DNA from: a virus
Direction: 5' to 3' (one strand)
Length of the DNA: 64,000 bases
Virus record (IMG/VR): IMGVR_UViG_3300017991_000009
Coordinates: 1 to 64,000 of that record
Shown here: piece by piece, positions 1-64,000 of the stretch
Numbering within the stretch: the first letter of the stretch is position 1
Layout of the letters: every line of letters starts with the position of its first letter
Made by a program: the position numbers and the translations under genes
The notes under the pieces: generated by a model
What the model was told of the DNA's origin: nothing
What the model saw: only the letters and a program-made list of their open reading frames with translations
The model's database searches: none

Positions 1-8
1 AGTCGCGA

Positions 9-596
9 GTGGTTTGCTGGGCCGAGGCTGATGAGTACAATCTGCGGGTGGTGCACCGAGGCTGGACGATGCCCGGATACGGATACCTGCACTGGTACTA
101 TACCCTCGCCGGCGAGATCGATACCTATTACCCCGACAGAGATCCGAAGCCAGTGGTAGTGGGCGCCGGCAGGTTCCGCTACGAGTGGTACGACCCGATC
201 GGCCCGTGGCAACATAGCGACAACACTTGGGCATATGGTGTCGCGGGGCTCTCCTACGATGAGACCACCACGTTGGTCTACTACCTCAACGCACCAGTGG
301 TACCTACCAACACCGATGCCTGGAACTGGATGGCCAACCACCGGCGCAGGTGGAGCCAGTACAGCGGGAAGCAGTACCGTGCGAAGCTTGTCCTGGAGTC
401 CCGGACTAGTGGTCACATGGAGTACCGAGGTACGCTGCGGGATGTCTACTACACCAACCATCACACGCAGCACTTCGCACTCTTCAAGGTGGGATCGGAT
501 TGGTGGGCGCACATGGCGGGGGGTCTCCTGTTTCCCTGGAATGGTGCGCGTAACTGGTTCATTTACACATCCTGGGATTCCGCAGGTGGAGGTTAA
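9..596 (+). CDS. Putative virion/tail protein, probably 5'-truncated by the window edge
   Basis: C-terminus HMAGGLLFPWNG resembles the C-termini of the next two ORFs (VHDGIVVNWPG, VQDGLAFEWPE); tail-gene context. Confidence 0.5.
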   Translation: MVCWAEADEYNLRVVHRGWTMPGYGYLHWYYTLAGEIDTYYPDRDPKPVVVGAGRFRYEWYDPIGPWQHSDNTWAYGVAGLSYDETTTLVYYLNAPVVPTNTDAWNWMANHRRRWSQYSGKQYRAKLVLESRTSGHMEYRGTLRDVYYTNHHTQHFALFKVGSDWWAHMAGGLLFPWNGARNWFIYTSWDSAGGG

Positions 597-598
597 TC

Positions 599-1870
599 AT
601 GGCTAGTCGTTGGATGAGAAGGTTGTCCTTCAGTGTTGTACGCCTCAACGCCGCGTCGAAACAGGGGTGGCCGGCGAAGGCCATCGCGTGTTTTATGCAA
701 CACGTGTTGGGTTTCACTTTCCAGTCAGAGAACTGGTCGGGGGGTGGCAGTTTCACCGATGCCGTAAAGTCGGGCTCCGATGGCGCGCTCACCAACTCTG
801 ACTGGACCTTCACCGACAGCGTGGCAGGCTCCTTCGTCCAGGACGACTATCACCGCTGGCTCCTTGTAGCTGACAACAGCAACCCGGGGAACGCTGGTCT
901 ATACCTTATTACTAAGGTAGTCAGCGCGAACCAGATTGAGGTTGACTTCGCCACGTCACCGATAGAGTTCCCAACCTCAGCGTCAGGGCTAAGTTGGTGG
1001 ATTATCGGTGAGGACCAGGACCTCCCTGCTGACGGTGACTATGTACGCTTGCGCTCAAGGCACGCCACCCAGTGGGCTTTGCAGGTGCAGCACACGAGCG
1101 GGTTCTACCATGCGGTGAAGTTCCAGATGAGCCCTGATGGTCAGTGGAGCAGGATCTTGGGGAGCATCGCCGGCGGTGACTGCCCGGCGTTCTCGTATGT
1201 CGAGGCGAACGGTAGTGGGTGGAACAAGATGTATATAGAAGCGGACTACGACGGTGAGTGGTTCCACTTCTGGCGAACCCAACAGGACTGCGGCCTAACG
1301 GAGTATGAACCCAGCCCGGATGGTTTCATCGTGGCCAGGTTGACGGAGACGGAGGCCGGCCGGGAGGAGATCGAGAAGACGGTGTTCTGTGGGCCGGCGG
1401 ATGTCGGCTACGTGGGTACCGGGTACGACTTCTTTGGCCGGGCTTTCGATACCAACGTCCCACCCCAGAAGTACCTCATGGCCCGCTACTGGGATGTGAA
1501 GTCGAATCAGCAGAAGTTGGCTCACATGGTGGACATGAGCTACTACGGTTACGCTGAGGCGTTTGTGGTGGACGTCGACTTCGATCCCGTGCACAACAAC
1601 CGCCGCCTGGGGAACAAGCTCGAGTTGTTTGACGGGACGTACCTCATCACAGACCCGCAGAACGAAATCAATGAGTACGCCCTACTGGGCAAGATGAAGG
1701 GCCACTGGACGATGAGGGCCTTGCCGACCGATCCTTATCTCGACTGGAGATACGAGTACCGCGAGTCCCATTCCCTCATGGTGCTGTCGGTAGGGGGCAC
1801 GAGGAACCGCATGATGGTGCACGACGGGATTGTCGTCAACTGGCCTGGCTTTTCAAACGGAGAGGTGTAA
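599..1870 (+). CDS. Putative tail/virion structural protein (paralogue A)
   Basis: GGAGG RBS; beta-rich, W/G/D-rich sequence; clear paralogue of 1872..3812 (WLLVADNSNPGNAGLYLIT vs WLVVADANRLNAGIYKIT). Confidence 0.6.
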   Translation: MASRWMRRLSFSVVRLNAASKQGWPAKAIACFMQHVLGFTFQSENWSGGGSFTDAVKSGSDGALTNSDWTFTDSVAGSFVQDDYHRWLLVADNSNPGNAGLYLITKVVSANQIEVDFATSPIEFPTSASGLSWWIIGEDQDLPADGDYVRLRSRHATQWALQVQHTSGFYHAVKFQMSPDGQWSRILGSIAGGDCPAFSYVEANGSGWNKMYIEADYDGEWFHFWRTQQDCGLTEYEPSPDGFIVARLTETEAGREEIEKTVFCGPADVGYVGTGYDFFGRAFDTNVPPQKYLMARYWDVKSNQQKLAHMVDMSYYGYAEAFVVDVDFDPVHNNRRLGNKLELFDGTYLITDPQNEINEYALLGKMKGHWTMRALPTDPYLDWRYEYRESHSLMVLSVGGTRNRMMVHDGIVVNWPGFSNGEV

Positions 1871-1871
1871 C

Positions 1872-3812
1872 GTGGCTTCCTGCTGGCTAAGAGAAGTGAA
1901 GGATACCAACTCAGGTGAATCGACAGGCACACCGTTCTTCCTCAAGTGTCTGGCCTGGTTCCTGGTTCGGATATGTGGCTTCACCAACTACACCAACGGT
2001 GCTAACGATGAAGACTTCCTGACAAGCGTATCGAGCGGTACGGATGGAGAGTTCAACATCAGCGGTACCGACAAGGACTTCAGGGACACCGTGGCATCGG
2101 GGTTCACTGCTGGTATGGTGAACAACTGGTTGGTCGTAGCGGATGCAAACAGGTTGAACGCTGGCATCTATAAGATCACAGCGTTCATCGACGCCACGAG
2201 AGTCACGCTCGATTTCAGGAGCGGGGCCGCGGAGTATCCCGTGCAGACCACCGGGGTTGATTGGTGGGTGATATCTGCGACGCCGGCGGCGGCCACCGGG
2301 ACGATCTCTGGTAAGGACGGCACCACCGTATCGGACGGTGACTGGGTGCGTGTCGATGACGGTGACTCGATCAATGACGCGAAGGTGGTCATCCTCAGCA
2401 GGGCCGACCCGGGGACGTACACGCCCAACAACTGGCGTGGTGGCGTGCTCCCCGACAACCCCGTAAACGTCAACAACCGCCTGGTGGGGAAGACGGTCAA
2501 CTTCACGGTCGCAGGGTCAGCCAAGTCCTGCACCTTCACTGGTAGCAGCCCACTGCCACTGGCGACCATCGTGAGTCAGATCAACACGGCCGCTGGATCT
2601 ACGGTATGCCACATCGGCACCTCGAGAGGCTACGAGACGACAGGCGGGAAGTACATCATCTGGCGTACCCAGATCGGCGGCGTGTGGGGTAAGCCCAACG
2701 ACCCGCCTGCCTCGGATGGTAATGACATCACGGTGCAGGAATCGGGTAGCACTGCATGGGAGGATCTCGGGTTCTCTGGGGGCGGTGACCGCTCAAACCC
2801 GTACCTGGCCCAGGGGCATCGCACGGTGGATAACAATCCCGATCCTGACTGGGACGATGCCTCCGAAGTCGCGGAGATGATCAAGGATGAGTACAACGGC
2901 CACAACTGGCTGACGGCTAACAGGACGGGGTCGACGGTCAACCTGACCAACACCAAGGATGGGGCCCACGGGAACAAGACGATCGAGTCTGGGGGTATCA
3001 GTACCTCGGGCATGACCGGCGGTTCCCTGGGTACGATGGAGGGTAACTACTTCCGCTGCAGGACGCCGCACGCCAACGGCTGGGAGATCGAGGTGGAGTA
3101 CGTCGGCCTCCCGGAGGCGGGCTCGTATCAGTTCGTCCAGGTCAGGGTGTCCACCAACGGTGACTGGGCTGTCGGTTCGGGTAAGGTGCTCGGCCCCATC
3201 AAGTTCGGTTGCCCGGATAGCCGAGACATGTGGTTCTACGCCTTCGGAGACGACGCCGGCGAGTACGTTACCCTGATGGCCCACAACAACACCGACGGGG
3301 CCTACATCGGCAGCATTGTGGCGAACATCGTCCCGTCTGACGCGGGGCTCTCTACGGCTGAACAGGTGGCGCTGATGGGATGCAAGGACCTGGGCGCATC
3401 TGAACCGACCTACGACCACTTCCTCCGGGACTACAACGACAACCGGCTGGGTCACGGGTACATGTGGTGGGACCGGGTGACTGACCAGGTGGAACTCTAC
3501 ATGGTCGATCTTTCCTACTACGAATATGGGGACTCGCTCACGCAGTGGGGCTCCAGGGAGGTCAACGCGAGGCGGACGAACGCCGCGGGCTTCGATCAGG
3601 AGGACGTGATCGCCGGTACCTACGTCGTGGCCGATCCTGCGAACGAGGACAACCACTACAGCATAGTGGGCAAGCTCTCGGGACTGTATTCGGTGCGGGA
3701 GCAGGTGGGCGCACGGACGACCTTCGATGAAGCATCCTCTGGAGCCCAGGACTTCTTGCACGTGCAGGACGGTCTCGCCTTCGAGTGGCCGGAAGTAACA
3801 CCTCAGCACTAG
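1872..3812 (+). CDS. Putative tail/virion structural protein (paralogue B, with large central insertion)
   Basis: In-frame GTG at 1872 after GGAGAGG gives an N-terminus matching paralogue A (ASCWLRE vs ASRWMRR); shared C-terminal motifs MVD.SYY and GTY...DP.NE.N.Y..GK. Confidence 0.6.
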   Translation: MASCWLREVKDTNSGESTGTPFFLKCLAWFLVRICGFTNYTNGANDEDFLTSVSSGTDGEFNISGTDKDFRDTVASGFTAGMVNNWLVVADANRLNAGIYKITAFIDATRVTLDFRSGAAEYPVQTTGVDWWVISATPAAATGTISGKDGTTVSDGDWVRVDDGDSINDAKVVILSRADPGTYTPNNWRGGVLPDNPVNVNNRLVGKTVNFTVAGSAKSCTFTGSSPLPLATIVSQINTAAGSTVCHIGTSRGYETTGGKYIIWRTQIGGVWGKPNDPPASDGNDITVQESGSTAWEDLGFSGGGDRSNPYLAQGHRTVDNNPDPDWDDASEVAEMIKDEYNGHNWLTANRTGSTVNLTNTKDGAHGNKTIESGGISTSGMTGGSLGTMEGNYFRCRTPHANGWEIEVEYVGLPEAGSYQFVQVRVSTNGDWAVGSGKVLGPIKFGCPDSRDMWFYAFGDDAGEYVTLMAHNNTDGAYIGSIVANIVPSDAGLSTAEQVALMGCKDLGASEPTYDHFLRDYNDNRLGHGYMWWDRVTDQVELYMVDLSYYEYGDSLTQWGSREVNARRTNAAGFDQEDVIAGTYVVADPANEDNHYSIVGKLSGLYSVREQVGARTTFDEASSGAQDFLHVQDGLAFEWPEVTPQH

Positions 3813-3821
3813 GACTAGCTC

Positions 3822-4865
3822 ATGACCTGGACGGGGAAAACAGCCGAATACGAGGTACTCAATGCCGATCGGCAGGGTAGCGTCCCACTGTGGTCAGAGT
3901 ACGTCGAGCCTACGACCGCTGAGAGGTTGCTGGTAGCGGATCTCGATCGGCAGGGTAGCGTCCCACTGTGGTCAGAGGCGGTTGCTGATCCGGTGTCCTT
4001 CTCTATCAGCAAGGCGGAGAAGGTCAACACCACACCATATGTAAAGACAGCGAACCTCAACCCGGCCCCTAGTGAGATCGACGTAGACCCCGTGACGGTG
4101 GTTGTCGGCATTCCTATCGGTGATGTCGTCCCCGAAACCGAGTACGGTGTTGACGCGGCGGGATCGACGATGCCTCACCCGGACACCGAGGGTGTAGGTG
4201 TCTACGACAGCCAGTTGAAGATCTACGTGGACCAGGGGAGCGGGTTTGCGGTCATCTACCAGAACGGTGCGGCGCAGGGTGGTTGGGGGGTATCGAAGCC
4301 TACGAATGATGAATACGGCTTTGACTACGCCTTCACGCCGCCTCCGGGAGGGCTCACCCCCAATCAGTTGATCACAGTGAAGGTGGAGCTATACGACTAC
4401 ACCAACACCTTCACCTGCTACGAGTATACGTTTGAGACAGGATCCTCTGATCCCAATCCGCCGTGGATCATTGATGCCCTGCCTGTGCCGAACTCGAGCA
4501 CCGCGGAGAAGGATGACCCGCTCTCCTTCACGATCGCTGACGACGTGACTGGGGTAGCCCCCGACACGATCGTGATTTACGTGAGGGGCCTGATGGTGTA
4601 CCGCGGGTCCACGGGAGAGCGGCCGACTGGATGGCGCGGGACGATCGTTGCGAACACTCTGAACCTCGGTTTCGATCTGGTGTTCTATCCGGACAGGGAG
4701 TACCAGTGGTACGACGGCGAGGTGGTCAACGTGAGGGCTGTAGCCCGTGACTACGAAGGAAACCTGATGGACACTACGTGGCAGTTCGCAGCCGTGAACA
4801 AACCCTTCAGGACGCGGGTGTATCAGATGCTACTGAGGTCCATCCGCAAGTTCGACGAGAGTTAG
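3822..4865 (+). CDS. Virion protein with two Ig-like beta-sandwich domains
   Basis: Repeated P.I....P.P...D.P.SFTI.D..TGV and V.V...DY..N patterns; tail context. Confidence 0.55.
   Translation: MTWTGKTAEYEVLNADRQGSVPLWSEYVEPTTAERLLVADLDRQGSVPLWSEAVADPVSFSISKAEKVNTTPYVKTANLNPAPSEIDVDPVTVVVGIPIGDVVPETEYGVDAAGSTMPHPDTEGVGVYDSQLKIYVDQGSGFAVIYQNGAAQGGWGVSKPTNDEYGFDYAFTPPPGGLTPNQLITVKVELYDYTNTFTCYEYTFETGSSDPNPPWIIDALPVPNSSTAEKDDPLSFTIADDVTGVAPDTIVIYVRGLMVYRGSTGERPTGWRGTIVANTLNLGFDLVFYPDREYQWYDGEVVNVRAVARDYEGNLMDTTWQFAAVNKPFRTRVYQMLLRSIRKFDES
3866..3977 (+). repeat. Perfect 34-bp direct repeat (3866-3899 and 3944-3977), in frame
   Basis: CGATCGGCAGGGTAGCGTCCCACTGTGGTCAGAG twice, period 78 bp; encodes DRQGSVPLWSE twice. 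Confidence 0.9.
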
Positions 4866-4887
4866 CTTATCGGAGTACGATAAGCTA
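4863..4887. repeat. Dispersed 25-bp palindrome, copy 1
   Basis: TAGCTTATCG-GAGTA-CGATAAGCTA beginning on the TAG stop of 3822..4865. Confidence 0.9.
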
Positions 4888-4897
4888 TTAGGAGGAA

Positions 4898-6490
4898 GTG
4901 ATGATTCTCCCAGAAGGCGGCATCCTTGAGAAGGTCTGTTACCTCATCGACAGGGTATGGGAGGACCTCATCTACGATCGCTGCACCGACCTCCCCACCC
5001 TGTTCAAGCCTGACGAGATAGACAAGAAGTGGCTCCCCTACCAGCTACCACTGGTAGGCTTCACGTCCGACCTCCCCTTCGATGCCAACGAAGAGGAGAT
5101 GCGGCGCATGATGGAGAACGCGATCACCTACTGGAACGAGAAGCCCTCCGAGTACGGGGTGATCGATCTAGCCATCAAGATGATCACCGGCAACAATTAC
5201 CGGGTGCGCGGGTACCACGACTTCAGGATGCAGGAGAGCGAGACGTGCTTGACGGAGGAGCTTGCCGGGCTCGACCCCAACGTCCTGGACTTCCCGGCCA
5301 AGAAGTACATAGGCGCGCAGGCTCTCATCACGACGGCCAACACCTTCATGATCGTCGACCTCCCTGGTGGAGGTTTCATCAACCCTGACGACTTCTCGTT
5401 CCTGGTGTTCACCTACGACTCCATCGATCCGAACAACGAGGCTATCTACGAGATCGATTCGTTGAACCCGCCGGCGGCGACCGGCACCATTAAGGGTTCC
5501 TTCAACAGTGTACATATGGGGTACATCAACTGGGAGTTGATGGGGTATATGGACGACTTCGTGTCGGAGGTCAGAATCGTTGATGAGGGAGAGGGAGATC
5601 TCTACTACGACAACCTCGATCCTGGGAACCCCACCTTCTCGGTTGGCGATCAGGTGCACGGCATGACATCAGGCGCGCACGGTGTGATCACCGCGAACCA
5701 GTATGAGGGCGGCCTCGGGTTGATGTCCCTGCGCCATCTCTTCCGCAGGTTCCAGGACGACGAAGTGATCCGGGCAGCGAGCGGGGCCAACGCTACCTCA
5801 AGGGGTAAGCTGCAAGGCATACTCAACCGCGACCTCCTGCGGTTCCTGATGGGTGGTGATACCCAGAAGCCCTTCAGCGAGCGAATCGACGTCGTGTACG
5901 TAGACCTGCTGGATGAGTTCCTGACTGCAGGTGATCTCGACCAGTGGATCATCGGGAACTATGGCGCCGGCGCGGAGCCTTCTGTCCCCTCTCCTGGTGG
6001 CGATCTGCTACTCGACACCGATGCGTGGGTGCTCTTCGATAAGACCCGGGCCTACGAGTGGGAGGACATGATCGCCTCCAGCAAGTGGTACGTCGACACG
6101 GCCGACTGTTATCCCAGGATGCACTTCTGGGTGAACAGCGGCGCGACGGAGGGGTGGTATGTTGGGATCGACTACTCCACCAAGACCCTCCACCTCGGAG
6201 AGTTTAACGTCGCCGGCGTCTCCTTCTCTCACCCGGTACCGTTCGTCAAGGAGCAGGTGCCAGACGTGATCAGGGTCACCGCTCTTCATGAGAGTACGGG
6301 GGTCCGCATCAAGGTGGCGGTGGATGGGGAGGAGTACATCAACCAGTACGTCGCTTCCCCCTATAGTAACGAAGGTTCTGTGGGGGTAAGAGGCGGCGGC
6401 ACGACCCTCGGAACCGATCTCAGTAGGTGCCGACTCATCGAAGCAAACGTGCTACCATCAGAAGGTGATCGGGTTGGACCACTGCCATAG
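4898..6490 (+). CDS. Baseplate wedge/tail protein (P2 gpI-like N-terminus, lectin-like C-terminus)
   Basis: L..PDEID.KWLPY...VG....EEMRR...AI.YW.EK resembles the phage tail protein I pattern; AGGAGG RBS. Confidence 0.6.
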   Translation: MMILPEGGILEKVCYLIDRVWEDLIYDRCTDLPTLFKPDEIDKKWLPYQLPLVGFTSDLPFDANEEEMRRMMENAITYWNEKPSEYGVIDLAIKMITGNNYRVRGYHDFRMQESETCLTEELAGLDPNVLDFPAKKYIGAQALITTANTFMIVDLPGGGFINPDDFSFLVFTYDSIDPNNEAIYEIDSLNPPAATGTIKGSFNSVHMGYINWELMGYMDDFVSEVRIVDEGEGDLYYDNLDPGNPTFSVGDQVHGMTSGAHGVITANQYEGGLGLMSLRHLFRRFQDDEVIRAASGANATSRGKLQGILNRDLLRFLMGGDTQKPFSERIDVVYVDLLDEFLTAGDLDQWIIGNYGAGAEPSVPSPGGDLLLDTDAWVLFDKTRAYEWEDMIASSKWYVDTADCYPRMHFWVNSGATEGWYVGIDYSTKTLHLGEFNVAGVSFSHPVPFVKEQVPDVIRVTALHESTGVRIKVAVDGEEYINQYVASPYSNEGSVGVRGGGTTLGTDLSRCRLIEANVLPSEGDRVGPLP

Positions 6491-6502
6491 TAGGAGCGAA
6501 CG

Positions 6503-9025
6503 ATGCCAACGAACGACCGCAAGATCAATATCTACGAAAAGAGGCTGTTTAGCCTCACCGCCATCAAGACCAACTTCCTCGACTTCTTGTCGGACGAGTT
6601 GGACGAGGTGGTGTCGGCTATCTTCCAGGGGACAGCGGGCGTCCTGGATGACGAAGAGATCGGGCTCCTGGTCGACGGGGCTAACAACATCTTCAAGCTG
6701 GACCTGACGAACGCGAGCCGAGTGGTGGTAGGGACGGGGCAGATCATTGACCTGTCCCAGATCACCGGCAGCAGTATCACCGAAGGCATCCAGTGGGAGG
6801 ATGACGGTAGCTCACCGTACTACGTTGGCATCAAGTTCATGGAAATGCCTGACGGTATCGAGACCAACCCGCGGTCAGGGGACCCGGAGTACCCATCCCT
6901 CAAACAGACCTACGGCGAGGTTGATTACCCCGACTCGGTGACCGACAACACCACCTATATTCGCCTCATTATCAACTCCATCACGGAGAGCGGAGTTGAT
7001 CACAGCGGGCGGACGATCAGGGTGTGGTTGGTCGATCCGGTGAGCCACACGGAGGCGGTCGCTTACTTCGAGGGGACCTCTGGCTACGCCGGCGGCAACA
7101 ACTACGTCGACATCCCCTACAGCGGCGCGAACGGCCCGCTCGGCCAGGACACCAGCGTGAACCCGCCTAGCACGACCGCAGTCGACTACAAGGTGGCGAT
7201 CGAGGGTGCCACGTGGAGGAAGAACACCGACCTGCGAACCGACAGCGACTATGCTTTCATCGGTATCATGAACAGCACGGGTGGGGTGCCGACCTTCAAT
7301 CTCTCGGACCAGATCCCGATCTTCATCAACACCCTAGACCGCGCTTACGACGGTGCGACCGGCAGTGGCTCCGGCCGTAGGATCTGGGTGGACGGTGGCG
7401 CGGTAGAACTTAGAACTACTAGCGGGGCGTCTGGCGATAACATGAGAGGCCAGTTAAGATTAACAAGGGATGGTAGCACTGAAGATTCACAGTTTATGCT
7501 CCAGATGATAATGGAGGATGAGACCACTATCCCTATTGCAGTACTTGAACCATTGAGAGACGGGTCTGCACTACAGGAATTGGAGCCAGTGATCTTTAGC
7601 GGATCCTCCGTTGTATTTACACGCGGTGGTATTGATCTTGAGGACCTTGGCCTTAGAGTTAATCCGAATATACACTTGTTGTTAATAAGTAGTGCTGACG
7701 ATTCATCTGACGATGGTTTGTACTTAATTAATAGTGTTGCCTCATCTAGTGTTATTGGTGTAAGGGACCTTGATGGGAACGCCTTCTTCTTTACGGCAAC
7801 AACTGGGCAAGCGACTATTTTACACCCGGCACTCGTTGTTACAAACTCTGTACCTAACTCCCTTGTAGGAAGTGGGGTACTTGATTATTGGACTGGCTTC
7901 CTGTTCACCCTACGTGATGGTCAAAAGAATGATCGTACAATGCGCGTCCTACCGGAAAAAGGCGGGACAATTATTGTTTATGACCATGGGCATAGCAGTC
8001 CGTCAACCTACCCTGATGACATCCGGCCAAGAGAACTCATCGTGATCGATCCCGATGCGGTAGGGCAAGACCTCGAGTGGCCTATTATCTTTAAGCGGAG
8101 TGTGTTGATTAATGGTGGTCTGGCCTCGGGCGCAACTGGGGAAGAGAGTTATTACGCTAGGGACGGTCTCCGTATTTACAACAGCGGCAGCGCTTATGAT
8201 GACCGAGACCCCACCTTTGGTTTCGTAATGGATTATGGATGGCCCGAGAACGTCCCCACCCTACATACCTGGCCGTCTTTCGCTATAGATACGAGTGGCG
8301 GAGTGTGTAGGGGGCACAACTTCAGGGATGACTTCCTAGAGTACCCGCATGACGTATCGGGATCCTTGACTAGTCTCGGCCCGTATCTTTTCGCGTCGAG
8401 TGGCGGTGTAGGTGCTCTCACCGTGCCCGATATCCGAGATGGTGCGGGGTACGGTCACGGTTGTGTCGAGATCGCAACGCCGGCAGTGGCTGGCGCCTCC
8501 GCCGAGTTGTACCAGTCCTGTGTCTCCTATAACCTTGACACCAACTACGACTTCCGCTGGTCTTACAGGTCACGTGTGAAGTTGATGGATAGCGCCGATG
8601 TAAAGTACGCCCATGGGTTCTTCCAGTACAGGGGAGGATCACCCGCCGATACCCGGCGATTCTTCTTCTTGATGAACGACGATGGCAACTGGTACGGCGT
8701 ATGGGAGGAGGGCACGTCGCAGTATATGACTAGCGCGATTTGTGGGTTTGACGTAGGGGAGTACCAGTGGTTTGGGATATCTATATCCCCCATCTCGGCG
8801 ACCTTCGTTATCGCAAGTAAGGACAACGGGGCCAACCGTAGCGGCAGCGAGTATGCCAGCATTGCCAGCATGGGTGGGGCTGTTGGTGCGATGGGCCTCA
8901 GTGCTTACGCCATAACCGTAGGAGTGGCAGTGGAAAAGTCCATGGTGCTGGACTACTGGGAGGTGTGGGACAAGGAGGTTTTGTACGGACGCTTTGGTAC
9001 TAGCCACAACCAGCAGCACCCATAG
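6503..9025 (+). CDS. Tail fibre / receptor-binding protein
   Basis: 840 aa directly after the baseplate gene; TLDRAYDG..GSG.GR.I.VDGGAV fibre-like motif; beta-rich C-terminus. Confidence 0.65.
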   Translation: MPTNDRKINIYEKRLFSLTAIKTNFLDFLSDELDEVVSAIFQGTAGVLDDEEIGLLVDGANNIFKLDLTNASRVVVGTGQIIDLSQITGSSITEGIQWEDDGSSPYYVGIKFMEMPDGIETNPRSGDPEYPSLKQTYGEVDYPDSVTDNTTYIRLIINSITESGVDHSGRTIRVWLVDPVSHTEAVAYFEGTSGYAGGNNYVDIPYSGANGPLGQDTSVNPPSTTAVDYKVAIEGATWRKNTDLRTDSDYAFIGIMNSTGGVPTFNLSDQIPIFINTLDRAYDGATGSGSGRRIWVDGGAVELRTTSGASGDNMRGQLRLTRDGSTEDSQFMLQMIMEDETTIPIAVLEPLRDGSALQELEPVIFSGSSVVFTRGGIDLEDLGLRVNPNIHLLLISSADDSSDDGLYLINSVASSSVIGVRDLDGNAFFFTATTGQATILHPALVVTNSVPNSLVGSGVLDYWTGFLFTLRDGQKNDRTMRVLPEKGGTIIVYDHGHSSPSTYPDDIRPRELIVIDPDAVGQDLEWPIIFKRSVLINGGLASGATGEESYYARDGLRIYNSGSAYDDRDPTFGFVMDYGWPENVPTLHTWPSFAIDTSGGVCRGHNFRDDFLEYPHDVSGSLTSLGPYLFASSGGVGALTVPDIRDGAGYGHGCVEIATPAVAGASAELYQSCVSYNLDTNYDFRWSYRSRVKLMDSADVKYAHGFFQYRGGSPADTRRFFFLMNDDGNWYGVWEEGTSQYMTSAICGFDVGEYQWFGISISPISATFVIASKDNGANRSGSEYASIASMGGAVGAMGLSAYAITVGVAVEKSMVLDYWEVWDKEVLYGRFGTSHNQQHP

Positions 9026-9031
9026 GAGGAA

Positions 9032-9259
9032 GTGATGGCAACGTTCGAGATTCAGTGCACAGGGCACACCTTTGAGTTGACGCTAGACGCGGAGACCGAG
9101 CGGGTTGTGCAGGGTAGCAGGAGTGGTTACCTGCACGGTGTGAAGTGCCCCACCTGCAACACCAGGTATAAACTGGACCTGGCCGACCTGGCCGTTGGTA
9201 CGGTAACCGCAGTGGAGGCTGATCCATCAAGCTCGGTGTCCTTGCCACGCGCAACATAG
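9032..9259 (+). CDS. Small zinc-ribbon protein
   Basis: AGGAGG RBS; C..H and CPTC. Confidence 0.5.
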   Translation: MMATFEIQCTGHTFELTLDAETERVVQGSRSGYLHGVKCPTCNTRYKLDLADLAVGTVTAVEADPSSSVSLPRAT

Positions 9260-9319
9260 CTGACGCCCCTAGCTGGACGTGATAGAGTACGAGATACAAC
9301 GAGAGAAAGGGAGAGTTTC

Positions 9320-9850
9320 ATGCACATGCACCGCAAAGCCCTATTGCTAGTAGGCTGCCTGTCCTTGCTGTTGATAGCGGGACAGGTGAACGCTGCTCTG
9401 GATGCGGGGCTGCCCCAGACTGACGCGAAGGTCACAGTACCTGCCAAAGTAGACACCACCCCAACCGCGCAGCCTGCTGACCCGACGATGCCGACAGACG
9501 TGCCGAAGGATGGTAGTGCCGCCCTGGACAAAGGAAAGGAGGTGGTGGAGTTAGCGAAGGCAAAGAGGTGGTTCGCTATGTCGGCCGGTGTGATTTGGCT
9601 CCTCTTGTTCCTGCTGAAAGTGGGGAGGAAGACGTTGGACTTCCTCAAGGGCATGCACCGCAGGTGGTTGTACGTCATCGTATGCGTATTATCGATCGCC
9701 GCCATGGTCCTGGCGAAGCTACAGGGTGACCTATCGTGGGGAGCGGCGGTGAACGTTTTACTCAGCGGGCCTGCGGCAGCGTACCTCAACGACCTCTTCA
9801 AGAGGGGCATCTTCGGGAAGGAGCCAACGCCTAACGGCGGAGGTGGGTGA
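9320..9850 (+). CDS. Membrane protein, putative holin
   Basis: Signal/TM segment plus 2-3 further hydrophobic helices; lies directly upstream of the spanin-like pair. Confidence 0.55.
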   Translation: MHMHRKALLLVGCLSLLLIAGQVNAALDAGLPQTDAKVTVPAKVDTTPTAQPADPTMPTDVPKDGSAALDKGKEVVELAKAKRWFAMSAGVIWLLLFLLKVGRKTLDFLKGMHRRWLYVIVCVLSIAAMVLAKLQGDLSWGAAVNVLLSGPAAAYLNDLFKRGIFGKEPTPNGGGG

Positions 9851-10242
9851 TGCCGGGGTGGGGATGGTTCCTCATTGGGCTAGGGGGCGCCCTGGTTGTG
9901 GTGCTCATCCTCTGGCTCCTCTTTAGGTCGAAAGGCGGCGCTAATACCGCTGCCCTGAAGGAGTCAGAGGCCCAGAGGCTCCGCGATGAACTCGAGGCCG
10001 AACGCAAAGCGAAGGAGGCCGTTACCGAGGAGCTAAAGGCCCTTGCCGAGGAGAAGAGGCGGATCGATTCGTGGTATAATCAGGTAATGAATCAAATCAA
10101 CGAGGAGGCGAAAGATGAGTACAAGAGGTTGGCGACGGATACTGCTGCCCTTGATGCTAAGCTTGATAGCCTCCTCGGCGTTCGCCCAGCCGAAGACGAA
10201 GACACCGACCCCGACGGAGAAGGCCCGCCTGCAGAAGGGTAA
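9847..10242 (+). CDS. Putative i-spanin (Rz-like)
   Basis: Single N-terminal TM helix then coiled coil; next ORF overlaps it in the +1 frame. Confidence 0.6.
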   Translation: MMPGWGWFLIGLGGALVVVLILWLLFRSKGGANTAALKESEAQRLRDELEAERKAKEAVTEELKALAEEKRRIDSWYNQVMNQINEEAKDEYKRLATDTAALDAKLDSLLGVRPAEDEDTDPDGEGPPAEG

Positions 10243-10582
10243 GAAGGCCCCCTTCGCTGGGGTGCTCCTCACCGACGCCGCCTTAGCTCGTATCATTACC
10301 GGCTACGAGAAAAAGCTGAAGGAGCAAGCGGCTACGATCGAAAAGCTCAAGAGGGGGCACGCGGCCGAGAAGAAGTCGGCCGACGCGATTTGTGCGGTGA
10401 AGGTGATCAAGGAGCAGGCGAAGTACCAGGCCTGTACACTGGACCGTGAACGCCAACGAGAGATCTACCGCAAGGCACTTGACTCCAAGAAGTGCCCACA
10501 CCCCGCCTGGAACTACGTCTCGTTCATCGCAGGAAACATCGTAGCAGGTGGCATCTGCGCCGCCATAGATAGGACCAGATAG
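10115..10582 (+). CDS. Secreted coiled-coil protein, putative non-canonical o-spanin partner
   Basis: Signal peptide ending SAFA-Q with no lipobox Cys; coiled coil; C-terminal hydrophobic segment; overlaps the Rz-like gene. Confidence 0.45.
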   Translation: MSTRGWRRILLPLMLSLIASSAFAQPKTKTPTPTEKARLQKGKKAPFAGVLLTDAALARIITGYEKKLKEQAATIEKLKRGHAAEKKSADAICAVKVIKEQAKYQACTLDRERQREIYRKALDSKKCPHPAWNYVSFIAGNIVAGGICAAIDRTR

Positions 10583-11158
10583 ATGACGATTCATGGAATG
10601 ATGATGGCCCCTGGTGGTGGCGCAGGAGGTGGTGGAGGGAGCGACGATAGCAACAACAAGAAACCTAACCCCGAGGCTCCGAGGCGGCCGTCAGGCACAG
10701 CCTACCCAATGGTAAGCCCGGACGACTCGGTGCCGCACACCCCTATAGTGAAGAAGGAAGAGGATGAAGTCATGGTGCCTATGCCTGTCGTATTAGCAAA
10801 GGGCACCTTCATGAAGTTCGCCTTCCTGTTACTGGGGTCGTTGTTGGTAAGCGTGTCGGCGATTCTAGCGTTCTACTGGAAGCATCACTTTGAGTTCAAG
10901 ACCCACATCGGTGACCAGACCATTCACCTGACGAGCGGAGAGCGCGCTACTCTGGAAACGAAGAGTGAGGCGCAAGCAAACCGCAAGATGATGGTGGAGC
11001 AGGTGAAGCGGGAAGTTGAGTACAAGCACCGCGAAATTGTGTTGAAACAGAAGGAGCAGATCCAGAAGATTGGCGAGGAGCTACAATCCTCACAAGAAAA
11101 GAAGCTGAATAGCATCCTCAACGAAGTTAGGCGCACGCGCCGCGCAGTTAGTAACTAA
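10583..11158 (+). CDS. Membrane-anchored coiled-coil protein
   Basis: One central TM helix followed by coiled coil. Confidence 0.55.
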   Translation: MTIHGMMMAPGGGAGGGGGSDDSNNKKPNPEAPRRPSGTAYPMVSPDDSVPHTPIVKKEEDEVMVPMPVVLAKGTFMKFAFLLLGSLLVSVSAILAFYWKHHFEFKTHIGDQTIHLTSGERATLETKSEAQANRKMMVEQVKREVEYKHREIVLKQKEQIQKIGEELQSSQEKKLNSILNEVRRTRRAVSN

Positions 11159-11248
11159 CCCACCTTTGACGCGCACGTGACGCGGTAAAAATACCTTGCA
11201 ACCAACTTGATCCTATTATAGACATGTTGCAGTTATTTTCGACTGCAC

Positions 11249-13510
11249 ATGAGGGACAGACAGTTGGTAAGGTTATTCATCGAAAGCGGCATTCGAATCA
11301 GGTGTAGGGAGCTACCCAAGGAAGTTCTGAAGGAGCTTGCACGCAAAACCACCTACACCGACCCCGTTTACATCAAACGCAGGAAGATGCACCAGGACAC
11401 GGGTGACCTCACCCTGAGAATCAAGACCCACCAGAAGGACCAGCAGTACATCTGGTTTTGGAGGGGCGCCCTGGGCAAGGTTGTGAGGGTTCTGAAGTCC
11501 CACGGCCTCAAGTACGAGGTGGTTGACCAGCGGCTTTGGCTGCCGAAAGTCGACCTCGCGTGCAGCGTAAAGCTCCGCGACTACCAGGAAGCACCTGTTG
11601 CTAAGATGGTTCGCCGGCACCAGACGATCGGCAGGGGCCCGGCCGGGAGCGGTAAGACAGAGATGCTCCTGTCTGTTATCTCCCACTTCAAGCAACCAGC
11701 CTTGGTGCTGGTGTGGAAGGAGAGCCAGCAACGCACCTGGTTGGAGCGCATCCCGAAGTACTTCGATATCGAGCCTGGTGGGATTGGTGGTGCGTTCACT
11801 GGCAAGCCCAAGTTCTCCGAGATCACTGTAGGGATGATTCAGTCGGTACGCACCAGGCTGGAGGAGGTGAAGTACAGGTTCGGCACGGTGGTGTGTGACG
11901 AGGTCTCGAGGTTCGCGGCCCCCACGCTCAGGGAGGTAGTCAACAACATGCCGGCCGCGGTCAGGCTGGGGGCCAGCGATGACGAGCGCAGGTCGGACGA
12001 GAGGGAGTTCCTGCTGTACGACACCTTTGGCCCTAGGGGGTGGAGGCTAGCCGAAGGCAGCGGGCAGTGTGACGTGGAGGTCCTTGCCTACCCCACCAAC
12101 TTTATCTTCGAGGGTGACTACTTCTGGCCCGACCTCATCAAACAATTAACCACCAACAGAGCAAGAAACCAGACCATCATAAGCTTGGCCTGCAACGAGG
12201 CACAGGCGGGTCATCGTGTATTGATATGGAGTGATCGCACCACACACTGCAGGTACCTGAAGGAGGAGATTGAGGCCGCGGGGTTCAAGGCGGGCCTGCT
12301 GTTGGGCGGTCCTACGAACAAGAAGGAGGCGAAGGCAACAGAGAAAGGATTGAGCGACGGAACAGTAGAGATAGGCATCGGCACTTCAGTTGCCGAAGAT
12401 TCGATCAACATCCCACCCCTCGACCGGGGGATCATGACCTGTGCCTCTGCGGACAGGAAGCTGTACCGCTTCAAGCAAATGAGGGGCAGGTTGGCCAGGC
12501 CGTTTGAGGGCAAGCACAGCAGGTTGTATTATCTCTGGGACCGGCGAGTGCCGGTGCTCAAGAGAAAGCTACCACCCATCAGGAAGAGGTACGGTGCAAA
12601 GATACTGTGCCCAACAAAGGAGATGAACATGGCAGAACAAGTAGCAGTGACAACGGAATCCCTCACCAAAGGCTGCAAGGACCTGGGACTGAAGATCCCG
12701 AAGGGTGCGACCCAGCGTACCCTGGAGAAGATCATCCGGCAGGCCTTGAGCAAAGACAAGACCTATGGGTCCTATAGTTGCGGCGCGTGCCGGCGTGACA
12801 TTGTGGACAAGCTGAAGGTCTGCCCCTTCTGCCAGGCAAAGTTCAAGTTCGCCGGCGAGGAGGAGCCCGAAGAGGAGTACGAAGAGGAAGAAGAGGTGAT
12901 GGAGGAGGAAGAGTTCGAGGAGGAGGGCGAGTACGAAGAGGAGCCCGAGGAGGAAGAGGAGCCGGAAGAGGAAGAGGAGCCCGAGGAGGAAGAGGAGGAA
13001 GAAGAGGAAGAGGAGCCCGAGGAAGAGGAGTACGAGGAGGAAGAGGAGGAAGAGGAGGAGCCCGAAGAGCCCGAAGAGGAAGAGGAGGAGGAGTTCGAGG
13101 AGGAGGTAGAGGAGGACGAGTTCGGGGAAGAGCCCGAAGAGGAAGAGGAGGAGCCCGAGCCCCCCAAGAAGGCCCGCAAGAAGCCCACTAAGGCCGCGGC
13201 GAAGCGGAAGAAGGTCTCGGAGGCCGATAAGGCCGCGAAGCGCGAGGAGATCAAGGCGGGGCTCCCCTATAGCAGGGCGCAACTCGAGGAGATGTCTAGA
13301 CCCACGCTGGTGATGATCGCCTCGATCTTGGGCTTCAAGGCCCCGATCAAGCTGGGCTCGAACGAGAAGGTCATCGCCGCGATCCTGAAGGTGGAGGCAA
13401 AGAAGTTCCCCAAGAAGACCGCTGCCAAGAAAGCACCAGCTAAGAAGAAGGCCCCCGCCAAGAAGGCCCCTACCCCCCGGAGGAAGAAGGTTCGCCGTCG
13501 CAGTAGTTAG
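11249..13510 (+). CDS. SF2 DExD/H helicase (UvsW/XPB-like) in frame with a Zn-finger, poly-Glu and Lys/Ala-rich module
   Basis: LRDYQ Q-motif, Walker A GPAGSGKT, VVCDEV, motif VI QMRGRLAR; internal AAGGAG RBS and in-frame ATGs at 12623 and 12629. Confidence 0.85.
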   Translation: MRDRQLVRLFIESGIRIRCRELPKEVLKELARKTTYTDPVYIKRRKMHQDTGDLTLRIKTHQKDQQYIWFWRGALGKVVRVLKSHGLKYEVVDQRLWLPKVDLACSVKLRDYQEAPVAKMVRRHQTIGRGPAGSGKTEMLLSVISHFKQPALVLVWKESQQRTWLERIPKYFDIEPGGIGGAFTGKPKFSEITVGMIQSVRTRLEEVKYRFGTVVCDEVSRFAAPTLREVVNNMPAAVRLGASDDERRSDEREFLLYDTFGPRGWRLAEGSGQCDVEVLAYPTNFIFEGDYFWPDLIKQLTTNRARNQTIISLACNEAQAGHRVLIWSDRTTHCRYLKEEIEAAGFKAGLLLGGPTNKKEAKATEKGLSDGTVEIGIGTSVAEDSINIPPLDRGIMTCASADRKLYRFKQMRGRLARPFEGKHSRLYYLWDRRVPVLKRKLPPIRKRYGAKILCPTKEMNMAEQVAVTTESLTKGCKDLGLKIPKGATQRTLEKIIRQALSKDKTYGSYSCGACRRDIVDKLKVCPFCQAKFKFAGEEEPEEEYEEEEEVMEEEEFEEEGEYEEEPEEEEEPEEEEEPEEEEEEEEEEEPEEEEYEEEEEEEEEPEEPEEEEEEEFEEEVEEDEFGEEPEEEEEEPEPPKKARKKPTKAAAKRKKVSEADKAAKREEIKAGLPYSRAQLEEMSRPTLVMIASILGFKAPIKLGSNEKVIAAILKVEAKKFPKKTAAKKAPAKKKAPAKKAPTPRRKKVRRRSS
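12856..13160 (+). repeat. Purine-rich low-complexity tract encoding about 100 acidic residues
   Basis: GAG/GAA runs with recurring GAGCCCGA(A/G)GAG units. Confidence 0.85.
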
Positions 13511-13533
13511 TGCTCCTCGACTGTAGTATTACC

Positions 13534-13571
13534 CGAGGGGCAGGGCTGTTATGGCTCTGCCCCTCGCTTTT
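13534..13571 (+). terminator. Rho-independent terminator
   Basis: CGAGGGGCAGGGC-TGTTATG-GCTCTGCCCCTCG followed by CTTTT. Confidence 0.7.
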
Positions 13572-13585
13572 AGTAGGAGCCGCAG

Positions 13586-15343
13586 ATGGAAATCTTGCCC
13601 GAGTTGAAGCAGTATATTTTGCGAAAGAAGTGGAAGTACCGAAACATTAGTGGTGGTAATCTGGCGATCCAGACCTGCCCCTTCTGCGGTAAGTCGAAGT
13701 GGAAGTTCTACATCCACGCCCAGCGTACTATCTATCGGTGCTGGAACTGTGACGCACGGGGCAACCTGTACCGGCTGAAGCGGGAACTAGGGGACCTCCA
13801 GCAGGTGGTGTCGGCAGCCCAGGCCGCTGGCGAGGAGGGTGCTAAGGGCGGGAAGCCGGTACCAATGAAGTACGTGGAGAAGTGGCACCAGCAACTCCTC
13901 CGGAACGAGAGAGCCCTCGAGTATTGCGATAGGAGAGGCTTCGAGTTACAGACCATCAAGAAGTTCAAGCTGGGTCTGCAGAAGAAGCACGGCATTTACT
14001 GGTTAGCGATCCCCCACATCAACGACGGCGTGTGCCACAACGTGAAGTTCAGGAGCTTACCCCCAGCCGAGAAGTCTTTCAGGCGGGTGAAGGGAGCGGC
14101 CTCTGTTCTGTTCAACGCTGACTGCTTGGCGGACTTTGATACGGTGGTGGTCACCGAGTCGGAGACCGACGCGATAGCCCTCTGGCAGGCAGGTGTGCAC
14201 AACGTCATAGGGCTCACAGGAGGAGCAGAAACATTCTTGCCCGAGTGGTACGACGTGTTGGCTGATAAGGAGGATATCACCATTTGCTTGGACGCTGATG
14301 CAGTAGGGCAGAACGGGGCCCGTGCACTAGCCCGTAGGATGGGCTTCGATAAGTGTTACAACGTCCTACTCCCAATGCACGACGCCAACGAGGTGCTGAA
14401 GGTGATGGGCGGGCCGGAGCTAGCCAGGGCGGTACAGCAACGCGAGCAGTTCGAGGTGCACGGGGTGGTTACGGCCGCGGATGCAATGCTCCAGTGCCGC
14501 ACCAGGGCAGAGTTAGGTGACGAGGGCTTCACAACACCCTGGGAGTCCGTGAATCGTCTCCTCGGTCCAGGGTGGCAACCTGGTGACCTGGTGATTCTGA
14601 GTGCCAAGGTGAAGATAGGGAAGACCACGTGGGCACTTAACCAAGGGATACACCTGGCCAAGTTGGGGGAGCCGAGCTTGGTCTACTGCCTGGAGATGAG
14701 CGTAGACAGGTTGGCGGAGAAAGTTGCCGCGGTACTCAGGAAGAAGCCGGTGGACGAGCTTAACCACCTGGACTTCTCCCTGGCGCGGTATAAGCTACGC
14801 CGGCTGCCCCTCTACTTCGTCGAGCCCGACTGGGGCGGCTCCCTAAAGGTTGATGCTGTGTTCGATCGTATCAAGGAGAGCGTGAAGCGGTACGGTATCA
14901 AGTTCCTGATATTCGATCACCTCCACTTCTTGTGCAGGTCGTTGCAATACCTTACGGCCGAGGTAGGCCAAGTAACCAGGGCATTCAAGTTGTTGGCCCA
15001 GGAGATGAATATCGTGGTGTTACTGATCGCCCAGCCGAAGAAGATTCAAGGCGACCGGGTGATCAAGTACGACGACATTAAGGACAGTAGCTCCATCCCA
15101 GCCGACGCCGACCAGATTATCCTGCTGCATAGGCAGGCCCGCCCCGCGTCCCTTGCTGATGGTGGCGATGTATCCAACGAGGACGACAACGAAGTACTAG
15201 ACCCCAAGACGTTAGTACGAATTGACGCCGCACGCTTCCGAGGTGGAGGTCAATCAGTGCTATGGTACGATGGGGCCGGTGCAACGTTTTACTCGATGGA
15301 CGATCGCCCCGGGGCAAAGAAGGAACGCCCGCCCGCTGGATAG
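13586..15343 (+). CDS. Primase-helicase (Zn ribbon, TOPRIM, DnaB-like; T7 gp4/Twinkle architecture)
   Basis: CPFC...CWNC; VVTESETDA and CLDADAVG TOPRIM motifs; Walker A AKVKIGKT; LIFDHLHF; DIKDSSSIPADAD. Confidence 0.92.
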   Translation: MEILPELKQYILRKKWKYRNISGGNLAIQTCPFCGKSKWKFYIHAQRTIYRCWNCDARGNLYRLKRELGDLQQVVSAAQAAGEEGAKGGKPVPMKYVEKWHQQLLRNERALEYCDRRGFELQTIKKFKLGLQKKHGIYWLAIPHINDGVCHNVKFRSLPPAEKSFRRVKGAASVLFNADCLADFDTVVVTESETDAIALWQAGVHNVIGLTGGAETFLPEWYDVLADKEDITICLDADAVGQNGARALARRMGFDKCYNVLLPMHDANEVLKVMGGPELARAVQQREQFEVHGVVTAADAMLQCRTRAELGDEGFTTPWESVNRLLGPGWQPGDLVILSAKVKIGKTTWALNQGIHLAKLGEPSLVYCLEMSVDRLAEKVAAVLRKKPVDELNHLDFSLARYKLRRLPLYFVEPDWGGSLKVDAVFDRIKESVKRYGIKFLIFDHLHFLCRSLQYLTAEVGQVTRAFKLLAQEMNIVVLLIAQPKKIQGDRVIKYDDIKDSSSIPADADQIILLHRQARPASLADGGDVSNEDDNEVLDPKTLVRIDAARFRGGGQSVLWYDGAGATFYSMDDRPGAKKERPPAG

Positions 15344-16005
15344 CACACCGAGGGATCGTATCGCATCCTCACAGCCCTGTATGTAAGTAGCATGACATTC
15401 CGACAGCATCCTCCGACCGTCCTCGCCATCGAGTAGCCTCAAATCAGCCTAACTAATTGAAAGTGCAGTGGAACTTTTTCACTGCATATGCAACGAACTT
15501 CTTGCATTCTGAGTAACCTTCCGTAAAATAGAATATGGATGCAATACATACCGACATCATGGCAAATAAGGCCCCTCAGCAAGCAAGTGAAACATTGCTT
15601 GGTGGTGTCGCGGGATTCAATGAAATCCCAAGAGAAGGCTCCCGGATACAAGCAATCTTCCGCAATGGCGCATTGTAGCTCCGGGTTGGAATCAAGCTTA
15701 CTTAGCTCTGCTCGCTTTCGATAGCAAGCAGAGCTAGATCGATCATCAAGATCGATTGCTCGAGTGATTCGCGATTCCAAAAAGCTAGATCAAAGCGATT
15801 TAGCGCCGACGGCCAGCAGGTGAAATGATCTGCAAAGCGTAAGCTATGTCTCGCGCTTTTTCTTTGTCTGAATTCCAGACAAGCTCCCAGATTGAAACAC
15901 CGGGAAGGAAGTTCACTGAATCGTGAGGAGGTGGTTCCCACGATTCAGTGAACGCACATATGTCACCACCTCATGGTTTGTTGGTGGGGCAGGCGAGGAG
16001 CTTTC
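15344..16005. promoter_or_regulatory. Long lower-GC non-coding control region with several hairpins (candidate early promoter/leader)
   Basis: No convincing ORF; TTGCAT-N16-TAAAAT at 15502-15529; inverted repeats at 15464-15486, 15703-15736 and 15911-15953. Confidence 0.6.
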
Positions 16006-16089
16006 GGGTTGTTCGCCTGTCCCTTGATGCCCTTTCGAGTAGAGGGCATCAAGGGGCAATGGAGCCCCCAACAACGTCAGAGGTGACAA
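16006..16089 (+). ncRNA. Structured intergenic element E1 (degenerate copy)
   Basis: GGGTT..[TGTCCCTTGATGCCCT/AGGGCATCAAGGGGCA stem]..ATGG-AGCCC, then CAACAAC and GAGGTGAC before the ATG. Confidence 0.6.
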
Positions 16090-16305
16090 ATGAAGAACGA
16101 CCCCTTCGATACGACAGGAAAGAAAGCTTGCTCGCACTGCAACGGTTACGGATCTTCGCTCAAGGAGCCTGGCAATCGCTGTTCGGTTTGCAATGGCACG
16201 GGCCTGGTTCCGGATTACGAGCACTGCAAGATCTGCAAGGGCGTGCTTGCTGCCGACCCCGAGAGCGGCGAATTGTACTGCACCGAGTGCGGGAGGGTGC
16301 AGTGA
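16090..16305 (+). CDS. Small Zn-finger protein (DnaJ-type CxxCxGxG repeats)
   Basis: CSHCNGYG, CSVCNGTG, CKIC, CTEC; strong RBS. Confidence 0.75.
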   Translation: MKNDPFDTTGKKACSHCNGYGSSLKEPGNRCSVCNGTGLVPDYEHCKICKGVLAADPESGELYCTECGRVQ

Positions 16306-16406
16306 TGGATAAGGATAAAGACAAGCTGGACTTTGCGGATTTCATCGGTATCTATATCTCGATCGTGATTCTCATCACGATCGCCGGTCTGCTACGCGGC
16401 TGTTGA
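16305..16406 (+). CDS. 33-aa membrane peptide
   Basis: GGGAGG RBS; single hydrophobic helix; coupled to the upstream stop. Confidence 0.5.
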   Translation: MDKDKDKLDFADFIGIYISIVILITIAGLLRGC

Positions 16407-16478
16407 TTGTTGCTAGGGCTCACCCACTGGGTGGGTCCACTGGAGCAATCAAGCTCCCAACAACGAATGAGGTGACAC
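16403..16478 (+). ncRNA. Structured intergenic element E2
   Basis: TTGATTGTT-GCTA-[GGGCTCACCC/GGGTGGGTCC]-ACTGG-AGCAATCAA-GCTCC-CAACAAC..GAGGTGAC. Confidence 0.8.
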
Positions 16479-17660
16479 ATGACGACAAGAGTGAAGAAGC
16501 AACGCAAGCCCGCTCCCAAGCTGTCGGTGCAGGACAAGCTGACCAAGCTCCGCGAGGAGATGAACGAGGCGCTGGTGGAGAGGACGGACGAGGTAGACGG
16601 CCTCTTGGTGGCCCTGCTGGCCCGGGAGCATATGCTCCTGTTGGGCCCTCCAGGGACGGCTAAGACGCTGATGGTGGAGCTTGCCAGCAAGGCGATCGAC
16701 GGGTCGTCGTATTTTTACTGGTTGATGTCGAGGTTCACGGTGCCCGAAGAGTTGTTCGGGTCGTTCAGCCTGAAGGCCCTCAAGCAGGACAAGCACGAGA
16801 GGGTCACCGGCGGCAAGCTCCCCGAAGCCTCGATCGCGTTCTTGGACGAGGTGTTCAAAGCTAACTCGGCAATCCTTAACAACCTGTTGACGCTGATCAA
16901 CGAGCGAAAATTCCACAACGGCGGCCAGGCACTCGACGTCCCCCTGGAGACGATGGTTGGGGCGAGCAACGAGCTACCAGAATCAGGCGAGTTGGACGCC
17001 CTCTACGATCGCTTCCTGCTGCGCTACTGGACTTCGTACATATCAGACCGCGGGGCGTTCAAGGATATGTTGATGAACGGCGAGCCGATGATCTCCACAA
17101 CGCTGACGATGGCGGAGCTACAGGCTGCGCAGGAAGAGGCCGACCAGGTGGTCATCACCGAGGACATCCTCGACCTTCTGGTTGAGGTAAAGCAGGCTAT
17201 CGAGAAGGCGGGCTTTCTATGCAGTGACAGGCGATGGGTCAAGTGCTTGTGCCTGCTGCAGGCACACGCTTACCTGAACGGTCGGAGCGAGGTGACGGAA
17301 GAGGACCTGATGCTACTTCGTCACATCCTCTGGAAGGAGCCGAAGGACAGAGGGGAACTGGGACGGGTGATCGCGAAGGTAGCTAACCCGCTGGCGCACG
17401 AGTGCCAGGTTATCCTGGATGCGTGCAAGGAGACGTACAGGGAGATCCCCTTCAACGAGCAAGTGGAGGAAAGCAGGTCGGCAGAGGTCTTCACCCAGGT
17501 AGTGGAGGCCAACGGGCAGTTCAAGCAGGCGGTGGAGAAGTTGAAGAAGCTTGCTAACGGCAAGCGGAGCGGGGTGGTGGAGAGTGCGGTTGACGAGATC
17601 GAAACCATGATGACCGAGGCCGGCCGGTTTGCTGGCAAGGTCAGCGGGCTTTCTATCTAG
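16479..17660 (+). CDS. MoxR/RavA-family AAA+ ATPase
   Basis: LLGPPGTAKT, SRFTVPEELFG, FLDEVFKANSAILNNLL, GASNELP, LYDRF, SDRRW. Confidence 0.95.
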   Translation: MTTRVKKQRKPAPKLSVQDKLTKLREEMNEALVERTDEVDGLLVALLAREHMLLLGPPGTAKTLMVELASKAIDGSSYFYWLMSRFTVPEELFGSFSLKALKQDKHERVTGGKLPEASIAFLDEVFKANSAILNNLLTLINERKFHNGGQALDVPLETMVGASNELPESGELDALYDRFLLRYWTSYISDRGAFKDMLMNGEPMISTTLTMAELQAAQEEADQVVITEDILDLLVEVKQAIEKAGFLCSDRRWVKCLCLLQAHAYLNGRSEVTEEDLMLLRHILWKEPKDRGELGRVIAKVANPLAHECQVILDACKETYREIPFNEQVEESRSAEVFTQVVEANGQFKQAVEKLKKLANGKRSGVVESAVDEIETMMTEAGRFAGKVSGLSI

Positions 17661-17743
17661 GTACCAATGTTGCAACCTGGCCCTTCAGAAGAGGGGCCAG
17701 TGTGGAGCAGTGGTGCTCCAACCAACCCAACAGGAGGTGACAC
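17661..17743 (+). ncRNA. Structured intergenic element E3
   Basis: GTACCAATGTT-GCAAC-[CTGGCCCTTC/GAGGGGCCAG]-TGTGG-AGCAGTGGTGC-TCC..GGAGGTGAC. Confidence 0.8.
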
Positions 17744-18895
17744 ATGGCAACGAAAGCACAGTCAGAGATCAACCGTATCGCGAAGGCTATGGCCAGCACG
17801 GACGCGCCCCACATCGGCAGTATCTGTATGTGGACGCTTACGGGCTGCAGGATCAACCGAGACGACTTGATCAAGCTGTACAAGAAGCACGGCCTGGACG
17901 AGGCTTGGTTGCCCCCAGAGATTGAGGGCAGCGTGGCCTTCACTAAGGCTTTGCGATGGGCGCAGCGTGGCGATCGGCAGGGCTACATGATTCGGCCGAT
18001 CGACGACACCAAAGAGGCAATCATCGTGGGCATTGTGAAGGAGGACGTGGACAAGCCGAAGGAAGACCTGGCCTACGGCGTCGAGGCGAAAGTGAAGTAC
18101 AACAAGGAGCACGAGTCGGTGCAGGTAACTGATTCAAAGCACCCCCTGGCAGGTCGCATCAAGGCCTTGTTCACGGAGATGCAGGAGGCGTACATCGGCC
18201 GGGACTTCACGAGGATGCTCACCAGGAACATTGCCAAGCGGATGGGGTCTATCTGTTTGCGGCACACGGGTGGCGTCTACTTCGTTCCTGTACATCACAC
18301 CGAGACACTGCTGAAACACAGGGCGGTGATGTCGGAAATCGGCGCCGAGTTCTCGGTGCTGCCGGTATATGGGAACGACCTCTCCAAGGAGGACCTGGGG
18401 AAGCAGGCGCGACGCGCGTTGGAAGAGGAGATCAAAGAGGTGGAGGCGGAGATCCAGAAGTTCAAGGAGACCGCCCCGCGCGGCGATACCCTCAAACGCC
18501 GGCTGGAGGAGTTCAAGGAGTTGAAGAAGCGGGCGCAAATGTACGCCCAACTTCTCCAGATCAAAGTGGTCGACATCAACCAGGGGCTGGGGGACTGCGA
18601 AAAGCAGATCAAGGCAATCCTGGGTGTAGTCGAGAAGGAGAAGGGTGAGAAGAAGGGCCGCCGGCGTAAGACGGAGAAGAAGGATACGGAAGCGGTGCCG
18701 AAGGTCAAGAACGTAGTGAAGTCCAGGAAGAAGGCTCCAGCGAAGAAGGCAACGAAGAAAACCCCCGCCAAGAAAGCACCGGCAAAGAAGGCGCCGAAGA
18801 AGAAAGTCCCCGCCAAGAAGAAGGCGCCAGCCAAGGCCAAGGAAGAAGTGATCTCTGATACCGGCAAGGTGAAGATCGTGAAGGTGAAGAAGTAG
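17744..18895 (+). CDS. Coiled-coil protein of the MoxR/VWA cluster (DUF6744-like) with a histone-like PAKKA tail
   Basis: LR.TGGVYFVP motif; position between AAA and VWA genes; KKAPAKK repeats. Confidence 0.6.
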   Translation: MATKAQSEINRIAKAMASTDAPHIGSICMWTLTGCRINRDDLIKLYKKHGLDEAWLPPEIEGSVAFTKALRWAQRGDRQGYMIRPIDDTKEAIIVGIVKEDVDKPKEDLAYGVEAKVKYNKEHESVQVTDSKHPLAGRIKALFTEMQEAYIGRDFTRMLTRNIAKRMGSICLRHTGGVYFVPVHHTETLLKHRAVMSEIGAEFSVLPVYGNDLSKEDLGKQARRALEEEIKEVEAEIQKFKETAPRGDTLKRRLEEFKELKKRAQMYAQLLQIKVVDINQGLGDCEKQIKAILGVVEKEKGEKKGRRRKTEKKDTEAVPKVKNVVKSRKKAPAKKATKKTPAKKAPAKKAPKKKVPAKKKAPAKAKEEVISDTGKVKIVKVKK

Positions 18896-18972
18896 CTTGA
18901 GTGTTGCTAGAGGGCACCATCTCTGGTGCCCTCACTGGAGCAATCAAGCTCCCAACAACCAGAGGTGACAAT
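18894..18972 (+). ncRNA. Structured intergenic element E4
   Basis: AGCTTGAGTGTT-GCTA-[GAGGGCACCA/TGGTGCCCTC]-ACTGG-AGCAATCAAGCT-CCCAACAAC..GAGGTGAC. Confidence 0.8.
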
Positions 18973-20424
18973 ATGGGCAAATTATCTAGAGAGGACCTGG
19001 TGTACAAGGTATCTCGTTGGCAGCGGTACCTGTACGACAGTGAGCGGGATCATAACAAGGGCCTGCAAGCTGCGGAGAAGGATGGCAGGGGCCGGGCGAA
19101 TCGGTACCCCGACTATCAGCGGGAGTTGTTCTCTAGGCTTTACAACCCGCGCACCAAGAAGTTGGACGAGCCCGCGGCCGACAGTGAGTGGGCCCAGAAG
19201 CTTCACGGGACGGCCGAGGGGGTGCCGGAGTTCAAGGTGCTGCAGGACAGGTGCAAGGGCGACGAGGTTTGGTCTGGGATGGCCACCACCACCCTGAGTA
19301 AGCAGGTGTCGGCCACGATGGAAAAGAGGCAGTCGAAGGAGGACATCCCCGACCTGGAGCGGCGAGTGCAAGGGCTCTCCGACCTGATGTCAAAAGGGGT
19401 GCAGGTGGGTAAGAGGCTGAAGGCTGCCCAGAAGCGGTTGGAGAAGGCGAAGGCTGAGGCACAGGAGATGGCCGAAGGTCTTGACCCGGTAGCTTTGAGG
19501 CAGGCCATCAGGAAGGGGTGCGAGCAGGCGCAGGAAGAGATCGGAGAGATGGATAAGGCAGTTGAGTCGTTCAGCTACGGTACGGAGCCTGGGGCGCCGG
19601 CGAGGCTGGGCAACGCAGAGGCAAAGCGGAAGCTTGCCAAGCGGATCAAGGCGAGCCCCAAGCTTTCCAAGATAGCGGAGCTTGCAGGGCGACTCAGGCG
19701 GGTGGCAGCGGAGAAGCAACGCAGCAAGGCGAGTGACAGCAGGAGCGAGGTCACTGATATTGAGCAGGGCAACGAGATCGATCGCCTGCTCCCCAGCGAG
19801 TTGATGGACTTGCTCAACGGGGGCGGGGGCGAGAGGGAGTTGATGTTCTATTCCCGCTTCTTGGATCGGCAGTGCTTGCAGTACAAGCTGTCGGGCAAGG
19901 AGAAAGAAGGTAGAGGGCCGATCGTCATCTGTATGGACGAGTCGGGCAGCATGGGTGGTGACCGAGAGGTGTGGGCCAAGGCGGTGGCGTTGGCCCTGCT
20001 CGAGGTCGCTAACAGGCAAAAGAGAACGTGGGCGTTTGTTCACTTCGACACCAGAGTGACCCGCACCGATGTGGTGCCCCATGGGAAGATCGACACCGCG
20101 GCCCTGATGGACTGTATGGAGCACTTCAGCGGGGGCGGTACAAGCTTTCAGGCACCGCTAGATCAGGCGGTAGAGATCATCAGAGGCGATAGTGAGATGA
20201 AGAAGGCAGACGTTCTCCTGGTTACCGATGGTTACTGCTCAACCAGCGACGACTGGGACAAGACGTTCGCCAGGAAGAAGGAGGAGTTGTCGTTCCAAGT
20301 GTTCAGCGTGATGGTGGCCATGGGTGGCGGCAGCTATGGGTCGGTGGAGAAGTGGAGCAACCAGATCTTCCCGATCAACGAGTTGCTGGAGGACAAGTTC
20401 CACGATGTGATGTTCAGTGTTTGA
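18973..20424 (+). CDS. VWA-domain protein (ViaA-like partner of the MoxR ATPase)
   Basis: RLLPSEL, MIDAS motif GPIVICMDESGSMGG, GGGTSF, ADVLLVTDG; start reassigned to ATG 18973 after the RBS. Confidence 0.92.
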   Translation: MGKLSREDLVYKVSRWQRYLYDSERDHNKGLQAAEKDGRGRANRYPDYQRELFSRLYNPRTKKLDEPAADSEWAQKLHGTAEGVPEFKVLQDRCKGDEVWSGMATTTLSKQVSATMEKRQSKEDIPDLERRVQGLSDLMSKGVQVGKRLKAAQKRLEKAKAEAQEMAEGLDPVALRQAIRKGCEQAQEEIGEMDKAVESFSYGTEPGAPARLGNAEAKRKLAKRIKASPKLSKIAELAGRLRRVAAEKQRSKASDSRSEVTDIEQGNEIDRLLPSELMDLLNGGGGERELMFYSRFLDRQCLQYKLSGKEKEGRGPIVICMDESGSMGGDREVWAKAVALALLEVANRQKRTWAFVHFDTRVTRTDVVPHGKIDTAALMDCMEHFSGGGTSFQAPLDQAVEIIRGDSEMKKADVLLVTDGYCSTSDDWDKTFARKKEELSFQVFSVMVAMGGGSYGSVEKWSNQIFPINELLEDKFHDVMFSV

Positions 20425-20499
20425 TTGTTGCACCCCTGGCCACCACTAGCTGGTGGCCAGTATGGAGCAATCAAGCTCCCGCAAACAGGAGGTGACGAT
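20421..20499 (+). ncRNA. Structured intergenic element E5
   Basis: TTGATTGTT-GCACCC-[CTGGCCACCA/TGGTGGCCAG]-TATGG-AGCAATCAA-GCTCC..GGAGGTGAC. Confidence 0.8.
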
Positions 20500-21105
20500 A
20501 TGATGCACCCAACACACAAAGGGTACGTGGTCAACAATTACACTGCACTTGTCAACGAAAAGGGACAAGCGCAGGTAACGCTCCCGAAGGGAAGCCACTT
20601 CGATCTTGAGAAGGGGCAGATCTTCGGGCTCACTGGGGCAATGGCAATCTGGAACGGTGAGCCACCGCCTTGGTGCGCCTCAGTGGTCAGGGTCAAGGGC
20701 GCAACCGAGCCCTGGGCTGATCTGCCGAAGCGGGCCAAGACCGTCCTGTGGTGCAGGGAGGAGCTTCCTGATTCGCTTGCACGCGAGTTGGATTCCCTCT
20801 CAAGGTTCTTTGGGGATGCATGCTTTGACCTGGCGGACAAGTGGACCTACCCGGAGAAGTGGGCAGAGTTGAAAAAGGCTGGTGTGAGGGACATCAAGGG
20901 AGCCCTGGCCGATGAAATCTACAACGACGTGAATGCGGCGGAGGACCTCTTGGGGGACCAAATGCACAACGCCTTCTACTCTTCAGGGAACAAGGACAAG
21001 CTGAACCTCTTGTGGAACAAGGCAGCGAGGTATGTTGCCGACACGCTCCCGCATATCAAGGGCCTGTTTGCTCGCCTCGCTCAAGGGGAGGTGTGCAATG
21101 CCTAG
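20500..21105 (+). CDS. Hypothetical protein
   Basis: Strong RBS at the end of E5; typical codon usage. Confidence 0.7.
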   Translation: MMHPTHKGYVVNNYTALVNEKGQAQVTLPKGSHFDLEKGQIFGLTGAMAIWNGEPPPWCASVVRVKGATEPWADLPKRAKTVLWCREELPDSLARELDSLSRFFGDACFDLADKWTYPEKWAELKKAGVRDIKGALADEIYNDVNAAEDLLGDQMHNAFYSSGNKDKLNLLWNKAARYVADTLPHIKGLFARLAQGEVCNA

Positions 21106-21391
21106 CCGACGATATGTTCCACTGCACGAACACCTTGCGATTGAGTACGCCAAGAACGACCTCGGATATTCCAGCCCGGAGGTCTATGGGAACCAGCTTG
21201 ACCCGCAGGTGAGGGAGATCTCGGCGGTGTGGTTGAGGGATCAAGACAATCCCGACTACGACATTGGGTTGATAGTTCACACCAAGGACGGAGTACTGGA
21301 GGAGTTTGACCCAGCTATCGACGGGAAGCCCGGTGAGTTACAATCAGGTAGTAACTGCGACTTATCGCGGATGCGGATGGAGGTATACTAA
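21098..21391 (+). CDS. Hypothetical protein
   Basis: GGAGGTG RBS; overlaps the upstream stop. Confidence 0.65.
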   Translation: MPSRRYVPLHEHLAIEYAKNDLGYSSPEVYGNQLDPQVREISAVWLRDQDNPDYDIGLIVHTKDGVLEEFDPAIDGKPGELQSGSNCDLSRMRMEVY

Positions 21392-21582
21392 TGGATCCGG
21401 ATGCGAACCTGAAGGAGCAGTTACAACTTGCTGCCGCGCTTGAGGACGTGGACTACGATCAACTGGACGAGAACTCGAAGGAGGCGGCCATCTCAGATGC
21501 CTGCCGCTTGGCCGAGCTTGTCCTGGCCCTCGACGAGTGGATCTCAAAGGGTGGGTTCCTGCCCAAGCTTTGGAGTAGGTGA
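21391..21582 (+). CDS. Small phage protein (MDPDA.L...ALDEW.SKGGFLP..W type)
   Basis: TAATG coupling; GGAGG RBS. Confidence 0.7.
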   Translation: MDPDANLKEQLQLAAALEDVDYDQLDENSKEAAISDACRLAELVLALDEWISKGGFLPKLWSR

Positions 21583-21672
21583 GTGTTGCTCGAGGTCGTT
21601 AGCTTATCGTACTCTGATAAGCTAACGGTCTCCCTGGAGCACTTACGCTCCCAACAACGAAAGAGGTGGCAT
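21579..21672 (+). ncRNA. Structured intergenic element E6; its upper stem contains palindrome copy 2
   Basis: GTGAGTGTT-GCTC-[GAGGTCGTTAGCTTATC/GATAAGCTAACGGTCTC]-CCTGG-AGCACTTAC-GCTCC-CAACAAC..GAGGTGGC. Confidence 0.8.
21600..21624. repeat. Dispersed 25-bp palindrome, copy 2
   Basis: TAGCTTATCG-TACTC-TGATAAGCTA. Confidence 0.9.
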
Positions 21673-21963
21673 ATGGTAACGATCAGAGTGCAGGGCAACC
21701 TAAAGGAGTGCAACGGCGATCACATCCTGGAGTTCATCACGTTCCTGAACAACAGGCAGGTGGTTCTCTTGGTCAGCAAGCTGGATGAAGATGGGGTCAC
21801 CCTGAACCTGTTCCGCGGTGTGCTAAGGCTGGCGTTCAACGTCGCGGCGTCAGAGCAGGACCTCCCGATCACCTCGGGTGAGGTAGAGGGCCTCTTGGGC
21901 GCCTGGGTTGACAAGGCAGCAACGGAGGGCCGGCCGTTGTGGAAGTATGAGGTGCTCTCATGA
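21673..21963 (+). CDS. Hypothetical protein
   Basis: ATG after the E6 RBS. Confidence 0.65.
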   Translation: MVTIRVQGNLKECNGDHILEFITFLNNRQVVLLVSKLDEDGVTLNLFRGVLRLAFNVAASEQDLPITSGEVEGLLGAWVDKAATEGRPLWKYEVLS

Positions 21964-22166
21964 AGGGCGAAGTGATCTACAGGGCCCCTGAAGGCGGAGG
22001 GGTCTGCCCCTCCTGTGAGGCTGTGATGGAGGTGTACTTCACCTTCAAACCTGGTACCACGCACAAGTCGATCAAACAGTTTGAGATAGACAACACCATA
22101 CACATGAAAGCGATCGGCGAGGTGGCGAGGTGCAGGAACTGCGGGTACTCCGAGAGGCGAGGGTAG
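21960..22166 (+). CDS. Small zinc-ribbon protein
   Basis: CPSC...CRNCG; ATGA coupling. Confidence 0.65.
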   Translation: MKGEVIYRAPEGGGVCPSCEAVMEVYFTFKPGTTHKSIKQFEIDNTIHMKAIGEVARCRNCGYSERRG

Positions 22167-22246
22167 CCAGCACTGCTTGATCTCCTGAGTGAGTAGGCTC
22201 GGGGGATCGCTGGAGTGCTGGGCCCGTCACCTCCCCGGCAGACTCC

Positions 22247-22297
22247 CAGCAACCCCAGGAAACGGTAATGGTGTACGCCCTGGGGTTGCTGTATTTT
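22247..22297 (+). terminator. Hairpin, possible terminator of the early operon
   Basis: 13-bp stem CAGCAACCCCAGG/CCTGGGGTTGCTG with a long loop, then TATTTT. Confidence 0.45.
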
Positions 22298-22299
22298 GC

Positions 22300-22530
22300 C
22301 TGTATATACAGAGGTGAAATCCTGCAAACCAAGCACACGACCTAAGTTATCGAAAAGTATAAACAAAAACTGCTGACAATCTATTATCTGGTATATAGCA
22401 CATAGAACATTGATCTTAGATCTTTGATCTTTCCTTCTTTTTATTTGTAAAGAAGAAAAGAAAATATAAGGAAGAAAATATAAAGATACATAGCAATAGA
22501 ATATATACGGTTACGTGTATATACACCAAA
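22300..22530. promoter_or_regulatory. Very AT-rich non-coding tract bounded by TGTATATACA palindromes (promoter or origin candidate)
   Basis: T-rich then A-rich runs at 22420-22500; TGTATATACA at 22301 and 22516. Confidence 0.55.
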
Positions 22531-22545
22531 CCCAGGAGGTGACGA

Positions 22546-22962
22546 ATGAAAGTGAGCACAGCATACAACCACAGGGAGCGTGCACTGCAAAGCCTGGCGG
22601 AGATGTATCAGCACGCTAGGATGTTCGGCATGACCGCGCAGGCGATGAACGAGAGGCGGGTCGAGATCCTAAAATCGATCAACCACTGCCCAGGATGGGT
22701 GCTCTCGTACATCTCAGGATGGGAGAGGGCGATCTCGGCAGAGGTCTACCGTGAGCAGGTCTTCTTCTACACGATGCCCGATGGTTCCCTGGTGAGCAGT
22801 CACAGAGATCGTGACGACTACTACGAGAAGAAAGGCTGGGGCCCGAGGGAGGTCTACGAGCAGGCAATCGAGTGCGGGCACTACTGGATCATCAACGGCA
22901 AACCGAAGCCGTATTCGGTTAGCCCTAACGAGTACAAGAAGGAGGTGGCGAATGCTGGATAG
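22546..22962 (+). CDS. Hypothetical protein
   Basis: AGGAGGTGAC RBS. Confidence 0.75.
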   Translation: MKVSTAYNHRERALQSLAEMYQHARMFGMTAQAMNERRVEILKSINHCPGWVLSYISGWERAISAEVYREQVFFYTMPDGSLVSSHRDRDDYYEKKGWGPREVYEQAIECGHYWIINGKPKPYSVSPNEYKKEVANAG

Positions 22963-23407
22963 GAAAGCGGGATGCAAGTCCCGATCATCGTGCGAGATGC
23001 GTGAGTGGCTAGACAGTCTCCGGGACGAGTTGGAGAGGTCGTCCGCTCTCGCTTCAGGTGTGCACAAGTTGGCAAGGCAGACGCTTGCCATCATGGACTT
23101 CATCCGCGGGGTGGAGCACAAGGAGGAACTCGGTGGGGCTCACCCCGACCTGCTTGACTTGAAGATGAAGTACGCACACAAGAACGAGCAGGGCCAGGTC
23201 GAAGGTGTGGAACTCGATCTCAGTGAGGCCGGGCTGTCCATGATGGTGGCCCTTGAGATCCTGATGCCGATGTTCGTCTTCCTCATGGACTCGCTGCAGG
23301 AGTGTGACGCCCAGGCTCAAGACCTCTACCGGGCGGTGGAGAAGTTCAAGGTGGTGAAGCAACACATGGCCTCACCAGAGGCGGACCCGGAAGACCGCCC
23401 TAACTGA
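22952..23407 (+). CDS. Hypothetical protein
   Basis: AAGGAGGTG RBS before ATG 22952. Confidence 0.65.
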   Translation: MLDRKAGCKSRSSCEMREWLDSLRDELERSSALASGVHKLARQTLAIMDFIRGVEHKEELGGAHPDLLDLKMKYAHKNEQGQVEGVELDLSEAGLSMMVALEILMPMFVFLMDSLQECDAQAQDLYRAVEKFKVVKQHMASPEADPEDRPN

Positions 23408-23440
23408 TCGCCCAGGTGGTGACATCGTGTGCACCAGATT

Positions 23441-23479
23441 GCCCCCGGCCTTCCTTCGTGGAGGGTCGGGGGCTTTTTT
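23441..23479 (+). terminator. Rho-independent terminator
   Basis: GCCCCCGGCCTTCC-TTCGT-GGAGGGTCGGGGGC followed by TTTTTT. Confidence 0.9.
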
Positions 23480-23644
23480 GCGTTTGGAGTGGTAAGATTA
23501 GATCACGGTGGTTGGTGCGAAGGTCTGGCACTTTGGGAGAGCCCTCCAGCCCTGTCCCTCGTTGTCGGTACTCTCCGACGCACCAGCGGGGCTCTCCTTT
23601 CCCTTGAGAAAATAAAGCTTGCATTTGCTTTAAGGCCATGATAT

Positions 23645-23785
23645 CCAAGGCGCTGGTGATGTTATGAAACAGCGATCATCAATACATAATTCCAGCATTC
23701 GAGCGAACCAATCAGGGAGCGTTACACATCCCCGTAGCTGTGTTCATCGCATCACCAGCCTTGGTTGGTTCGCTCGAATGCTGGA
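23645..23785 (+). ncRNA. Structured leader of the DNA polymerase gene with two interleaved long stems
   Basis: 23691-23717 pairs with 23759-23785 (27 bp, 2 G-U); 23645-23673 pairs with 23737-23764 (about 25 bp with bulges). Confidence 0.7.
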
Positions 23786-23805
23786 GATCATAGCGGAGCG
23801 ACTGT

Positions 23806-26487
23806 GTGGCAAATGTGAAAGTGAAAGCGAAGGCTCAGCCAGAGCCGACAATCCAACGGCCCCTGAAGAGAAACCCCGACTGCACGCGATGCAAGCTCGG
23901 AGAGACGAGTCAAACTGTTTGCTGCAGGTCAGTAGGCCCCAAGCGCCCAGATATCATGTTGGTCGGAGAGGCCCTTGGAGCGAACGAGGAGATTCATTGC
24001 AGGCCTTTTGTTGGTGACGCCGGCCGCAAGCTGAACTACCTGTTGTCGAAGGCGAAGCTTAGACGCAAACGCCTCCGCATACGCAACACGGTTAGTTGCC
24101 GACCCCCAGGCAACGCTGCCCCCTCAAAGACGATCATCGAAGCGTGTTACCCGTACCTTTGGCACGACATCCTGGTTTCCAAGCCGAAGGTGATCGTTGC
24201 CTTGGGAAGCGTTGCTTACCGCGCCCTGGGTGCCTCGGTAGATGTGAAGGGTAAGCTCAAGATGGACACGCGCGGGGTCACTGACTGGCGCGGGTTCTAC
24301 GAGCAACGAACCATCATGTGGGACGCCCCGAACGGGAAGCACTACGAGCACACGTTCTGGATCGTCCCCACCTTCCATCCATCGGCCTGCCTTCGCAACT
24401 GGGAGAAGGACGACCTCCTCGTCCACGACCTGAAGATCGCCAAGGACCTCTCCGAGGGAAAGCAACCGCTGAAGTATCCAGACACCAAGGTAACCGTCAT
24501 CAAGACCAAGGAGGAGGCTATCCGCTTCCTGCGCCACCTGCGGAAGGTTGGTGCATTCGTAGTTGACTTAGAGACTGCAGGCTCCCCTGCTCGGCCGCAG
24601 GAAGCCCTCGACCCGCACCGTGCAAAGATCATGTGTGCGGGTTTTTGCTATCGGGATGGGCACGCGACTATCCTCCCCTTCTACCGGCAGAACCTGAAAC
24701 CCTACTGGACGCCGCGGGAGCGGAACGAGATCATCGAGGAGTTCACTGGGCTACTGGAGCACGCCAAGCTCTACGGGCAGAACATCAAGTTCGACATCAA
24801 ACACCTCCGAAAGCTCACCGGCTTGGTCGACTACAAGATCGGCTTTGACACGATGATCGCTCATCACGTGGTGGATGAGAACAAGCCGCATAACCTAACC
24901 TTCCTCTGCCAGTGGTACCTTCGTTGGTGGAAGTACGACTCGGCCCTCGACCAGTTCAAGTTCAGCAAGGGCAAGAAGACCATGTTCCGAGTCGACCTGG
25001 TCCCCGACCAGATGTTGTGGAACTACTGCGGGTATGACGTCGATGGCACCTGGAGACTCAGGCGCAAGCTGATCCCCCTCATCAACGAGGAGAAGGTAGC
25101 CAAGCCCTTTAGGGTGGAGCTTGACCTCACCGTCCCGCTGGCCGACGTGGAGTTCCGCGGGCTGCAGGGTGACAGGGCAAGGCTCCTGCAGTTGTCCGCG
25201 GTGTACCGCAAGCAGTCAGCGGCGATCGTCAAGAAGCTCCAGACGAGCGCGGTGAAGCTTCTGGGGGTGCGTAAGGTGAAGGGCAAGATAGAGCCCTTCA
25301 ACCCCAACAGCCCCAAGCAACTCACCGAGCTACTCAAGACCGCCGGCGCCGATCTCAGGAAGACCACCAAAGGGGGGAGCCTCGCCGTTGACAAGTACGT
25401 CCTAGCTGCACTTGCACTGAAGAAGAACAAGGCAGGCACTATCGCCAAGAACGTGCAGGAGCTACGCCGCTTGGGGAAGTACATCTCTACCTACCTGGAT
25501 GGCAAGGACGGTGACGAGGGGTTCCTGCAGTACATGGGAGAAGGTGACCGTTGGCACCCGACCTACAATATCACCAACGCTAGGACGCCCAGGCTGTCCG
25601 CTGATGACCCGGCGATCCAGACCGTCCCGCGTCTAATGGTGCTGCGGTCGATGGTTATCCCTGACAACGAGGAGTGCATGCTCATCGCGGTGGATTACGA
25701 GAAGATCGAGTTGTGCGTCATGTCGTGGTTGGCCAACGATGAGGTAATGGTGCAGGAGCTACTCGATAGGGTTGACCTGCACACCAAGATGGGCGTCACG
25801 GCGCGGTTGATGCGGAACCCCACGGACGAGGAGTTCAAGCGGATCGCTCCGATGATAAGTAAGGACGAGCGGGCCGTTGCAAAGGGCGTGAACTTCGGTA
25901 TTCCATATGGCCGCGGTGCTTATGCTATCGCCGAGGCGAACCCTGACGCCTTCCCAGGCACGATGCCAAAGAACGAGCGAACCGAGACGGTACAGAAGGT
26001 GATCAACGCCTTCTTTGAGAAGTACTGGGGCATCACGGAATACCGGGAGCGGGTTGTCCAACGGCTTGAGGACAACGGGCAACTCCGAGAGTACATGTTC
26101 CATCGGCTGCGCCGGTTACCGGCTGTCGATTGGTACAACTCGAAGTGGGGGATGGACACCGACCGCAGGGATGCTGACTTCGGGCACCTGAAGAGGGAGG
26201 CCCTCAACTTCGAGATTCAGGCATTGGCCACGCAGATACTGAACATGAAAACGAAGGTGGTCTATGATGGTATCCAAAAGGTGCGGATACCTGGCCTGCG
26301 TATCAACCAGAGCCTTCACGATGCTTTGATGTTCAACTGTAACCGCGCATACACCGACGAGGCCGTGCACCACATTACGGAGTGGATGGAGACGTCCTTG
26401 CCGAAAGATCGCAGGCACAAGTTTGAGATGCCCCTGAAGGTAGAGGCGCTGGTTCAGAACTACTGGGGAGAGGAATACTCCGCATAA
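23806..26487 (+). CDS. polA: Family A DNA polymerase with N-terminal family-4 uracil-DNA-glycosylase-like domain and 3'-5' exonuclease (SPO1-like architecture)
   Basis: CTRC..MLVGEALG..PFVGDAG..TFHPSA (UDG4); VVDLET, GQNIKFD, YCGYD (Exo I-III); DYEKIEL, R..AKGVNFGIPYG, LHDAL (Pol motifs A/B/C). Confidence 0.95.
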   Translation: MANVKVKAKAQPEPTIQRPLKRNPDCTRCKLGETSQTVCCRSVGPKRPDIMLVGEALGANEEIHCRPFVGDAGRKLNYLLSKAKLRRKRLRIRNTVSCRPPGNAAPSKTIIEACYPYLWHDILVSKPKVIVALGSVAYRALGASVDVKGKLKMDTRGVTDWRGFYEQRTIMWDAPNGKHYEHTFWIVPTFHPSACLRNWEKDDLLVHDLKIAKDLSEGKQPLKYPDTKVTVIKTKEEAIRFLRHLRKVGAFVVDLETAGSPARPQEALDPHRAKIMCAGFCYRDGHATILPFYRQNLKPYWTPRERNEIIEEFTGLLEHAKLYGQNIKFDIKHLRKLTGLVDYKIGFDTMIAHHVVDENKPHNLTFLCQWYLRWWKYDSALDQFKFSKGKKTMFRVDLVPDQMLWNYCGYDVDGTWRLRRKLIPLINEEKVAKPFRVELDLTVPLADVEFRGLQGDRARLLQLSAVYRKQSAAIVKKLQTSAVKLLGVRKVKGKIEPFNPNSPKQLTELLKTAGADLRKTTKGGSLAVDKYVLAALALKKNKAGTIAKNVQELRRLGKYISTYLDGKDGDEGFLQYMGEGDRWHPTYNITNARTPRLSADDPAIQTVPRLMVLRSMVIPDNEECMLIAVDYEKIELCVMSWLANDEVMVQELLDRVDLHTKMGVTARLMRNPTDEEFKRIAPMISKDERAVAKGVNFGIPYGRGAYAIAEANPDAFPGTMPKNERTETVQKVINAFFEKYWGITEYRERVVQRLEDNGQLREYMFHRLRRLPAVDWYNSKWGMDTDRRDADFGHLKREALNFEIQALATQILNMKTKVVYDGIQKVRIPGLRINQSLHDALMFNCNRAYTDEAVHHITEWMETSLPKDRRHKFEMPLKVEALVQNYWGEEYSA

Positions 26488-26500
26488 AAGGAGAGCGAAA

Positions 26501-26986
26501 GTGGTTGACCATAAAACCGCGATAGCAGACGAACTGGCGATCAGTGCCGACCTCAACCACGAGTTCAGCAAGCAGGCTGGCTCCTTTGCGCACTATGCGT
26601 TCTTGCTGGCGCGTGCCGAGGACTTAGTGAGACAACTGGAGGAGAAGGCCGAGCTACTGTTTGCCAAGCACTACCGGATCTACAGGCAGAAGAACCCCAA
26701 GGACAGCAAGGAGAACGACTGTAAGTCGTATATCCGCAGGACCCGCGAGTACCAGGAAGCGGTGAACGCCCTGCACAAGGCGAAGTACAACAGGGATATC
26801 CTGAAGGCTGGTGTGCGTGCCTTTGAGATGAGGCGCGACATGCTGATCCAACTCGGGGCGATGTTCCGCATGGAGTTGGATGGGACAGACCTGAAAACAC
26901 GTTCACTTCAATCGAAGGTCAAGAAGGCCACGAGGGTGGTCAGGAAGACCGCACGGACACCCCGCAGAAGGCGGAAAGGAGAGTAG
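26501..26986 (+). CDS. UvsY-like recombination mediator
   Basis: Helical protein with EYQEA...ILK..V.AFEMRRDML.QL pattern; precedes SSB and RecA genes. Confidence 0.6.
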   Translation: MVDHKTAIADELAISADLNHEFSKQAGSFAHYAFLLARAEDLVRQLEEKAELLFAKHYRIYRQKNPKDSKENDCKSYIRRTREYQEAVNALHKAKYNRDILKAGVRAFEMRRDMLIQLGAMFRMELDGTDLKTRSLQSKVKKATRVVRKTARTPRRRRKGE

Positions 26987-26991
26987 TAGCT

Positions 26992-28041
26992 ATGGCAACA
27001 CGGAGAAGGCCGGTCAAGAGGGAGGCCGCACGGAGATCGAGCAGTAAGCCAAAGTCGAGCCGCCGACGCCTGAATATGGATAAGGCGCGAAAGAAGCAGG
27101 AGGAGATTGACTCCAGGTCGAGTAGTTCCTTCCACGAGATCAAGGAGGGGTGGAACTACTTCTTCGTCATGCCCCCGTGGGATGACGACGTTGATGTGAT
27201 CTGGAAGGAGGTGCAGCAACACCGCTTCTTGGTGTGCCCCAGGCACGCAACGGAAGGCAAGAAGGACTGTATGATCTGCACCGAGCTACGGAAGACCAAA
27301 TCGTCCGAGTTCTCGGAGCAGTACGCCCTGAAGTCCCGCGGCTTCTTCAATGCCATCCGGAAGGCTGATATCAAGAAGAAGGACCCCGACACCGTTGGCA
27401 TCCTGGCGCTGAGTAGCGCGATCTTCCGCGAGGTGATCGACTACATCAACGATGAGGATAAGGACATCTCGGACCCCGAGGCCGCGATCCCCATCGGCAT
27501 CCACCGCCGTGGCAAGGGCCTGCGCACGCGCTACAAGATCAAGTTCGGTGAGGCGGTCAACATCTCGGCCTACCTGACTGACAAGATCATGGACGCCCTG
27601 CACAACCTGGACGACATGAAAGCGGCGCAGCCGGCCAGCGTGAAGGACATGCGCAAGGCAATCCGCGGCGCGGCCGACGATGACGACGACTTCGAGGATG
27701 ACGATCTCGACGGCGAGGAGGAGATCGATAGCGACGAGGAGTTTGACGGCGAGGACCTCGCGGAAGAGGATGACCTGCTCTCGGAGCCGGAAGAGGAAGA
27801 GCCCGAGGAGGAAGAGATCGAGGAAGAGGAAGAAGAATATGAGTTAGAAGACGATGGGGAGGAGCCCGAGGAAGAGGCAGAGGAGGAAGAGATTGAGGAA
27901 GAGGAAGATGAGTTCGAGCCGGAAGAAGAAGAGCCCCCGAGGCGGCGCAAGGCCAAGCCTGCTGGACGAGGGCGGGTACGCAAAAATAGTCGTGAACGCC
28001 CTGCCACCAAGCGGCGGAAGGTCAAGCGTAGGAGAGCTTAA
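26992..28041 (+). CDS. gp32-like single-stranded DNA-binding protein with long acidic tail
   Basis: IKEG.N...MPPW, H...CP..C.IC Zn site, DISDP, G.GL.TRY; D/E-rich C-terminus. Confidence 0.7.
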   Translation: MATRRRPVKREAARRSSSKPKSSRRRLNMDKARKKQEEIDSRSSSSFHEIKEGWNYFFVMPPWDDDVDVIWKEVQQHRFLVCPRHATEGKKDCMICTELRKTKSSEFSEQYALKSRGFFNAIRKADIKKKDPDTVGILALSSAIFREVIDYINDEDKDISDPEAAIPIGIHRRGKGLRTRYKIKFGEAVNISAYLTDKIMDALHNLDDMKAAQPASVKDMRKAIRGAADDDDDFEDDDLDGEEEIDSDEEFDGEDLAEEDDLLSEPEEEEPEEEEIEEEEEEYELEDDGEEPEEEAEEEEIEEEEDEFEPEEEEPPRRRKAKPAGRGRVRKNSRERPATKRRKVKRRRA

Positions 28042-28185
28042 CTACTGTACGTGGTGTGACGAGAAGATCACCAACTTCTGTATCGCTAGGACCGCTGAGT
28101 TTGACGGCCAGCGGCAGCGGATGGGGTTTTGCTCCTACAACTGTTTCACCGCGTGGTGCCACGCTAATGGAAGGAGGGCTTTCAA

Positions 28186-29721
28186 ATGAGACGCAGGCTT
28201 CTCGTCGACGTGTCGGGGCTAGCCTACGCGGCGGCTTACAAGGTGGACCTCTCCTACAAGGGGAAGAAGGTCAACGTCGTGTACGGCGTCCTGCGCACCC
28301 TGGAGAAGCTAGCCGAGAGCCTGGAACCCGAGGAGATGATCCTGTGCTTTGATGGTGGGAGTGAACTGCGGAAGGAGATCTATCCCGAGTACAAAGAGAA
28401 CAGGAAGAAGAATCCCAAGCATGAAGAGATGCGTCGAGAGGTCGCCCGGCAGCTACCCGTACTGCGGGGCATCCTCGACGCGCTCCCCGTGCTCCAGGTG
28501 CAGAAGGACGGATACGAGGCTGACGACCTAGTAGAGGCGATAGCCTCGTTCCTGCACCTGGAGCACGTGGGCATCGTGACAAAGGACCAGGACCTCTACC
28601 AGCTAGCAGAACCACCGAGGTGCGTCATATTCAACAAAGAGGGGGGCGAGGAGAAGTTGGCCCTGCGCCCCAAGCAATACATCACCTACAAGGTCTTGGT
28701 GGGTGACACGTCCGACAACATCAAGGGCGTGGATCAGATCGGCCCTGTCAACGCAGGGAAGCTGATCAAGCGGTTCAAGACCCTCAAGGGCATCATGGCT
28801 CATGCGAAGGAAGAGGGGAAGCTAGGGGCGATGCCTTACAAACAGGCCCTTACGAGAGTGCGGCGGAACCTCAAGCTTGTGCGGCTTGGTGACATCTTGA
28901 CAGGCGACGATCGGTCCTCAGTCGTGAAGAGTTATGCTCGGGCCCGCCTACTCAGGGGGACCAACAAAAAGTTACTGAGGGAGAGGCTGTTAGAGGTGGG
29001 TTTCTCCTCGTTCGTGTCGCGACTGTCGCGACTGATCACAACCTTCAAGTGCATGGAACGCACACCCAGGACGGCGCCTAATGAAGCGAAAGCGGACCAC
29101 CACAATAGTGAGGAACGTGGTGAGCGAAAGCGAAAAGCGGTATCCCATCGTCAGGAAGGTGGAGGGTACACCAGGATCATCGTTAAGGTGGTCGAAAGCA
29201 AAAGAAGCTGCCGAGAGGATCAAGGGTCTAAGCGAAGACCCGCCCAGGGCCCGCGCTACGCTCGCCGTATACGAAAGAAAGCACCTGTGGGCATGGCTCC
29301 ATCAGGCAAGCGACGAGGTGATAAGAGAGCTACTCGATCAGATAGCGGGGAAGGATCAGACGGCAGCGACAAGCGAGCTACGGTGGAAAAATGGCGTTGC
29401 AGAACTAAGGCATTTGCTAAGCGACTATCTTCTTCGCCGGAAGTACTACAGCGAGGGGAGCTACGGCGCCGGCAAGCCCTGTTCCTTCTGCAAGCTTTTC
29501 ACCAAAACGACGAAGGATGGGGATGGCTCCGACGACAATCAAGAAGGCGACTCGAGTTCGTGAGTTCGATGATCTCGGCGCTCGATAGCGATCCGGAGTA
29601 CGCCCCCGACAAGAAGGCGCTTGCCTTCCTGGAGAAGTTGAAGAACGACTACGCTTCTGAGATGCCTGATTGGATGCTAACCGACGAGGAGATCGAGGAG
29701 CGGCACGTAGATAGCCGATAG
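28186..29721 (+). CDS. 5'-3' exonuclease/flap endonuclease (PolI N-terminal-like) with C-terminal extension
   Basis: LLVD, FDGG..RKEIYPEYK.NR, GYEADDL, KDQDLYQL, LVGDTSDNIKGV..IGP. Confidence 0.92.
   Translation: MRRRLLVDVSGLAYAAAYKVDLSYKGKKVNVVYGVLRTLEKLAESLEPEEMILCFDGGSELRKEIYPEYKENRKKNPKHEEMRREVARQLPVLRGILDALPVLQVQKDGYEADDLVEAIASFLHLEHVGIVTKDQDLYQLAEPPRCVIFNKEGGEEKLALRPKQYITYKVLVGDTSDNIKGVDQIGPVNAGKLIKRFKTLKGIMAHAKEEGKLGAMPYKQALTRVRRNLKLVRLGDILTGDDRSSVVKSYARARLLRGTNKKLLRERLLEVGFSSFVSRLSRLITTFKCMERTPRTAPNEAKADHHNSEERGERKRKAVSHRQEGGGYTRIIVKVVESKRSCREDQGSKRRPAQGPRYARRIRKKAPVGMAPSGKRRGDKRATRSDSGEGSDGSDKRATVEKWRCRTKAFAKRLSSSPEVLQRGELRRRQALFLLQAFHQNDEGWGWLRRQSRRRLEFVSSMISALDSDPEYAPDKKALAFLEKLKNDYASEMPDWMLTDEEIEERHVDSR
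29081..29563 (+). CDS. Nested alternative-frame ORF inside the exonuclease extension
   Basis: 160 aa with globular helical composition where the outer frame looks low-complexity. Confidence 0.45.
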   Translation: MKRKRTTTIVRNVVSESEKRYPIVRKVEGTPGSSLRWSKAKEAAERIKGLSEDPPRARATLAVYERKHLWAWLHQASDEVIRELLDQIAGKDQTAATSELRWKNGVAELRHLLSDYLLRRKYYSEGSYGAGKPCSFCKLFTKTTKDGDGSDDNQEGDSSS

Positions 29722-29743
29722 CTTATCGGACTCCGATAAGCTA
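29719..29743. repeat. Dispersed 25-bp palindrome, copy 3
   Basis: TAGCTTATCG-GACTC-CGATAAGCTA on the TAG stop of 28186..29721. Confidence 0.9.
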
Positions 29744-29761
29744 TCCCAGTAGGAGCGAAAG

Positions 29762-29941
29762 ATGAGAGCAATCAAACCGAAAGTGGAGCTACTGCAGATC
29801 ACCCCCAACGGCGCGGAGGTGATCGGGTCCATCCTCTCGCAGGAGTGCCCCGCGGTGTTTGACCCGGAGAAGTACGCGGTGGACGTGCCGGGTCAAGCTT
29901 ACGTCACCTACTGCCAGGGTGAGGTGACTGATGGTTCGTAA
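29762..29941 (+). pseudogene. 59-aa ORF resembling fused N- and C-termini of ThyX (internally deleted remnant)
   Basis: AGGAG RBS; MRAIKPKVELLQITPNGAEVI joined to ILSQECPAVFD; absent from the supplied ORF track. Confidence 0.45.
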
Positions 29942-30854
29942 GTACAAAGGCCGTATCGTGCGAGAGGTGGAGCCTTCGAGCCAGATCGATCAGATAGTCG
30001 GGGCCCTCTCGAAGGTGTTGGGCTCCGACGCTGTCCACAAGGCTCGGGACTCTGACCTGGGAGAGCCCCGCATGTTTGTTCCTTCAGGCGTCCCCGACCT
30101 CGACCTGGTGTTAGACCGGGAGGGGCGAGGGTGGCCCGGGGGGCGTATCGTGGAGGTGTTCGGCGGAGAGGCTACCTGTAAGACCGGGCTTGGCTACGCC
30201 CTGATCGCCCAGGTGCAGAAGATGGGTGGTGACGGCATCCTCTACCCGGCTGAGGGCAACTGGGATGAGTGGCTGGCCGACCAGTACGGTATCGACCTGG
30301 ACAAGCTGGTGCTGGGTGATGACGAGACGGTAGAGGGTATCTTCGGCTCCTTCCACCGGAGCCTGCGTGTGATCGGCCGCAGGGGGCTCCTGGTTGGGAT
30401 GATCGATTCTGTTGCAGGCATGGCTACCCGCGACGAGTTGAAGGAGATAGAGGAGAAGGGGGAGATCAAACGGGACCGCGCGGCACAGATTCGGGCGTTG
30501 ATGTTGAGCGCTGCTCTCCGGAAGATGGGTGCACTAGTACCGAGAACCAACGCAATCCTATTCTGCGTGAACCAGGTGCGGGAGAACACCGACGTTACCT
30601 TCGGCGAGAAGACCAAGCCGCCAGGCGGCCGGGCCCTCAAGTTCTATGCGAGCATACGCCTCAAACTGGAGTCCCTCGGCAAGATCAAGCGCACGCGCCA
30701 GGGAAAGCAGTACGTCGCAGGGTTCAAGATCAGGATCACCGCGGTGAAGAACAGGTTGGCGCGGCCGTACCAGCAGGCGGAGATCGTCTTGGACTTCGAG
30801 CGTGGGTTACTCTCACTCGAGGAGGCCTCCAAGAGGAGCAGGAAGCGAAAGTGA
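29931..30854 (+). CDS. recA: RecA/UvsX-family recombinase
   Basis: PSG...LDLVL..GWPGGRIVEVFGGEATCKT, IDSVA, NQVRE, PGGRALKFYASIRL, VKNRLARPY. Confidence 0.93.
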   Translation: MVRKYKGRIVREVEPSSQIDQIVGALSKVLGSDAVHKARDSDLGEPRMFVPSGVPDLDLVLDREGRGWPGGRIVEVFGGEATCKTGLGYALIAQVQKMGGDGILYPAEGNWDEWLADQYGIDLDKLVLGDDETVEGIFGSFHRSLRVIGRRGLLVGMIDSVAGMATRDELKEIEEKGEIKRDRAAQIRALMLSAALRKMGALVPRTNAILFCVNQVRENTDVTFGEKTKPPGGRALKFYASIRLKLESLGKIKRTRQGKQYVAGFKIRITAVKNRLARPYQQAEIVLDFERGLLSLEEASKRSRKRK

Positions 30855-31150
30855 AAGAAGAGGACGACAAATCAGGCGCCCTGCGGAGGGTGCGCGGTCT
30901 TGCATCGATAGCTGGGGCGACGAGAAACCCCGCTATCAGGAGAGCTATGGCCGCGCGGATGTACTTCGAGGAGATGATCATCAAGTTCAGGCTCCTGGGG
31001 TACACCCAGGAAGAGATCGACGCCATCCTAGAAGAGGTGAGGCATCTCGGGCGGACTACTGTTCACAGCCCGCAAGCTTGGCTAAAGCAGGCGTTGATTG
31101 AAGCCAGTGAGGCCGCGGGGCGAGGAGAGAAGAGGAAGCCGTGGAAGTAG
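30851..31150 (+). CDS. Hypothetical protein
   Basis: GTGA coupling with the recA stop. Confidence 0.6.
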   Translation: MKEEDDKSGALRRVRGLASIAGATRNPAIRRAMAARMYFEEMIIKFRLLGYTQEEIDAILEEVRHLGRTTVHSPQAWLKQALIEASEAAGRGEKRKPWK

Positions 31151-31776
31151 GAGATCAAGCAGTCATAGTCAAGCTGAAAGGTGCAGAGCAAAAGCCCGGG
31201 GCGGAGTTAGAGGACCAGCTACGCGCATCGCTCGGGCAGCCCACACTCCCTGGCGGGTTCGAGGTGACGTACAAAGGCCCAGGCCGATCCTTTGGTGCAG
31301 AGGGCAAGACCTTTCAGCGGGGCGTCACGGTGCAGATTGGTGACGTCAACCTTGCTGCACGCCTAACTAAGACGAAGGGGTTCCAGGTCATCATGTCGGG
31401 CAGGAAAGCGGAGGTGAAGGCTGGCCGCATCCTGACGATCTATGCGCGGCAGGAACACGCCCTGATGTTCCACGAGAACATGTTCGATGGCGGTATATCG
31501 TCAACGGAGGTGGATACCAAGGAGTTCATCGACAGCTACTTGATCTGCACTGTTGATGGGTTGGTGGCCGAGGCTGCTGAGGTCCGCCCACCAACGAAGG
31601 AGGAGGCGAAGGAGCTAGAAGCTGAGGAACTCAACCAGGTGATGTCTGGCAAGGTCCCATACCGCAAGAAGTTGGTCCCCAAGGGTAAGGGGAGGTGGGG
31701 CGTGCCCGAGCCCGAGAAAGAGTACGTGGTACCTGTTGAGATGCGGAACATGGGCCACAAGAAGGGAGGATGGTGA
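31141..31776 (+). CDS. Hypothetical protein
   Basis: Coupled ORF; typical codon usage. Confidence 0.65.
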   Translation: MEVGDQAVIVKLKGAEQKPGAELEDQLRASLGQPTLPGGFEVTYKGPGRSFGAEGKTFQRGVTVQIGDVNLAARLTKTKGFQVIMSGRKAEVKAGRILTIYARQEHALMFHENMFDGGISSTEVDTKEFIDSYLICTVDGLVAEAAEVRPPTKEEAKELEAEELNQVMSGKVPYRKKLVPKGKGRWGVPEPEKEYVVPVEMRNMGHKKGGW

Positions 31777-32051
31777 TGCCGGATCGACCTGGCCCAGGTT
31801 TCGAGGAGGTGATCATATCCTCTGTCCGTATGACAGAAAACATCGTGACCTCGTACTGGCGCAGGTTCTACGCTGGTGCAGCCTGCACACTTTGCGGTAA
31901 CTCCGGTGTGATCGATAGTCGAGGGCGCGCGATGACCGCGGTTGGGGTGGCTGTCGGCAGGCTCAACTACTGCATTTGCCCTAATGGTATGGTGCTGCGC
32001 CGGAATAGGGCCAACCCGGAAGATCACTTGGACGAGCGGAGAAGAAGATGA
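31770..32051 (+). CDS. Zn-finger protein
   Basis: CTLCGNSG...CIC. Confidence 0.6.
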   Translation: MVMPDRPGPGFEEVIISSVRMTENIVTSYWRRFYAGAACTLCGNSGVIDSRGRAMTAVGVAVGRLNYCICPNGMVLRRNRANPEDHLDERRRR

Positions 32052-32254
32052 GCAGTAGAGACCCTGTGTACCTGGATGAGTGTGAGTGCCTCAAAGAAAC
32101 CGACAAGGCTCTCCTGGTGGAGATACCCGACCTGGGTGATGAGATCTGGATCCCCAAGTCCTGCGTGCATGATGACAGCGAGGTATACCGAGAAGACGAC
32201 CGTGGCACGCTTGCCGTCGTACAGTGGTGGGCAGACCAAGAGGGGCTGGGATGA
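32048..32254 (+). CDS. Small phage protein
   Basis: ETDKALLV...EIWIPKS...W.A..EGL pattern common in phages. Confidence 0.7.
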   Translation: MSSRDPVYLDECECLKETDKALLVEIPDLGDEIWIPKSCVHDDSEVYREDDRGTLAVVQWWADQEGLG

Positions 32255-32432
32255 GAGCCCGTTGGATACGAGTGCAGGTATGGGCCTGCTCAAACTGCAA
32301 GGGCTTGATCCACCTCCCTGAAGGCGAGGACCCCATGACGGTGTGCCCCACGTGCCGGCGCTGCGGTACAGTGATGAGGGAGACCTCCCAGCTATACAGC
32401 GATAGCAGCACCAAGAAGAAGTGGGGGCACTC

Positions 32433-33584
32433 ATGAGGATCGCGGCGATCGGAGACCTCCACCTCGGTCGTGCTCTGTACGGGTACGACCTGACCCCTCA
32501 TGTCAGGGACAAGATGTATCGGTTCTTTGACCTGTGCGTCAACAAGGATGTGAGGACCGCTGTCGTGCTGGGTGACGTATTCGATCGCCCGACGCCTCCC
32601 GAGCACCTCCGCAAGATGGTGGTGCAGTGGTTCAACGAGTTCGAGAGGGCCCGTATCAACCTGTTCGTGCTGGTTGGGAACCACGATGTGATGAGCAACC
32701 CAGAGTCACCGTCTGCCCTCGAGTCGTTGCGGGTGGTGGACTGGGACTATGTGCAGGTGGTGGATCGCCCCATCCAGTTCCTGCGCCGGCTGTTCTTCGT
32801 ACCGTTCCCTTCTCCTGGCCTGTACGAGACGATAGACGAGTGGTTTGGGGAAGTAGCAGATGTGCAGGAGGTCCTCAAGCCCGGCGCTGTAGCTTTCACT
32901 CACCTGGGCGTGGAGGGCGCGAAGGTGGGAGAGCAGGAGTTCCCATACCGAGGCAGCGACTACAACATCCCAGAGGTGATGTTGACCGACGACCATATCG
33001 AGAAGATCGTGTGCGGGCACGTGCACAAGCCCCAGGATGTGGGCAAGGTGGTCATCTCTGGTGCGGCCGAGCGGTTGCGGTTCGATGAGCGAGGAGATCG
33101 CCGTGCGTTCATCCTGATCAACTTGCAGCGCCGGCTCACTGTGGCCAGGGTGCCATACGGCTCGAAGGCCCTCACGCTGCGCCAGATAGAGCTTGACGCA
33201 TCAGGCTGGGCTCATGGCGGCACACCGCCGACCACCCAGGAGATGATCACCACGATAGGCCCCACCGATGTTCGGCAGGCGATCGTGAAGGTGCGGCCCT
33301 TCGTTGATGAGTACAGCACTGTGGACTGGTCTGTTATCGAGGCTGAGTTCTATCGGAAGCAGGCCCTCATGGTGTTCGTCGCTCCACCCATTAGGACAAA
33401 GCGGGAGCGAAAGCAGAAGCACGAGACCAAGGCTACCTCGTCGAAGGTAACCGCTCAGCGGTTCATCAGGGCGCGGATAGCCGACAAGAACGAGCGTGTG
33501 CGTGTCACGCGGTTGTTCGAGAACTTGCGGAAGCGGATAGAGGATGATGGCAAAAGTGAAAGTAGTATTCCAGGTGTGGGATGA
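32433..33584 (+). CDS. SbcD/Mre11-like metallophosphoesterase nuclease
   Basis: GDLHLG, LGDVFD, VGNHD, FTH, CGHVHKPQ. Confidence 0.92.
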   Translation: MRIAAIGDLHLGRALYGYDLTPHVRDKMYRFFDLCVNKDVRTAVVLGDVFDRPTPPEHLRKMVVQWFNEFERARINLFVLVGNHDVMSNPESPSALESLRVVDWDYVQVVDRPIQFLRRLFFVPFPSPGLYETIDEWFGEVADVQEVLKPGAVAFTHLGVEGAKVGEQEFPYRGSDYNIPEVMLTDDHIEKIVCGHVHKPQDVGKVVISGAAERLRFDERGDRRAFILINLQRRLTVARVPYGSKALTLRQIELDASGWAHGGTPPTTQEMITTIGPTDVRQAIVKVRPFVDEYSTVDWSVIEAEFYRKQALMVFVAPPIRTKRERKQKHETKATSSKVTAQRFIRARIADKNERVRVTRLFENLRKRIEDDGKSESSIPGVG

Positions 33585-33792
33585 TCGAACCAAGCTCATC
33601 GACGTGAGCGAGGAGATCGAGGTATCCCCAATTAGGCTGGCCGGTCAGGTTACCCGGTGGCAAGCAATCGCTACTATCGATAAGGAGGCGGGTGACGATC
33701 ATCTTGTCGGTGTTGGTTACCGGCCTGTTAAAGCAATCACTAGTTGGTTGGACGAAAAAGTTACGGCGAAGGTGCGATCATGCCTGCAGTGA
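33544..33792 (+). CDS. Hypothetical protein
   Basis: Fills the gap between coupled genes; GAGG RBS. Confidence 0.5.
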   Translation: MMAKVKVVFQVWDDRTKLIDVSEEIEVSPIRLAGQVTRWQAIATIDKEAGDDHLVGVGYRPVKAITSWLDEKVTAKVRSCLQ

Positions 33793-34259
33793 GAATCAAG
33801 CATAGGGATGTCACCGCGGCCCGTGACCAACTCTACGACGAGATCTTGGATGAGGGGTGCTACTGCCCCTGCTGTGATCGGTACGCACGGGCCTACGCCA
33901 GGGCAATCAACCACACGATGGCGCGGGCTCTAATCTGGTTGTGCAGGGAGTACCGGCGCACGGGTGAATGGGTCGACGTGCCGAAGACCGCGCCGCGGTG
34001 GCTAGTTAGGTCCAACCAGCTTCCTACCTTGAAGTATTGGGGCTTGGTGCAGCGGAAGCCCAACAACGACCCTGCCAAGAAGTGTAGTGGGCTATGGCGC
34101 CCTACTCCGCGTGGCCGCAGGTTCGCTGGGAGCAGGATCAGGCTGAGGAAGAAAGCATTGGTCTACAACGATCGCGTGCTTGAGTACCAGGGAGAGTTTA
34201 TCTCGGTTGTCGATGCACTTGCACACCACTTCGACTACCGCGAGTTGTGGGAGGGGTAG
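33780..34259 (+). CDS. Zn-ribbon/winged-helix phage protein
   Basis: CPCC..Y.R; LKYWGLV..GLWRPTPRG..F. Confidence 0.65.
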   Translation: MPAVRIKHRDVTAARDQLYDEILDEGCYCPCCDRYARAYARAINHTMARALIWLCREYRRTGEWVDVPKTAPRWLVRSNQLPTLKYWGLVQRKPNNDPAKKCSGLWRPTPRGRRFAGSRIRLRKKALVYNDRVLEYQGEFISVVDALAHHFDYRELWEG

Positions 34260-36041
34260 ATGATCGTCGAGTCACTGGCACTGAAGAACTTCCTCGGGTA
34301 CCGGCGTCAACTTTCCCTGCAGCTAGGCGACAAGTCAGCAATTGGGATTGTTGGTGGCAACGAATCCGGAAAATCGAGCATCTTGCAGGCGGTGTCCTAC
34401 GGTATCTACGGCCGCACTCGTGCGGAGCGTGAGCTACAACTGATCAACGACAACGCCCGCAGCGATCTTCTGGTGGAGATATGCTTGCGCTTTGCTGACG
34501 CCACTACCCTCGATATCACCAGGGGCCGCAGCAAGAAGAACGAGCGTATACTCAGGGTGGGGCAGTTGAAGGGTGACGAGGCGCAAGAGGCCATCGCTGA
34601 GAAGGTAGGCGTGTGCTACGACGACTTCATCGCCCTTTCGTATTTCATGCAAGGGGACATCCACCAATTCATGACGGGGAACAAGCGGGCCTACTTTCAA
34701 CGGTGGACCTCAAGCTTGCGGTATTGGGATGCTCTAGCAGAAGAGGCGAAGGCCTGGGCCGGGGACGTGGAGGCAAAGCGCCACCTGCTGCAGGTGAAGA
34801 TCGATAACGCCCGAGATACGATAAACTCAGCGAAGGACCTGCGGCGGAAGGTTGAACTGGCGGCCGACGCGGTGGCCAAGTATGAGGAGCAGGTGCGTAT
34901 CAGGACGGAGCAGGTAGCCACGCTCCAGGTGCAGATGAAGGAGGAGAAGGGCACCTCGGACCTGGACGAAGAGTTGGCCCGACTGCAGAGTGACCTAGGT
35001 GACTACCACGACCAGGAGCGTGACCTCTCTCACCGTATCACTAGGAGGAGACAGGAAGCAAAGGAGATCAGTACCGGTAAGTGCCCCCTGCTCGGCTGTT
35101 ACTGTAAGCCGCTTGAGGCGAAAGGTGTGAAGGCTAGGGAAGAGACCGACAAGGAGGTCAAGCAATTGGTTCGCCGGCGGCGATCTATGAAGGAGAAGGT
35201 CGCGGCTATACGAGAACGTGTGGACGCACTCGAGGAGAGGGTGGAGCGGCAAGGGCGACCTCTCCGCGGCATACAGACCGCCTTAGCAGAAGCCCGCAGC
35301 CAACTTAGGACAGTGCAGGAAGCGCTCAACCGCGCCCTGCAGTATCAGGCGACGGCCAAGGTTAGATACGAAGAGGTAGGCAAGGCTAAGGCCCTGTTGA
35401 ACCGGGCGAAGAAGGAAGACGCGGCGTGGGCTATAAAACTCCGCCGGTTGAACTTTCTCCGATTCATGTGCGGTAAGTCTGGTGTACCTGCCCAACTTAT
35501 CGAGGAGGAACTAGAGAGAGTTGAGGACAAGTGTAACTGGGTTCTAGACCGGCTTGACTACCCAAAGCAGATCAAGTTCAGCGCCTTTAAGGAGCTTGCA
35601 AAGTATGAGGCGGTGTGCCCGTCTTGTGGTGGGGAGGTCTGGCGTGGCGGGTTATGCAAGGGATGCGGTAACGCCCGGCCCCGCGCTCGAAGGGAGGAGC
35701 CCACCGTCACCGTCATCGATGGAGGCGTGACGCGCCCTTTTGCCCTTGAAAGTGGGGGCGCCCAGGTATTACAGTCGTTCGCTGTTCGTCTTGCGGGTAG
35801 CCTCTTCGTAGCATCCATGATGGGAGTGAAGGTCAGCTTGGTGATGCTCGACGAGGTGTTTGCAATGCTGGACGCGAGCAACAGGCAGAAGCTAATGAGT
35901 CTGGTGATAGATAAGTTGAAGTCTGAGTTTGGGTTGAAGCAACAGTTAATTGTGAGCCACCAGGAAGATGTCATCAGCACAGTGGAGCACCTCCTGGTGG
36001 TGCGCAGGGAGCGAGGTGGCTCCGTAGCAACGTGGGCATGA
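34260..36041 (+). CDS. SbcC/Rad50-like SMC ATPase
   Basis: LKNFLGY, GGNESGKSS, MQG Q-loop, coiled coil with central CPLLGC hook, signature ESGG, MLDEVF..LD, IVSH. Confidence 0.92.
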   Translation: MIVESLALKNFLGYRRQLSLQLGDKSAIGIVGGNESGKSSILQAVSYGIYGRTRAERELQLINDNARSDLLVEICLRFADATTLDITRGRSKKNERILRVGQLKGDEAQEAIAEKVGVCYDDFIALSYFMQGDIHQFMTGNKRAYFQRWTSSLRYWDALAEEAKAWAGDVEAKRHLLQVKIDNARDTINSAKDLRRKVELAADAVAKYEEQVRIRTEQVATLQVQMKEEKGTSDLDEELARLQSDLGDYHDQERDLSHRITRRRQEAKEISTGKCPLLGCYCKPLEAKGVKAREETDKEVKQLVRRRRSMKEKVAAIRERVDALEERVERQGRPLRGIQTALAEARSQLRTVQEALNRALQYQATAKVRYEEVGKAKALLNRAKKEDAAWAIKLRRLNFLRFMCGKSGVPAQLIEEELERVEDKCNWVLDRLDYPKQIKFSAFKELAKYEAVCPSCGGEVWRGGLCKGCGNARPRARREEPTVTVIDGGVTRPFALESGGAQVLQSFAVRLAGSLFVASMMGVKVSLVMLDEVFAMLDASNRQKLMSLVIDKLKSEFGLKQQLIVSHQEDVISTVEHLLVVRRERGGSVATWA

Positions 36042-36060
36042 AAGCCCAAGGAGGAATCCA

Positions 36061-37428
36061 ATGGAAGCGAACGTGAAGGTAGTACTGCTCGATCCCAAGT
36101 CGATCAAGGTAGGCTGGCGGGTCAGGAAAGACTACGGCGATCTGAAGGAGCTTGCCGACTCTATCAGCGAAATAGGCCAGCTACAGCCCGCGGTGGTCAG
36201 GCAGAACGCAAAAGGTGAGTATGTGATTATCGCCGGCCTGCGGCGGGTCAGGGCTTGCCGGATGTTGGGCATCAAGGTCCGCGTGACGGTGATGGCTCCC
36301 GAGAGCGAGGAGCACAACCTGGTCATGCAGTTGGCCGAGAACGTCAAGCGGAAGGGCTTCGATAAGCTCGAGGTGGCCGAGGGTCTCAAGAGGTACCAGC
36401 GGGTGTACGCGAAGATGCACCCAGAGACGGCGTCTGGGGCCACCGGCCGCGGCCGGGCGAAGTCCAAGGATGCGGCGCCGCGCTTCACCCTGGTGGCGGC
36501 GAGGCAACTCGGCGTGTCCGAAACGGTGGTGATGGACCTCATGGGGATCGCCAATCTGCCAGCGGACGAGAAGAAGGAGGTAGAGAAGGCCAGCACTACC
36601 AGGGAGCGCAACGTCGCCGCTACCAAGGCCCTCAGCAAGGTCAGGTACACCCGCAAGGTGCAAAAGCTGGAGGATGAGGGTGAGAAGAAGGCCAAGGCGC
36701 GAGCAAAGAAGGCCAAGGCGAAGGGTAAGCCCGCGCCGAAGGCCCCTCCCGTGTCCTTCTTCCTGGGTGCGTGGGAGGGCAAGATCAAAGACCTCGAACC
36801 GGAGTCGGTTGACCTTGTGCTCACTGATCCTCAGTACAACCTCGAACGGAGTTTGATTGCTCACGCGGAGCGGTCAAGCATCAACGAGGATGTAGACTGG
36901 GACAAGTTGGACGTTGGGTGGGTGTCGGCCATTGCCGATTCTGGCGTGCTTGCAAAGAACTCGACTATCGTTGCTCACTGTCCCCTGGAGGCAATCGGAG
37001 ACTACAAGTGGGTGATGGGGAAGGCGGGGCTGAAGTATCGCGGTGCACTCATCTGGCACAAGACAAACCCCGGCACCGCGCACCGTAACACCTACTTGTC
37101 CTCTTGCGAGGCTATCGTGTGGGCCACCAAGGGCAAGGGAGGTACCTTTGTTCCCTTCAGCAACGCGGGAGTGAAGGACGCCCACAACTTCATCGAGGGG
37201 CCGATCTGCGGCGGTAACGAGAGGCTGAAACACCCTGCCCAGAAGCCGCTGTGGTTGATTCGCAAGCTCCTCAAGCGCCACTCTCAGAAGGGCGATGTGG
37301 TGCTTGATCTCTTTGCTGGCACGGGGACGACCTTGGTTGCTTGCAGGGAGATGAAGTTGCAGTGCATCGGGATCGAGAAGTCCCGCAAGTACGCCCGGCT
37401 CCTGCGGGCGCGACTCGAGGTGATGTAG
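36061..37428 (+). CDS. ParB/Srx domain fused to a beta-class N6A/N4C DNA methyltransferase
   Basis: LADSI..IGQLQP.VV, IAGLRR.RA, QLAEN..R (ParB); DLVLTDPQY, HPAQKP, VLDLFAGTGTT (methyltransferase). Confidence 0.9.
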   Translation: MEANVKVVLLDPKSIKVGWRVRKDYGDLKELADSISEIGQLQPAVVRQNAKGEYVIIAGLRRVRACRMLGIKVRVTVMAPESEEHNLVMQLAENVKRKGFDKLEVAEGLKRYQRVYAKMHPETASGATGRGRAKSKDAAPRFTLVAARQLGVSETVVMDLMGIANLPADEKKEVEKASTTRERNVAATKALSKVRYTRKVQKLEDEGEKKAKARAKKAKAKGKPAPKAPPVSFFLGAWEGKIKDLEPESVDLVLTDPQYNLERSLIAHAERSSINEDVDWDKLDVGWVSAIADSGVLAKNSTIVAHCPLEAIGDYKWVMGKAGLKYRGALIWHKTNPGTAHRNTYLSSCEAIVWATKGKGGTFVPFSNAGVKDAHNFIEGPICGGNERLKHPAQKPLWLIRKLLKRHSQKGDVVLDLFAGTGTTLVACREMKLQCIGIEKSRKYARLLRARLEVM

Positions 37429-37429
37429 G

Positions 37430-37654
37430 GTGGATAGTATCGACGAGATCTTGGCCCAAATGAGGGCTGGGATCATCACGGTAGACGATATGCCTGCAGG
37501 TGTCTTGATCATTGAGAATTACTTGATGATCAATGTCGGTGGGCCTTCACCTGATTGGGTGAACGAGCTTGCCGCGTCACCTGTAGGCGAACGTCTCCTC
37601 CGCCGGATACTCGCCGGCATCGTGAGAAGGAGCAAGGTGACAGGTGCATACTAG
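37430..37654 (+). CDS. Hypothetical protein
   Basis: GAGGTG RBS; fills the gap. Confidence 0.5.
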   Translation: MDSIDEILAQMRAGIITVDDMPAGVLIIENYLMINVGGPSPDWVNELAASPVGERLLRRILAGIVRRSKVTGAY

Positions 37655-38426
37655 GATTATACGCAACGTCGTTACACTAAGGAGACCAACAGCGATAGTT
37701 GGGATTGACCCGTCTCTCCGCGGCCACGCCATGGCGCTTGTCCTCAACGACCGAGTGAAGGCGGTTATGGGGTGGACTGACAAGAAGACGTTACAGAGGA
37801 GGAACCCCGACACGCTCTGTTGGTTCAAGATGAGGGTGAACACGGACAGGGATCAGCAACACAGGTGCGCCCTCCTGTCCCGTTGGACGATCGCTAACAT
37901 CGCCGAGCTAGTCGGCGACTGTGTGGTGCACGTTGCGATGGAGGGTTACGCCTTCTCTAAGAACGACCGAGGGAACACCGGCATCCACGAGTTGTGTGGT
38001 GCGATCAAGCTGGGGCTATGGCACATGGGCATCCCTCTCCGAATCTACGACCCCTTGTCGGTCAAGTTGGCCTGGACCAACAACGGCCACGCAGACAAGG
38101 AAGAGATGAAGGAGGCATGCCTCAAGCTGTTCGGTTGGGACTTCGAGCGGCAGGGCTCCGCCGGCGCGGACCTGGCCGACGCGGTGTTGATAGCCAACTT
38201 ACTGCACGTGGAGCTAGAAGTGAGGGCAGGGAGGATTCAACTAGAAGAACTGCGGCCGAGCCTCAGACGGGTGCTACTCCGGGTTACCAAGAGTGAGCCC
38301 GAGGCGTTGATCACGCGGCCGTTTATCCATCCTGATGAAGTGGAACCCCCCGCGCCGATCTTGGGCGGGCCGGCCGAAAGTCGACTGCTAGGGCCAAGCT
38401 TTGGTACGATACCTGGCAGGAGGTAA
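37644..38426 (+). CDS. RuvC-like Holliday junction resolvase
   Basis: VGIDPSL, VAMEGYAF, EL.G.IK, P.SVK...NG.ADKEEM, DLADA. Confidence 0.85.
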   Translation: MHTRIIRNVVTLRRPTAIVGIDPSLRGHAMALVLNDRVKAVMGWTDKKTLQRRNPDTLCWFKMRVNTDRDQQHRCALLSRWTIANIAELVGDCVVHVAMEGYAFSKNDRGNTGIHELCGAIKLGLWHMGIPLRIYDPLSVKLAWTNNGHADKEEMKEACLKLFGWDFERQGSAGADLADAVLIANLLHVELEVRAGRIQLEELRPSLRRVLLRVTKSEPEALITRPFIHPDEVEPPAPILGGPAESRLLGPSFGTIPGRR

Positions 38427-38433
38427 CAAGGCC

Positions 38434-38835
38434 ATGCAAGTGATAGCAGGTGACCGTACAAACATGCACCAAGAGATGGTGCGGAGCGGAGTACACGAGA
38501 TGACTCAGGCAGAAGGAGCGTCGAGACTGAGGGGCTTACTCCTTGATGTAGTGAAGGAGTTGGTAGACAGGCCCGACAAAGTGGAGGTCACGCAGACCGT
38601 GTCCGACGGTGGCAACACAGTAGTGCTCACCGTTCGCACGGCCGATGGCGAGGTCGGGAAGGTGATCGGCCGCGGCGGTCGCAACGCGCAGGCTCTCCGT
38701 ATCCTGTTCGAGGCGATTGCCGCCAAGTACAAGCAACGTGTGGTGCTCGAGATCGCTGACTCAGACAATCCCCGCAGAAGGAGAAACAATGGATCGAAAG
38801 GCTCTAGAGGGCGCAATTCAGTGCGCGGTTCGTAG
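38434..38835 (+). CDS. KhpA/YlqC-like KH-domain RNA-binding protein
   Basis: VKELVDRPDKVEV...GKVIGRGGRNAQALR.L..A.A.K...RVVLEI. Confidence 0.88.
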   Translation: MQVIAGDRTNMHQEMVRSGVHEMTQAEGASRLRGLLLDVVKELVDRPDKVEVTQTVSDGGNTVVLTVRTADGEVGKVIGRGGRNAQALRILFEAIAAKYKQRVVLEIADSDNPRRRRNNGSKGSRGRNSVRGS

Positions 38836-39583
38836 CGGTATCTTCGTCGACAAGCGAGACGAGATGCCTAGGGGTAAGGGCGCATGGCCCGAGCGGGAGT
38901 GCGAGGATATTCTCGGCCAGTGTGCGCACCAAAACGGGTCGGCTAACTTCAACCGCCCCAAAGACACCGCTGGATACCATACCGGTGAGGACAACCACAT
39001 TACCCCTGGCACGGGGTTGCCCACGACCGTCTATCACATGATGTTTCCTGACCTGCCAGGTCCAGGGTGGTTGGTCACTGACCTGCTTGCCCGTACCTAT
39101 GGCCAGGGAGCCAGTGACAGAGGTGGCTACCCCGGAGATGAGAACACCCACTTGATCGCAATGCTGATCATGGGTGGGTACAAAGGCCCTGGGTACAAGG
39201 GCTACAAAGACAGGCCATCACCACACCAGATGTCAAACTTTTGGAAAGCCACTGCGTGGCTGCAACACGTATTCGGTTACGGTGATGAAGGTCTGTTCGG
39301 GCACTACCACTTCGGCAAGTCGGCATGCCCTGGTTATTACGTGATGGACAAGATTGAGGGCAAGCGAGCCGAAGCACCTGACCTCAAGACGGATAAGGAC
39401 TGGCAGGAGTCCCTGTTGCGGTGGGATGCTGATTGCCTGCCGCAGTTTGGTGCGGACGGCTGGTGGGGCAATGAAAGCAAGGCTGCCCTGCGACGATTCC
39501 AGTGCGCGATGAAGTTGCGGCAAACCGCATTGCAGGACCCCTTTTCAGAACTCGTGCTGTTAAAGAACTACCCACCTAATTAG
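38789..39583 (+). CDS. Endolysin: amidase_2-type N-acetylmuramoyl-L-alanine amidase with C-terminal peptidoglycan-binding domain
   Basis: CAHQ, YH, FGHYHFGKSACPG; GADGWWG.ES..ALRRFQ. Confidence 0.8.
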   Translation: MDRKALEGAIQCAVRSGIFVDKRDEMPRGKGAWPERECEDILGQCAHQNGSANFNRPKDTAGYHTGEDNHITPGTGLPTTVYHMMFPDLPGPGWLVTDLLARTYGQGASDRGGYPGDENTHLIAMLIMGGYKGPGYKGYKDRPSPHQMSNFWKATAWLQHVFGYGDEGLFGHYHFGKSACPGYYVMDKIEGKRAEAPDLKTDKDWQESLLRWDADCLPQFGADGWWGNESKAALRRFQCAMKLRQTALQDPFSELVLLKNYPPN

Positions 39584-39602
39584 TGGGGTGAGGAGGTGTG
39601 TT

Positions 39603-40058
39603 ATGCAGGATACTAATGTTCAGCCACTTAGAGTTTCTCACCACATGGACGGAGTTGTGAGGTCAGCCGATAGGCTATCAGACCTCGGCTTTTTGGAACG
39701 GCTGGTGAGGAAGGCGGCGAAAGCGGCTAACATGCGTGTCCTCAACATGACTACCTCTTGTATTGAGGAAGACCTCGCTAAGTTACGGATCACGCCCTTC
39801 GCGGATGAGGGAGGGTATTCAATCCTTTGTCTCATCTCTACCTCTCACATCGCACTTCACGTTTGGCCAGCCCGGCGGTGTTTCATGTTTGATGCCGTTA
39901 GCTGCCGGCCCTTTGAGCCGAAGGACGTGCATGATTTGATCAAGCGAGAACTGGAAGTGACTGGGATAAGTTACTGCGAAACCTACAGAGGGGATTATGA
40001 GTATCGTGATCGTTCGCCTGCTGTTGACGTTGGCGCTTGGCGACCCAGCGGGACTTAA
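39603..40058 (+). CDS. speD: S-adenosylmethionine decarboxylase proenzyme family
   Basis: GGYSILCLISTSHIALHVWP..FMFDAVSCRPF. Confidence 0.85.
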   Translation: MQDTNVQPLRVSHHMDGVVRSADRLSDLGFLERLVRKAAKAANMRVLNMTTSCIEEDLAKLRITPFADEGGYSILCLISTSHIALHVWPARRCFMFDAVSCRPFEPKDVHDLIKRELEVTGISYCETYRGDYEYRDRSPAVDVGAWRPSGT

Positions 40059-40554
40059 CGCCGTCCACGTAGATAAAGGTATCGCGTCACTCTACCGGCC
40101 GTGGAAGAAGAGTCGGTGGGTGCCATATGCGCGCTACCCAGGTAACTGGGGCGTCAAGCCCACGCCTCAAGATCTGGTGTGCGCTCACCGAACTCTACCC
40201 TTCGGTACGATTCTTAGACTGACGACAAGCAAGGGATCACCACCGGCTGTTTGCGTGGTGCTCGATCGCGGGCCTTTCGGCTACTGCTTACGAAAGCAGG
40301 GAAGCGGGGTGAAGTACTCGCCGCAGTGCCCGCGAGGATATCAGTATGTCGTGGCCGCTGGCGGTAAGGCTACGGTGCGAAAGTGGGAGAAGAAGGATGG
40401 ATTCTATCGAGGAATAATAGATGCTACACCAGCAGTGCATAAGTTAATGAGGTCAAAAGGGTGGACAGTCGTTCGAGTAGACAGACTCACCGGATTAGGA
40501 AGGTGGATGCACGTGCTAAGGCTGACAGACTTAGAACCAGACTTGTTCCTGTAG
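39997..40554 (+). CDS. RlpA-like double-psi beta-barrel secreted protein (lytic transglycosylase-like)
   Basis: Signal peptide; GIAS.Y, CAHRTLPFGT, V.DRGPF, IIDAT. Confidence 0.85.
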   Translation: MSIVIVRLLLTLALGDPAGLNAVHVDKGIASLYRPWKKSRWVPYARYPGNWGVKPTPQDLVCAHRTLPFGTILRLTTSKGSPPAVCVVLDRGPFGYCLRKQGSGVKYSPQCPRGYQYVVAAGGKATVRKWEKKDGFYRGIIDATPAVHKLMRSKGWTVVRVDRLTGLGRWMHVLRLTDLEPDLFL

Positions 40555-41144
40555 CAGGGTTGCAGCCTTGGCCGTGTGAACTCGAGGCAGCCTTTTACTG
40601 CCCCGAGAACGCTAGTGCATATCGTTTGCTCTGGTGCCCTAACTATGACGACTGCTTAGATATAGCCGCGATGGCGGACTGGTGCAGCTTCACCTGCAGG
40701 GCGTGCCCGGTGTATATGCTATTCGCCGACGATGCGCCACGGATAATCAGGAGAGTGAAAGATGAGCAACAGCACGAAGAACCCAAACCCAAAGGACGTA
40801 CAAAAAGCAGTAGGCGGAAACGGGGCCGGCAACGTGGTCCCTATGCGCGTGCCCCTCGTGGGCGGGAGAAGGAAGGAGCCGCCCATCCCACCAAAGGTCA
40901 AACGCCAGATGTTGGCCGAGTTCAAGAGATGGAAGAAGCACCTTCACGACTTGATCGATCGGGGCTCTCAGCTTCAGGTCAACGCGCAAACCTTCGAGTA
41001 CCAGTTTATCCTGCCCACGCAGTTGGTGAAGCTGGTGTGGGGAACCACGATGAAGGAGCGCATCAAGGCAGAGCAGGCGAACGGGTTGGAGAAGGAAGAG
41101 GCAGAGAAGGAGGCGGTGCGAAAGCTAAGGCAGGAGATGGATGA
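40461..41144 (+). CDS. Cys-rich protein; C-terminal half overlaps the next gene; start uncertain
   Basis: C..YDDCL..A....W.SFTC..CP domain. Confidence 0.5.
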   Translation: MDSRSSRQTHRIRKVDARAKADRLRTRLVPVAGLQPWPCELEAAFYCPENASAYRLLWCPNYDDCLDIAAMADWCSFTCRACPVYMLFADDAPRIIRRVKDEQQHEEPKPKGRTKSSRRKRGRQRGPYARAPRGREKEGAAHPTKGQTPDVGRVQEMEEAPSRLDRSGLSASGQRANLRVPVYPAHAVGEAGVGNHDEGAHQGRAGERVGEGRGREGGGAKAKAGDG

Positions 41145-41307
41145 GGGCCAGCAACTGATGATGGAGAAGGGCGCAGTAGAGCAGAGTGCGAGAGCGGAAG
41201 TTGATGAGGAAGAAGAAGCAAAACGAAACGAAGAAGCGGAAGCCCAGGCTAAAGCCAACCTCGAAAAATTCAGGGCGGACCTCATCTCAGGGAAAGCGTT
41301 CAAGTAG
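40762..41307 (+). CDS. Hypothetical helical protein
   Basis: AGGAG RBS; coiled coil. Confidence 0.65.
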   Translation: MSNSTKNPNPKDVQKAVGGNGAGNVVPMRVPLVGGRRKEPPIPPKVKRQMLAEFKRWKKHLHDLIDRGSQLQVNAQTFEYQFILPTQLVKLVWGTTMKERIKAEQANGLEKEEAEKEAVRKLRQEMDEGQQLMMEKGAVEQSARAEVDEEEEAKRNEEAEAQAKANLEKFRADLISGKAFK

Positions 41308-41535
41308 TAAGGGTTACTACTGGCGCAACGTAGTATGTGAAGGATGCCCGAGGAGATGCCGATACGCTGACTTCCGGTTGTTCGATGGCAACGCCTACCA
41401 GGAGATGCTTGCTTCTCTTTGGGACGAAAGCCCGGACCCCGCTGACTGGAAGTACAAGACACGCGGTGTGATCTTGGGTAAGCTTCACGAGTACAAACGC
41501 AAAGCCTGGGAGGAACATATCAACAAGTGCCCTGA

Positions 41536-42186
41536 GTGGAGGAACAGCGAGTGATTGATATCATCAAGTCACACCCGTGGACGTTTGCAGTCAGCATGCT
41601 CATCTCCCTAGTGGCCATCGCCGGCGTGATCTACGGAGTGATCACCAAGGGCCGGTGGAAGGACTACGGGCTCATGGTGCGCAATGGTTACAAGCTCCAC
41701 ATCAACCCGGCCGAGCTACCCATCCTGGTGTTCATGCACTCCAACGTCCCCAACTGGATCGCCGTCCTCTTCAACCAGGTGAGGGAAGAACTCAACAACA
41801 AGGTCGGCTTTGTCATGATGGGCAAGGCTGACGTGATACTGGTCCAGGGCTTGGACCTGGACAAGCTCCCCAAGGGCCACCTGGGCGTAGTCATGGGAGA
41901 AGACGAGAAGCACGGCCAGACCTACCACCGCTACGACAAGCGGACAGGAGAGATACTCTCCACCAAGATCACCCTGCCGCCCCTTGAACCCCTGGGCAAT
42001 CGTGATCTCCTGATGAAGGTAATCATGCACGAGGTTGGCCATGTATTCGGCCTGGCCCACGATGAGCGCAGGGACAGTATCATGCATCCCAGCATCCAAC
42101 ACAGGGCGCAGGCGTTCACCGAAGGCGACATCAACCTGTTGAGGGAAACCTACAACAAGAGAGGAGAGCAATCATGGAAGGCATGA
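41536..42186 (+). CDS. Membrane-anchored matrixin-like (metzincin) zinc protease
   Basis: N-terminal TM helix; HEVGHVFGLAH; Met-turn SIMHP. Confidence 0.88.
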   Translation: MEEQRVIDIIKSHPWTFAVSMLISLVAIAGVIYGVITKGRWKDYGLMVRNGYKLHINPAELPILVFMHSNVPNWIAVLFNQVREELNNKVGFVMMGKADVILVQGLDLDKLPKGHLGVVMGEDEKHGQTYHRYDKRTGEILSTKITLPPLEPLGNRDLLMKVIMHEVGHVFGLAHDERRDSIMHPSIQHRAQAFTEGDINLLRETYNKRGEQSWKA

Positions 42187-42355
42187 GCCACGGCGTGGAA
42201 GTACCCATCGGTTTCATCAAACGTAAAGACACCAAGGGAGCCGAGGTACTCACCCCCAGGAACATCATACCCCTGACTGTTGACACCGTGTCTTTACAGG
42301 AGGACAATGAATGTAAAGACAAAGAAGGAGTAGACAGGCGGTACGTGAGCGAAAG

Positions 42356-42592
42356 ATGAACATCCCCTCCCTCGTAGAAGCAAAGTGCAGTCACTGTGAC
42401 AGCGGGAAGGTAGATGTCGGCTCAATCCTCGGCCCCCAGGCGTGCTCTAGCTGCCTGGGTAGTGGATTTACCCTGGTCCAGCTTCCGACGCCTCCTGCAG
42501 CGGCTCAGAAGGCCAGGCGATGTCCCAAGTGTGGTGCATACACACGCAACTCTCTCCTCGCCCGCCTGTACCACGTATTTACCTGCAGATAG
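42356..42592 (+). CDS. Zn-finger protein
   Basis: CSHCDSG, CSSCLGSG, CPKC. Confidence 0.6.
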   Translation: MNIPSLVEAKCSHCDSGKVDVGSILGPQACSSCLGSGFTLVQLPTPPAAAQKARRCPKCGAYTRNSLLARLYHVFTCR

Positions 42593-42601
42593 GACAAGAA
42601 G

Positions 42602-43570
42602 ATGCCCAACAAACGCCTCCCCGCGGAGAAGCGGAAGCCAACCAAGTACAGTAAGCGTACCCTGATCAAAGCCCGCCGGCAGATCATCCTAAAGTTACAC
42701 ACCGAAGGCAAAACCAACATACAGATAGCGGAAGCGGTAGCCATTAACCCAGCTTTGGTACAAAGGGAGATAGACCTGGCTACCGAGGAGTTTCTCCGCT
42801 CTTGGGCAGAGCAAGGACCAGAGCACACGTTCGTCCGGTACGCTTCCTTCCAACTGAACATCGTGCGTAAGCTCCAAGCCGCCCACGACCGCTTCCTGAA
42901 GGACAAGCACAACAAGCAGTACAACGCGGCTATCTCTGCCCTCCGTGCCCAATCTGATATCTACGACAAGGTATTAGACAAGGGTATTACCTTTGGTGTC
43001 ATCGAACAAACGAAAGCAAAGGACCACATCCGCCAATCTTCAGGAGAGATACGTATCAGACTACAGAAAGAAGTACGTGTCCTCTCCCGCCTCCTAGAAG
43101 AGGTAGACAACCCACCTGGCCCGCCCCCTAAACAGCTTACCCTCCCCCCATCCACTGGTACTGATGATCTACAATCCGCTAGCACCCTTTACCCGATAAT
43201 CGTCAACCCCCTCATGGGTCCCCTAGGTGTAATCCGCGACATCCCAGATTGGAGATTGCGCAAACTTTCCCCCTCGCGTAAAGACAAATCCCCACCCCCT
43301 GTACCTACCTCAGAAGAGGAGAAGTTAGCTGCCCAGGCAACGTATTTACAGGCAGAGCTTGACCGTATCTCTTACCTGCAGGAAGAAGCTACCTCCCACC
43401 GTAAAGACACCAACATCATTGATATCGATCCCCAGGATGTAAATACAATAACCAATTCCCCGCCCCCAGGTAATAACAAACCTAACCCCGCTTCTAAGGA
43501 TAAGAGCAAGCAACCCAATCACCAGCAAGATACACAGGCAGGATGGTTGGTAAAGCCTATGAGAGGGTAG
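42602..43570 (+). CDS. HTH protein, putative terminase small subunit
   Basis: RRQ.ILKL..EG.T..QIAEAV.I HTH followed by helical oligomerisation-like region and disordered tail. Confidence 0.55.
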   Translation: MPNKRLPAEKRKPTKYSKRTLIKARRQIILKLHTEGKTNIQIAEAVAINPALVQREIDLATEEFLRSWAEQGPEHTFVRYASFQLNIVRKLQAAHDRFLKDKHNKQYNAAISALRAQSDIYDKVLDKGITFGVIEQTKAKDHIRQSSGEIRIRLQKEVRVLSRLLEEVDNPPGPPPKQLTLPPSTGTDDLQSASTLYPIIVNPLMGPLGVIRDIPDWRLRKLSPSRKDKSPPPVPTSEEEKLAAQATYLQAELDRISYLQEEATSHRKDTNIIDIDPQDVNTITNSPPPGNNKPNPASKDKSKQPNHQQDTQAGWLVKPMRG

Positions 43571-44048
43571 TATATACACACTACCTTCCCCAGGAAGTAA
43601 ATCCTACCAGTATCTGTTGAATAACCCCCCTTGTATGTCACAAGCACGCCCGTAGCTAGCCCAGTCCCCAGGAATCCCCACAACCACCAGGAGTGTACAT
43701 ACACCACCATTACCAGTAACAGCCTCCCTCCTAACATACCGGGGGGAGGTTAGATTACTGCTATGTGGGTAGAGGTGGGCCGGGGTTCCTACAATACACA
43801 AATGCCGCCAACTTCTGAGTAATCCATGTATATACACCACATACATACAAACAGGTAACAGGGGGAGCCCCGCATCTCACTGCTCTTGCCTCCATGGTGT
43901 ATATACAGTCCATATCTCCCACCCCTATCTCCTAGTTACACGCTCCCTCCTGTATATACAAGCCAGGGGAATCTCAGATGTATTTACGTGTTGACATCCA
44001 TCCCTTCCTGATGTAAATACAGACGTAGGATATCAGGGAGGTAAATAC
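43571..44048. promoter_or_regulatory. Non-coding control region with repeated TGTATATACA palindromes and a sigma70-type promoter
   Basis: TGTATATACA at 43827, 43898 and 43951; TTGACA-N17-TAAATA at 43991-44019. Confidence 0.7.
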
Positions 44049-44255
44049 ATGAGCGACGTAAAGACAAGGGAGGAAAACAGGAAGGCAGTTAATTTCAGGC
44101 TGCCACTCATCACCATCAGGAATCTGGGGAGGGAGGCACGACTGGGGAAGACAACGAGGACCAACGTGGTGGTGGAGGCGTTGGGGATGTACTTCAAGTG
44201 GAAGCAAAAGCGGAGGGACAAGGTAAGTACGGCAAGGAGGGAAAGAGGGAGGTAA
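44049..44255 (+). CDS. Ribbon-helix-helix transcription regulator
   Basis: KAVNFRLP...L...A....TRTNVVVEAL..Y. Confidence 0.7.
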   Translation: MSDVKTREENRKAVNFRLPLITIRNLGREARLGKTTRTNVVVEALGMYFKWKQKRRDKVSTARRERGR

Positions 44256-44262
44256 ATACAAG

Positions 44263-44577
44263 ATGAAGAAGAGCACGGGCGACAACTACCTATCCAGTTA
44301 CTGCAACCAGTACCACGAGAAGGCCACAGGGAAACCGATTGACCACGAGTGCAGGGTGATCCCACCGGCGGCGTTAGAGGCAGAGCGAGTCGGAGATACC
44401 GACTTGGCAATCCGGATACTGGAGCGGTGTGGGAAGTGCAGCAACTGCAAGAAGCTGGCGAGGGTACAACGAGCAGTGCTGAGGTGCTGCAACTCCCCCT
44501 TTAGTCACGCGGACCAGGACGTGATTGATTTATGGAACGCTGAGTTGGAGAGGTTGCCCTGTACTGGTAGGAGGTGA
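44263..44577 (+). CDS. Cys-rich hypothetical protein
   Basis: GGAGG RBS. Confidence 0.6.
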   Translation: MKKSTGDNYLSSYCNQYHEKATGKPIDHECRVIPPAALEAERVGDTDLAIRILERCGKCSNCKKLARVQRAVLRCCNSPFSHADQDVIDLWNAELERLPCTGRR

Positions 44578-44580
44578 ACA

Positions 44581-44841
44581 GTGAAAGAGAAAGCGGAGCA
44601 GGAAGCAATAGAGCAGATGAGGCAGTCGCCTTACAACTTTGATGATACGAGGTGGGCCGCGTATCAGAACCGGGCGCTGGATAGCGCGGGGCTGGGGCAC
44701 CTACAGTTCCTAGCGGTGGGCCCCAGGAACACGTACAAGGAGAAGCCGCCGCAGTTCCCGGACACGGCGCAAGGCGTGGGCTGGAAGTACAGGTTCGTTG
44801 GTTGGGTGGATCTGGGGACGGGGGAGATTCATGCTGACTGA
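44581..44841 (+). CDS. Hypothetical protein
   Basis: GGAGGTG RBS. Confidence 0.65.
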   Translation: MKEKAEQEAIEQMRQSPYNFDDTRWAAYQNRALDSAGLGHLQFLAVGPRNTYKEKPPQFPDTAQGVGWKYRFVGWVDLGTGEIHAD

Positions 44842-45499
44842 CACGGGCTCCCAGTTTCTGAGGTGGATAGACACCGCCCACTCCCTCTCTCACTTACCGT
44901 GGTACTCGAGGTTCAGGGTGGTCATCGACCTGTTCTACTTCGCAGTGCTCAGGGAGGAGCAGCAGTACATGCAGGCGGTGGAGGAGGCGGGGAAGCAGGC
45001 TACCAGGGACGCGCCGGAGTGGATGGCAAAGCTCATGATGGAGATGCACGCCAACCCCAGCGACCACCTGGGGAGCATCTACCAGGAAGCGTCGGTCAAC
45101 GACAAGAAGCGGCTGGCCCAGTACTTCACCCCGGATGGGGTAGCGGCAGCGATGGCCGCGATGACTCTCGCCGACATCCACGAGGAGCAGTTCACCAAGG
45201 CTGGTGGGTTGAAGATTCACGAGCCCTCCTGTGGGACGGGAGTTATGTGCATTCACGCTGCAAGGCTGATCAACGAGGAGTTCGGTCAGTGGGGGCTGAA
45301 CAGGACCAGCTTCACCCTGGTGGACAAGGACATCCTCTGTTGCAAGATAGCCCTCCTGCAGATGTTGTGGTTGCCGTACCCGGTGGCGGAGGTGGTGGTG
45401 ATGCACGGCGATAGCCTGCGCCGGGAGGTATGGATGGAGGCCAGGTTCGGAAGAGGGACGCCACCCTCCCACACCAGGATTGTGAGGAAGACCCAATGA
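44831..45499 (+). CDS. N6-adenine DNA methyltransferase-like protein (SAM-binding half only)
   Basis: DHLGSIY..QYFTP..VA, HEPSCGTG.M, DKD, HGDSL; no NPPY/F motif before the stop. Confidence 0.75.
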   Translation: MLTDTGSQFLRWIDTAHSLSHLPWYSRFRVVIDLFYFAVLREEQQYMQAVEEAGKQATRDAPEWMAKLMMEMHANPSDHLGSIYQEASVNDKKRLAQYFTPDGVAAAMAAMTLADIHEEQFTKAGGLKIHEPSCGTGVMCIHAARLINEEFGQWGLNRTSFTLVDKDILCCKIALLQMLWLPYPVAEVVVMHGDSLRREVWMEARFGRGTPPSHTRIVRKTQ

Positions 45500-45939
45500 A
45501 GAAGAAAGAAGCCCAGCCGATGGCCGCGGTTGATGACAGCCACCACCTGCTCCGCACCATGATGGACCTGGCAGTCAGCCTCCGCCTGCTGGAGATGGAG
45601 AACAGGGACCCACCGGACATGTACGAGGAGATCACCTGCTTGGAGTGCCGAGGTTTGTGCAACGGCTGCGCCACCTGTGGAGACCACGGGAAGATGCCCA
45701 GGCACCTGGCGTATGCTCACTACCTGGGGGCCCACGGTGATGACCTGCTGTACCGATCAAAGAAGAAGGGAGAGACGGCGAAGGTGTTCAACCTGGTGGC
45801 GGAGATGCTGGCCGGGCTGGCCTTCCAACCAGGCGGGGTGACCTTCGCCGGCACCCACTACGAGGTGAAGCCCAAAGAGAAGCTATACCCAATCATTAGA
45901 AACGTGGAAGGGGGCGGGTATGAAAATGGTAATGCTTAG
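45496..45939 (+). CDS. Hypothetical protein with Zn-finger insertion
   Basis: ATGA coupling; CLECRG..CATC; GD.LLY...KGETA..FN..LAFQPGGVTF.G. Confidence 0.65.
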   Translation: MKKKEAQPMAAVDDSHHLLRTMMDLAVSLRLLEMENRDPPDMYEEITCLECRGLCNGCATCGDHGKMPRHLAYAHYLGAHGDDLLYRSKKKGETAKVFNLVAEMLAGLAFQPGGVTFAGTHYEVKPKEKLYPIIRNVEGGGYENGNA

Positions 45940-46129
45940 GTTGATTTTATTGGTGGCCCTATTGGTGAACTGCTGTGCTCATGGTGAGTTTAGGGAGGTT
46001 GTATCAAATACTAAGTGTGTCGAGAATGTGATCTTTGTCTTTGATGGTAAAGAGTGGTCTTGGTATACGGATTGTTCGTTGGTAGGTAGGGCGTGTTATG
46101 AAACGCATGATGGCGCACGGTGTTTATAA
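45920..46129 (+). CDS. Small putative lipoprotein
   Basis: Hydrophobic N-terminus ending LVNC; lower GC. Confidence 0.45.
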   Translation: MKMVMLRLILLVALLVNCCAHGEFREVVSNTKCVENVIFVFDGKEWSWYTDCSLVGRACYETHDGARCL

Positions 46130-46139
46130 GGAGGTAGAG

Positions 46140-46370
46140 ATGGATAACCCAACCAAGCAGTGGGTAGACAGGCTGGCAAAGAAGCTGGGCTACGAGGTGG
46201 TCTGGTCGCCGGTGAATCAGGCCTTCTTCATCACTGAGAAGCCAATCCGACTTCCACATGCCGCGTGGTCTGGTCCTATCCGGTCTGAGCCCAAGGTGAT
46301 GGCAGTGAAGCACGACCTGGTGGACGTTGCGAACTGGTTGGAGGATAAGCGGAGTGAGGCGGTCGGCTGA
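46140..46370 (+). CDS. Hypothetical protein
   Basis: AAGGAGG RBS before ATG 46140. Confidence 0.6.
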   Translation: MDNPTKQWVDRLAKKLGYEVVWSPVNQAFFITEKPIRLPHAAWSGPIRSEPKVMAVKHDLVDVANWLEDKRSEAVG

Positions 46371-46741
46371 CCTGTGGAGATCACCCCGCTGTGTATGGCC
46401 TGTGTGACGAAGCGGATAACCATAAAGAGAGGTAACGAGTGATGACGAGACAAGAGATCGACGCTTGGTGGGGCTTGCTCTTGAGCATTAGTGGTTTTGT
46501 GATCGGGTGGGTGCTGCGAGGCCTTTGGATCGGAGGGGTGTGATGGTGAAGCCTGGGTTTTGGCAGATACAGGCGAGGGTGTCTTACCGCAAGCCTAACG
46601 GGTGGACCGAGGAAGCCCAGCTTCCGACCTTCTATCTTGATCCTGACGTGCAAGCTATTCGTTCTGCAGAGCATGCCGAAAGCATAGCGGAGAAGATCAT
46701 CGACCCGTTCGGGCTGTACCAGGTGTGCCCGTTGGCCGCCC

Positions 46742-47041
46742 ATGTTGAGTGAGCACCGATTCTCGGTCTACGTCGTGCGGGATAGGAAGGACCGCCTGTA
46801 CACGGGGATCTCCACCCACCCGAAGGCGCGTGTGCATGCACACAACAACTACAAGAACGGAGCGAAGTGCTTGAGGGGCACTCGGCCAGTGACGCTGGTC
46901 TGGGTGTCTACCATCAAGTTCACCAGAAGCGAGGCGCTCCGCATCGAGGCAGCGATCAAGCGGATGAACAAACAAGAGAAGGAGGACTTCATCGTATCCA
47001 CCACGTGCGGTGGTGAGATGGGGCTCCTTGGCGGGGAGTGA
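46742..47041 (+). CDS. GIY-YIG nuclease (YhbQ-like, standalone)
   Basis: VYVV..LYTGIS..R...HN..GAK..RG.RP..EALRIEAAIK. Confidence 0.88.
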   Translation: MLSEHRFSVYVVRDRKDRLYTGISTHPKARVHAHNNYKNGAKCLRGTRPVTLVWVSTIKFTRSEALRIEAAIKRMNKQEKEDFIVSTTCGGEMGLLGGE

Positions 47042-47478
47042 AAGTGAACCGGCGTAGTCCTAATATCTCCAAGTGGATCAACGGGAAGGTAGCGTACATC
47101 CCGAGAGTGCTTGAAGGTTGTATAGAAGAGGAGCTTGATGCCCGCGCACCCCAGTGGCGCCAAGTGTTACAGGCTGACGTGGAGTTGGAGTTCCACGGGT
47201 ACTTGCAAGATCCTGTCACGGATAGGCTGGCTGACTACGAGAAACTAAAGCACGTAGTGCGGGAGGCCCTCAGCACGTTGAATCCTCGTGAGCAGTGGAT
47301 CCTTGAGTGTAGATTTGGCCTGGGTGTTGAGTCGGGTATGGCGTGGACGCTAGAGGAGATCGCGGCGTACCTTGGTAGATCAGTAGAGCGTATTAGGCAG
47401 GTGCAGAACAGAGGGTTGCGGAAGCTACGACATCCGAGCCGTACAAAAGGCACTAAGGCATTTTATTTGTACTATTGA
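47038..47478 (+). CDS. Standalone sigma-70 region 4 protein
   Basis: LSTLNPREQWIL.CRFGL...TLEEIA..LG.SVERIRQVQ.RGLRKLRHPSR, closely RpoD-like. Confidence 0.88.
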   Translation: MKVNRRSPNISKWINGKVAYIPRVLEGCIEEELDARAPQWRQVLQADVELEFHGYLQDPVTDRLADYEKLKHVVREALSTLNPREQWILECRFGLGVESGMAWTLEEIAAYLGRSVERIRQVQNRGLRKLRHPSRTKGTKAFYLYY

Positions 47479-47502
47479 CCCGAGCAGAAGAGGAGCGAGT
47501 GA

Positions 47503-48162
47503 ATGAACGAGCTACAGTTACAGCAGGCCCTGAACGACTACAACAAGGCGCGGATAGAGAAGATCCAGCAGTGGTCCGAGTCGCATGACGCTATCACCGT
47601 GGGGTGTAGCCAGTGCAGTATCACCCCCTACTGCTGCTACCAGATGGTGATGACACCGATCATGGAGGGGGTAGTGATCGCCCAGTACGCTAAGGAGGAG
47701 TGCCCCGATAGGATGGCGAAGGTGATCGCCCAGGGGAAGACCCAGGCGTACCTTCTTGCCCAGAGATTGGGCAAGACCCCGGCCGAGCTAGTAGTGGGCA
47801 CCTCCCAGGAAGAGTTAGAGCAATACCAGGACCTCTTCGATGACGCGGCTCACGCTTGGTACAACATGAGCGAGCCCTGCGGCTTCCTGGATGGGCACAA
47901 CCAGTGCTCGATCTACTCCCGCCGGCCGACGATGTGCGCGGCGTACTACGCTTGCGATACCTGCACGCGAAAGATCGGCACGCACGAGGAGGTAGCGGTG
48001 TGGGACCACCGGGAGATCGTCGGGCTGACGCTCCAGGTGTCGATGTTAGCGGTTATGGATCTGTTTGGTATTGATGGGGAGGACACTCGGTACTTTCTCC
48101 CTATGCCGCTGGGTGCGGCTGTAGCGTTGGCGGATGAGGTGTTGTTGCCGCACGTGCGATAG
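47503..48162 (+). CDS. YkgJ/FliB-like Cys-cluster protein
   Basis: CSQC...YCC, PCGFLD..QCSIYSRRPTMC..Y. Confidence 0.8.
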   Translation: MNELQLQQALNDYNKARIEKIQQWSESHDAITVGCSQCSITPYCCYQMVMTPIMEGVVIAQYAKEECPDRMAKVIAQGKTQAYLLAQRLGKTPAELVVGTSQEELEQYQDLFDDAAHAWYNMSEPCGFLDGHNQCSIYSRRPTMCAAYYACDTCTRKIGTHEEVAVWDHREIVGLTLQVSMLAVMDLFGIDGEDTRYFLPMPLGAAVALADEVLLPHVR

Positions 48163-48184
48163 GTTATCGGATTCTGATAACCTA
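48160..48184. repeat. Dispersed 25-bp palindrome, copy 4 (compensatory variant)
   Basis: TAGGTTATCG-GATTC-TGATAACCTA on the TAG stop of 47503..48162. Confidence 0.85.
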
Positions 48185-48403
48185 TAACCTAATGGAGGAG
48201 TGGCTGTGCACAGTACTAACAGGGCAGACTTAGAGATGCGCGACACTTGCAGGAACTACGGAGAGGTGGAACTCATGATAGGCAACCGGCCCCGCCGCGT
48301 GTCGCTTTGTTACTTGACTGACGAGTCGCACCCGCGGTGCACTCGGTGTACCCACTGGACACCCAGGGATCACGCGATCCAGGTCAGCACAGGATAGGAG
48401 CAG

Positions 48404-48958
48404 GTGATGAAGAAAACGGAGAACAAGTTCAGCGTGTCGATCAACACTGGTGCTGTCGACCGCATCGTAGAAGAGATGCGGGTTGATATGCTGAAGGCGG
48501 GATTGACCAAGGAGCAAACCGACGGCATATTCCAGCAGGCCCACGACCAATACCGCACCTGCCGCGACGCGGGGAACTACTGGGATCATGTTAAGCGGTG
48601 TGCGGAGCAGGCGCTTGCTGCCTTGCCTCGCTGCGAGGAGTGCAAACGGGTGGTGCAGTATGAGGATGCGCCCGTGTGCCCCGAGTGTAGGAAGGGAGAG
48701 GTCAAGGTAGAAGTGGAGGGAGTAGTCAACGAAGGTGTCAACCCCGTGCACCCGACCAAGCCCTGGCGCAAGGAGGTGGGGCAGTTCTCCTTCCAGTTCG
48801 ACCATGCGGATGGGGGAGTCAGTACCTATTGTGCCCCCGTCTTCATCGAAGCGGAGGCGATGTACGAGCAAGCCCACAAGATCCTCACCAGAGTGGTGGA
48901 GGCTGGGGATAACCTGAAGCTAGCCGAGCTAGTGATGAAGTTCTTCGGTCAAGAGTAG
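48404..48958 (+). CDS. Hypothetical protein with zinc ribbon
   Basis: AGGAG RBS; CEEC..CPEC. Confidence 0.65.
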   Translation: MMKKTENKFSVSINTGAVDRIVEEMRVDMLKAGLTKEQTDGIFQQAHDQYRTCRDAGNYWDHVKRCAEQALAALPRCEECKRVVQYEDAPVCPECRKGEVKVEVEGVVNEGVNPVHPTKPWRKEVGQFSFQFDHADGGVSTYCAPVFIEAEAMYEQAHKILTRVVEAGDNLKLAELVMKFFGQE

Positions 48959-48967
48959 GAGGCAGCC

Positions 48968-49546
48968 ATGAAAGAGAGCAAGAGGACGGCCACCAACCAG
49001 CGCCCGCTCCTGAAGCGGCAGGAGGAGATCACCTCCTGGCTTGTGGGTAGGCTAGAGGCGATCAGGCAGGCGCGCAAGACGCGCTCTGTTGACCTGGGGA
49101 TTGCCCAGGCTCGGGTGGCCGCGCACGCGGCGCAGGCTGACGGGTTGGCGGAGAAGAAGGGGCAGTGTCAGGACAAGATCGCTTCCCTGGTGGAACAGAT
49201 CACCACCTGCAATCTTCAGATCGCCGCCCTCAAGAAGGAGATCGCCAGCGTGGAGGAGCAGCAGGATCGGGTGAGTGGTCATATGGCGAAGGCAGAGCAG
49301 AACGTCAGGCGTGTGCGACTGCATCACGTCGGCGTTATGCGGAAGCTGCAGGATGGGAAAGTTCGCCGTAAGCGTCGCGAACTCGCGAAGGTGGTCCGCC
49401 GGTTGGAGGCGAAGGAGCGCCGCCGGCGGGAGTCGGAGGAGTTGCCGAGGTTGGCGCCCCATGAGTTTCCTTTCATGACGCCGAAGATGAAGGCCGAGCA
49501 GATGAAGAAAGCCGAAGAGGAGAAGAAGGAGGCTACCAATGGCTGA
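48968..49546 (+). CDS. Coiled-coil protein
   Basis: AGGAGG RBS; heptad pattern. Confidence 0.65.
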   Translation: MKESKRTATNQRPLLKRQEEITSWLVGRLEAIRQARKTRSVDLGIAQARVAAHAAQADGLAEKKGQCQDKIASLVEQITTCNLQIAALKKEIASVEEQQDRVSGHMAKAEQNVRRVRLHHVGVMRKLQDGKVRRKRRELAKVVRRLEAKERRRRESEELPRLAPHEFPFMTPKMKAEQMKKAEEEKKEATNG

Positions 49547-49796
49547 CGAAGTGAACGAGGTGAAGAACCTATCCGGTCTCAAGATCTTCGAGCTAGAGGA
49601 GATCAGAATCAATGAGTACCACCCGCAGGACGATGGCAAAGGGCTGCCTACTGAAGTGCACATGGCCCTGCGGTTGATGGGTGCCCCTCCCAACATGTTG
49701 ATGGTGATGCGGCTGAAGTCGCGCCGCGCGGTGGATGACCTGGTGACGGCTTTGTGTCGGCATCGGGACAACGTGTGGCCGGAGAGGGGATCCTGA
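49539..49796 (+). CDS. Hypothetical protein
   Basis: AAGGAGG RBS. Confidence 0.65.
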   Translation: MADEVNEVKNLSGLKIFELEEIRINEYHPQDDGKGLPTEVHMALRLMGAPPNMLMVMRLKSRRAVDDLVTALCRHRDNVWPERGS

Positions 49797-50236
49797 TGTC
49801 GTATGTGAAGACCTTCACGCCTCGGCTTGCCTCCGTGCTGGGGCACATCTCGGAGGGGTGGATGAGTATCTACGACCTGTCGGAGAAGACAGGAGCCCAT
49901 CCCTCCTACATCAAGCGGTGCCTTCCCCTCCTGGATGAACTCGGCCTTGTGACCCGCGACACCGCGGCTGTCGCCGACACTGTGTCGGTGCGGTTAACTG
50001 CGAATGGTGAGCGGGCTATCAGATCCTTGTGGGGGGCTTTGCGATACCCGGCTGACGGTTCGCCTCCTCGCAACCCACGCAAGAAGAAGCAACTCAAGAA
50101 CGCAGTCAAACGCCCCTGCGGAAGATGCGGCGGCCAACCCGCCAAGGTGGACGGTGGTTGGTGCAAGGCATGTGCTGGCCAGGGCTACATCGTAGTGAAC
50201 GAAGGAAAGGTGAAAGATGGAACTCGCAGAGGCTAG
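49796..50236 (+). CDS. Winged-helix (MarR-like) protein with C-terminal Zn finger
   Basis: SIYDLSEKTG..L.ELGLV.R..VRLT.NG; CGRCGG..CKACAGQG; TGATG coupling. Confidence 0.65.
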   Translation: MSYVKTFTPRLASVLGHISEGWMSIYDLSEKTGAHPSYIKRCLPLLDELGLVTRDTAAVADTVSVRLTANGERAIRSLWGALRYPADGSPPRNPRKKKQLKNAVKRPCGRCGGQPAKVDGGWCKACAGQGYIVVNEGKVKDGTRRG

Positions 50237-50678
50237 AGCGGTATTTAAGGAGAAGTTGGCTGGGGATGAGGGTACGTACCTCGCCTACCTTAGCCAGGTC
50301 GCTTGTGTCTTGATGGATGAACTCGACGTCACCAACAAGGCGGAGCGCAACGGGGTGGCGGAGCAGGTCCTCAAGGCGTTGTTCTGGGAGCCCGGTGAAC
50401 AGTCGCCCGGTGTACCGGAGGTCATGCTCGACAAGCCTACCAAGGAGCCTGACATGGTGAATCACCCGCCCCACTACCAGTCGGGGTCGATGGAGGTGAT
50501 CGAAGTCATCGAGGCGTTCAACCTCAACTTCCACCTGGGCAACGTGGTGAAGTACACCTTGCGCGCGGGGAAGAAGGCCGATCCCCAGGTCGATCTGGAG
50601 AAGGCGAAGTGGTACCTGGATCGGATGCTCAAGAGGATGGGTGGAGTAGCGGAGGAGGTAGTTGATGGATCCGAGTAG
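50217..50678 (+). CDS. DUF3310-domain protein
   Basis: DMVNHPPHY..EVIEVI..FHLGNVVKY..RAGKK..DLEKAKWYL. Confidence 0.88.
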   Translation: MELAEARAVFKEKLAGDEGTYLAYLSQVACVLMDELDVTNKAERNGVAEQVLKALFWEPGEQSPGVPEVMLDKPTKEPDMVNHPPHYQSGSMEVIEVIEAFNLNFHLGNVVKYTLRAGKKADPQVDLEKAKWYLDRMLKRMGGVAEEVVDGSE

Positions 50679-50949
50679 CGGTAAGTTCTACCGAGAACTG
50701 AACGATGACGAGGCGGCCGAGTCACGAGGGCAGTTGGATGCCCTGCGCCATAGGTTCATCGAGAAGGGTGGCGAGGTCATCCCCGTACCCGATGACTTCA
50801 TCCCCTTTGAGACAGGCGAGCGTATCCCCATCAAGGGTTACTTCTTCAAGCTCGTCGAGATCGATACCATCAACCACACCATTAAGCTCAAGTTTGAGGG
50901 CCCCACCAAATCGACCCAGCGCAAGGCGAAGAAGAAAGGGAGGAAGTGA
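50662..50949 (+). CDS. Hypothetical protein
   Basis: GGAGG RBS. Confidence 0.6.
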   Translation: MMDPSSGKFYRELNDDEAAESRGQLDALRHRFIEKGGEVIPVPDDFIPFETGERIPIKGYFFKLVEIDTINHTIKLKFEGPTKSTQRKAKKKGRK

Positions 50950-51040
50950 TGAAGGTAGGCTATATAGCCGGTTCACTCACAGGAAACTGGATCTCCTGAA
51001 CATCAAACCAAAATGGAGTCATTTTGTAGAGCAGCCCCAG

Positions 51041-51391
51041 TTACCGGGACCTTTTGTGGAGGGCGGCCCTCTTCCGGGCAAGCATGTTGAGGCACGCATC
51101 TAACAACCAGATGGTGCGGGGGATGTCCTTCTCGTCACACCGTGTGTTGATCTCGTCTATGAGGTCGCCTTCTACCCGCGCCATTAAGGTGACTTTATGG
51201 GCTAGCATCTTCTCCGCGGACACCAATACCTCCCGCGGCCTCCTCATCCTCAAGTAGATCCGAAAGGCGCGGGTCATCCACTGGTTCCTGCTTATCCCGC
51301 TTCGTTCTACTGCGCGATCTACTTGAGCTAGGAGGTCAGTGCCTAGCCGAAATTGTATCGGGTACTTGTCAGGGGCTCGCTCTTGTGCCAT
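51041..51391 (-). CDS. Tandem ribbon-helix-helix regulator; the only credible minus-strand gene
   Basis: AAGGAG RBS on the minus strand; IQFRL..DLL..VD.AV..SGISRNQW and LMARV..DLI.EI...C.EKDIPRTIW. Confidence 0.8.
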   Translation of the reverse strand: MAQERAPDKYPIQFRLGTDLLAQVDRAVERSGISRNQWMTRAFRIYLRMRRPREVLVSAEKMLAHKVTLMARVEGDLIDEINTRCDEKDIPRTIWLLDACLNMLARKRAALHKRSR

Positions 51392-51425
51392 GACTACTCT
51401 CCTTGGGACCCTTGGGATGTACCAT

Positions 51426-51472
51426 ACAAAACGACTGCACTTCAAGCCTTTTGCAATATGCAGTCGTTTTGT
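51426..51472. promoter_or_regulatory. 14-bp perfect inverted repeat in a divergent promoter region
   Basis: ACAAAACGACTGCA-N19-TGCAGTCGTTTTGT. Confidence 0.7.
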
Positions 51473-51508
51473 GTTGTAAATCGAATCTGAAAGTGGTAGG
51501 AGATTGGT

Positions 51509-51715
51509 ATGAGAGTAACCCAGGTACACGAGCTAAAGACGGCGAGGGATGTCCTGCGGTTTTGCAGGACGTTGGTCCGTCTGAAAAACGAGTCGCCGCG
51601 GTCTTTGACTTTCACGGTCGCGGTAACAGCGGAGCAGCAGGTGAAGGTGGTCCGGCCGACGGGTCGGAAGGTGAATGGGAACTACTTGGAGGATACCCTT
51701 GAGCGCCTTGGTTGA
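51509..51715 (+). CDS. Hypothetical protein
   Basis: AGGAG RBS. Confidence 0.55.
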   Translation: MRVTQVHELKTARDVLRFCRTLVRLKNESPRSLTFTVAVTAEQQVKVVRPTGRKVNGNYLEDTLERLG

Positions 51716-52313
51716 TCACAAGTTTGGGTACACCACCATGCGCTGTATGGCAGGTGGGCGGTTAGACCAGCTATGCGCGGAACTGAAGCAGGAGTTCCCC
51801 AAGCTGCGGATGCAGGAGAAACGAAGGCACTGGTACTGGAGGGTATTGCGTTACCTGATTCTCGTGCTTACCTTCGGTGGGAACCGCAGGTTTCTGGGCG
51901 GGTTCACAACAACGATCAGGCAGACGATCGCTTGGAGTGATGAGAAGTGGGAGAAGATAGATAGGAGGCTTGACAGTAACTGGGAGGACCGAGTGTGGTC
52001 TACCCTCATGCACGAAAGGGAACACCTCCGGCAGTTCAAGAGGTACACCACGATCGGGATGTCGTTGCTGTACTTGCTGGTCTTCTTCCCAGTGGGGCTA
52101 TCATGGTTTAGGGCACGCTTCGAAAGAGAAGGCTATCTCCAGACACTGAGGTGTTGGTACGCCCTAGATCCGAGTTGGGCTCGGCACCCCAAAGCAAAGA
52201 GATGGTGGGTCGACCAGTTCACTGGTCCGAACTACGCCTGGTGCTGGATCTTCAGAGGTCAAGTGGAGGGGTGGTACGATCGCGAATTGTTTATGCTAGA
52301 GGCAGCAGCTTGA
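51675..52313 (+). CDS. HExxH metallopeptidase-like membrane protein (start uncertain)
   Basis: TLMHEREHLRQ, R.RFEREGY; hydrophobic segments. Confidence 0.65.
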   Translation: MGTTWRIPLSALVDHKFGYTTMRCMAGGRLDQLCAELKQEFPKLRMQEKRRHWYWRVLRYLILVLTFGGNRRFLGGFTTTIRQTIAWSDEKWEKIDRRLDSNWEDRVWSTLMHEREHLRQFKRYTTIGMSLLYLLVFFPVGLSWFRARFEREGYLQTLRCWYALDPSWARHPKAKRWWVDQFTGPNYAWCWIFRGQVEGWYDRELFMLEAAA

Positions 52314-52559
52314 CCGATGAAGAGGACCTGTCGATTGAGCAAGTTGATCAAATCCTCCTCTCGTGGGGGATTGATCCTGTCGGCTTCAGGGAGTTCGCGA
52401 GAGAAGTGGTGGGACAAGAAGTGGCGCAACCTCTGCACGACAAGCCCTACACCCAACGAATCATCGCCCTGCGTGAGCGGGTTGACGTCCTCATCGGATG
52501 GCTCAAGAAGGCCGGGGCCAAACCGGAGGACCTCGCCTCTGTTTTGGAGGGAGTGATTA

Positions 52560-54161
52560 GTGGCCTCTACCAAGAAACCCACCAGTTTAGGGAAGGGCAT
52601 AGCGCGAAAAGGAACCAGCAGGAAGGCGCCAAAGAGGTGCGTGAAGCAAAGCCCCGGCGCTTCTACAGAGTTTGCCGAGCCGACCTCCAAGTCAAAGAAG
52701 CCCAAACGGCTCCTCCGTCCAAAAGGTTCAAGGGGCGGTAAGTACGGCACGGGGACTCACCCCAAGGGCGTAAGCCGCCACACCCAGATCGCCAGGTACG
52801 AAGCTAGCCGCGAAGCCACCAACGATATGCTTCGTAAGTTGGTGATCGAACACGATCGGATGGATATCTTCTGCGAGTTTATTATGGGTGGGGATCCGCC
52901 CATGTGGTTCCACACTGAGATGATGGAGTTCCAGGACGAGCACGACGAGGCTCTCATCTTAGCCTTCGCCGGCGCACGGAAGACCCAACACTGTACTGTG
53001 GCGCGGGCTATCAAGGAGATCATCAAGAACCCAGATGTCCGCATCCTCCTCGTAGCGGACGCCGCTGATCAGGCGAAGACCTTCCTGCGTGGTGTAAAGT
53101 CCCACTTCGAGAACAACGAGAAGTTGAAGGAGGTGTTCGGCGACTTCTATACCGGTGCCGATAAGTGGACCGACTCCGAGATCATCGTGAACAAGCGCAC
53201 TGCGGTTGGGCTCAGGGAACCTACCATTATGTGTGCCGGCGTGGATACCTCCTTGATCGGGCGCCACTTCGAGATCATCGTATCGGACGACCTGGTGACG
53301 GAGGAGAACTCTGCTACCGACAACCAGCGGCAGAAGATCAAGAACTACTTCTATAAGACCCTCCTCCCGCGCCTCACACCTGATGGCCGGCTCTGGATCA
53401 TTGGCACCAGGTGGCACGACGAGGACCTCTACGGCTGGTTGGCCAAGAACGACTACAAGGACTCCACCTACGTCCTGGGTATCATCGATGAGGCGACCGA
53501 TGAGTCGATCTGGGAGGATGTGTTCTCTACTGAGAGGATGCACCGCCTGCGGAAGGGTAACCTCGCAGCCTTCGAGTTACAGTGGCTATGCCGCAGTGGT
53601 GTCGCTTTGGGCGGCATCTTCAATGAGGACCACTTCCGGACATACGAAGACCTGCCCCCCAACATCTTCAAGTGGCAGGGCGTTGACCTCGCGGCCGGCC
53701 AGAAGGCCCGCAACGACTTCTTTGCTCACGTGACGATCGGAGTGGAGAAGACCCACCGAGATATCTATCTCGTGCACTTCAGGGAGGCGAAGCTCACCTT
53801 CCCCAAGCAACTCGAGCTAGTGAATCAGCGGTTTAGGGATCACCCTGACACCGTGCGGGTGGGCATCGAGGCGAACGCCTACCAGATCGTCATGACTCAG
53901 CAGGTGAGGGATCAGTACCCCGACATCCCGGTGGTGCCGCGGTATACCCTGAAGGATAAGGTTGCACGTGCACAGCAAATGGCGACCCTTGCGACGGACA
54001 AGCCGATCTACGTTCGGCCGCAGCACCACAAGTTCGTTAGGCGCTTGTGTGCTTTCCCTAATGGCCCCAAGGACGTGTTTGATGCCTTCGATATCGCCGT
54101 GGGGATGGGGCTCAAAGGAGTGAAGAAACGGGGTAGGAAGCAGTCGATTGGTTTGATTTGA
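52560..54161 (+). CDS. Terminase large subunit
   Basis: LILAFAGARKT, Walker B IIVSDDL, coupling motif IIGTRWH.EDL, nuclease motifs GVDLA, GIEANAYQ, KDKVARA, FPNG.KDVFDA. Confidence 0.93.
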   Translation: MASTKKPTSLGKGIARKGTSRKAPKRCVKQSPGASTEFAEPTSKSKKPKRLLRPKGSRGGKYGTGTHPKGVSRHTQIARYEASREATNDMLRKLVIEHDRMDIFCEFIMGGDPPMWFHTEMMEFQDEHDEALILAFAGARKTQHCTVARAIKEIIKNPDVRILLVADAADQAKTFLRGVKSHFENNEKLKEVFGDFYTGADKWTDSEIIVNKRTAVGLREPTIMCAGVDTSLIGRHFEIIVSDDLVTEENSATDNQRQKIKNYFYKTLLPRLTPDGRLWIIGTRWHDEDLYGWLAKNDYKDSTYVLGIIDEATDESIWEDVFSTERMHRLRKGNLAAFELQWLCRSGVALGGIFNEDHFRTYEDLPPNIFKWQGVDLAAGQKARNDFFAHVTIGVEKTHRDIYLVHFREAKLTFPKQLELVNQRFRDHPDTVRVGIEANAYQIVMTQQVRDQYPDIPVVPRYTLKDKVARAQQMATLATDKPIYVRPQHHKFVRRLCAFPNGPKDVFDAFDIAVGMGLKGVKKRGRKQSIGLI

Positions 54162-54225
54162 CTTCAGACTGCGTGTTATCCTACAGTTCAATCGTTGAAA
54201 TGACCCATTTTAAGGAGGAAACACA

Positions 54226-54552
54226 ATGTCAAGTTCCACAGGTGCTCGTTACAAGGCGGGCAGCATCGTCGCCACGAACGCGGAACTCCTGGTCCAGACC
54301 GTGGGATTCGTCCCGCAGAAGATCAGAGTCCACAACGAGGACAACAACGTGATGGTCGAGTGGTTCGAGAGCCTGGCCGCCGGCAAGAACGTCAAGCACG
54401 CGGCTGACGGGACCCGTTCCGTCCTCGCCTCGGGCGGCGTCGAGCCCTACAGCTTCGACGACGGCGACGGGAACCCCGGCATCAAGATCCCGCAGTTGGC
54501 CGACGTCAACGACACCACCACCGAGACCCTGCACTGGGAAGCCTGGGGCTAA
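54226..54552 (+). CDS. Small beta-rich virion protein
   Basis: TAAGGAGG RBS; VGFVP.KIRV.N, L.WEAWG. Confidence 0.6.
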   Translation: MSSSTGARYKAGSIVATNAELLVQTVGFVPQKIRVHNEDNNVMVEWFESLAAGKNVKHAADGTRSVLASGGVEPYSFDDGDGNPGIKIPQLADVNDTTTETLHWEAWG

Positions 54553-54600
54553 TCGCCGCTTAGCGGGTGACGATCAAGCAACCCTGGCAAAGGAGGAACA

Positions 54601-55113
54601 ATGCAAGTCGGAAACATCCCCGAAAGGCACTTTGACGGGCAATCGAACGTCACCCGTGCCTCTAAGAAGGAGGCCGCAGATCTGCACCTGGCGGAACTGC
54701 TGGATCTCATGCAACTCCACCGCGTCCCTTCCAATGTCGAGGCGGCAGCTTTCACGGCCGCGGCTAACGACACCTGGGAGGACGTTGACGTTGTGACACT
54801 CCTCAACGCGGCCCTCTCGTCCGACAGTATCCGGACAGGTGAGGCGGTTATGCTTCTCTGCACCCTGGAGGTGATCAACGGGGAAGCGGCCGTCAACAAC
54901 ATCAAGTATGGGCACGGCGAGATGCCGGACAACGACGATACCGTGAGGACATTCGCTATGGCGGGCGCGGTTGGTTCGGAGTTCATCCAGGGCGTCTGGC
55001 TGATGACCGACGACGACGGCCAGATCAAGTTCGAGACGGACGATACCACCAACGTGACGGTCAAGATCCATCTCGAGGGCTTCCAGTACATCAGGAAGTC
55101 AGCCACTTCCTAG
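54601..55113 (+). CDS. Putative virion structural protein
   Basis: AAGGAGG RBS; lies between terminase and portal. Confidence 0.55.
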   Translation: MQVGNIPERHFDGQSNVTRASKKEAADLHLAELLDLMQLHRVPSNVEAAAFTAAANDTWEDVDVVTLLNAALSSDSIRTGEAVMLLCTLEVINGEAAVNNIKYGHGEMPDNDDTVRTFAMAGAVGSEFIQGVWLMTDDDGQIKFETDDTTNVTVKIHLEGFQYIRKSATS

Positions 55114-55166
55114 TCGTGGGCTACATCTAGGGCGCGGTCACCCACCTCGCCCTTGAGGAGGGTGGC

Positions 55167-56837
55167 ATGACCACAAAACGCAAACGTGCTGCCCGCACGG
55201 CTAAAACCCCGGCGGACGCCGATCGTATCCAACTAGAGGCGATCGACAAGAAGGGGCAGCGGCGGTCGGTTACTCTGAAGGCCACGATAATTGACGGGCC
55301 CGAGGATGAGCCTCCGCGCCTGGACGAGGGGCCCACTAGCGCCGCTGACGAGCGAGACCCCTTCAAGAGCCAGTCGTTGGGTAAGCACCGCATCATTGAT
55401 CCACCCTACAACCAGCGGAACCTCCTCACCCTGAAGGAGAAGTCCAACGTGTTAACGTCGTGCGTGAACAGCATGGTGACTAACACAGTGGGCTTTGGCT
55501 GGCGACTCAGGGAACGCATCATGCCCGATGATCTCCGGCGGAAGTTCGAGTCCGAGATCATACGGGAGAAAATGTCCCTCCTCACGTGGCTTGAATCGGT
55601 GCATCCTACCGAGTCGTTTACCGCGTTGCGTGAGCAGGCGAAGGATGACCAGCACTCCTGCGGCAACGGTTACCTCGAGTTGATCGAGAATAAGGCAGGA
55701 CGCCTGGTCGGACTGAACCACGTACACGGCCACTGCATCAGGTTGTGTGAACGGCAGAAACGCGCCGTGAAGGTAGACGTACCGCGCATCCGGCCGGATA
55801 AGAACTTCATGATCGAGGACGTCGCTATGTGGCACCGCTTCAGGAAGTTCGTCATGATGGTCGGCACCAAGCCTCTCTTCTTTAAAGAGGCAGGCGATCC
55901 AAGGATGTTGGATCGCTACACCGGGGAGTACGGCAAGGACATCCCGTTCAACTGCCGCGCTACCTCACTCCTCCACTTTAAGAACTACTTCGCGGCATAT
56001 GCCTACGGCCTCCCTGTCTGGATCGGAGACACCCTCTCCGTAGTGGGGAGCCGCGAGGCGGAGGAAGTAAACTACGCCACTCTCCGCAACAACTCGATCC
56101 CATCGATGTTTGTCATAGTGGAGAACGGGTCACTTACCCAGGAATCGGTTGACCGCCTGCGGGAGTGGACGGAGCAGCAAATCCAGCGGTCGGCGAACCG
56201 ATCGAAGTTCATCATCCTGGAGGGTGAGACTTCTGACGAGGGGATCATTAATCCCACCGACTTCAAGATCAAAGTCGAGCCCTTGAAGCAACTCCAGCAA
56301 GAGGACCAACTCTACCAGGAACTCGACAAGAACAACCGAGACAAGGTGCGGCAGGCTTTCCGTCTGCCGCCCATCTTTGTTGGTCGGGCCGACGACTACA
56401 CTAGGGCCACGGCCGACACCAGCCGCGATATCGCAGACGAGCAGGTGTTTGCCCCGGAGCGGAACGGTGATGACTTCAAGACCAACCGCTTCATCCTCTT
56501 GCCCCTGGGTTCTCGGTTCCACGTGTTCCGATCGAACCATCCGAACATCACTGACGACATCGAGTTGATCCGCCTGATGGGCATCGCCGAGAAGTCTGGC
56601 GGTATGACCCCGCGGCGTGCCGACCGAATCATCCGTGATGTGTTCGGTGATGATATAGGGCCGATGCCCACCGGCATTGACCTGGACAAGCCCTTTACTA
56701 TCACGTTCGCCGAGGCTCAGCAGGGCGGTACACTTGCGCAAGGCAACGCGAACGCAGACCGAGTTATTGACGGCCTGCTCAACTTGCGTGAGAAGATAGA
56801 GGAGGAGCTTGAAGAAAGGTTGTACCACGAGGAGTAA
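55167..56837 (+). CDS. Portal protein (PBSX/HK97 family)
   Basis: IIDPPY, GNGYLE, LLHFK.Y...YGLP.W, N..IP, VRQAFRLPP.FVG..DYTRATA, EQVF.PE. Confidence 0.9.
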   Translation: MTTKRKRAARTAKTPADADRIQLEAIDKKGQRRSVTLKATIIDGPEDEPPRLDEGPTSAADERDPFKSQSLGKHRIIDPPYNQRNLLTLKEKSNVLTSCVNSMVTNTVGFGWRLRERIMPDDLRRKFESEIIREKMSLLTWLESVHPTESFTALREQAKDDQHSCGNGYLELIENKAGRLVGLNHVHGHCIRLCERQKRAVKVDVPRIRPDKNFMIEDVAMWHRFRKFVMMVGTKPLFFKEAGDPRMLDRYTGEYGKDIPFNCRATSLLHFKNYFAAYAYGLPVWIGDTLSVVGSREAEEVNYATLRNNSIPSMFVIVENGSLTQESVDRLREWTEQQIQRSANRSKFIILEGETSDEGIINPTDFKIKVEPLKQLQQEDQLYQELDKNNRDKVRQAFRLPPIFVGRADDYTRATADTSRDIADEQVFAPERNGDDFKTNRFILLPLGSRFHVFRSNHPNITDDIELIRLMGIAEKSGGMTPRRADRIIRDVFGDDIGPMPTGIDLDKPFTITFAEAQQGGTLAQGNANADRVIDGLLNLREKIEEELEERLYHEE

Positions 56838-56873
56838 TCCCAGTATCTCTGCCGAAGGGCAAGGAGGTTTCTA

Positions 56874-57494
56874 ATGAGTAGCAAGATCGAAGTACACAAG
56901 GTGGAACTCGTCGATGGCGAGGAACTCATGCAGATGGTGGACAAGGTGATTGCCGCGGTCACCCAGTCCAAAGGCAAACTGAAGAAGTCGCTATCCCTGC
57001 GCGGCATCTTCAAGGACCACGTCGTGGTGCGGGACGCGGAGTCCGGCAAGATGTTCCGGATGAAGATGACCCGCGACGACAAGGGCCAGGTCGCCCTGGA
57101 GGGGATGGAGGAAGTCAAGCAGGTATTTGTCCCGGTTAAGCAAAAGGCTGATGGCGCCGGTGATCATACTTGTGTTTGTGCAAGTTGTGGTTATACGGAG
57201 CAGGCGAAAATAGGTGAGGAGTGTCGGGCAAAAACGTGCCCGAAGTGCGGCGCTAAGATGACAAAGGCGCCAGCTAAGAGTGGGGATAAAGATGAGGACA
57301 AAGACAAGAAGGGTAAAACGGAAAAGTCCGATACCCCTGCTGTCACACTTGTTGCAGTTGATGGTGATGTCGTTGAGACCCCACTTAGCCCGCCTGAGAT
57401 CCTCACCCTCCTGAAGTCGGCCTCCGACGAGCAGGGCGAGATGGTCGAGGTCAAGGTCGAGAAGTCCGACAGTATGTGGGCGGGGGTTATTTAG
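56874..57494 (+). CDS. Hypothetical head-region protein with inserted zinc ribbon
   Basis: AAGGAGG RBS; CVCASCG..C...CPKCG encoded in a lower-GC insert. Confidence 0.65.
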   Translation: MSSKIEVHKVELVDGEELMQMVDKVIAAVTQSKGKLKKSLSLRGIFKDHVVVRDAESGKMFRMKMTRDDKGQVALEGMEEVKQVFVPVKQKADGAGDHTCVCASCGYTEQAKIGEECRAKTCPKCGAKMTKAPAKSGDKDEDKDKKGKTEKSDTPAVTLVAVDGDVVETPLSPPEILTLLKSASDEQGEMVEVKVEKSDSMWAGVI

Positions 57495-57516
57495 CTTATC
57501 GGATTTCGATAAGCTA
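57492..57516. repeat. Dispersed 25-bp palindrome, copy 5
   Basis: TAGCTTATCG-GATTT-CGATAAGCTA on the TAG stop of 56874..57494. Confidence 0.9.
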
Positions 57517-57536
57517 ACTGCCATCAATGGAAGCCC

Positions 57537-58544
57537 GTGGTAGGTCTGAATCCCACAAACCTCACCACCGAGGAGTTGTGTGACCTGGGGAGTGCAATTG
57601 ACTCCACGTTGTGTGTCGTGCTCAAGGTCGCGCCTCGGAGGGAGTCTGAGATCATCGAAGGTCGAATTGCCTCGACCATCGGTAGAGCTTGGAAGTCCAC
57701 GGCGAATGCCGCGACCAACTCCGGCATAGCCAAACTCCTCAAGGGCCCTTTCACTGACCGGCGGATCACCTCCTTCCTGAAGTCCTTGGGTGTGAAGCTG
57801 AAGACCCCCCTCACCAAGACCCAGATCAAGGTGATAGAGAAACGGCTCCAGTCTATCTGGAGGATCGCTAAGAAGTGGGCGGCGAAGGAGGCCAAGATCT
57901 CCTTCTCCTTCTCTCACGTTGATCAGCGAGCAGTCGCCGCGATCAACAGGCACCAGGTGTTCTGGGTAGGTGACTTCTACAACGACAAGTTGTCCCGCAG
58001 GATACGGGCCGTGTCTGAGGATGTCCTCCTTCGGCGCGGCCTCTCGCATAAAGAGGCGGGGGCGGTGCTAAGGAGAACTCTTCGCAGGGAGTTCGGTATC
58101 CTCCCTGGCGGTAAGACTAGGTTCGCGCCCACCGTCCCCGCTCGCTATGCGGGAAACCCCGATCTCTACTTCCGACAGGTAGCGTCAACCGCGGCGCACC
58201 AGTCGAGGACCTTCGGCACGTTGACCGCGTTCAGCGAGGCGGGGGTAACCAGCTACCAGCTTATCAACCCGGATGACGAGCGTACCGGGCAGATCTGTCA
58301 ACAGATGAGCGGGCAGGTTTTCTCCGTACAGACGGGGGTGCGGCAGATGAATCGCATCCTTGGAGCGAAGGACCCGAAGGACGTGAAGAAGATCGCCCCG
58401 TGGTTGTCAGGTGACGACATCGAGGCGGCCCTCGCGGGTGCACGCACAGGCAGCCAGCAGGCTACGGATAGGCTTGCCGCTGCAGGTGCGATCCTTCCGC
58501 CGTTCCACGCTTTGTGCAGGACAGATATTGTGATTCCGAGCTAG
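57537..58544 (+). CDS. Head morphogenesis protein (Mu gpF/SPP1 gp7 family)
   Basis: DERT..IC..M.G.VF and PPFHALCRT. Confidence 0.88.
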   Translation: MVGLNPTNLTTEELCDLGSAIDSTLCVVLKVAPRRESEIIEGRIASTIGRAWKSTANAATNSGIAKLLKGPFTDRRITSFLKSLGVKLKTPLTKTQIKVIEKRLQSIWRIAKKWAAKEAKISFSFSHVDQRAVAAINRHQVFWVGDFYNDKLSRRIRAVSEDVLLRRGLSHKEAGAVLRRTLRREFGILPGGKTRFAPTVPARYAGNPDLYFRQVASTAAHQSRTFGTLTAFSEAGVTSYQLINPDDERTGQICQQMSGQVFSVQTGVRQMNRILGAKDPKDVKKIAPWLSGDDIEAALAGARTGSQQATDRLAAAGAILPPFHALCRTDIVIPS

Positions 58545-58546
58545 TC

Positions 58547-58888
58547 ATGAAGAAGCGGACTACGATACAAACTCTCATCTTTGACAAGGCAAAGTTTCCT
58601 ACGAGGGACTCGGTACGTAAGTGGATCAAGGCTCATGGATTTCACATCATGCGCCAAAAGGAGAAAGTGACGAAGCCGGGTATTGACGAAACCGCTGGTA
58701 GCTTTAGAGTGCGCCAGAGGGCGCCTAGTGATTTCGTGCGAGGGTCGTTCAGAACGATTAATATTACTGATGGAGTGAAAGCTGTTATCGGAAGGCTGAA
58801 GTCTAGCGTGAAGAAAACGGGCGTAGTACTTGAAGTAAAAGGCCCCTATGACTTGCTGGATATATTGGAGGAGTTATGTGGCGATTAG
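58547..58888 (+). CDS. Hypothetical protein
   Basis: IQTLIFDK.KF...KWIK.HGF..DET..SFRVRQ pattern. Confidence 0.6.
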   Translation: MKKRTTIQTLIFDKAKFPTRDSVRKWIKAHGFHIMRQKEKVTKPGIDETAGSFRVRQRAPSDFVRGSFRTINITDGVKAVIGRLKSSVKKTGVVLEVKGPYDLLDILEELCGD

Positions 58889-59241
58889 AGAAAGCGTTCA
58901 AATTTGAGGCAGCACATTCCCTGCCTTATCACCGTGGTAAGTGTAAGCGGGTACACGGCCACTCTTGGCATGGGAAGGTAGTCCTTGAGCGTAACGATCT
59001 TACCGAGGATGGCCCCGAGGCGGGAATGGTCACTGACTTTGGGAAGGTAAAGGAGGTGATTGACCAGGTGTTAGACCAGTACCTCGATCACCTGTTCCTC
59101 AACGAATCTACTGGGATGCGCAACCCCACCTCGGAGCTACTTGCGAAGTGGCTCTACGATCACTTGAAGGTTCGCCTGCCGTACCTCGCGGCGATCGTCA
59201 TCCAGGAGACGGACTCGAGCACCTGCGAGTACCGACCGTAG
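58876..59241 (+). CDS. queD: 6-carboxytetrahydropterin synthase
   Basis: FEAAH.L, CKRVHGHSW, GMV.DF, LDH.FLN, NPTSE.LA.W. Confidence 0.95.
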   Translation: MWRLEKAFKFEAAHSLPYHRGKCKRVHGHSWHGKVVLERNDLTEDGPEAGMVTDFGKVKEVIDQVLDQYLDHLFLNESTGMRNPTSELLAKWLYDHLKVRLPYLAAIVIQETDSSTCEYRP

Positions 59242-59244
59242 GCG

Positions 59245-59847
59245 ATGCTGGGGAAGAGGTACATAGTCAAGGAGATCTTCTACTCCCTACAGGGAGAGGG
59301 GATGCGTGCAGGCGAGGCTAGTGTTTTTGTCCGCTTCGCTGGTTGTAACCTTAACTGTAGGAAGGAGACGCATGGTTTCGACTGTGACACCGACTTCAAG
59401 GGCGGTGTGAAACTGACCGCGGAAGGGGTACTCGAGGCAATCAAGAACGTCAACGAGCACTGTCGCTGGATCGTGCTGACCGGCGGGGAGCCCGCCGTGC
59501 AGTTGGATTCGGCACTCGTTTCTGTTCTGAAGGCCGCTGGCTATAGCCTGGCGATCGAAACCAATGGTACAAAGGCCTTGCCCGAGGGGCTTGACTGGAT
59601 ATCAGTTTCGCCGAAGCCCGGTACCTGCCTGGAGCAAACGAGAGCGATGGAGGTGAAATATGTCCTACGTGCTGGTGACCTTTTGCCTACGCGGTCAGAG
59701 ATTAAGGCCGCTTACTATCTATTGAGCCCCGCCTTTGAGGGAAACACTCTGCCCCAGGATAACCTGCGGCACTGCATCAACCTCTGCCTGGGTAACCCCA
59801 AGTGGATCCTTTCTGTCCAACTACACAAGCTAATAGGTGTGAGATGA
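59245..59847 (+). CDS. queE: 7-carboxy-7-deazaguanine synthase (radical SAM)
   Basis: EIFYSLQGEG, FVRFAGCNL.C...CDTDF, LTGGEP, IETNGT, SPK, S.QLHK. Confidence 0.95.
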   Translation: MLGKRYIVKEIFYSLQGEGMRAGEASVFVRFAGCNLNCRKETHGFDCDTDFKGGVKLTAEGVLEAIKNVNEHCRWIVLTGGEPAVQLDSALVSVLKAAGYSLAIETNGTKALPEGLDWISVSPKPGTCLEQTRAMEVKYVLRAGDLLPTRSEIKAAYYLLSPAFEGNTLPQDNLRHCINLCLGNPKWILSVQLHKLIGVR

Positions 59848-60401
59848 GTGAAGATCTAGTACGAGAGATGATTCTAGCGATTGGTGACGACCCCGACCGA
59901 GAAGGTCTGAAGGAAACACCCAAGCGGGTGGTGAAGTCGTGGGCTGAGTTGTACTCAGGCTACAACGCGGATGCGGCTGAGTACTGCAAGGTGTTCTCCG
60001 CGACCTATGATCAAGTAGTGGTGTTCAAGGACATCGACTACTTTTCAATGTGCGAACACCACATGCTGCCTTTCTTCGGGAAGGTGTATATCGCCTACTT
60101 GCCTGCAACCAACGGCAAGCAGGGGGCCAAGGTGATCGGGGCGTCTAAGATGGCCCGAATCGTGAACGTGTTTGCACGCAGGTTGCAGATACAGGAGCAG
60201 ATGACTCAACAGGTCGCGGAAGCGATCCAGGAGATGATTCACCCGAGGGGGTTGGCAGTCATCGTGGATGGGATGCACCTTTGCATGATGGCAAGAGGCG
60301 TGAGTCAGCAACACGCCACGATGCGAACCAGTGCCATGTGGGGCCTCTATCGAGAGGACCACAGGGCGCAGGCTGAAGCCCTTCGGTTGATGGGGTTTTA
60401 G
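59844..60401 (+). CDS. folE: GTP cyclohydrolase I
   Basis: REGL.ETPKRV, SMCEHHMLPFFG, RRLQIQE, HLCMMARGV. Confidence 0.96.
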   Translation: MSEDLVREMILAIGDDPDREGLKETPKRVVKSWAELYSGYNADAAEYCKVFSATYDQVVVFKDIDYFSMCEHHMLPFFGKVYIAYLPATNGKQGAKVIGASKMARIVNVFARRLQIQEQMTQQVAEAIQEMIHPRGLAVIVDGMHLCMMARGVSQQHATMRTSAMWGLYREDHRAQAEALRLMGF

Positions 60402-60402
60402 G

Positions 60403-61146
60403 ATGCCAAAGATCATCCTTGCCCCGCACCTAGATGACGAGGTGATCGGCTGCTACTCCATCCTCGGAGAAGTGGACCGAATCGTGTACTTCACAAGCGA
60501 CTATCGTGAAGAGAACCTGCCCGATGATCGCTACGAGAAGTTCAAGGGCACACTGCCCCACGGCATTGCTGAGGCCGACACGGTATTCCTCCCAAGCAGG
60601 TTCGACCACCATCCCTTTCACCGATATGTCCGCAACGTCGGGCTCGGGCTTCCTGGGATCAAGTGGTTCTATAGCGTTGAAATGAACGTACCGTGGTTAG
60701 AAGAGGAAGCGGACCCTGACGGGAAGTGGGCCATGATGGAACGGCTTTACCCGCAGGAGGTACCACGGCTCGTTGATCATAAGTATCGGCTGTTCAAGAG
60801 TATCAAGCCGTTCGACGAAGTGATCCGGGCTAGCGTGAAGATCGTCATTGAAAGGTGGCACCGCTGGCCCGCTGCACCGGAGAAGGTCGCGTTCTTGCGC
60901 AACCTCCACCGCCACTTGTTCCACGTCAACGTGCGCGTTCAGCAGTTCCAAGACGACCGCGACCTTGAATACTTCCTGTTGAGGGAAGAGGTGGGAGAGA
61001 TTGTCAACGGGTTCAAGTGGGAAGAACGCACCAGTTGTGAAATGCTAGCCCTTAGCGTAAAGCGAACATTGGAAATGAGGTACCTCGACCGAATGGTTCA
61101 GGTATCAGTCTATGAGGACAACGAAAACGGATGCGAGGTGGAGTGA
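60403..61146 (+). CDS. PIG-L/LmbE-type deacetylase fused to a DpdL-like T-fold domain
   Basis: N-terminal ILAPHLDDEVIGC and DHHPFH; C-terminal HRWP.AP..V.FLRNLHRHLFH, DRDLEY, SCEMLA, V.EDNENG. Confidence 0.7.
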   Translation: MPKIILAPHLDDEVIGCYSILGEVDRIVYFTSDYREENLPDDRYEKFKGTLPHGIAEADTVFLPSRFDHHPFHRYVRNVGLGLPGIKWFYSVEMNVPWLEEEADPDGKWAMMERLYPQEVPRLVDHKYRLFKSIKPFDEVIRASVKIVIERWHRWPAAPEKVAFLRNLHRHLFHVNVRVQQFQDDRDLEYFLLREEVGEIVNGFKWEERTSCEMLALSVKRTLEMRYLDRMVQVSVYEDNENGCEVE

Positions 61147-61880
61147 TGAAACACGTAGGCGAAAACAAACACGTAGGCGAAAACATCGTCGATATAGCCA
61201 ATGAGGGCCGCAAGCTCAACCTGTTTCAGGTTGAGGTAACCAACATATGCAACGGCAAGTGTGAATACTGCCCACAGTCGACAATGAAACGAAAGGCGGG
61301 GTATATCTCGCCTATGGTGTACCGCTCGGCGCTTCACGCAATGGAGAACGACGCCTTCCACCTGCATGGGCACGGGGAAACCTTGATGCACAAGCAGGTG
61401 GTTGAGATGGTGGACCTTGCCACCAGCTTGGGTAAGGAGGTCGGGTTTTCAACCAACGGCTCCCTTCTCACGCAGGAGAAACTCGATGCGTTGGCCCAGG
61501 CCGGGTTGAAGTGGCTCCGTCTGCACGTCGGCCCGTTCGGTGTGCGGCTCAACCAGTTCAAGGTACCCGAAGGCTTGATCGCCACCGAGCACCGGGTGGG
61601 CGATAACGGTCCCGAGGAGGTTGAGGACAAAGGGATGACTTCGTGGGGTGGTTGGGTGGATGGTGTCGAGGAAACAGGAGGGGCTGACCGCTGCTCCTTT
61701 TTAGGGTACCCCAACGGCAAGGAGTGGCGGTGCTTGCTCTACGACGGAACGGTAACTTTGTGTTGCGTTGACTACGAAGGTGGTGCTACACAAAGTGACA
61801 TCTGTAGCAAGTGCCGTGGGTTTGTTTTCAGGAGCCCTCGCGATTGGGGAAACTATGACGGCGAAGGCTGGGAATTCTAG
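61146..61880 (+). CDS. Radical SAM protein with Twitch/SPASM-like C-terminus
   Basis: CNGKCEYC, GHGE.LMH, STNGSLL, C...YDG.V.LCC.DY, C.KC. Confidence 0.88.
   Translation: MKHVGENKHVGENIVDIANEGRKLNLFQVEVTNICNGKCEYCPQSTMKRKAGYISPMVYRSALHAMENDAFHLHGHGETLMHKQVVEMVDLATSLGKEVGFSTNGSLLTQEKLDALAQAGLKWLRLHVGPFGVRLNQFKVPEGLIATEHRVGDNGPEEVEDKGMTSWGGWVDGVEETGGADRCSFLGYPNGKEWRCLLYDGTVTLCCVDYEGGATQSDICSKCRGFVFRSPRDWGNYDGEGWEF
61149..61184 (+). repeat. 18-bp tandem duplication
   Basis: AAACACGTAGGCGAAAAC twice (KHVGEN twice). Confidence 0.85.
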
Positions 61881-61889
61881 GAGCGAATC

Positions 61890-62330
61890 ATGAATACGAA
61901 AGTGCAAGCGGCAAAGCATGTGATTGCGGACGCGATAGCGAAACACGATCACCGAATCTACGTGGCGTACTCAGGCGGCAAGGACAGCCAGGCTCTCCTG
62001 CGGTTGGTGCGCTCGGTCAACCCCCACGCCCTGGTCGTGCACAATGGCTACGAGGGTGAATCGGTCGAAGACGAGTTCGGCATCTTGAAGGTCAAGCCCC
62101 CCAAGGCAGAGACCGTGCCGAAGTTCATGGAGGCGGTTGACCTTGGTGCGCAGTTCGATGCAACGCGCCGCGCCGAGAACAAGCTGGTGTGTATCGACGG
62201 CAAGGAGATCCACCGCAGCAACATGACCGGCCCCTACACCGCAAAAGGTTACTTCGGGCTGGAAGTCTACTTCCCTCTCTGGGACTGGTCAGACGAGGAA
62301 GTGCTGACCTTCTTGGAGGTGAGCGAATGA
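61890..62330 (+). CDS. Minimal PAPS-reductase-family PP-loop protein
   Basis: VAYSGGKDS, ATRRAE, FPLWDWSDEEV. Confidence 0.8.
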   Translation: MNTKVQAAKHVIADAIAKHDHRIYVAYSGGKDSQALLRLVRSVNPHALVVHNGYEGESVEDEFGILKVKPPKAETVPKFMEAVDLGAQFDATRRAENKLVCIDGKEIHRSNMTGPYTAKGYFGLEVYFPLWDWSDEEVLTFLEVSE

Positions 62331-62857
62331 AGGTTGACCGCTGCCACTACAGTTATGACGGCGAGGGAGATCTAATCGGTACCAAGACCTTCTTTTGTCA
62401 CTACCCAGGTGAGACCTCAATCGAGCAGTTTGACTTGAGCAAGGTAGGGGCGGTCTTTGTCAATACGGACACCCTTGACGAGACCCTTGGAGGGTGGATC
62501 GACCGTTGCGGTAAGATAGTGACGGTTGAGGTAGACGGGGAGGTGTTGAACACGACGCCCGCCGTAACCATCGACCTTGATGGTGCGAGGCTGTTCGTTG
62601 TCGTGGATCGCTTTTTCCCGCACCTCGTCAACTTCACTGGGTTCGTAAAGGTTAGAGTAATGGCCGAAGCTAACCTCCCTGAGTGCTTGAGGCTGGCAAA
62701 TACCTACGCGATGCAAGGGCGGCAAGTCCTCCTGATGCCCGAGTTTACTGACATCGGGCACAAGGAGGTAGGTGAGGTCATGATGGGGATCTACGATGAG
62801 GTCCACCCGCTGGTGCGGGTCATGCCTCCAGTTCAGTTCCTCTTGGGGGTGAAGTGA
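62327..62857 (+). CDS. Degenerate QueE-like paralogue lacking the Fe-S motif
   Basis: HYSYDGEGDLIGTKTFFCHYPG aligns with QueE FYSLQGEGMRAGEASVFVRFAG; C-terminus PPVQFLLGVK vs VQLHKLIGVR. Confidence 0.6.
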   Translation: MKVDRCHYSYDGEGDLIGTKTFFCHYPGETSIEQFDLSKVGAVFVNTDTLDETLGGWIDRCGKIVTVEVDGEVLNTTPAVTIDLDGARLFVVVDRFFPHLVNFTGFVKVRVMAEANLPECLRLANTYAMQGRQVLLMPEFTDIGHKEVGEVMMGIYDEVHPLVRVMPPVQFLLGVK

Positions 62858-63924
62858 TGCTCTACTATCTGCCTATCGAACCGCTTGAGGAGAGGTACAC
62901 CGAGCAGTGGTATCGGTGGTTCCCGGAAGAGTTCAAGCGGCAAGGGATTCGCTACCAGACTATCGACGGGGAGACCCTCGTTGATGAGGTTCAGGTAGGG
63001 ACGTTTCTGGACGTGAACTCAACGCTCTATTACAAGGCAGAGCAACTCAGGCGTGTCGCCAAACTCTTTCACCATGGGTTGATCGAGAGTGGTGACAAGT
63101 TCTTTGTGGCGGATGTCGAGTTTTGGGGTATCGAAAGTATCAGGTACCTCGCCACCCTCAACAAGGTGGACGTGGGGATCCTCGGGTTCTGTCACGCAGG
63201 GAGTTACACGGTTGAGGATTTCATGGAACCGTGCGCACCCTTCGCTCACCACTACGAGACCGCTTGGGGATCGGTCTTTGATATGATCTTCGTTGGGAGC
63301 GAGTACCATAAGCGTATGCTGGTGGAAAAGCGGAAGCTGCCCGCTGACAAGCTCATGGTTACCGGCAACCCCTACGATGCGTCAGAAGTGCCTAAGCTGA
63401 ACCTCCCTGTGAACCACACACGGGTCATCCTCACCAATCGCCCTGACCCTGAGAAACGTCCCGAGGTCACACTGAAGGTTTTCGCTCAACTTAAGAAACA
63501 ACACCCCTCTTGGGACTTTCTGGTGACCACTGGCCGCAAACAGTGGGGCTCGGGTGCCGTTAGAAACACCGCCCTTGCCCTGCGGGACCAGGGTGTGATC
63601 ACCATTCACGAAGGTATCTCAAAAGGCGAGTACCTCGAACTGCTAGCAAGTAGCCGCGTCATGACAGGGAACACCATTGAGGAGAACTTCGGGTATTGCG
63701 TCCTGGAGGCCCTTTTGGTTGACACCATCCCTGTTGTGCCGAACGACTTTAGCCACCCTGAACTACTCCAGAATGACGAAAGGTGCCTCTTTGACACTAC
63801 AGGTCGTCAGATGACCTTGATCGAACGTGCAATAGAGGATCCTTTTTCCGTTCTAGGGTATAGTAAGCGGTACGAGGATTCGCTTGCGGCGATAGTGCTA
63901 AGTATCAAGGAGGGCCGACCATGA
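62854..63924 (+). CDS. GT-B glycosyltransferase (phage DNA-modification type)
   Basis: IEPLEERYT.QW, HAGSY..EDF, R.DPEK.P, EENFGY..LEA, P.VPN.FSHPE. Confidence 0.85.
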   Translation: MMLYYLPIEPLEERYTEQWYRWFPEEFKRQGIRYQTIDGETLVDEVQVGTFLDVNSTLYYKAEQLRRVAKLFHHGLIESGDKFFVADVEFWGIESIRYLATLNKVDVGILGFCHAGSYTVEDFMEPCAPFAHHYETAWGSVFDMIFVGSEYHKRMLVEKRKLPADKLMVTGNPYDASEVPKLNLPVNHTRVILTNRPDPEKRPEVTLKVFAQLKKQHPSWDFLVTTGRKQWGSGAVRNTALALRDQGVITIHEGISKGEYLELLASSRVMTGNTIEENFGYCVLEALLVDTIPVVPNDFSHPELLQNDERCLFDTTGRQMTLIERAIEDPFSVLGYSKRYEDSLAAIVLSIKEGRP

Positions 63925-64000
63925 AGTTTTATTTCGTAGCAGGAGCTAACGACTCCGTGAACGTACTGTTGGACGAAAAGGTCCGGTCTATCCTCGTGTC
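63921..64000 (+). CDS. Partial CDS truncated by the window; possibly a TGT-like DpdA
   Basis: ATGA coupling and AAGGAGG RBS; MKFYFVAGANDSVNVLLDEKVRSILV; identity guessed only from context and a TIM-barrel-like first strand. Confidence 0.35.
   Translation, partial: MKFYFVAGANDSVNVLLDEKVRSILV

Follow-up and report, generated by a model that had tools for sequence, protein, structure and literature searches.

Six elements that punctuate an operon of a 95-kb uncultured phage are, on the evidence of reciprocal covariance models, members of the SP82/SPO1 RNase III site family and not a new class of RNA. They probably serve as mRNA-processing signals of the SP82/SPO1 type, at which host RNase III would cut the polycistronic phage message, a function assigned by analogy. 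The window referred to below is the whole stretch of DNA that was analysed, 64,000 nucleotides of the phage record. A sequence-only reading of it had presented the elements as a candidate new processing/switch system; this fails because they match an already described family, the outcome which that reading itself had named as counting against it.

The elements and their carrier

The carrier phage has a GC content of 57.5% and no close cultured relative by DNA or DNA-polymerase comparison, the best identity of its DNA polymerase to that of any cultured phage being 26%. There are no tRNA genes in the window, and no RNase III or dsRBD domain is encoded by the phage. The punctuated operon (16090..22166, plus strand; ORFs and Pfam assignments) opens with the gene for a Zn-ribbon protein (16090-16305), followed by a 33-aa ORF (16305-16406), a MoxR AAA+ gene (16479-17660; Pfam PF20030, bpMoxR), a DUF6744 gene (17744-18895; Pfam), the gene for a VWA protein (18973-20424) and genes without an assigned product (20500-21105, 21098-21391, 21391-21582, 21673-21963 and 21960-22166), all on the plus strand.

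The element, 84-102 nt in length, occurs on the plus strand between 16008 and 21675, in five strong copies and a sixth of leader type. Each begins at the upstream stop codon or no more than 7 nt from it and ends at the next ATG, confirming the stop-to-start extent described earlier. The copy between the 33-aa ORF and the MoxR gene (16398..16481; stop TGA 16404-16406, ATG 16479) has a lower stem whose 5' arm (16403-16411) includes the stop codon, with the loop GC at 16412-16413, U66 at 16441 and the 3' arm at 16444-16452. The copy between the MoxR and DUF6744 genes (17658..17746; stop TAG 17658-17660, ATG 17744) has arms at 17660-17671 and 17706-17717, and that between the DUF6744 and VWA genes (18892..18975; stop TAG 18893-18895, ATG 18973) at 18894-18905 and 18939-18950. 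Between the VWA gene and a 201-aa gene (20416..20502; stop TGA 20422-20424, ATG 20500) the arms are at 20417-20429 and 20466-20478; between the 63-aa and 96-aa genes (21574..21675; stop TGA 21580-21582, ATG 21673) they are at 21579-21587 and 21638-21646, and enclose an upper hairpin of 18 bp. The first gene carries the leader-type copy (16008..16092) in its 5' UTR.

The repeated nature of the element was confirmed by two routes. The pattern TGTTGC-N20-50-TGGAGCA has exactly five matches in the window, all on the plus strand (16408, 17668, 18902, 20426 and 21584), versus 0.11 expected from shuffles, and a scan of the whole 95,166-bp record gave none beyond these. A covariance model, R1, built from the five strong copies of the window alone, recovers the sixth copy, which is absent from the model, at 16008-16092 (45.7 bits, E 4e-10), and finds nothing credible in the phage genome besides the six.

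The sequences and folds of the copies bear out the shared layout that had been proposed, from the lower stem to the RBS and ATG. A lower stem of 9-13 bp, within or abutting which lies the upstream stop codon, is followed by TGTT/GC, a variable upper hairpin (10-18 bp, with G-U pairs), N-TGG/AGCA and the 3' arm, and then by GCTCC, a C/A-rich linker, GAGGTG(A/G)C and ATG. The lower stem is topped by a G-G mismatch that does not vary, then by a C:G pair and a small internal loop (5' GC / 3' UGG). The leader copy is instead a nearly perfect hairpin of about 19 bp, without the G-G mismatch and with the lower stem almost absent, after which come CCAACAAC, the Shine-Dalgarno sequence (SD) and the ATG at 16090. 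Most copies from metagenomes were collected with a pattern that fixes TGTTGC, TGGAGCA and GCTCC, and the conservation of these strings in those copies is therefore by construction; the loop nucleotides G17 C18 / U66 G67 G68 are also invariant in copies that were not selected by pattern. The invariant portion, a putative recognition core, is very small, consisting of the G-G mismatch and C:G pair together with U-G-G on the 3' side.

The sequence-only reading had described covariation of the lower stem among the window copies. There it is modest, the arms of the copies at 16398 and 20416 being identical and those at 17658 and 18892 carrying one mismatch apiece; across copies in other contigs it is strong. 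Among 20 aligned copies, 91.2% of cells pair, versus 65.7% in shuffles, both sides change at 17 of the 21 pairs, and the covariation score is 0.688, compared with 0.215 in shuffles and 0.10-0.18 in slid controls. Judged by this comparative evidence, the base-paired structure is real. A U-G wobble is conserved in 18 of the 20 copies and all copies are on the coding strand, which argues that the element works as RNA on the gene strand.

Family membership and distribution

The covariance-model search of phage genomes that had been proposed places the elements among known sites. In the 11.5-kb SPO1 record AF031901, R1 matches (18.5-33.4 bits) overlap four of the six features annotated as "RNAse III site", namely RS-A (33.4 bits), RS-B (23.8), RS-C (32.3) and RS-D (19.0), along with two similar unannotated hairpins; RS-E and RS-F were not recovered. 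R1 also matches six sites within the first 20 kb of Bacillus phage Shanette. The reciprocal model R3, built from SPO1 sites only, matches the window copies at 18892, 16398, 20416 and 17658 with 60.7-35.1 bits, the copy at 18892 being the best (60.7 bits), and has no other match in the 64 kb at E<=0.1. Rfam 15 gives no match over the same 64 kb at gathering thresholds and, at E<=5, just three chance matches to miRNA precursors (19-21 bits); the SP82/SPO1-type family has no Rfam model.

RNase III sites of SP82 and SPO1 have been known since 1983 (Panganiban & Whiteley 1983, Cell 33:907; Mitra & Bechhofer 1994, cited in PMC4838370). The SP82 sites are established targets of RNase III (PMC4838370), and the purified Bacillus enzyme, Bs-RNase III, makes a single cut in SP82 target RNAs, on the stem's downstream side (PMC1935012). 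An SP82 segment also works as a 5' mRNA stabiliser (PMC7509114, PMC11805744), an effect that has been ascribed to an RBS-like polypurine tract and not to a hairpin (PMC7509114).

The family extends well past SPO1-like Bacillus phages. The element is present in at least seven phage-like metagenome lineages with GC contents of 35-65%, which share no detectable proteins and in which the neighboring genes are unrelated. A host, known or from binning, can be given for the members in SPO1 and Shanette (Bacillus) and for the one on a Clostridiaceae MAG contig (L296). This contig was the one true match among the 120 listed from a genome-contig pattern scan. Stricter IMG/VR pattern scans also gave one (L237); the matches listed from the first IMG/VR scan included chance matches, and a 17-mer from the AT-rich group, used as an IMG/VR query, gave two chance matches only.

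A constant link to MoxR/VWA genes was considered and rejected, as the neighbors elsewhere are DUF932, AAA, NADAR or unknown genes. The two closest relatives of the DUF6744 protein are P0002 (65% identity) and P0003 (43%). Searches for related loci with this protein alone gave none, and with a DUF6744 alignment gave 26 distant loci (<=31% identity), in none of which the element occurs. As to whether genes between elements shuffle in relatives, a check proposed in the sequence-only reading, one relative, L183, keeps homologues of DUF6744, g63 and g68 between such elements, but MoxR and VWA are missing from it and its genes are ordered differently.

Two exclusive folds and a possible cut between them

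In five window copies the 3' arm can instead form a GGAGC-N6-GCUCC hairpin (16442..16457, 17704..17719, 18937..18952, 20464..20479 and 21636..21651, plus strand; pair tables and folds of the 3' product), and this hairpin and the lower stem are mutually exclusive, as the sequence-only reading had noted. In the leader copy the hairpin is compensated to GGGGC-N6-GCCCC (16053..16068, plus strand), and its pairs have probabilities of 0.98-1.0 in the 3' product. Each of the six copies has a predicted 3' product that contains the hairpin (P>=0.88) and leaves the SD unpaired, and predicted SPO1 products likewise fold a 5' hairpin. Nucleotide 69 covaries with its partner in the lower stem and also with its partner in the alternative hairpin: U16/A69/U80 becomes C/G/C in the leader copies of the window and of L183 and in L187b, and A/U/A in L211b. 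In the Shanette sites AGC/GCU becomes AAC/GUU twice and AGU/ACU once. Alignment A4 holds just two compensated cells for the alternative hairpin, the other covariation evidence being a handful of non-selected copies, and compensatory changes that keep it occur in the window leader, L183, L187, L211, Shanette and SPO1. By this comparative evidence the second fold is selected and conserved across the SP82/SPO1 family; Shanette, in which it is also kept, is related to the SP82/SPO1 phages that have been studied by experiment.

These folds suggest how the sites might operate. In the uncut RNA each element folds as one long two-tier hairpin, with an upper stem of 10-18 bp that is free in sequence. 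By analogy with the SP82 RNAs, host RNase III would make a single cut on the 3' side, close to the invariant U-G-G. The upper hairpin would stay on the 3' end of the upstream message, and the lower stem's 3' arm, once released, would pair with the following GCUCC, so that the downstream message would start with a 5-bp hairpin. Past this hairpin would come 10-18 unstructured nucleotides, a strong SD and the ATG, so that every cistron would receive the same capped, open leader; the leader copy, a perfect duplex free of mismatches, would be trimmed to the same 5' end. A cut near TGG followed by a protective 5' hairpin ahead of an open RBS had been proposed earlier, and both folds, together with the family membership, agree with it; the membership, the folds and their covariation are shown by the analysis, and the cut itself, its position and its stabilising effect are inferred. 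A matching RNase III in the host is an assumption, because the RNase III of B. subtilis is described as narrow in specificity. If the proposed processing takes place, the elements would be natural, compact operon insulators that give every cistron the same protected leader, of practical interest for Gram-positive expression design and for the annotation of phage early regions.

The position of the stop codons invites readings that involve the ribosome. In the 16 internal copies with a confidently called upstream ORF, the stop codon falls inside the 5' arm or no more than about 3 nt away, a placement common to the window, the other lineages and SPO1. RNase III might cut only when the lower stem is intact and no ribosome is terminating at the stop codon, a translation-gated form of cut-and-refold, common to all of the SP82/SPO1 family, that is doubtful but would couple processing, stability and upstream translation cistron by cistron; no description of such a design principle for RNase III sites was found in the literature searched. 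A switch without cleavage is unlikely. Here a terminating ribosome would melt the lower stem, the 3' arm would flip to the small hairpin, and the base of this hairpin would bring the released subunit near the next RBS, resulting in translational coupling. The covariation of both exclusive folds would be expected under such a switch as well, but leader copies, which have no upstream cistron and so cannot be opened by a ribosome, still retain the alternative hairpin through compensatory changes, and cutting therefore fits better. The SD is unsequestered in both states, and the GCUCC arm does not act as an anti-SD, a role rejected because the arm is changed to ACAUC in L211b while the SD stays GGAG. 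Type members of the family, moreover, are cut by a purified nuclease (PMC1935012).

The invariance of the five loop nucleotides, also outside the pattern-selected copies, could alternatively mark a binding site for an RNA-binding protein of the phage or the host, such as a translational repressor or the KhpA-like KH protein that the phage encodes (38434-38835). Considered as a clue to the host, the nearest Atlas clusters of this gene are for the most part cyanobacterial but fall short of the 0.9 lead threshold. Such a private partner is quite improbable, because the element occurs beside unrelated genes in the lineages described above, and a conserved host enzyme that recognises and cuts the loop would explain its conservation equally well.

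Function at the level of DNA, as attC-like or cassette-recombination sites or as hairpin promoters marking swappable gene modules, is very improbable. The gene content and order of L183 would allow the repeats to serve passively as recombination joints. The conserved G-U wobbles, however, would be C-A on the other strand, every copy is on the coding strand and fused to an RBS, and the integron attC cores RYYYAAC ... GTTRRRY are absent, the arms reading ..UGUUGC / GGAGCA.. instead; the cassette-recombination alternative raised earlier is thus unsupported. A sigma-54 promoter was rejected on a spacing one off from the expected N10 (GG-N9-GC), and no sigma-70-like site overlaps the elements. A small self-cleaving ribozyme, also raised earlier, would suit the position between cistrons and the defined 5' ends but is barely credible, since there is no Rfam 15 match at gathering or credible one at E<=5, about five invariant nucleotides and an upper stem and loop free in sequence are too little for known catalytic cores, and the SP82 members require a protein enzyme.

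Relation to known processing signals

Several other known elements were compared. The terminator scan calls none of the upper hairpins an intrinsic terminator, and each is followed by N-UGGAGCA and not by a U run. RNase P or tRNA-like 3' CCA features were rejected as they are seen in some lineages only, K-turn, loop E and 11-nt receptor motifs as the loop letters do not match, and T4 RegB GGAG sites as variants carry GGGG or GGUG.

The early RNase III signals of T7 (R0.3, R0.5, R1, R1.1 and R1.3) share with the window elements a lower stem, internal loop and upper stem spanning about two helical turns, and an intercistronic position just ahead of the next RBS. The top five matches of R1 in T7 positions 1-8000 (854-924, 1425-1498, 3099-3173, 5844-5924 and 6413-6477) are exactly the five early intergenic slots that hold the T7 RNase III sites. 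They score weakly (10-18 bits), and the folded T7 sequences lack the family core; the relationship is one of analogy, not membership.

Gram-positive 5' stabilisers, among them the polypurine, RBS-like element of SP82 (Hue et al. 1995) and 5' stem-loops such as that of the aprE leader (reviewed in PMC7509114 and PMC11805744), likewise place a structure or RBS near the 5' end of a processed mRNA, which would block 5'-end-dependent decay. The window elements differ in that the proposed hairpin would form only after a cut frees the 5' strand.

The closest likeness is to the SP82/SPO1 sites, for which cutting is known in the SP82 RNAs, whereas the window elements are known from sequence and predicted folds. 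Both have GUUGC, a variable hairpin and N-UGGAGC closed by a covarying lower stem; both sit between cistrons, on the coding strand, and recur several times in an operon; the stop codon falls within the 5' arm or beside it, and about 30 nt separate the stem from the following start. In SPO1, RS-C, RS-D, RS-E and RS-F overlap the 3' ends of gp57, gp45, gp43 and gp41. The SPO1 and Shanette sites also share with the window a 5'-terminal hairpin in the predicted 3' product. Unlike SP82 and SPO1, the carrier is an unrelated phage, of the GC content and size given above, and its operon is a MoxR-DUF6744-VWA module in place of their host-takeover cluster of small genes. At the level of structure, the window copies have a U-A pair where SPO1 has the A13-C72 mismatch, and the alternative hairpin, a clean 5-bp GGAGC/GCUCC in the window, carries a bulged A in SPO1 and Shanette (GG-AGC...GCU-A-CC).

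Copies of the element in the window and the operon that carries them

The element is present in six copies in the window, as a sequence-only reading had proposed, and each copy runs from an upstream stop codon to the next start. The pattern TGTTGC-N20-50-TGGAGCA matches five times, always on the + strand (0.11 matches in shuffles), with no further match across the whole 95,166-bp genome. R1, a covariance model built from these five strong copies, scores its own sources at 75-92 bits and detects a sixth copy, previously described as degenerate and absent from the model, at 16008-16092 (45.7 bits); beyond the six, it finds nothing above 16.4 bits in 95 kb. In all window copies, the upstream stop codon lies 0-7 nt into the copy and the next ATG is its end. 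Leader copies form perfect duplexes and have no cistron upstream of them.

The element-bearing operon lies on the + strand between an upstream non-coding region and a downstream hairpin followed by an AT-rich tract. Its + strand genes encode a Zn-ribbon protein (16090-16305, an ORF), a 33-aa ORF (16305-16406), a MoxR-type AAA+ ATPase (16479-17660, PF20030), a DUF6744 protein (17744-18895, Pfam) and a VWA protein (18973-20424, Pfam), with five small ORFs of no assigned function at the operon end, to 22166. The non-coding region (15344-16005, ~650 bp) has lower GC and includes a perfect 15-bp hairpin at 15911-15953 with AGGAGGT in the loop. A 13-bp hairpin at about 22247-22291, then UAUUUUG, closes the operon. 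The AT-rich tract of ~240 bp that follows contains repeated GAAAATATAA and the palindromes CTGTATATACAG and GTGTATATACAC, and the next gene starts at ATG 22546; the whole of 22240-22545 resembles a terminator together with a promoter/operator or an origin region. The strongest terminator-like site in a scan of 15.3-23.7 kb is an intrinsic-terminator-like site at 23441-23473 (14-bp stem with 11 G-C pairs, then TTTTTT), downstream of the 22811-23407 gene.

The IMG/VR record, whose first 64 kb form the window, has 95,166 bp, 57.5% GC and a terminal overlap of 123 bp. This 'direct terminal repeat' pairs window 1-123 with record 95044-95166; it could have arisen during assembly if the genome is circular or circularly permuted, in which case the coordinates may be arbitrary. 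A KH-domain protein of the KhpA/KhpB type is encoded at 38434-38835 (PF13083 clusters in the ESM Atlas). Its closest ESM Atlas clusters are mostly cyanobacterial, at a score of 0.89 that serves as a lead only, and it is an RNA-binding type of protein in a phage with structured mRNA punctuation.

Covariation of the hairpin and its occurrence in other lineages

Folded one sequence at a time, the window copies give a two-tier hairpin (z-scores between -2.8 and -5.7), and its covarying stems are confirmed by a 20-row alignment of the element. There, 91.2% of cells are paired versus 65.7% in shuffles, both sides change in 17 of 21 pairs, and the covariation score is 0.688, versus 0.215 in shuffles and 0.10-0.18 with slid partners; these figures are slightly conservative because one row is a reverse-complement artefact. 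Lower-stem positions 4-8 include the pair types TA, GC, AT, CG and GT (hand-built register, 22 copies). A U-G wobble is conserved in 18 of the 20 rows and G-U pairs are numerous in the upper stems, so the fold is possible only on the transcribed strand. The internal loop consists of a G-G mismatch, then a C:G pair, then a small loop, and its 5' G17 C18 and 3' U66 G67 G68 are invariant in all non-leader copies, whether selected by pattern or not.

The metagenome copies were found with a pattern fixing TGTTGC, TGGAGCA, N5 and GCTCC, and those letters are conserved by construction; their stems are free of that selection. Among JGI metagenome contigs, 70 pattern matches separate cleanly by R1 score: 12 reach 28-50 bits, and none of the others exceeds 18.5 bits. 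IMG/VR contributes one true match (L237), and another is among the matches listed from the species-genome collection (L296, a 3.4-kb contig from a Clostridiaceae MAG bin). Protein comparison resolves at least seven unrelated lineages: the window with L183; L184, L215, L218, L159 and L296 (the last being outside the protein comparison and put in this AT-rich group by its element sequence); L206 with L200; L187; L208; L211; and L237. The element-bearing lineages span 35 to 65% GC, and the genes beside the element are unrelated between them (DUF932, AAA, NADAR and others of no known function). On these other contigs, the element likewise has the upstream stop at its start and lies in front of the following gene.

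The sequence-only reading had also asked whether genes shuffle between elements. L183 (Ga0315283_10025739), a 5.7-kb contig with four copies on its minus strand, has homologues of DUF6744 (about 40% identity), g63 (63%) and g68 (38%); MoxR and VWA were not found on this contig and its gene order differs from that of the window. Genes between elements therefore differ among relatives.

The second fold and a possible cut

The 3' arm GGAGCA-N5 can pair instead with the downstream GCUCC, to the exclusion of the lower stem. Copies outside the pattern selection keep this second fold by compensation: GGGGC/GCCCC in the leader copies of the window and L183, GGGGC/GCCUC in L187 1426-1519 and GGUGU/ACAUC in L211 1284-1371. 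These copies also carry C or A in place of U16, which pairs with nucleotide 69 from the 5' side, so that nucleotide 69 covaries with two partners that exclude each other. The compensations come from few copies, with only two compensated cells in the 20-row alignment by itself, and two L183 copies are missing the second fold.

Predicted 3' products, beginning at U66, form a small hairpin in all six window copies (pair probabilities 0.88-1.0). Most of those from other lineages do so as well, and the SD stays open. The predicted products of phage SPO1 have a 5'-terminal UGG-AGCC...GGCU-A-CUA hairpin with the A bulged, and Bacillus phage Shanette has the same bulged-A hairpin with compensations of AGC/GCU to AAC/GUU (twice) and AGU/ACU (once). 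Two mutually exclusive folds are borne out by the unselected copies and Shanette, though from small numbers, and the second fold is, as modelled, a trait of the SP82/SPO1-type family.

The SP82 target RNAs of Bs-RNase III contain internal loops, and the enzyme cleaves them at a single position on the stem's downstream side (PMC1935012). SP82 sites count among the recognised targets of RNase III (PMC4838370), and the SP82 segment stabilises the downstream RNA (PMC7509114, PMC11805744). In the window element, a cut would fall near the invariant U-G-G, with 5' ends predicted within 1-2 nt of U66/G67 (16441, 17703, 18936, 20463, 21635 and, for the leader copy, near 16052). The upper hairpin would stay on the upstream RNA, and the downstream RNA would refold, giving a 5' hairpin and then an open leader. 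SPO1/SP82 kinship, the folds of the predicted 3' products and the leader copies support this proposed cut-then-refold scheme, which the sequence-only reading had suggested. A switch driven purely by the ribosome, without cutting, is less favoured, since leader copies keep the second fold despite the absence of an upstream cistron. No RNase III or dsRBD encoded by the phage was found, so the enzyme that makes the proposed cut would have to be the host's.

Relationship to SPO1, Shanette and T7 sites

No Rfam 15 family corresponds to the element. GenBank AF031901, the SPO1 terminal redundancy, carries annotations "RNAse III site RS-A" to "RS-F", and R1 scores RS-A at 33.4 bits, RS-C at 32.3, RS-B at 23.8 (with identical coordinates) and RS-D at 19.0. 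Its only six matches at E<=0.1 in this record (11.5 kb, both strands) are RS-A to RS-D and two unannotated look-alikes with the same core, one at 10506-10598 (minus), between gp58 and gp57 and overlapping the annotated terminator TL2.7, and one at 4104-4179 (plus), between promoter PE5 and gp44. The SPO1 sites and the window element have in common the letters GUUGCUAG, a hairpin, then AUGGAGC. In the reverse direction, R3, a model built only from six SPO1 sites, matches window copies 18892, 16398, 20416 and 17658 at 60.7, 53.9, 36.9 and 35.1 bits, with no other window match, and also matches six metagenome lineages. Shanette has six R1 sites in its first 20 kb. These reciprocal matches refute the earlier description of a candidate new processing/switch system: judged by the covariance models, the window element belongs to the already known SP82/SPO1-type RNase III sites.

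In T7, the five best R1 matches are exactly the five early intergenic slots that hold the T7 RNase III sites. These slots score only 10-18 bits and have no common core with the window element, and on this sequence comparison the T7 sites are an analogue of it, not kin. What the analysis adds to the known SP82/SPO1-type family is its breadth and its conserved, if modelled, cut-and-refold design.

What the first reader, a model, noticed from the sequence alone, without database searches (positions are those of the whole stretch)
23645..23785. Interleaved A-B-A'-B' long-stem RNA directly upstream of the DNA polymerase
Seen: B (23691-23717) pairs with B' (23759-23785) over 27 bp, and its only two deviations are G-U, which points to RNA-level selection. 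A (23645-23673) pairs with A' (23737-23764) over about 25 bp. A' and B' are contiguous and compete for CCTTGG. The element follows a terminator (23441) and a possible promoter (TTGCAT near 23619) and ends 20 nt before the polA GTG. Two interleaved stems this long are unlikely to form fully together. Inference: a co-transcriptional switch or giant pseudoknot controlling polymerase expression. The A'B' strand is also complementary to a B-end/A-start junction, so it could act as a splint for circularisation.
Basis: partly seen in the sequence, partly recalled or inferred. Interest (0 to 1): 0.75.

Follow-up and report, generated by a model that had tools for sequence, protein, structure and literature searches.

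The report
Conserved long hairpin leader before phage polymerase
The messenger RNA for this uncultured phage's DNA polymerase and replication genes starts with an unusually long hairpin, and related phages keep the same shape with unrelated sequences, so it is a real new RNA control element whose exact job (probably RNA cutting or stability) is still untested.

Summary
B/B' (23691-23717 / 23759-23785) is a 27-bp stem, 28 bp with a terminal G.U. It is the longest stem in the complete 95-kb phage genome and ends 20 nt before the GTG of a UDG-exonuclease-PolA gene. A/A' (23645-23673 / 23737-23764) is also real: about 26 bp with two bulges, competing with B for CCTTGG.

B/B' is conserved as a shape. 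Nine of 11 independent relatives carry an uninterrupted stem of at least 15 bp, with unrelated sequence, ending 4-26 nt before the polymerase start (P about 1e-12). Only 2 of 45 distant UDG-PolA phages have one. Non-Watson-Crick pairs inside the stems are 21 G.U against 1 A.C on the sense strand, so selection acts on the sense RNA.

Interleaved pairing between an upstream segment and the loop (A/A' type) recurs in 4 of 9-10 leaders. In the window, L007 and L012 it is the predicted fold before B' is made. All loops are C-rich.

No Rfam family matches. No RNA data exist, so the function is inferred. My best reading is a cis-acting dsRNA leader of the replication operon, probably a host RNase III processing or stability site. 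The switch/pseudoknot reading stays open; the circularisation idea has no support. Other notes in this scan report structured RNAs before polymerase genes of unrelated phages, but not this element.

The parts
23441..23480 (+). Intrinsic terminator closing the upstream gene block (14-bp G+C stem, T run)
   Evidence: stem also listed
23619..23647 (+). Candidate promoter TTGCAT-17 nt-TATCCA (weak -10); would place the RNA start near 23654, at the start of segment A
   Evidence: Sequence. Not called by the sigma-70 scan. The same -35 with TAAAAT stands at 15502. Relatives show TTGnnn-17/18-TAnnnn at the equivalent place (read from the sequences; inference).
23645..23673 (+). Segment A: pairs with A'. 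It contains an SD-like GGTGA (23655-23659) and the ATG at 23664 of a 117-codon frame that reads through the hairpin.
   Evidence: pairing; ORF
23690..23717 (+). Segment B: 5' arm of the conserved long stem
23718..23758 (+). 41-nt loop, C-rich and G-poor. It holds AGCGTTACACAT (23718-23729, identical in the loop of relative L172) and most of A'.
23737..23764 (+). Segment A': pairs with A. Its last 6 nt (CCTTGG, 23759-23764) are also the first 6 nt of B'.
23759..23786 (+). Segment B': 3' arm of the conserved long stem
23795..23808 (+). Ribosome-binding site GGAG (23795-23798), 7-nt spacer, GTG start (23806) of the polymerase. All of it lies outside both helices.
   Evidence: The N-terminal codons GTG GCA AA. 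are shared with L004 and L005.
23806..26487 (+). UDG - 3'-5' exonuclease - family A DNA polymerase fusion (893 aa), first gene of a conserved replication module (pol, phrog_2058 protein, SSB, 5'-3' exonuclease, RecA-like)

Best explanation
The element is a cis-acting RNA structure in the 5' leader of the mRNA that begins with the DNA polymerase gene and continues through the replication module.

Its core is a long, nearly perfect double-stranded stem: 27-28 bp here, and about 20 bp or more in seven of ten leaders if one mismatch is allowed. The stem closes a C-rich loop of 16-93 nt and ends a few nucleotides before the ribosome-binding site. Only helix length, position and strand are conserved. 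The sequence is not.

That is the pattern expected for a factor that recognises the shape of dsRNA. My committed mechanism is that host RNase III cuts the stem, or at least that the stem acts as a 5' stabiliser and insulator. This would separate the replication-module message from upstream RNA and set its stability and translation yield. Segment A can pair with the loop before B' is transcribed, so it is most likely an auxiliary partner that modulates how fast or how completely the RNase III substrate forms.

Shown here: the structure, its conservation, its strand specificity and its position.
Inferred: transcription of the region, RNase III cleavage, and any effect on expression.
For: 1. The stem is exceptional. 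It is the longest in the 95-kb genome, with z = -9.95.
2. Nine of 11 independent relatives have an uninterrupted stem of at least 15 bp within 200 nt upstream of the polymerase start, against 0.03 expected per leader (P = 1.3e-12). All eight relatives with at least 42% polymerase identity and available upstream DNA have one. The stem sequences are unrelated.
3. The close pair L004/L005 shows two double compensatory changes and one G.U to A-U change in the stem.
4. Negative control: only 2 of 45 distant UDG-PolA phage loci have a stem of at least 14 bp upstream.
5. Strand specificity: 21 internal G.U against 1 A.C (p = 1.1e-5). Stems are longer when read on the sense strand in 8 of 9 independent loci.
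6. The 3' arm ends 4-26 nt before the start codon, with the ribosome-binding site just outside.
7. Downstream synteny is conserved and the upstream genes are not. L165, which has no intergenic gap, has no hairpin. The element therefore marks the head of the replication operon.
8. An idealised E. coli RNase III substrate is 22 bp, two A-form turns (PMC3867540). Seven of ten leaders reach about 20 bp or more when one mismatch is allowed.
9. The phage encodes no RNase III domain or dsRBD of its own, so a host enzyme would be used.
Against: - There is no RNA evidence at all. No RNA run holds this DNA, so transcription, 5' ends and cleavage are unobserved.
- The host is unknown, so its RNase III rules (antideterminant pairs) cannot be checked.
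- Three leaders have uninterrupted stems of only 15-16 bp (L003, L006, L012).
- Characterised phage RNase III sites (T7 R sites, my own knowledge) are usually interrupted by an internal loop and recur at many intergenic sites. Here the long stem is unique in the genome.
- The consistently C-rich loops and the recurrent upstream partner are not needed by a plain RNase III site. They hint at an additional or different function.
Confidence: 0.45

Rival explanations
1. Two-state leader or partial pseudoknot. A:A' forms first during transcription, and the more stable B:B' then replaces or strains it. The timing or the final knotted fold sets how much polymerase message is translated or survives.
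For: - Both helices are individually non-random.
- Nascent-length folds switch from A:A' to B:B' once about 12 nt of B' exist.
- The same order is predicted in L007 and L012, and weakly in L172.
- The cognate upstream segment is the best partner of its own loop in 4 of 10 leaders, against 1 of 10 expected (my binomial estimate about 0.01).
- Combining the shuffle tests gives about 2e-4 by my Fisher calculation.
- CCTTGG uses U and G exactly where its two partners differ.
Against: - Neither helix covers the ribosome-binding site or start codon, and loop-to-downstream pairing is not enriched.
- About half of the leaders show no significant A-type partner.
- In L172 and L005 the A-like segment overlaps the putative promoter, so it may not be in the RNA.
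- B:B' is about 15-28 kcal/mol more stable and shares only 6 nt with A:A', so no clear OFF state exists.
- All of this is in silico.
Confidence: 0.2
2. Protein operator. The long stem presents a C-rich single-stranded loop next to the ribosome-binding site as the binding site of a regulatory protein, either the polymerase itself or another phage or host RNA-binding protein. Binding represses or activates translation of the replication genes.
For: - The position directly upstream of the ribosome-binding site is typical of translational operators.
- Loops are C-rich and G-poor in 10 of 10 leaders, although the sense strand is G-rich overall.
- A 12-nt loop motif, AGCGTTACACAT, is shared by the window and L172. 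The related GTGACACAT occurs in L004 and L005.
Against: - No loop motif is shared by all leaders.
- Loop length varies from 16 to 93 nt.
- A stem of 20-28 bp is far longer than needed to present a loop.
- No candidate binder was identified or tested.
Confidence: 0.12
3. Leader-ORF coupling. A short or overlapping upstream reading frame starts in or next to A and is translated through the hairpin. The ribosome melts the stem and so couples polymerase translation, or message stability, to leader translation. A:A' pairing would hide the leader's own start site.
For: - A frame that starts at an upstream ATG and spans the hairpin occurs in 6 of 9 independent leaders, against 2.67 expected (P = 0.014).
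- In the window, L007 and L012 the SD-like G-run plus ATG lies in or beside A.
- In L012 the leader stop overlaps the polymerase ATG as ATGA.
Against: - There is no peptide conservation outside the close pair L004/L005.
- The leader stop falls anywhere from 4 nt before to 211 nt after the polymerase start.
- Three leaders lack such a frame.
- The window frame 23664-24017 has no Pfam match.
- The statistical support is modest.
Confidence: 0.1
4. DNA-level element. The inverted repeat acts as a hairpin or cruciform in single-stranded or supercoiled DNA, for example as an origin, a priming signal or a polymerase loading site next to the replication genes.
For: - It lies at the head of the replication module.
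- G.T is also the least harmful mismatch in DNA hairpins, so + strand ssDNA is not formally excluded by the 21:1 bias.
Against: - The tight, conserved distance to the start codon (4-26 nt) and the sense-strand specificity fit an mRNA role better.
- There are no iterons, no AT-rich unwinding tract and no GC-skew turn at 23.7 kb.
- Spacers of 32-93 nt between the arms disfavour cruciform extrusion (established knowledge).
Confidence: 0.05
5. Splinted circular RNA. A'B' aligns the 3' end of B with the 5' end of A, so that a 73-nt A-to-B segment could be ligated into a circle.
For: Only the geometry: A'B' is the reverse complement of B followed by A.
Against: - No cleavage signals, ribozyme or ligase association were found, and there are no Rfam hits.
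- A' abuts B' only in the window and L012. In L007 and L172 it lies elsewhere in the loop, so the 'nick' geometry is not conserved.
- No RNA data exist.
Confidence: 0.02

Closest known systems
RNase III processing sites of phage mRNAs (T7 R0.3-R18.5 sites, lambda N leader) and bacterial leader hairpins cut by RNase III (pnp, rnc leaders). Recalled from the literature; substrate rules from PMC3867540.
   Same: A long double-stranded RNA stem in a leader or intergenic position of a phage polycistronic message. It is recognised by shape, not sequence, has about two helical turns, tolerates G.U, and sits next to a gene start.
   Different: - This stem is almost perfect, without the internal loop typical of T7 sites.
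- It closes a large C-rich loop.
- It is unique in the genome rather than repeated between many genes.
- It has a recurrent upstream partner for its loop.
- Cleavage is untested.
Autogenous translational operator of T4/RB69 DNA polymerase (gene 43) mRNA (my own knowledge)
   Same: A hairpin just upstream of the ribosome-binding site of a phage replicative DNA polymerase gene, and a plausible point of translational control.
   Different: - The T4 operator is a 5-bp stem with a specific 8-nt loop bound by a family B polymerase.
- Here the stem is 27 bp, the loop is 41 nt, no loop sequence is conserved across the family, and the polymerase is family A with a UDG domain.
Leader pseudoknots and start-dependent alternative folds in T4 (gene 32 leader pseudoknot; early versus late transcripts of genes e, soc and 49) (my own knowledge)
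   Same: Interleaved or alternative pairings in a phage leader whose outcome depends on where and when the RNA is made.
   Different: - Those structures involve or occlude the translation start region.
- Here the ribosome-binding site and start codon lie outside both helices.
- The helices are several times longer than in any compact H-type pseudoknot.
Other structured RNAs upstream of phage DNA polymerase genes noted in this scan (e1-5857360, e1-5375985, e1-5404668, e1-5786508). These are unchecked AI notes on unrelated phages.
   Same: The theme is the same: a folded, family-specific RNA directly before the polymerase gene. One note describes a two-state hairpin leader and another describes C/U-rich loops.
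   Different: - The phages and polymerase families differ, as do the sizes (78 nt to 600 nt), and no sequence is shared.
- Here the loop shows no significant complementarity to the polymerase ribosome-binding site.

Membership tests
RNase III substrate (bacterial class 1 RNase III) | Continuous dsRNA of about two A-form turns (about 20-22 bp) | tested here: met
   The window has 27-28 bp. With one mismatch allowed, L004 has 20, L005 20, L007 29, L010 20, L011 21 and L172 25. L003, L006 and L012 have only 15-16 uninterrupted. Reference length: PMC3867540.
RNase III substrate (bacterial class 1 RNase III) | The sequence is transcribed and is cleaved by RNase III | not testable with these tools
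   No RNA run is listed for this DNA. Contigs of the four DNA runs laid were identical and carry no information on RNA ends.
RNase III substrate (bacterial class 1 RNase III) | No antideterminant base pairs in the proximal and distal boxes for the host enzyme | not tested
   The host is unknown (sediment and seawater metagenomes). The rules are known only for E. coli and a few other enzymes.
H-type RNA pseudoknot | Two interleaved helices joined by loops long enough for both to form together | tested here: not met
   The interleaving is present. However, there are 0 nt between A' and B', and only 16 nt between A and B to span a stacked helix of about 53 bp. Only partial co-existence is possible (geometric inference).
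Riboswitch-like or attenuator two-state leader | The alternative pairings decide access to the ribosome-binding site or formation of a terminator | tested here: not met
   GGAG at 23795-23798 and GTG at 23806 lie outside A, A', B and B'. There is no T run after B', and the terminator scan finds only 23441. Loop-to-downstream pairing is not enriched.
Riboswitch-like or attenuator two-state leader | Both alternative helices are conserved or covary in relatives | tested here: inconclusive
   B:B' is present in 9 of 11 relatives. A-type pairing is significant in the window, L007 and L012, borderline in L172 and L005, and absent in L003, L004, L006 and L011.
T4 gene 43-type polymerase translational operator | A short hairpin with a specific loop that overlaps or abuts the ribosome-binding site and is bound by the encoded polymerase | tested here: not met
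   The stem is 27 bp and the loop 41 nt. No loop motif is common to the family. The polymerase is family A. Binding is not testable here.
Intrinsic terminator | A G+C-rich stem with a short loop followed by a T run | tested here: not met
   The scan reports only 23441-23480 on the + strand. B' is followed by GATCATAGCGG.
Any Rfam family (release 15) | A covariance-model match | tested here: not met
   There is no hit with E up to 1 in 22500-25000. Eight relatives' loci gave only one chance-level snoRNA hit, elsewhere. No tRNA or tmRNA was found.
Replication origin or ssDNA initiation hairpin | Iterons or an AT-rich unwinding element, a skew turn, and no dependence on gene orientation | tested here: not met
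   No repeats other than the arms were found. Cumulative GC skew rises monotonically through 22-26 kb. The sense-strand bias is 21:1.

The most novel reading that the evidence does not exclude
The leader is a purpose-built kinetic device that recurs by design, not by sequence, in several phage lineages. An upstream G-rich segment carries the start site of a leader reading frame. It is first captured by the C-rich loop (A:A'), and is then released when the much longer B:B' stem snaps shut. This would time or meter translation through the hairpin and into the replication genes. Alternatively, RNase III excises the stem top with its C-rich loop, and that piece acts in trans. Either way, this would be a new class of co-transcriptional control for phage replication modules.
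Probability: 0.15. Interest if true: 0.65.

Novelty: new variant of a known kind. Interest (0 to 1): 0.45.

Why it matters
Almost nothing is known about how uncultured marine and sediment phages control their replication genes. This element has several features that make it a clean candidate for study:
- It has a defined position.
- Its conservation is strong and purely structural.
- It is clearly specific to one strand.
- It has no entry in Rfam.

It can be tested with simple in-vitro RNase III assays and reporter constructs. If the recurrent interleaved partner and the C-rich loop prove functional, it would add a new design of leader control in front of phage polymerase genes. This scan keeps meeting family-specific structured RNAs at that position.

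Tried and rejected
The roughly 30 further relatives seen as proteins (P0002-P0042) could therefore not be examined at the DNA level.
- The metagenome-contig scan was saturated by cellular Pol I and added no relative.
- Further viral-contig scans added only L172 and L165 with usable upstream DNA. L168, L170 and L173 are cut inside the polymerase gene.
- There is no DNA match in GenBank phages. The protein matches there are at most 26% identical.
- No RNA holder is listed for this DNA. Contigs of four DNA runs are identical to the window, so there is no strain-level covariation to use.
- There is no Rfam, tRNA or tmRNA match.
- Terminator reading of B/B': rejected, because no T run follows.
- Anti-SD reading: the C-rich loop does not pair significantly with the polymerase ribosome-binding region, and the window loop has no CUCC.
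- Link to the six-copy intergenic element at 16-21.7 kb: rejected. That element has different conserved boxes.
- The phage encodes no RNase III domain or dsRBD. The T7-type RNA polymerase search is uninformative because its control genomes also gave no hits.
- MAFFT alignment of the leaders gives no common sequence beyond the coding start and a short AGC(A/G)GA after the hairpin.
- Whole-element sense versus antisense folding energies do not discriminate. The stem mismatch count does.

Full report
WHAT THE WINDOW IS

The window is the first 64 kb of a complete 95,166-bp IMG/VR phage genome with direct terminal repeats. Almost all genes are on the + strand. Near-identical DNA occurs in sediment and seawater metagenomes.

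The finding lies in a 398-nt gap between an unknown ORF (22811-23407) and an 893-aa fusion of UDG, 3'-5' exonuclease and family A DNA polymerase (23806-26487). UDG-PolA fusions are a recognised phage polymerase type (PMC13697223). I did not test membership in that paper's subfamily.

The polymerase opens a replication and recombination module: a phrog_2058 protein, SSB, a 5'-3' exonuclease, a RecA-like protein, and SbcCD-like genes further downstream.

THE OBSERVATION

- B (23691-23717) and B' (23759-23785) pair over 27 nt. The only deviations are two G.U pairs on the + strand, and a terminal U.G gives 28 bp.
- The 97-nt hairpin folds at -56.7 kcal/mol with z = -9.95.
- It is the longest stem in the whole genome, 28 bp against 18 for the next.
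- A and A' have a 17-nt core. They extend to about 26 bp with two bulges and one mismatch.
- An RNA that ends at 23764 folds into A:A' at -41.6 kcal/mol, z = -4.46.
- A' and B' are contiguous and share CCTTGG. At the two positions where the partners A and B differ, B' carries U and G, the two bases that can pair with both.
- The terminator at 23441 is confirmed.
- The TTGCAT-17-TATCCA promoter is only a weak consensus match and the scan does not call it. The same -35 with a good -10 heads the other large non-coding region at 15502.
- GGAG (23795-23798) and the GTG (23806) lie outside both helices.

COMPARATIVE EVIDENCE FOR B:B'

The polymerase has about 40 relatives at 39-58% identity in the protein database. 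These gave 11 independent leaders with upstream DNA.

- Nine leaders carry an uninterrupted stem of 15-28 bp (G.U allowed) that ends 4-26 nt before the polymerase start. They are the window, L003, L004 (with its close relative L005), L006, L007, L010, L011, L012 and L172.
- The stem sequences are unrelated.
- The background rate of such stems in the same DNA predicts 0.03 per leader, so P is about 1e-12.
- The close pair L004/L005 differs in the stem by two double compensatory changes and one G.U to A-U change.
- L165 has no intergenic gap and no hairpin. L009 has a leader but no long stem.
- Of 45 more distant UDG-PolA phage loci (23-28% identity), only 2 have a stem of at least 14 bp upstream. 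That is the background level. The element is therefore specific to this polymerase clade.
- Genes downstream of the polymerase are syntenic in all relatives, while upstream genes are not shared. The hairpin belongs to the head of the replication operon.

STRAND AND MOLECULE

I defined each helix with both G.T and A.C allowed and trimmed the terminal non-Watson-Crick pairs. The nine independent stems then contain 21 G.T and 1 A.C on the sense strand (p = 1.1e-5). Stems are longer when read as sense RNA in 8 of 9 loci. Drift of a DNA palindrome would give both kinds equally. Together with the fixed distance to the start codon, this points to the sense transcript. Sense-strand ssDNA is not formally excluded.

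THE INTERLEAVED PARTNER

I tested whether the 100-120 nt upstream of each hairpin is complementary to its loop.

- Against shuffled upstream sequence, the window (p = 0.02), L007 (p < 0.004) and L012 (p < 0.004) stand out. L172, L005 and L010 are borderline. L003, L004, L006 and L011 show nothing. My Fisher combination of the values is about 2e-4.
- Against real but non-cognate upstream regions, the cognate one ranks first of ten for the window, L007, L012 and L172. My binomial estimate for this is about 0.01.
- Folding RNAs truncated just before B' gives A:A' as the closing helix in the window, L007 and L012. L172 shows it too, but without a significant z-score. Adding B' switches the fold to B:B'.

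The A-B-A'-B' layout is therefore a recurrent design, not a peculiarity of this window. It is not universal in the family, and the statistics are moderate. The two helices cannot both form fully: there is no linker between A' and B', and 16 nt between A and B cannot span about 53 stacked base pairs. Partial co-existence, or succession in time, is what remains.

OTHER SHARED FEATURES

- All ten loops are C-rich and G-poor, although every locus is G-rich on the sense strand.
- The window and L172 share AGCGTTACACAT in the loop. L004 and L005 have GTGACACAT in the 5' arm.
- The loop does not pair significantly with the polymerase ribosome-binding region.
- A reading frame that starts at an upstream ATG and runs through the whole hairpin occurs in 6 of 9 independent leaders, against 2.67 expected (P = 0.014).
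- In the window, L007 and L012 the SD-like G-run and ATG of that frame lie in or beside A. This is an unexplained lead.

WHAT IT IS NOT

- It matches no Rfam family, in the window or in eight relatives.
- It is not a tRNA or tmRNA.
- It is not an intrinsic terminator.
- It shows no origin-like features.
- It is not related to the six-copy intergenic element of the early operon.
- The phage has no RNase III domain or dsRBD of its own.

MECHANISM

Helix length, position next to the ribosome-binding site, and strand are conserved, while sequence is free. This is the signature of recognition by shape. The ubiquitous bacterial reader of dsRNA of about 22 bp is RNase III (PMC3867540).

I therefore commit, at about 0.45, to a cis-acting dsRNA leader that host RNase III cuts, or that at the least serves as a 5' stabiliser and insulator of the replication message. 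A would act as a modulating partner.

Rivals:
- a true two-state or pseudoknot switch (0.2);
- a protein operator presenting the C-rich loop (0.12);
- coupling to a leader ORF (0.1);
- a DNA-level hairpin (0.05);
- the splint/circle idea (0.02).

No RNA data exist, so transcription, cleavage and any effect on expression are all inferred.

VERDICT

This is a new, clade-specific structured leader. It is a variant of the known kind 'phage mRNA leader or processing hairpin', with an unusual recurrent interleaved partner. Interest is moderate.

Noticed in passing
window 16006-21672: The repeated intergenic element between early-operon genes is real. It has conserved boxes (TGATTGTTGC, a variable hairpin, TGGAGCAATCAAGCTCCCAACAAC), then AGGTGACACATG at some gene starts. 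It differs in sequence and layout from the polymerase leader.
   Followed up: partly
window 23664-24017: A 117-codon frame has an SD-like GGTGA 4 nt before its ATG, both inside segment A. It reads through the whole hairpin and 211 nt into the polymerase gene in another frame. Hairpin-spanning upstream frames are enriched in relatives (6 of 9 against 2.67 expected, P = 0.014).
   Followed up: partly
window 23718-23729 and L172 (reverse strand, loop of its hairpin): An identical 12-mer, AGCGTTACACAT, occurs in the hairpin loops of two phages whose polymerases are only 48% identical. The related GTGACACAT forms the SD-spacer-ATG context of early genes at 16472 and 17737.
   Followed up: partly
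window 28488-28567: A perfect 16-bp stem with a 48-nt loop lies inside the 5'-3' exonuclease gene (28186-29721). It is 18 bp if one A.C is allowed. It is among the longest stems in the genome.
   Followed up: no
window 23509-23519: TGGTTGGTGCG is a near copy of the B' core (TGGTTGGTTCG, 23762-23772). It could also pair with B. It may be chance.
   Followed up: no
window 23665-23638 (- strand): The only sigma-70-like promoter the scan calls in the gap is on the minus strand (ATAACA-16-TATCAT). It overlaps segment A and points away from the polymerase.
   Followed up: no
L010 2688-2776: A second long hairpin (15-bp stem, 59-nt loop) stands about 70 nt upstream of the leader hairpin of this AT-rich relative, so its leader carries two long stems in tandem.
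   Followed up: no
L012 2924-2944: Directly after the leader hairpin, CCCCTTTGGGGG can fold on itself and cover the G-rich ribosome-binding site of the polymerase. The upstream leader frame ends in ATGA, overlapping the polymerase ATG.
   Followed up: no
window 23806-37428: The module order is conserved: UDG-PolA, phrog_2058 protein, SSB, 5'-3' exonuclease, RecA-like, SbcD/SbcC-like, and ParB-methyltransferase. The first four genes are syntenic in all relatives examined.
   Followed up: partly

Follow-up and report, generated by a model that had tools for sequence, protein, structure and literature searches.

A candidate operon for glycosylated 7-deazaguanine in the head-assembly region of an uncultured phage

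A coupled operon among head genes

The DNA analysed here (the window) is a stretch of 64,000 nucleotides from the complete 95-kb record of an uncultured phage (95,166 bp, with terminal repeats). Positions 58,876-64,000 are occupied by a single, tightly coupled operon on the + strand that runs on beyond the window edge. A preliminary description had listed its genes as queD-queE-folE, a deacetylase::T-fold fusion, a radical SAM enzyme, a PAPS-reductase-like protein, a QueE-like protein, a GT-B protein and a partial open reading frame; all are present on this strand, with intergenic gaps of -16 to +9 nt. Its placement of the genes after portal and MuF, in the slot usually taken by capsid and protease genes, also holds. 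Upstream lie the portal protein (55167..56837, + strand; phrog_12 at 1.1e-27) and a MuF-like minor head protein (57537..58544, + strand; phrog_13868 at 2.5e-17, and also the minor head protein family phrog_2841), and downstream lie an XkdF protease, a scaffold and the major capsid protein. Synteny with one relative, L012, extends over the whole operon, with 42-64% identity at the amino-acid level; each of the operon genes has thus been maintained.

The set of genes for 7-carboxy-7-deazaguanine (CDG) is complete. QueD, 6-carboxytetrahydropterin synthase (58876..59241, + strand), matches PF01242 (PTPS) at 1.5e-32 and TIGR03367 with 93.1 bits (cut-off 89.25), and its CxxxHGH motif is intact as CKRVHGH. 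QueE, the radical SAM enzyme CDG synthase (59245..59847, + strand), has its best match in TIGR04508 at 2.5e-51; the score is below the equivalog cut-off, but QueE models are still its top matches in NCBIfam, and the Cys triad C34/C38/C47 and GGEP are present. FolE, GTP cyclohydrolase I (59802..60401, + strand; PF01227 at 1.1e-64; TIGR00063 at 205 bits, cut-off 181.6), has its likely start at ATG 59844, overlapping the QueE stop. From established enzymology and family membership, these three enzymes would convert GTP to CDG. The absence of QueC first seen in the window holds for the whole 95,166-bp genome, downstream sequence included: QueC (PF06508) had no match at E<=1, with positive controls, and the pathway therefore stops short of preQ0.

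A dpdA gene, for which the preliminary description had pointed downstream, does follow directly. The partial open reading frame at the window edge encodes a DpdA1-like DNA-guanine transglycosylase of 368 aa (63921..64000 in the window, + strand, ending at genome position 65027; L002 5922-7028). It matches phrog_887 at 1.4e-19 and aligns with CAjan DpdA in hhalign at 99.6% probability (E 4.5e-24, 217 columns). All 11 homologues compared share D53, D89, H183 and D205, which by motif resemblance via the CAjan alignment are assigned as putative counterparts of the active-site residues Asp95, Asp130, His181 and Asp256 in DpdA of S. Montevideo (PMC10164549). The Pfam TGT model gave no match to the protein, and its AF2 model is too poor for fold confirmation. 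As comparative genomics and folds suggest, DpdA would swap guanine in DNA for the modified base.

In three relatives, DpdA is fused in frame to a protease. A small protein just upstream of QueD (58514..58888, + strand, likely start ATG 58547), which had no match in a family search, shows 56% identity to a segment (residues 446-538) of a 677-aa open reading frame in the relative L015, where its homologue sits inside a DpdA-protease polyprotein. The DpdA1-type enzyme, the site within a head-assembly operon and the DpdA-protease fusions are specific to this lineage, and its transglycosylase may be loaded into the procapsid via the prohead-protease fusion. The coupling to packaging raised in the preliminary description would have in its favour just the late-operon placement and these three fusions. 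The genes together probably form an operon that is expressed late and supplies virion DNA with a hypermodified 7-deazaguanine.

Deacetylase, DpdL and glycosyltransferase

FolE is followed by a fusion (60403..61146, + strand) in which residues 1-138 are an LmbE/PIG-L-type de-N-acetylase and residues 139-247 a DpdL T-fold; its AF2 model has a pLDDT of 94. The C-terminal half gives QueD/PTPS fold matches (Z 11-12) and tblastn matches to DpdL of phages phiST and ACP17. It is a QueD-like T-fold with LxxxHRHxF, here LRNLHRHLF, replacing CxxxHGH. The original call of a T-fold was right, and the domain can now be named more precisely as DpdL, for which a role as CDG decarboxylase has been put forward. 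Cui et al. proposed that DpdL turns CDG into 7-deazaguanine, and they report a heterologous test with a negative outcome (PMC10516641). If the proposal is correct, the DpdL domain would process CDG to 7-deazaguanine.

The N-terminal half matches the folds of BC1534 (Z 12.2) and BshB (Z 11.9), each over 137 residues, and carries the motifs APHxDDE and HPxH. Across 28 homologues, H9, D11, D12, E13, H70 and H73 are invariant in the deacetylase domain and H153, H169, R170 and H171 in the DpdL domain. The same fusion occurs in at least 45 protein clusters. The LmbE domain would strip an acetyl group to leave a free amine, to judge from its fold and its genomic company.

The last gene before dpdA encodes a GT4-type GT-B glycosyltransferase (62854..63924, + strand). 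From the same kinds of evidence, this enzyme would put a hexose on the deazaguanine moiety, with an N-acetylhexosamine donated by a UDP-sugar as the likeliest case. It is very unlikely that neither protein handles sugars, with the LmbE-like domain acting as an amidohydrolase on a base or pterin and the GT-B-like protein binding a nucleotide or base without glycosyl transfer. Such a reading can point to the deacetylase match, which consists of a fold (Z 12) and two motifs in a short domain of 138 aa, with PF02585 at E 0.012 and 16.5 bits (cut-off 28.2) over the motif region only, and to a PDB sequence search that gave the glycosyltransferase no significant match. However, the glycosyltransferase exceeds its Pfam cut-off (PF00534, Glycos_transf_1, 37.7 bits against 26.4) and keeps the GT4 hallmarks: among 30 homologues R196 and K201 are invariant and E277, which forms the EX7E motif E277-x7-E285, is near-invariant. 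The characterised top fold matches of the N-domain are all GlcNAc-type de-N-acetylases (of two other matches, BC1534 is a putative deacetylase and TT1542 an uncharacterised protein), and in the variant L029 an NDP-sugar epimerase/dehydratase lies between the deacetylase and glycosyltransferase genes.

The order of events put forward in the preliminary description, N-acetyl-sugar transfer and then deacetylation, finds indirect support in the recurrence of GT4-type and LmbE-type genes together in the deazaguanine clusters of many phages, with the deacetylase fused to DpdL; which sugar it is, where it is attached and in what order the steps run are what we infer. In 23 related viral contigs and seven cultured phage lineages, the glycosyltransferase is always beside DpdL or the deacetylase within a deazaguanine cluster. 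Every viral contig with an LmbE-type gene has an adjoining glycosyltransferase (18/18), and 15 of the 18 also show DpdA.

Radical SAM, PP-loop and QueE-like proteins

Three further genes separate the fusion from the glycosyltransferase. The first encodes a twitch-type, BtrN-like radical SAM enzyme (61131..61880, + strand, likely start 61146; PF04055 at 1.1e-12). Its top PDB match is BtrN at 1.5e-9, over residues 27-128 only, followed by BlsE. In this class of about 250 aa, the CxxxCxxC cysteines C40/C44/C47 and a C-terminal set of Cys ligands for an auxiliary cluster (C188/C211/C212/C225/C228) are invariant among 14 homologues. BtrN is a sugar or cyclitol dehydrogenase, and the enzyme here would edit the sugar further, as its fold and context suggest. 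All six viral contigs with this radical SAM gene carry DpdL and the glycosyltransferase.

The second protein is a small PP-loop ATP pyrophosphatase (61890..62330, + strand) of the CysD / PAPS-reductase / FAD-synthase branch, with SGGKDS, DGTRxxE and P-x-x-DW motifs and a PF01507 score of 25.3 bits (cut-off 22.5). The third (62327..62857, + strand, 176 aa) is a QueE paralogue (QEL). The listed start at 62189 is too early and was rejected, and the ATGA overlap at 62327 fits. A QEL profile detects 52 clusters at E<1e-10, with full-length, true QueE proteins making up the weak tail of its matches. QEL does not have the QueE combination of Cys triad and GGEP, and no Cys is invariant in 7 homologues. 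Since the homology to QueE is real and the triad is absent, QEL is a QueE paralogue and not a radical SAM enzyme; it has no Fe-S cluster motif. The two proteins are fused in L014, L020 and further clusters. On this comparative and structural basis, the QEL shell, binding a deazaguanine or pterin ligand, would guide the PP-loop enzyme, which would perform an ATP-dependent adenylylation or ligation. The formation of amides from adenylated CDG by roseomycin-type QueC homologues (10.64898/2026.04.15.718813) is a precedent on the side of this reading.

Alternatively, the pair could replace QueC and yield ADG, preQ0 or another CDG amide, with the glycosyltransferase and LmbE decorating the side chain or serving in salvage or activation. 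The PP-loop protein does share a superfamily with QueC, and its partner, as a QueE paralogue, would be expected to bind CDG or CPH4. Precedents exist as well: roseomycin-type QueC homologues act as CDG amide synthetases, making amides from adenylated CDG (10.64898/2026.04.15.718813), and Campylobacter phages make ADG with a QueC variant (PMC10516641). Nevertheless, this route is quite unlikely. The protein, of only 146 residues, is nearest to CysD, FAD synthase and PAPS reductase; its family profile matches CysD (1zun) at 2e-8 over the whole length (profile positions 4-153) and QueC only at E 0.37. Retention of the carboxyl group would make DpdL redundant. Finally, the pair is absent from close relatives that keep DpdL, the glycosyltransferase and DpdA (L013, L015-L019), which makes it an optional tailoring step.

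Known systems and the predicted base

The Cellulophaga phage phiST has FolE, QueD, QueE, DpdL and DpdA3 and makes plain dDG (Cui, Hutinet et al. 2023, PMC10516641). Both phages thus have the CDG genes but no QueC, and both encode a DNA transglycosylase and a DpdL T-fold carrying LxxxHRHxF. Unlike the operon here, phiST has no glycosyltransferase, deacetylase, PP-loop protein, QueE paralogue or second radical SAM enzyme, its DpdL is not fused to a deacetylase, and its DpdA3 belongs to phrog_20335 rather than phrog_887. DpdL alone, then, does not imply a sugar. That phiST reaches dDG without a glycosyltransferase (PMC10516641) could mean that only a known base, dDG or dCDG, is made here too, the glycosyltransferase, deacetylase, radical SAM and PP-loop enzymes being merely co-located and acting on virion protein, host envelope glycan or a soluble metabolite. 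In a head-assembly operon, glycosylation of a capsid protein is conceivable. This reading is unlikely, as the glycosyltransferase tracks DpdL and DpdA across unrelated contexts (the replication modules of jumbo myoviruses, the head module here), and the deacetylase::DpdL and PP-loop::QueE-paralogue fusions are hard to explain without a common substrate.

Glycosyltransferase homologues are found in 18 of 50,697 cultured-phage records. In all six phages inspected (X1, BCSR5, ACP17, BUCT-ZZ01, Phosso and PA5oct, a set that leaves out BUDD and other PA5oct-like records) the gene lies in a 7-deazaguanine cluster with DpdL. The enzyme is 41-44% identical to those of Xanthomonas phages X1 and BUDD and Burkholderia phage BCSR5. 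As here, a single run of genes in X1 and BCSR5 encodes the PP-loop protein, LmbE-like deacetylase, glycosyltransferase, DpdA and DpdL. In BUDD, tblastn matched the glycosyltransferase, deacetylase and DpdL; ACP17, PA5oct, BUCT-ZZ01 and Phosso have only the glycosyltransferase and DpdL. These phages differ in that the genes are separate and lie within replication modules; their DpdA is of the DpdA3 type (phrog_10773), and they have neither a BtrN-like radical SAM enzyme nor a clear QueE paralogue. The literature on the clusters of these seven phages holds no published base structure. PA5oct DNA resists G-dependent restriction enzymes and contains a modified G (PMC12191111).

A related sugar transfer can be found in huimycin, where a GT4-type enzyme places GlcNAc on a 7-deazaguanine base (PMC7439116). 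Huimycin and dapiramicin share with this operon the FolE/QueD/QueE core and a GT4-type enzyme (PMC7439116), and the huimycin pathway uses a SAM methyltransferase, which is also present in L015-type variants. They differ as soluble metabolites of actinomycetes whose pathways use QueC and build on preQ0; their sugar is on N2, and neither DpdA nor incorporation into DNA is involved. 7-Deazaguanine has no obvious O-acceptor. The sugar would have to be attached at N2, the huimycin position, or as a C-glycoside, or else DpdL would have to make another product.

In DNA, phage glycosylation is known from the glucosyl-5hmC of T4 and from glycans on 5hmC or 5-hydroxycytosine (10.1101/2023.12.21.572611, PMC13326640). 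There, as predicted here, phage-encoded GT-B enzymes decorate a modified base, with a role in evading host nucleases. All known glycosylated phage bases are pyrimidines with a hydroxyl acceptor, in contrast to the deazapurine predicted here, and neither guanine nor purines come up anywhere in 10.1101/2023.12.21.572611. No paper describing a sugar-bearing purine in DNA was found.

MshA/MshB, BshA/BshB and PIG-A/PIG-L likewise pair a GT4 enzyme with an LmbE deacetylase: the retaining glycosyltransferase acts first and the metal-dependent de-N-acetylase after it. One of these enzymes, BshB, ranks with the closest folds to the N-domain. The domain here is much shorter, with 138 residues rather than the roughly 230 of the MshB/BshB/PIG-L type. 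The acceptors in those systems are inositol phosphate, malate or phosphatidylinositol, whereas the context here points to a deazapurine.

Through the deacetylase::DpdL and PP-loop::QueE-like fusions, tailoring enzymes are physically joined to the base pathway. The best reading, which we hold to be probable, is a modular pathway to a glycosylated 7-deazaguanine in virion DNA, one that probably bears an amino sugar. Deacetylase, radical SAM enzyme, PP-loop ligase and methyltransferase would be its lineage-variable tailoring enzymes. For the wider group, the prospects are about even that a sugar-bearing 7-deazaguanine occurs in the virion DNA of this lineage and of X1, BUDD, BCSR5, ACP17 and PA5oct, with an amino sugar in the LmbE-containing lineages, tailoring that varies by lineage and, in the present lineage, possible procapsid loading of the transglycosylase. 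Such a base, if real, would be the first known case of a glycosylated purine in DNA.

Genome context and core genes

The IMG/VR record is 95,166 bp long, has direct terminal repeats and is rated complete; the window is its first 64 kb. Nearly all long ORFs of the window lie on the plus strand, and ARAGORN finds no tRNA genes in positions 1-64000. The order of the plus-strand run is large terminase, portal, MuF-like gene, deazaguanine cluster (58,876-64,000), XkdF-type prohead protease, scaffold and major capsid protein. This confirms the placement given in the preliminary description, after the portal and MuF genes where the protease and capsid genes usually sit. Every gene listed there was also found, with spacings between neighbours of -16 to +9 nt and several ATGA-type overlaps. 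The cluster DNA has no blastn match among 50,697 phage records.

QueD retains its catalytic CxxxHGH motif, QueE has GGEP and three cysteines, and FolE is recognized with a score of 1e-64. QueC models find no match across the 95,166-bp genome; 14 control genomes were positive. The absence of QueC noted for the window thus extends to the whole genome.

The sequence downstream of the window had been singled out as a place to look for dpdA, the gene for the DNA-guanine transglycosylase. The ORF cut at the window edge is this gene. It extends to 65027 and matches phrog_887, annotated 'queuine tRNA-ribosyltransferase', at 1.4e-19. This family is the CAjan, iggy and phiSM type of DpdA; the DpdA3 kind is represented by phrog_10773 in ACP17 and X1 and by phrog_20335 in phiST. 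Together with ten relatives from related contigs, the protein aligns with the experimentally studied DpdA of CAjan over 217 columns (hhalign, 99.6% probability, E 4.5e-24).

Other searches with DpdA returned little. There was no match by tblastn in the 50,697 records of cultured phages, no relative when the sequence alone served as the pattern for scanning IMG/VR, and nothing meaningful in a PDB profile search with the alignment. The AF2 model is poor (pLDDT 58.7), and its Foldseek matches are unspecific TIM barrels, TGT ranking 20th. The model thus does not confirm the fold, and membership in the DpdA family rests on phrog_887 and the alignment to CAjan DpdA.

Four residues, D53 (LDSGAF), D89, H183 and D205 (SVDSxSW), are invariant, and CAjan DpdA has the same motifs at the aligned positions. 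In S. Montevideo DpdA, a general acid/base, a base-binding Asp, a His and a nucleophile have been described (PMC10164549). By motif resemblance, matched through CAjan rather than by direct alignment, the four residues can be assigned to these putative roles in that order.

A weak Pfam TGT match at 33819-33917 was rejected as a transglycosylase, as it reflects merely a CxCxxC (CYCPCC) zinc-type motif. It lies within a 171-aa protein (33744-34259) of phrog_2693, a family of unknown function, which adjoins an SbcC-like gene.

The fusion protein and the tailoring enzymes

The 247-aa fusion protein (60403-61146) has no Pfam match above threshold. Its first half contains APHLDDE and HPFH, and its second half LRNLHRHLF. 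The pattern LxxxHRHxF is the signature of DpdL, the proposed decarboxylase of 7-carboxy-7-deazaguanine (CDG) (Cui et al., PMC10516641), and tblastn matches the C-terminal half to DpdL from both phiST and ACP17. The AlphaFold model (pLDDT 94) splits cleanly into two domains. Residues 1-138 align to LmbE-family de-N-acetylases, including BC1534 (Z 12.2), BshB (Z 11.9), and the teicoplanin and diacetylchitobiose deacetylases, while residues 139-247 align to QueD/PTPS (Z 11-12). Across 28 homologues, H9, D11, D12, E13, H70, H73, H153, H169, R170, H171 and E213 are invariant. The two-domain architecture is common to at least 45 metagenome protein clusters. A scan of bacterial genome contigs gave just weak generic LmbE matches.

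The GT4-type glycosyltransferase (GT, 62854-63924) is above the Pfam cut-off for Glycos_transf_1. R196, K201 and the E277-x7-E285 motif are kept across 30 homologues, and the Atlas clusters closest to it come exclusively from viruses.

Among solved structures, the radical SAM protein is best matched by BtrN (1.5e-9, over residues 27-128) and next by BlsE, a cytosylglucuronate decarboxylase. Both of these enzymes have sugars or cyclitols as substrates. The CxxxCxxC triad is invariant among 14 homologues, as are five cysteines near the C-terminus, a pattern consistent with a twitch domain that holds an auxiliary cluster.

The PP-loop protein has an SGGKDS motif. The best match of its family profile is CysD, at 2e-8 and along the entire length; FAD synthase and PAPS reductase come next, and QueC reaches only 0.37. 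The ORF at 62189-62857 was considered as the continuation of a frameshifted PP-loop gene. This reading was rejected because there are two separate, coupled genes both here and in two related viral contigs (L012 and L023).

The 176-aa QueE paralogue aligns with QueE in hhalign over its first 25 residues only. Homology was settled by a full-library search, in which a profile of seven homologues found 52 clusters at E<1e-10 among 1.8 billion representatives and, in its weak tail, full-length proteins named QueE by NCBIfam. The seven homologues contain no conserved cysteine, so the paralogue cannot hold a radical SAM cluster.

Conservation of the module

Comparative genomics provides the main evidence. 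The genomic contexts of metagenome homologues were taken from IMG/VR scans alone. The contig L012 contains the whole operon with its gene order unchanged, and amino-acid identities are 42-64%. Scanning with the alignment of the fusion protein found 18 viral loci, all with the GT beside an LmbE-type gene and 15 with a visible DpdA. All six radical SAM loci also carry DpdL and the GT.

The remaining genes vary. The PP-loop and QueE-like genes are gained and lost as a pair, and in L014 and L020 they form a single 351-aa protein. In L015-L018, a SAM methyltransferase takes the place of the pair (6911-7450 in L015). A further radical SAM protein and methyltransferase occupy the tailoring slot in L024 (7457-9054). 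In L029, an NDP-sugar epimerase/dehydratase lies between the deacetylase and the GT (10555-11547).

Among cultured phages, the GT occurs in 18 of 50,697 records. Six were opened (X1, BCSR5, ACP17, BUCT-ZZ01, Phosso and PA5oct), leaving BUDD and the remaining PA5oct-like records aside; in each of the six, the GT and DpdL belong to one deazaguanine cluster, to which X1 and BCSR5 add PP-loop and LmbE genes. DpdL is found without the GT in phiST and RHph_I1_18.

A conserved 140-155-aa protein (MAKIG.E.EG...) is encoded immediately upstream of the GT in X1 (L004, 9674-10105), BCSR5 (L007, 9523-9990) and a 190-kb viral contig (L028, 13044-13466). It shows no significant link to QueE or the QueE paralogue.

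The operon lies among the head-assembly genes, between the MuF-like and prohead protease genes. In this genome, the DpdA and protease ORFs (63921-66009) are in different frames and share 8 nt. Related contigs encode them as one protein: a 538-aa in-frame fusion of DpdA and XkdF protease in L012 (8004-9620), a 677-aa fusion in L015 (8515-10548), and in L013 a 1,735-aa ORF (12263-17470) in which DpdA is combined with an ATP-dependent DNA ligase, itself interrupted by a LAGLIDADG intein, and with an XkdF protease identified by Pfam. This arrangement suggests that DpdA may enter the procapsid, and fusion to the protease may target the DNA-modifying enzyme there.

The L015 fusion also includes a 56%-identical homologue (9850-10130) of the small protein at 58514-58888, which follows the MuF-like gene in the window. 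This small-protein module thus moves around within the head locus.

Proposed pathway and its consequences

FolE, QueD and QueE convert GTP to CDG, and DpdA-type enzymes put a 7-deazaguanine base into DNA in place of G. Here, DpdL would act on CDG and the GT4 enzyme would put a sugar on the deazaguanine moiety. The LmbE domain, joined to a base-binding T-fold, would remove an acetyl group from the sugar. The radical SAM protein, the PP-loop pair or the methyltransferase would then modify the product, lineage by lineage. Glycosyl transfer followed by deacetylation is the order in mycothiol, bacillithiol and GPI synthesis. The proposal of a glycosylated and deacetylated deazaguanine is partly supported, and strongly so by synteny and gene fusions, as far as sequence comparison can indicate.

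A sugar on N2 would sit in the minor groove. To our knowledge, all phage hypermodifications described are in the major groove. There are precedents for the unusual steps. In huimycin, HuiG attaches GlcNAc to a 7-deazaguanine at its 2-amino group (PMC7439116), and QueC-like enzymes form amides from adenylated CDG (10.64898/2026.04.15.718813). For PA5oct, a structurally uncharacterized modified G has been reported (PMC12191111). The literature searches yielded no report of a sugar on deazaguanine in DNA.

DpdL and DpdA expressed in E. coli gave no product, and the authors suspected missing enzymes (Cui et al. 2023, PMC10516641). The sugar module offers an answer to this open problem, with the conserved GT as an obvious candidate for the missing enzyme. 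Since cultured phages with the module exist, the prediction is directly testable.

The sugar-bearing DNA bases known to us are all pyrimidines. If the reading is true, a 7-deazaguanine carrying a sugar would represent a previously undescribed class of DNA hypermodification. It would affect the sequencing of such genomes, and it would have consequences for the evasion of restriction and CRISPR as well as for defences of the type IV and glycosylase kinds.
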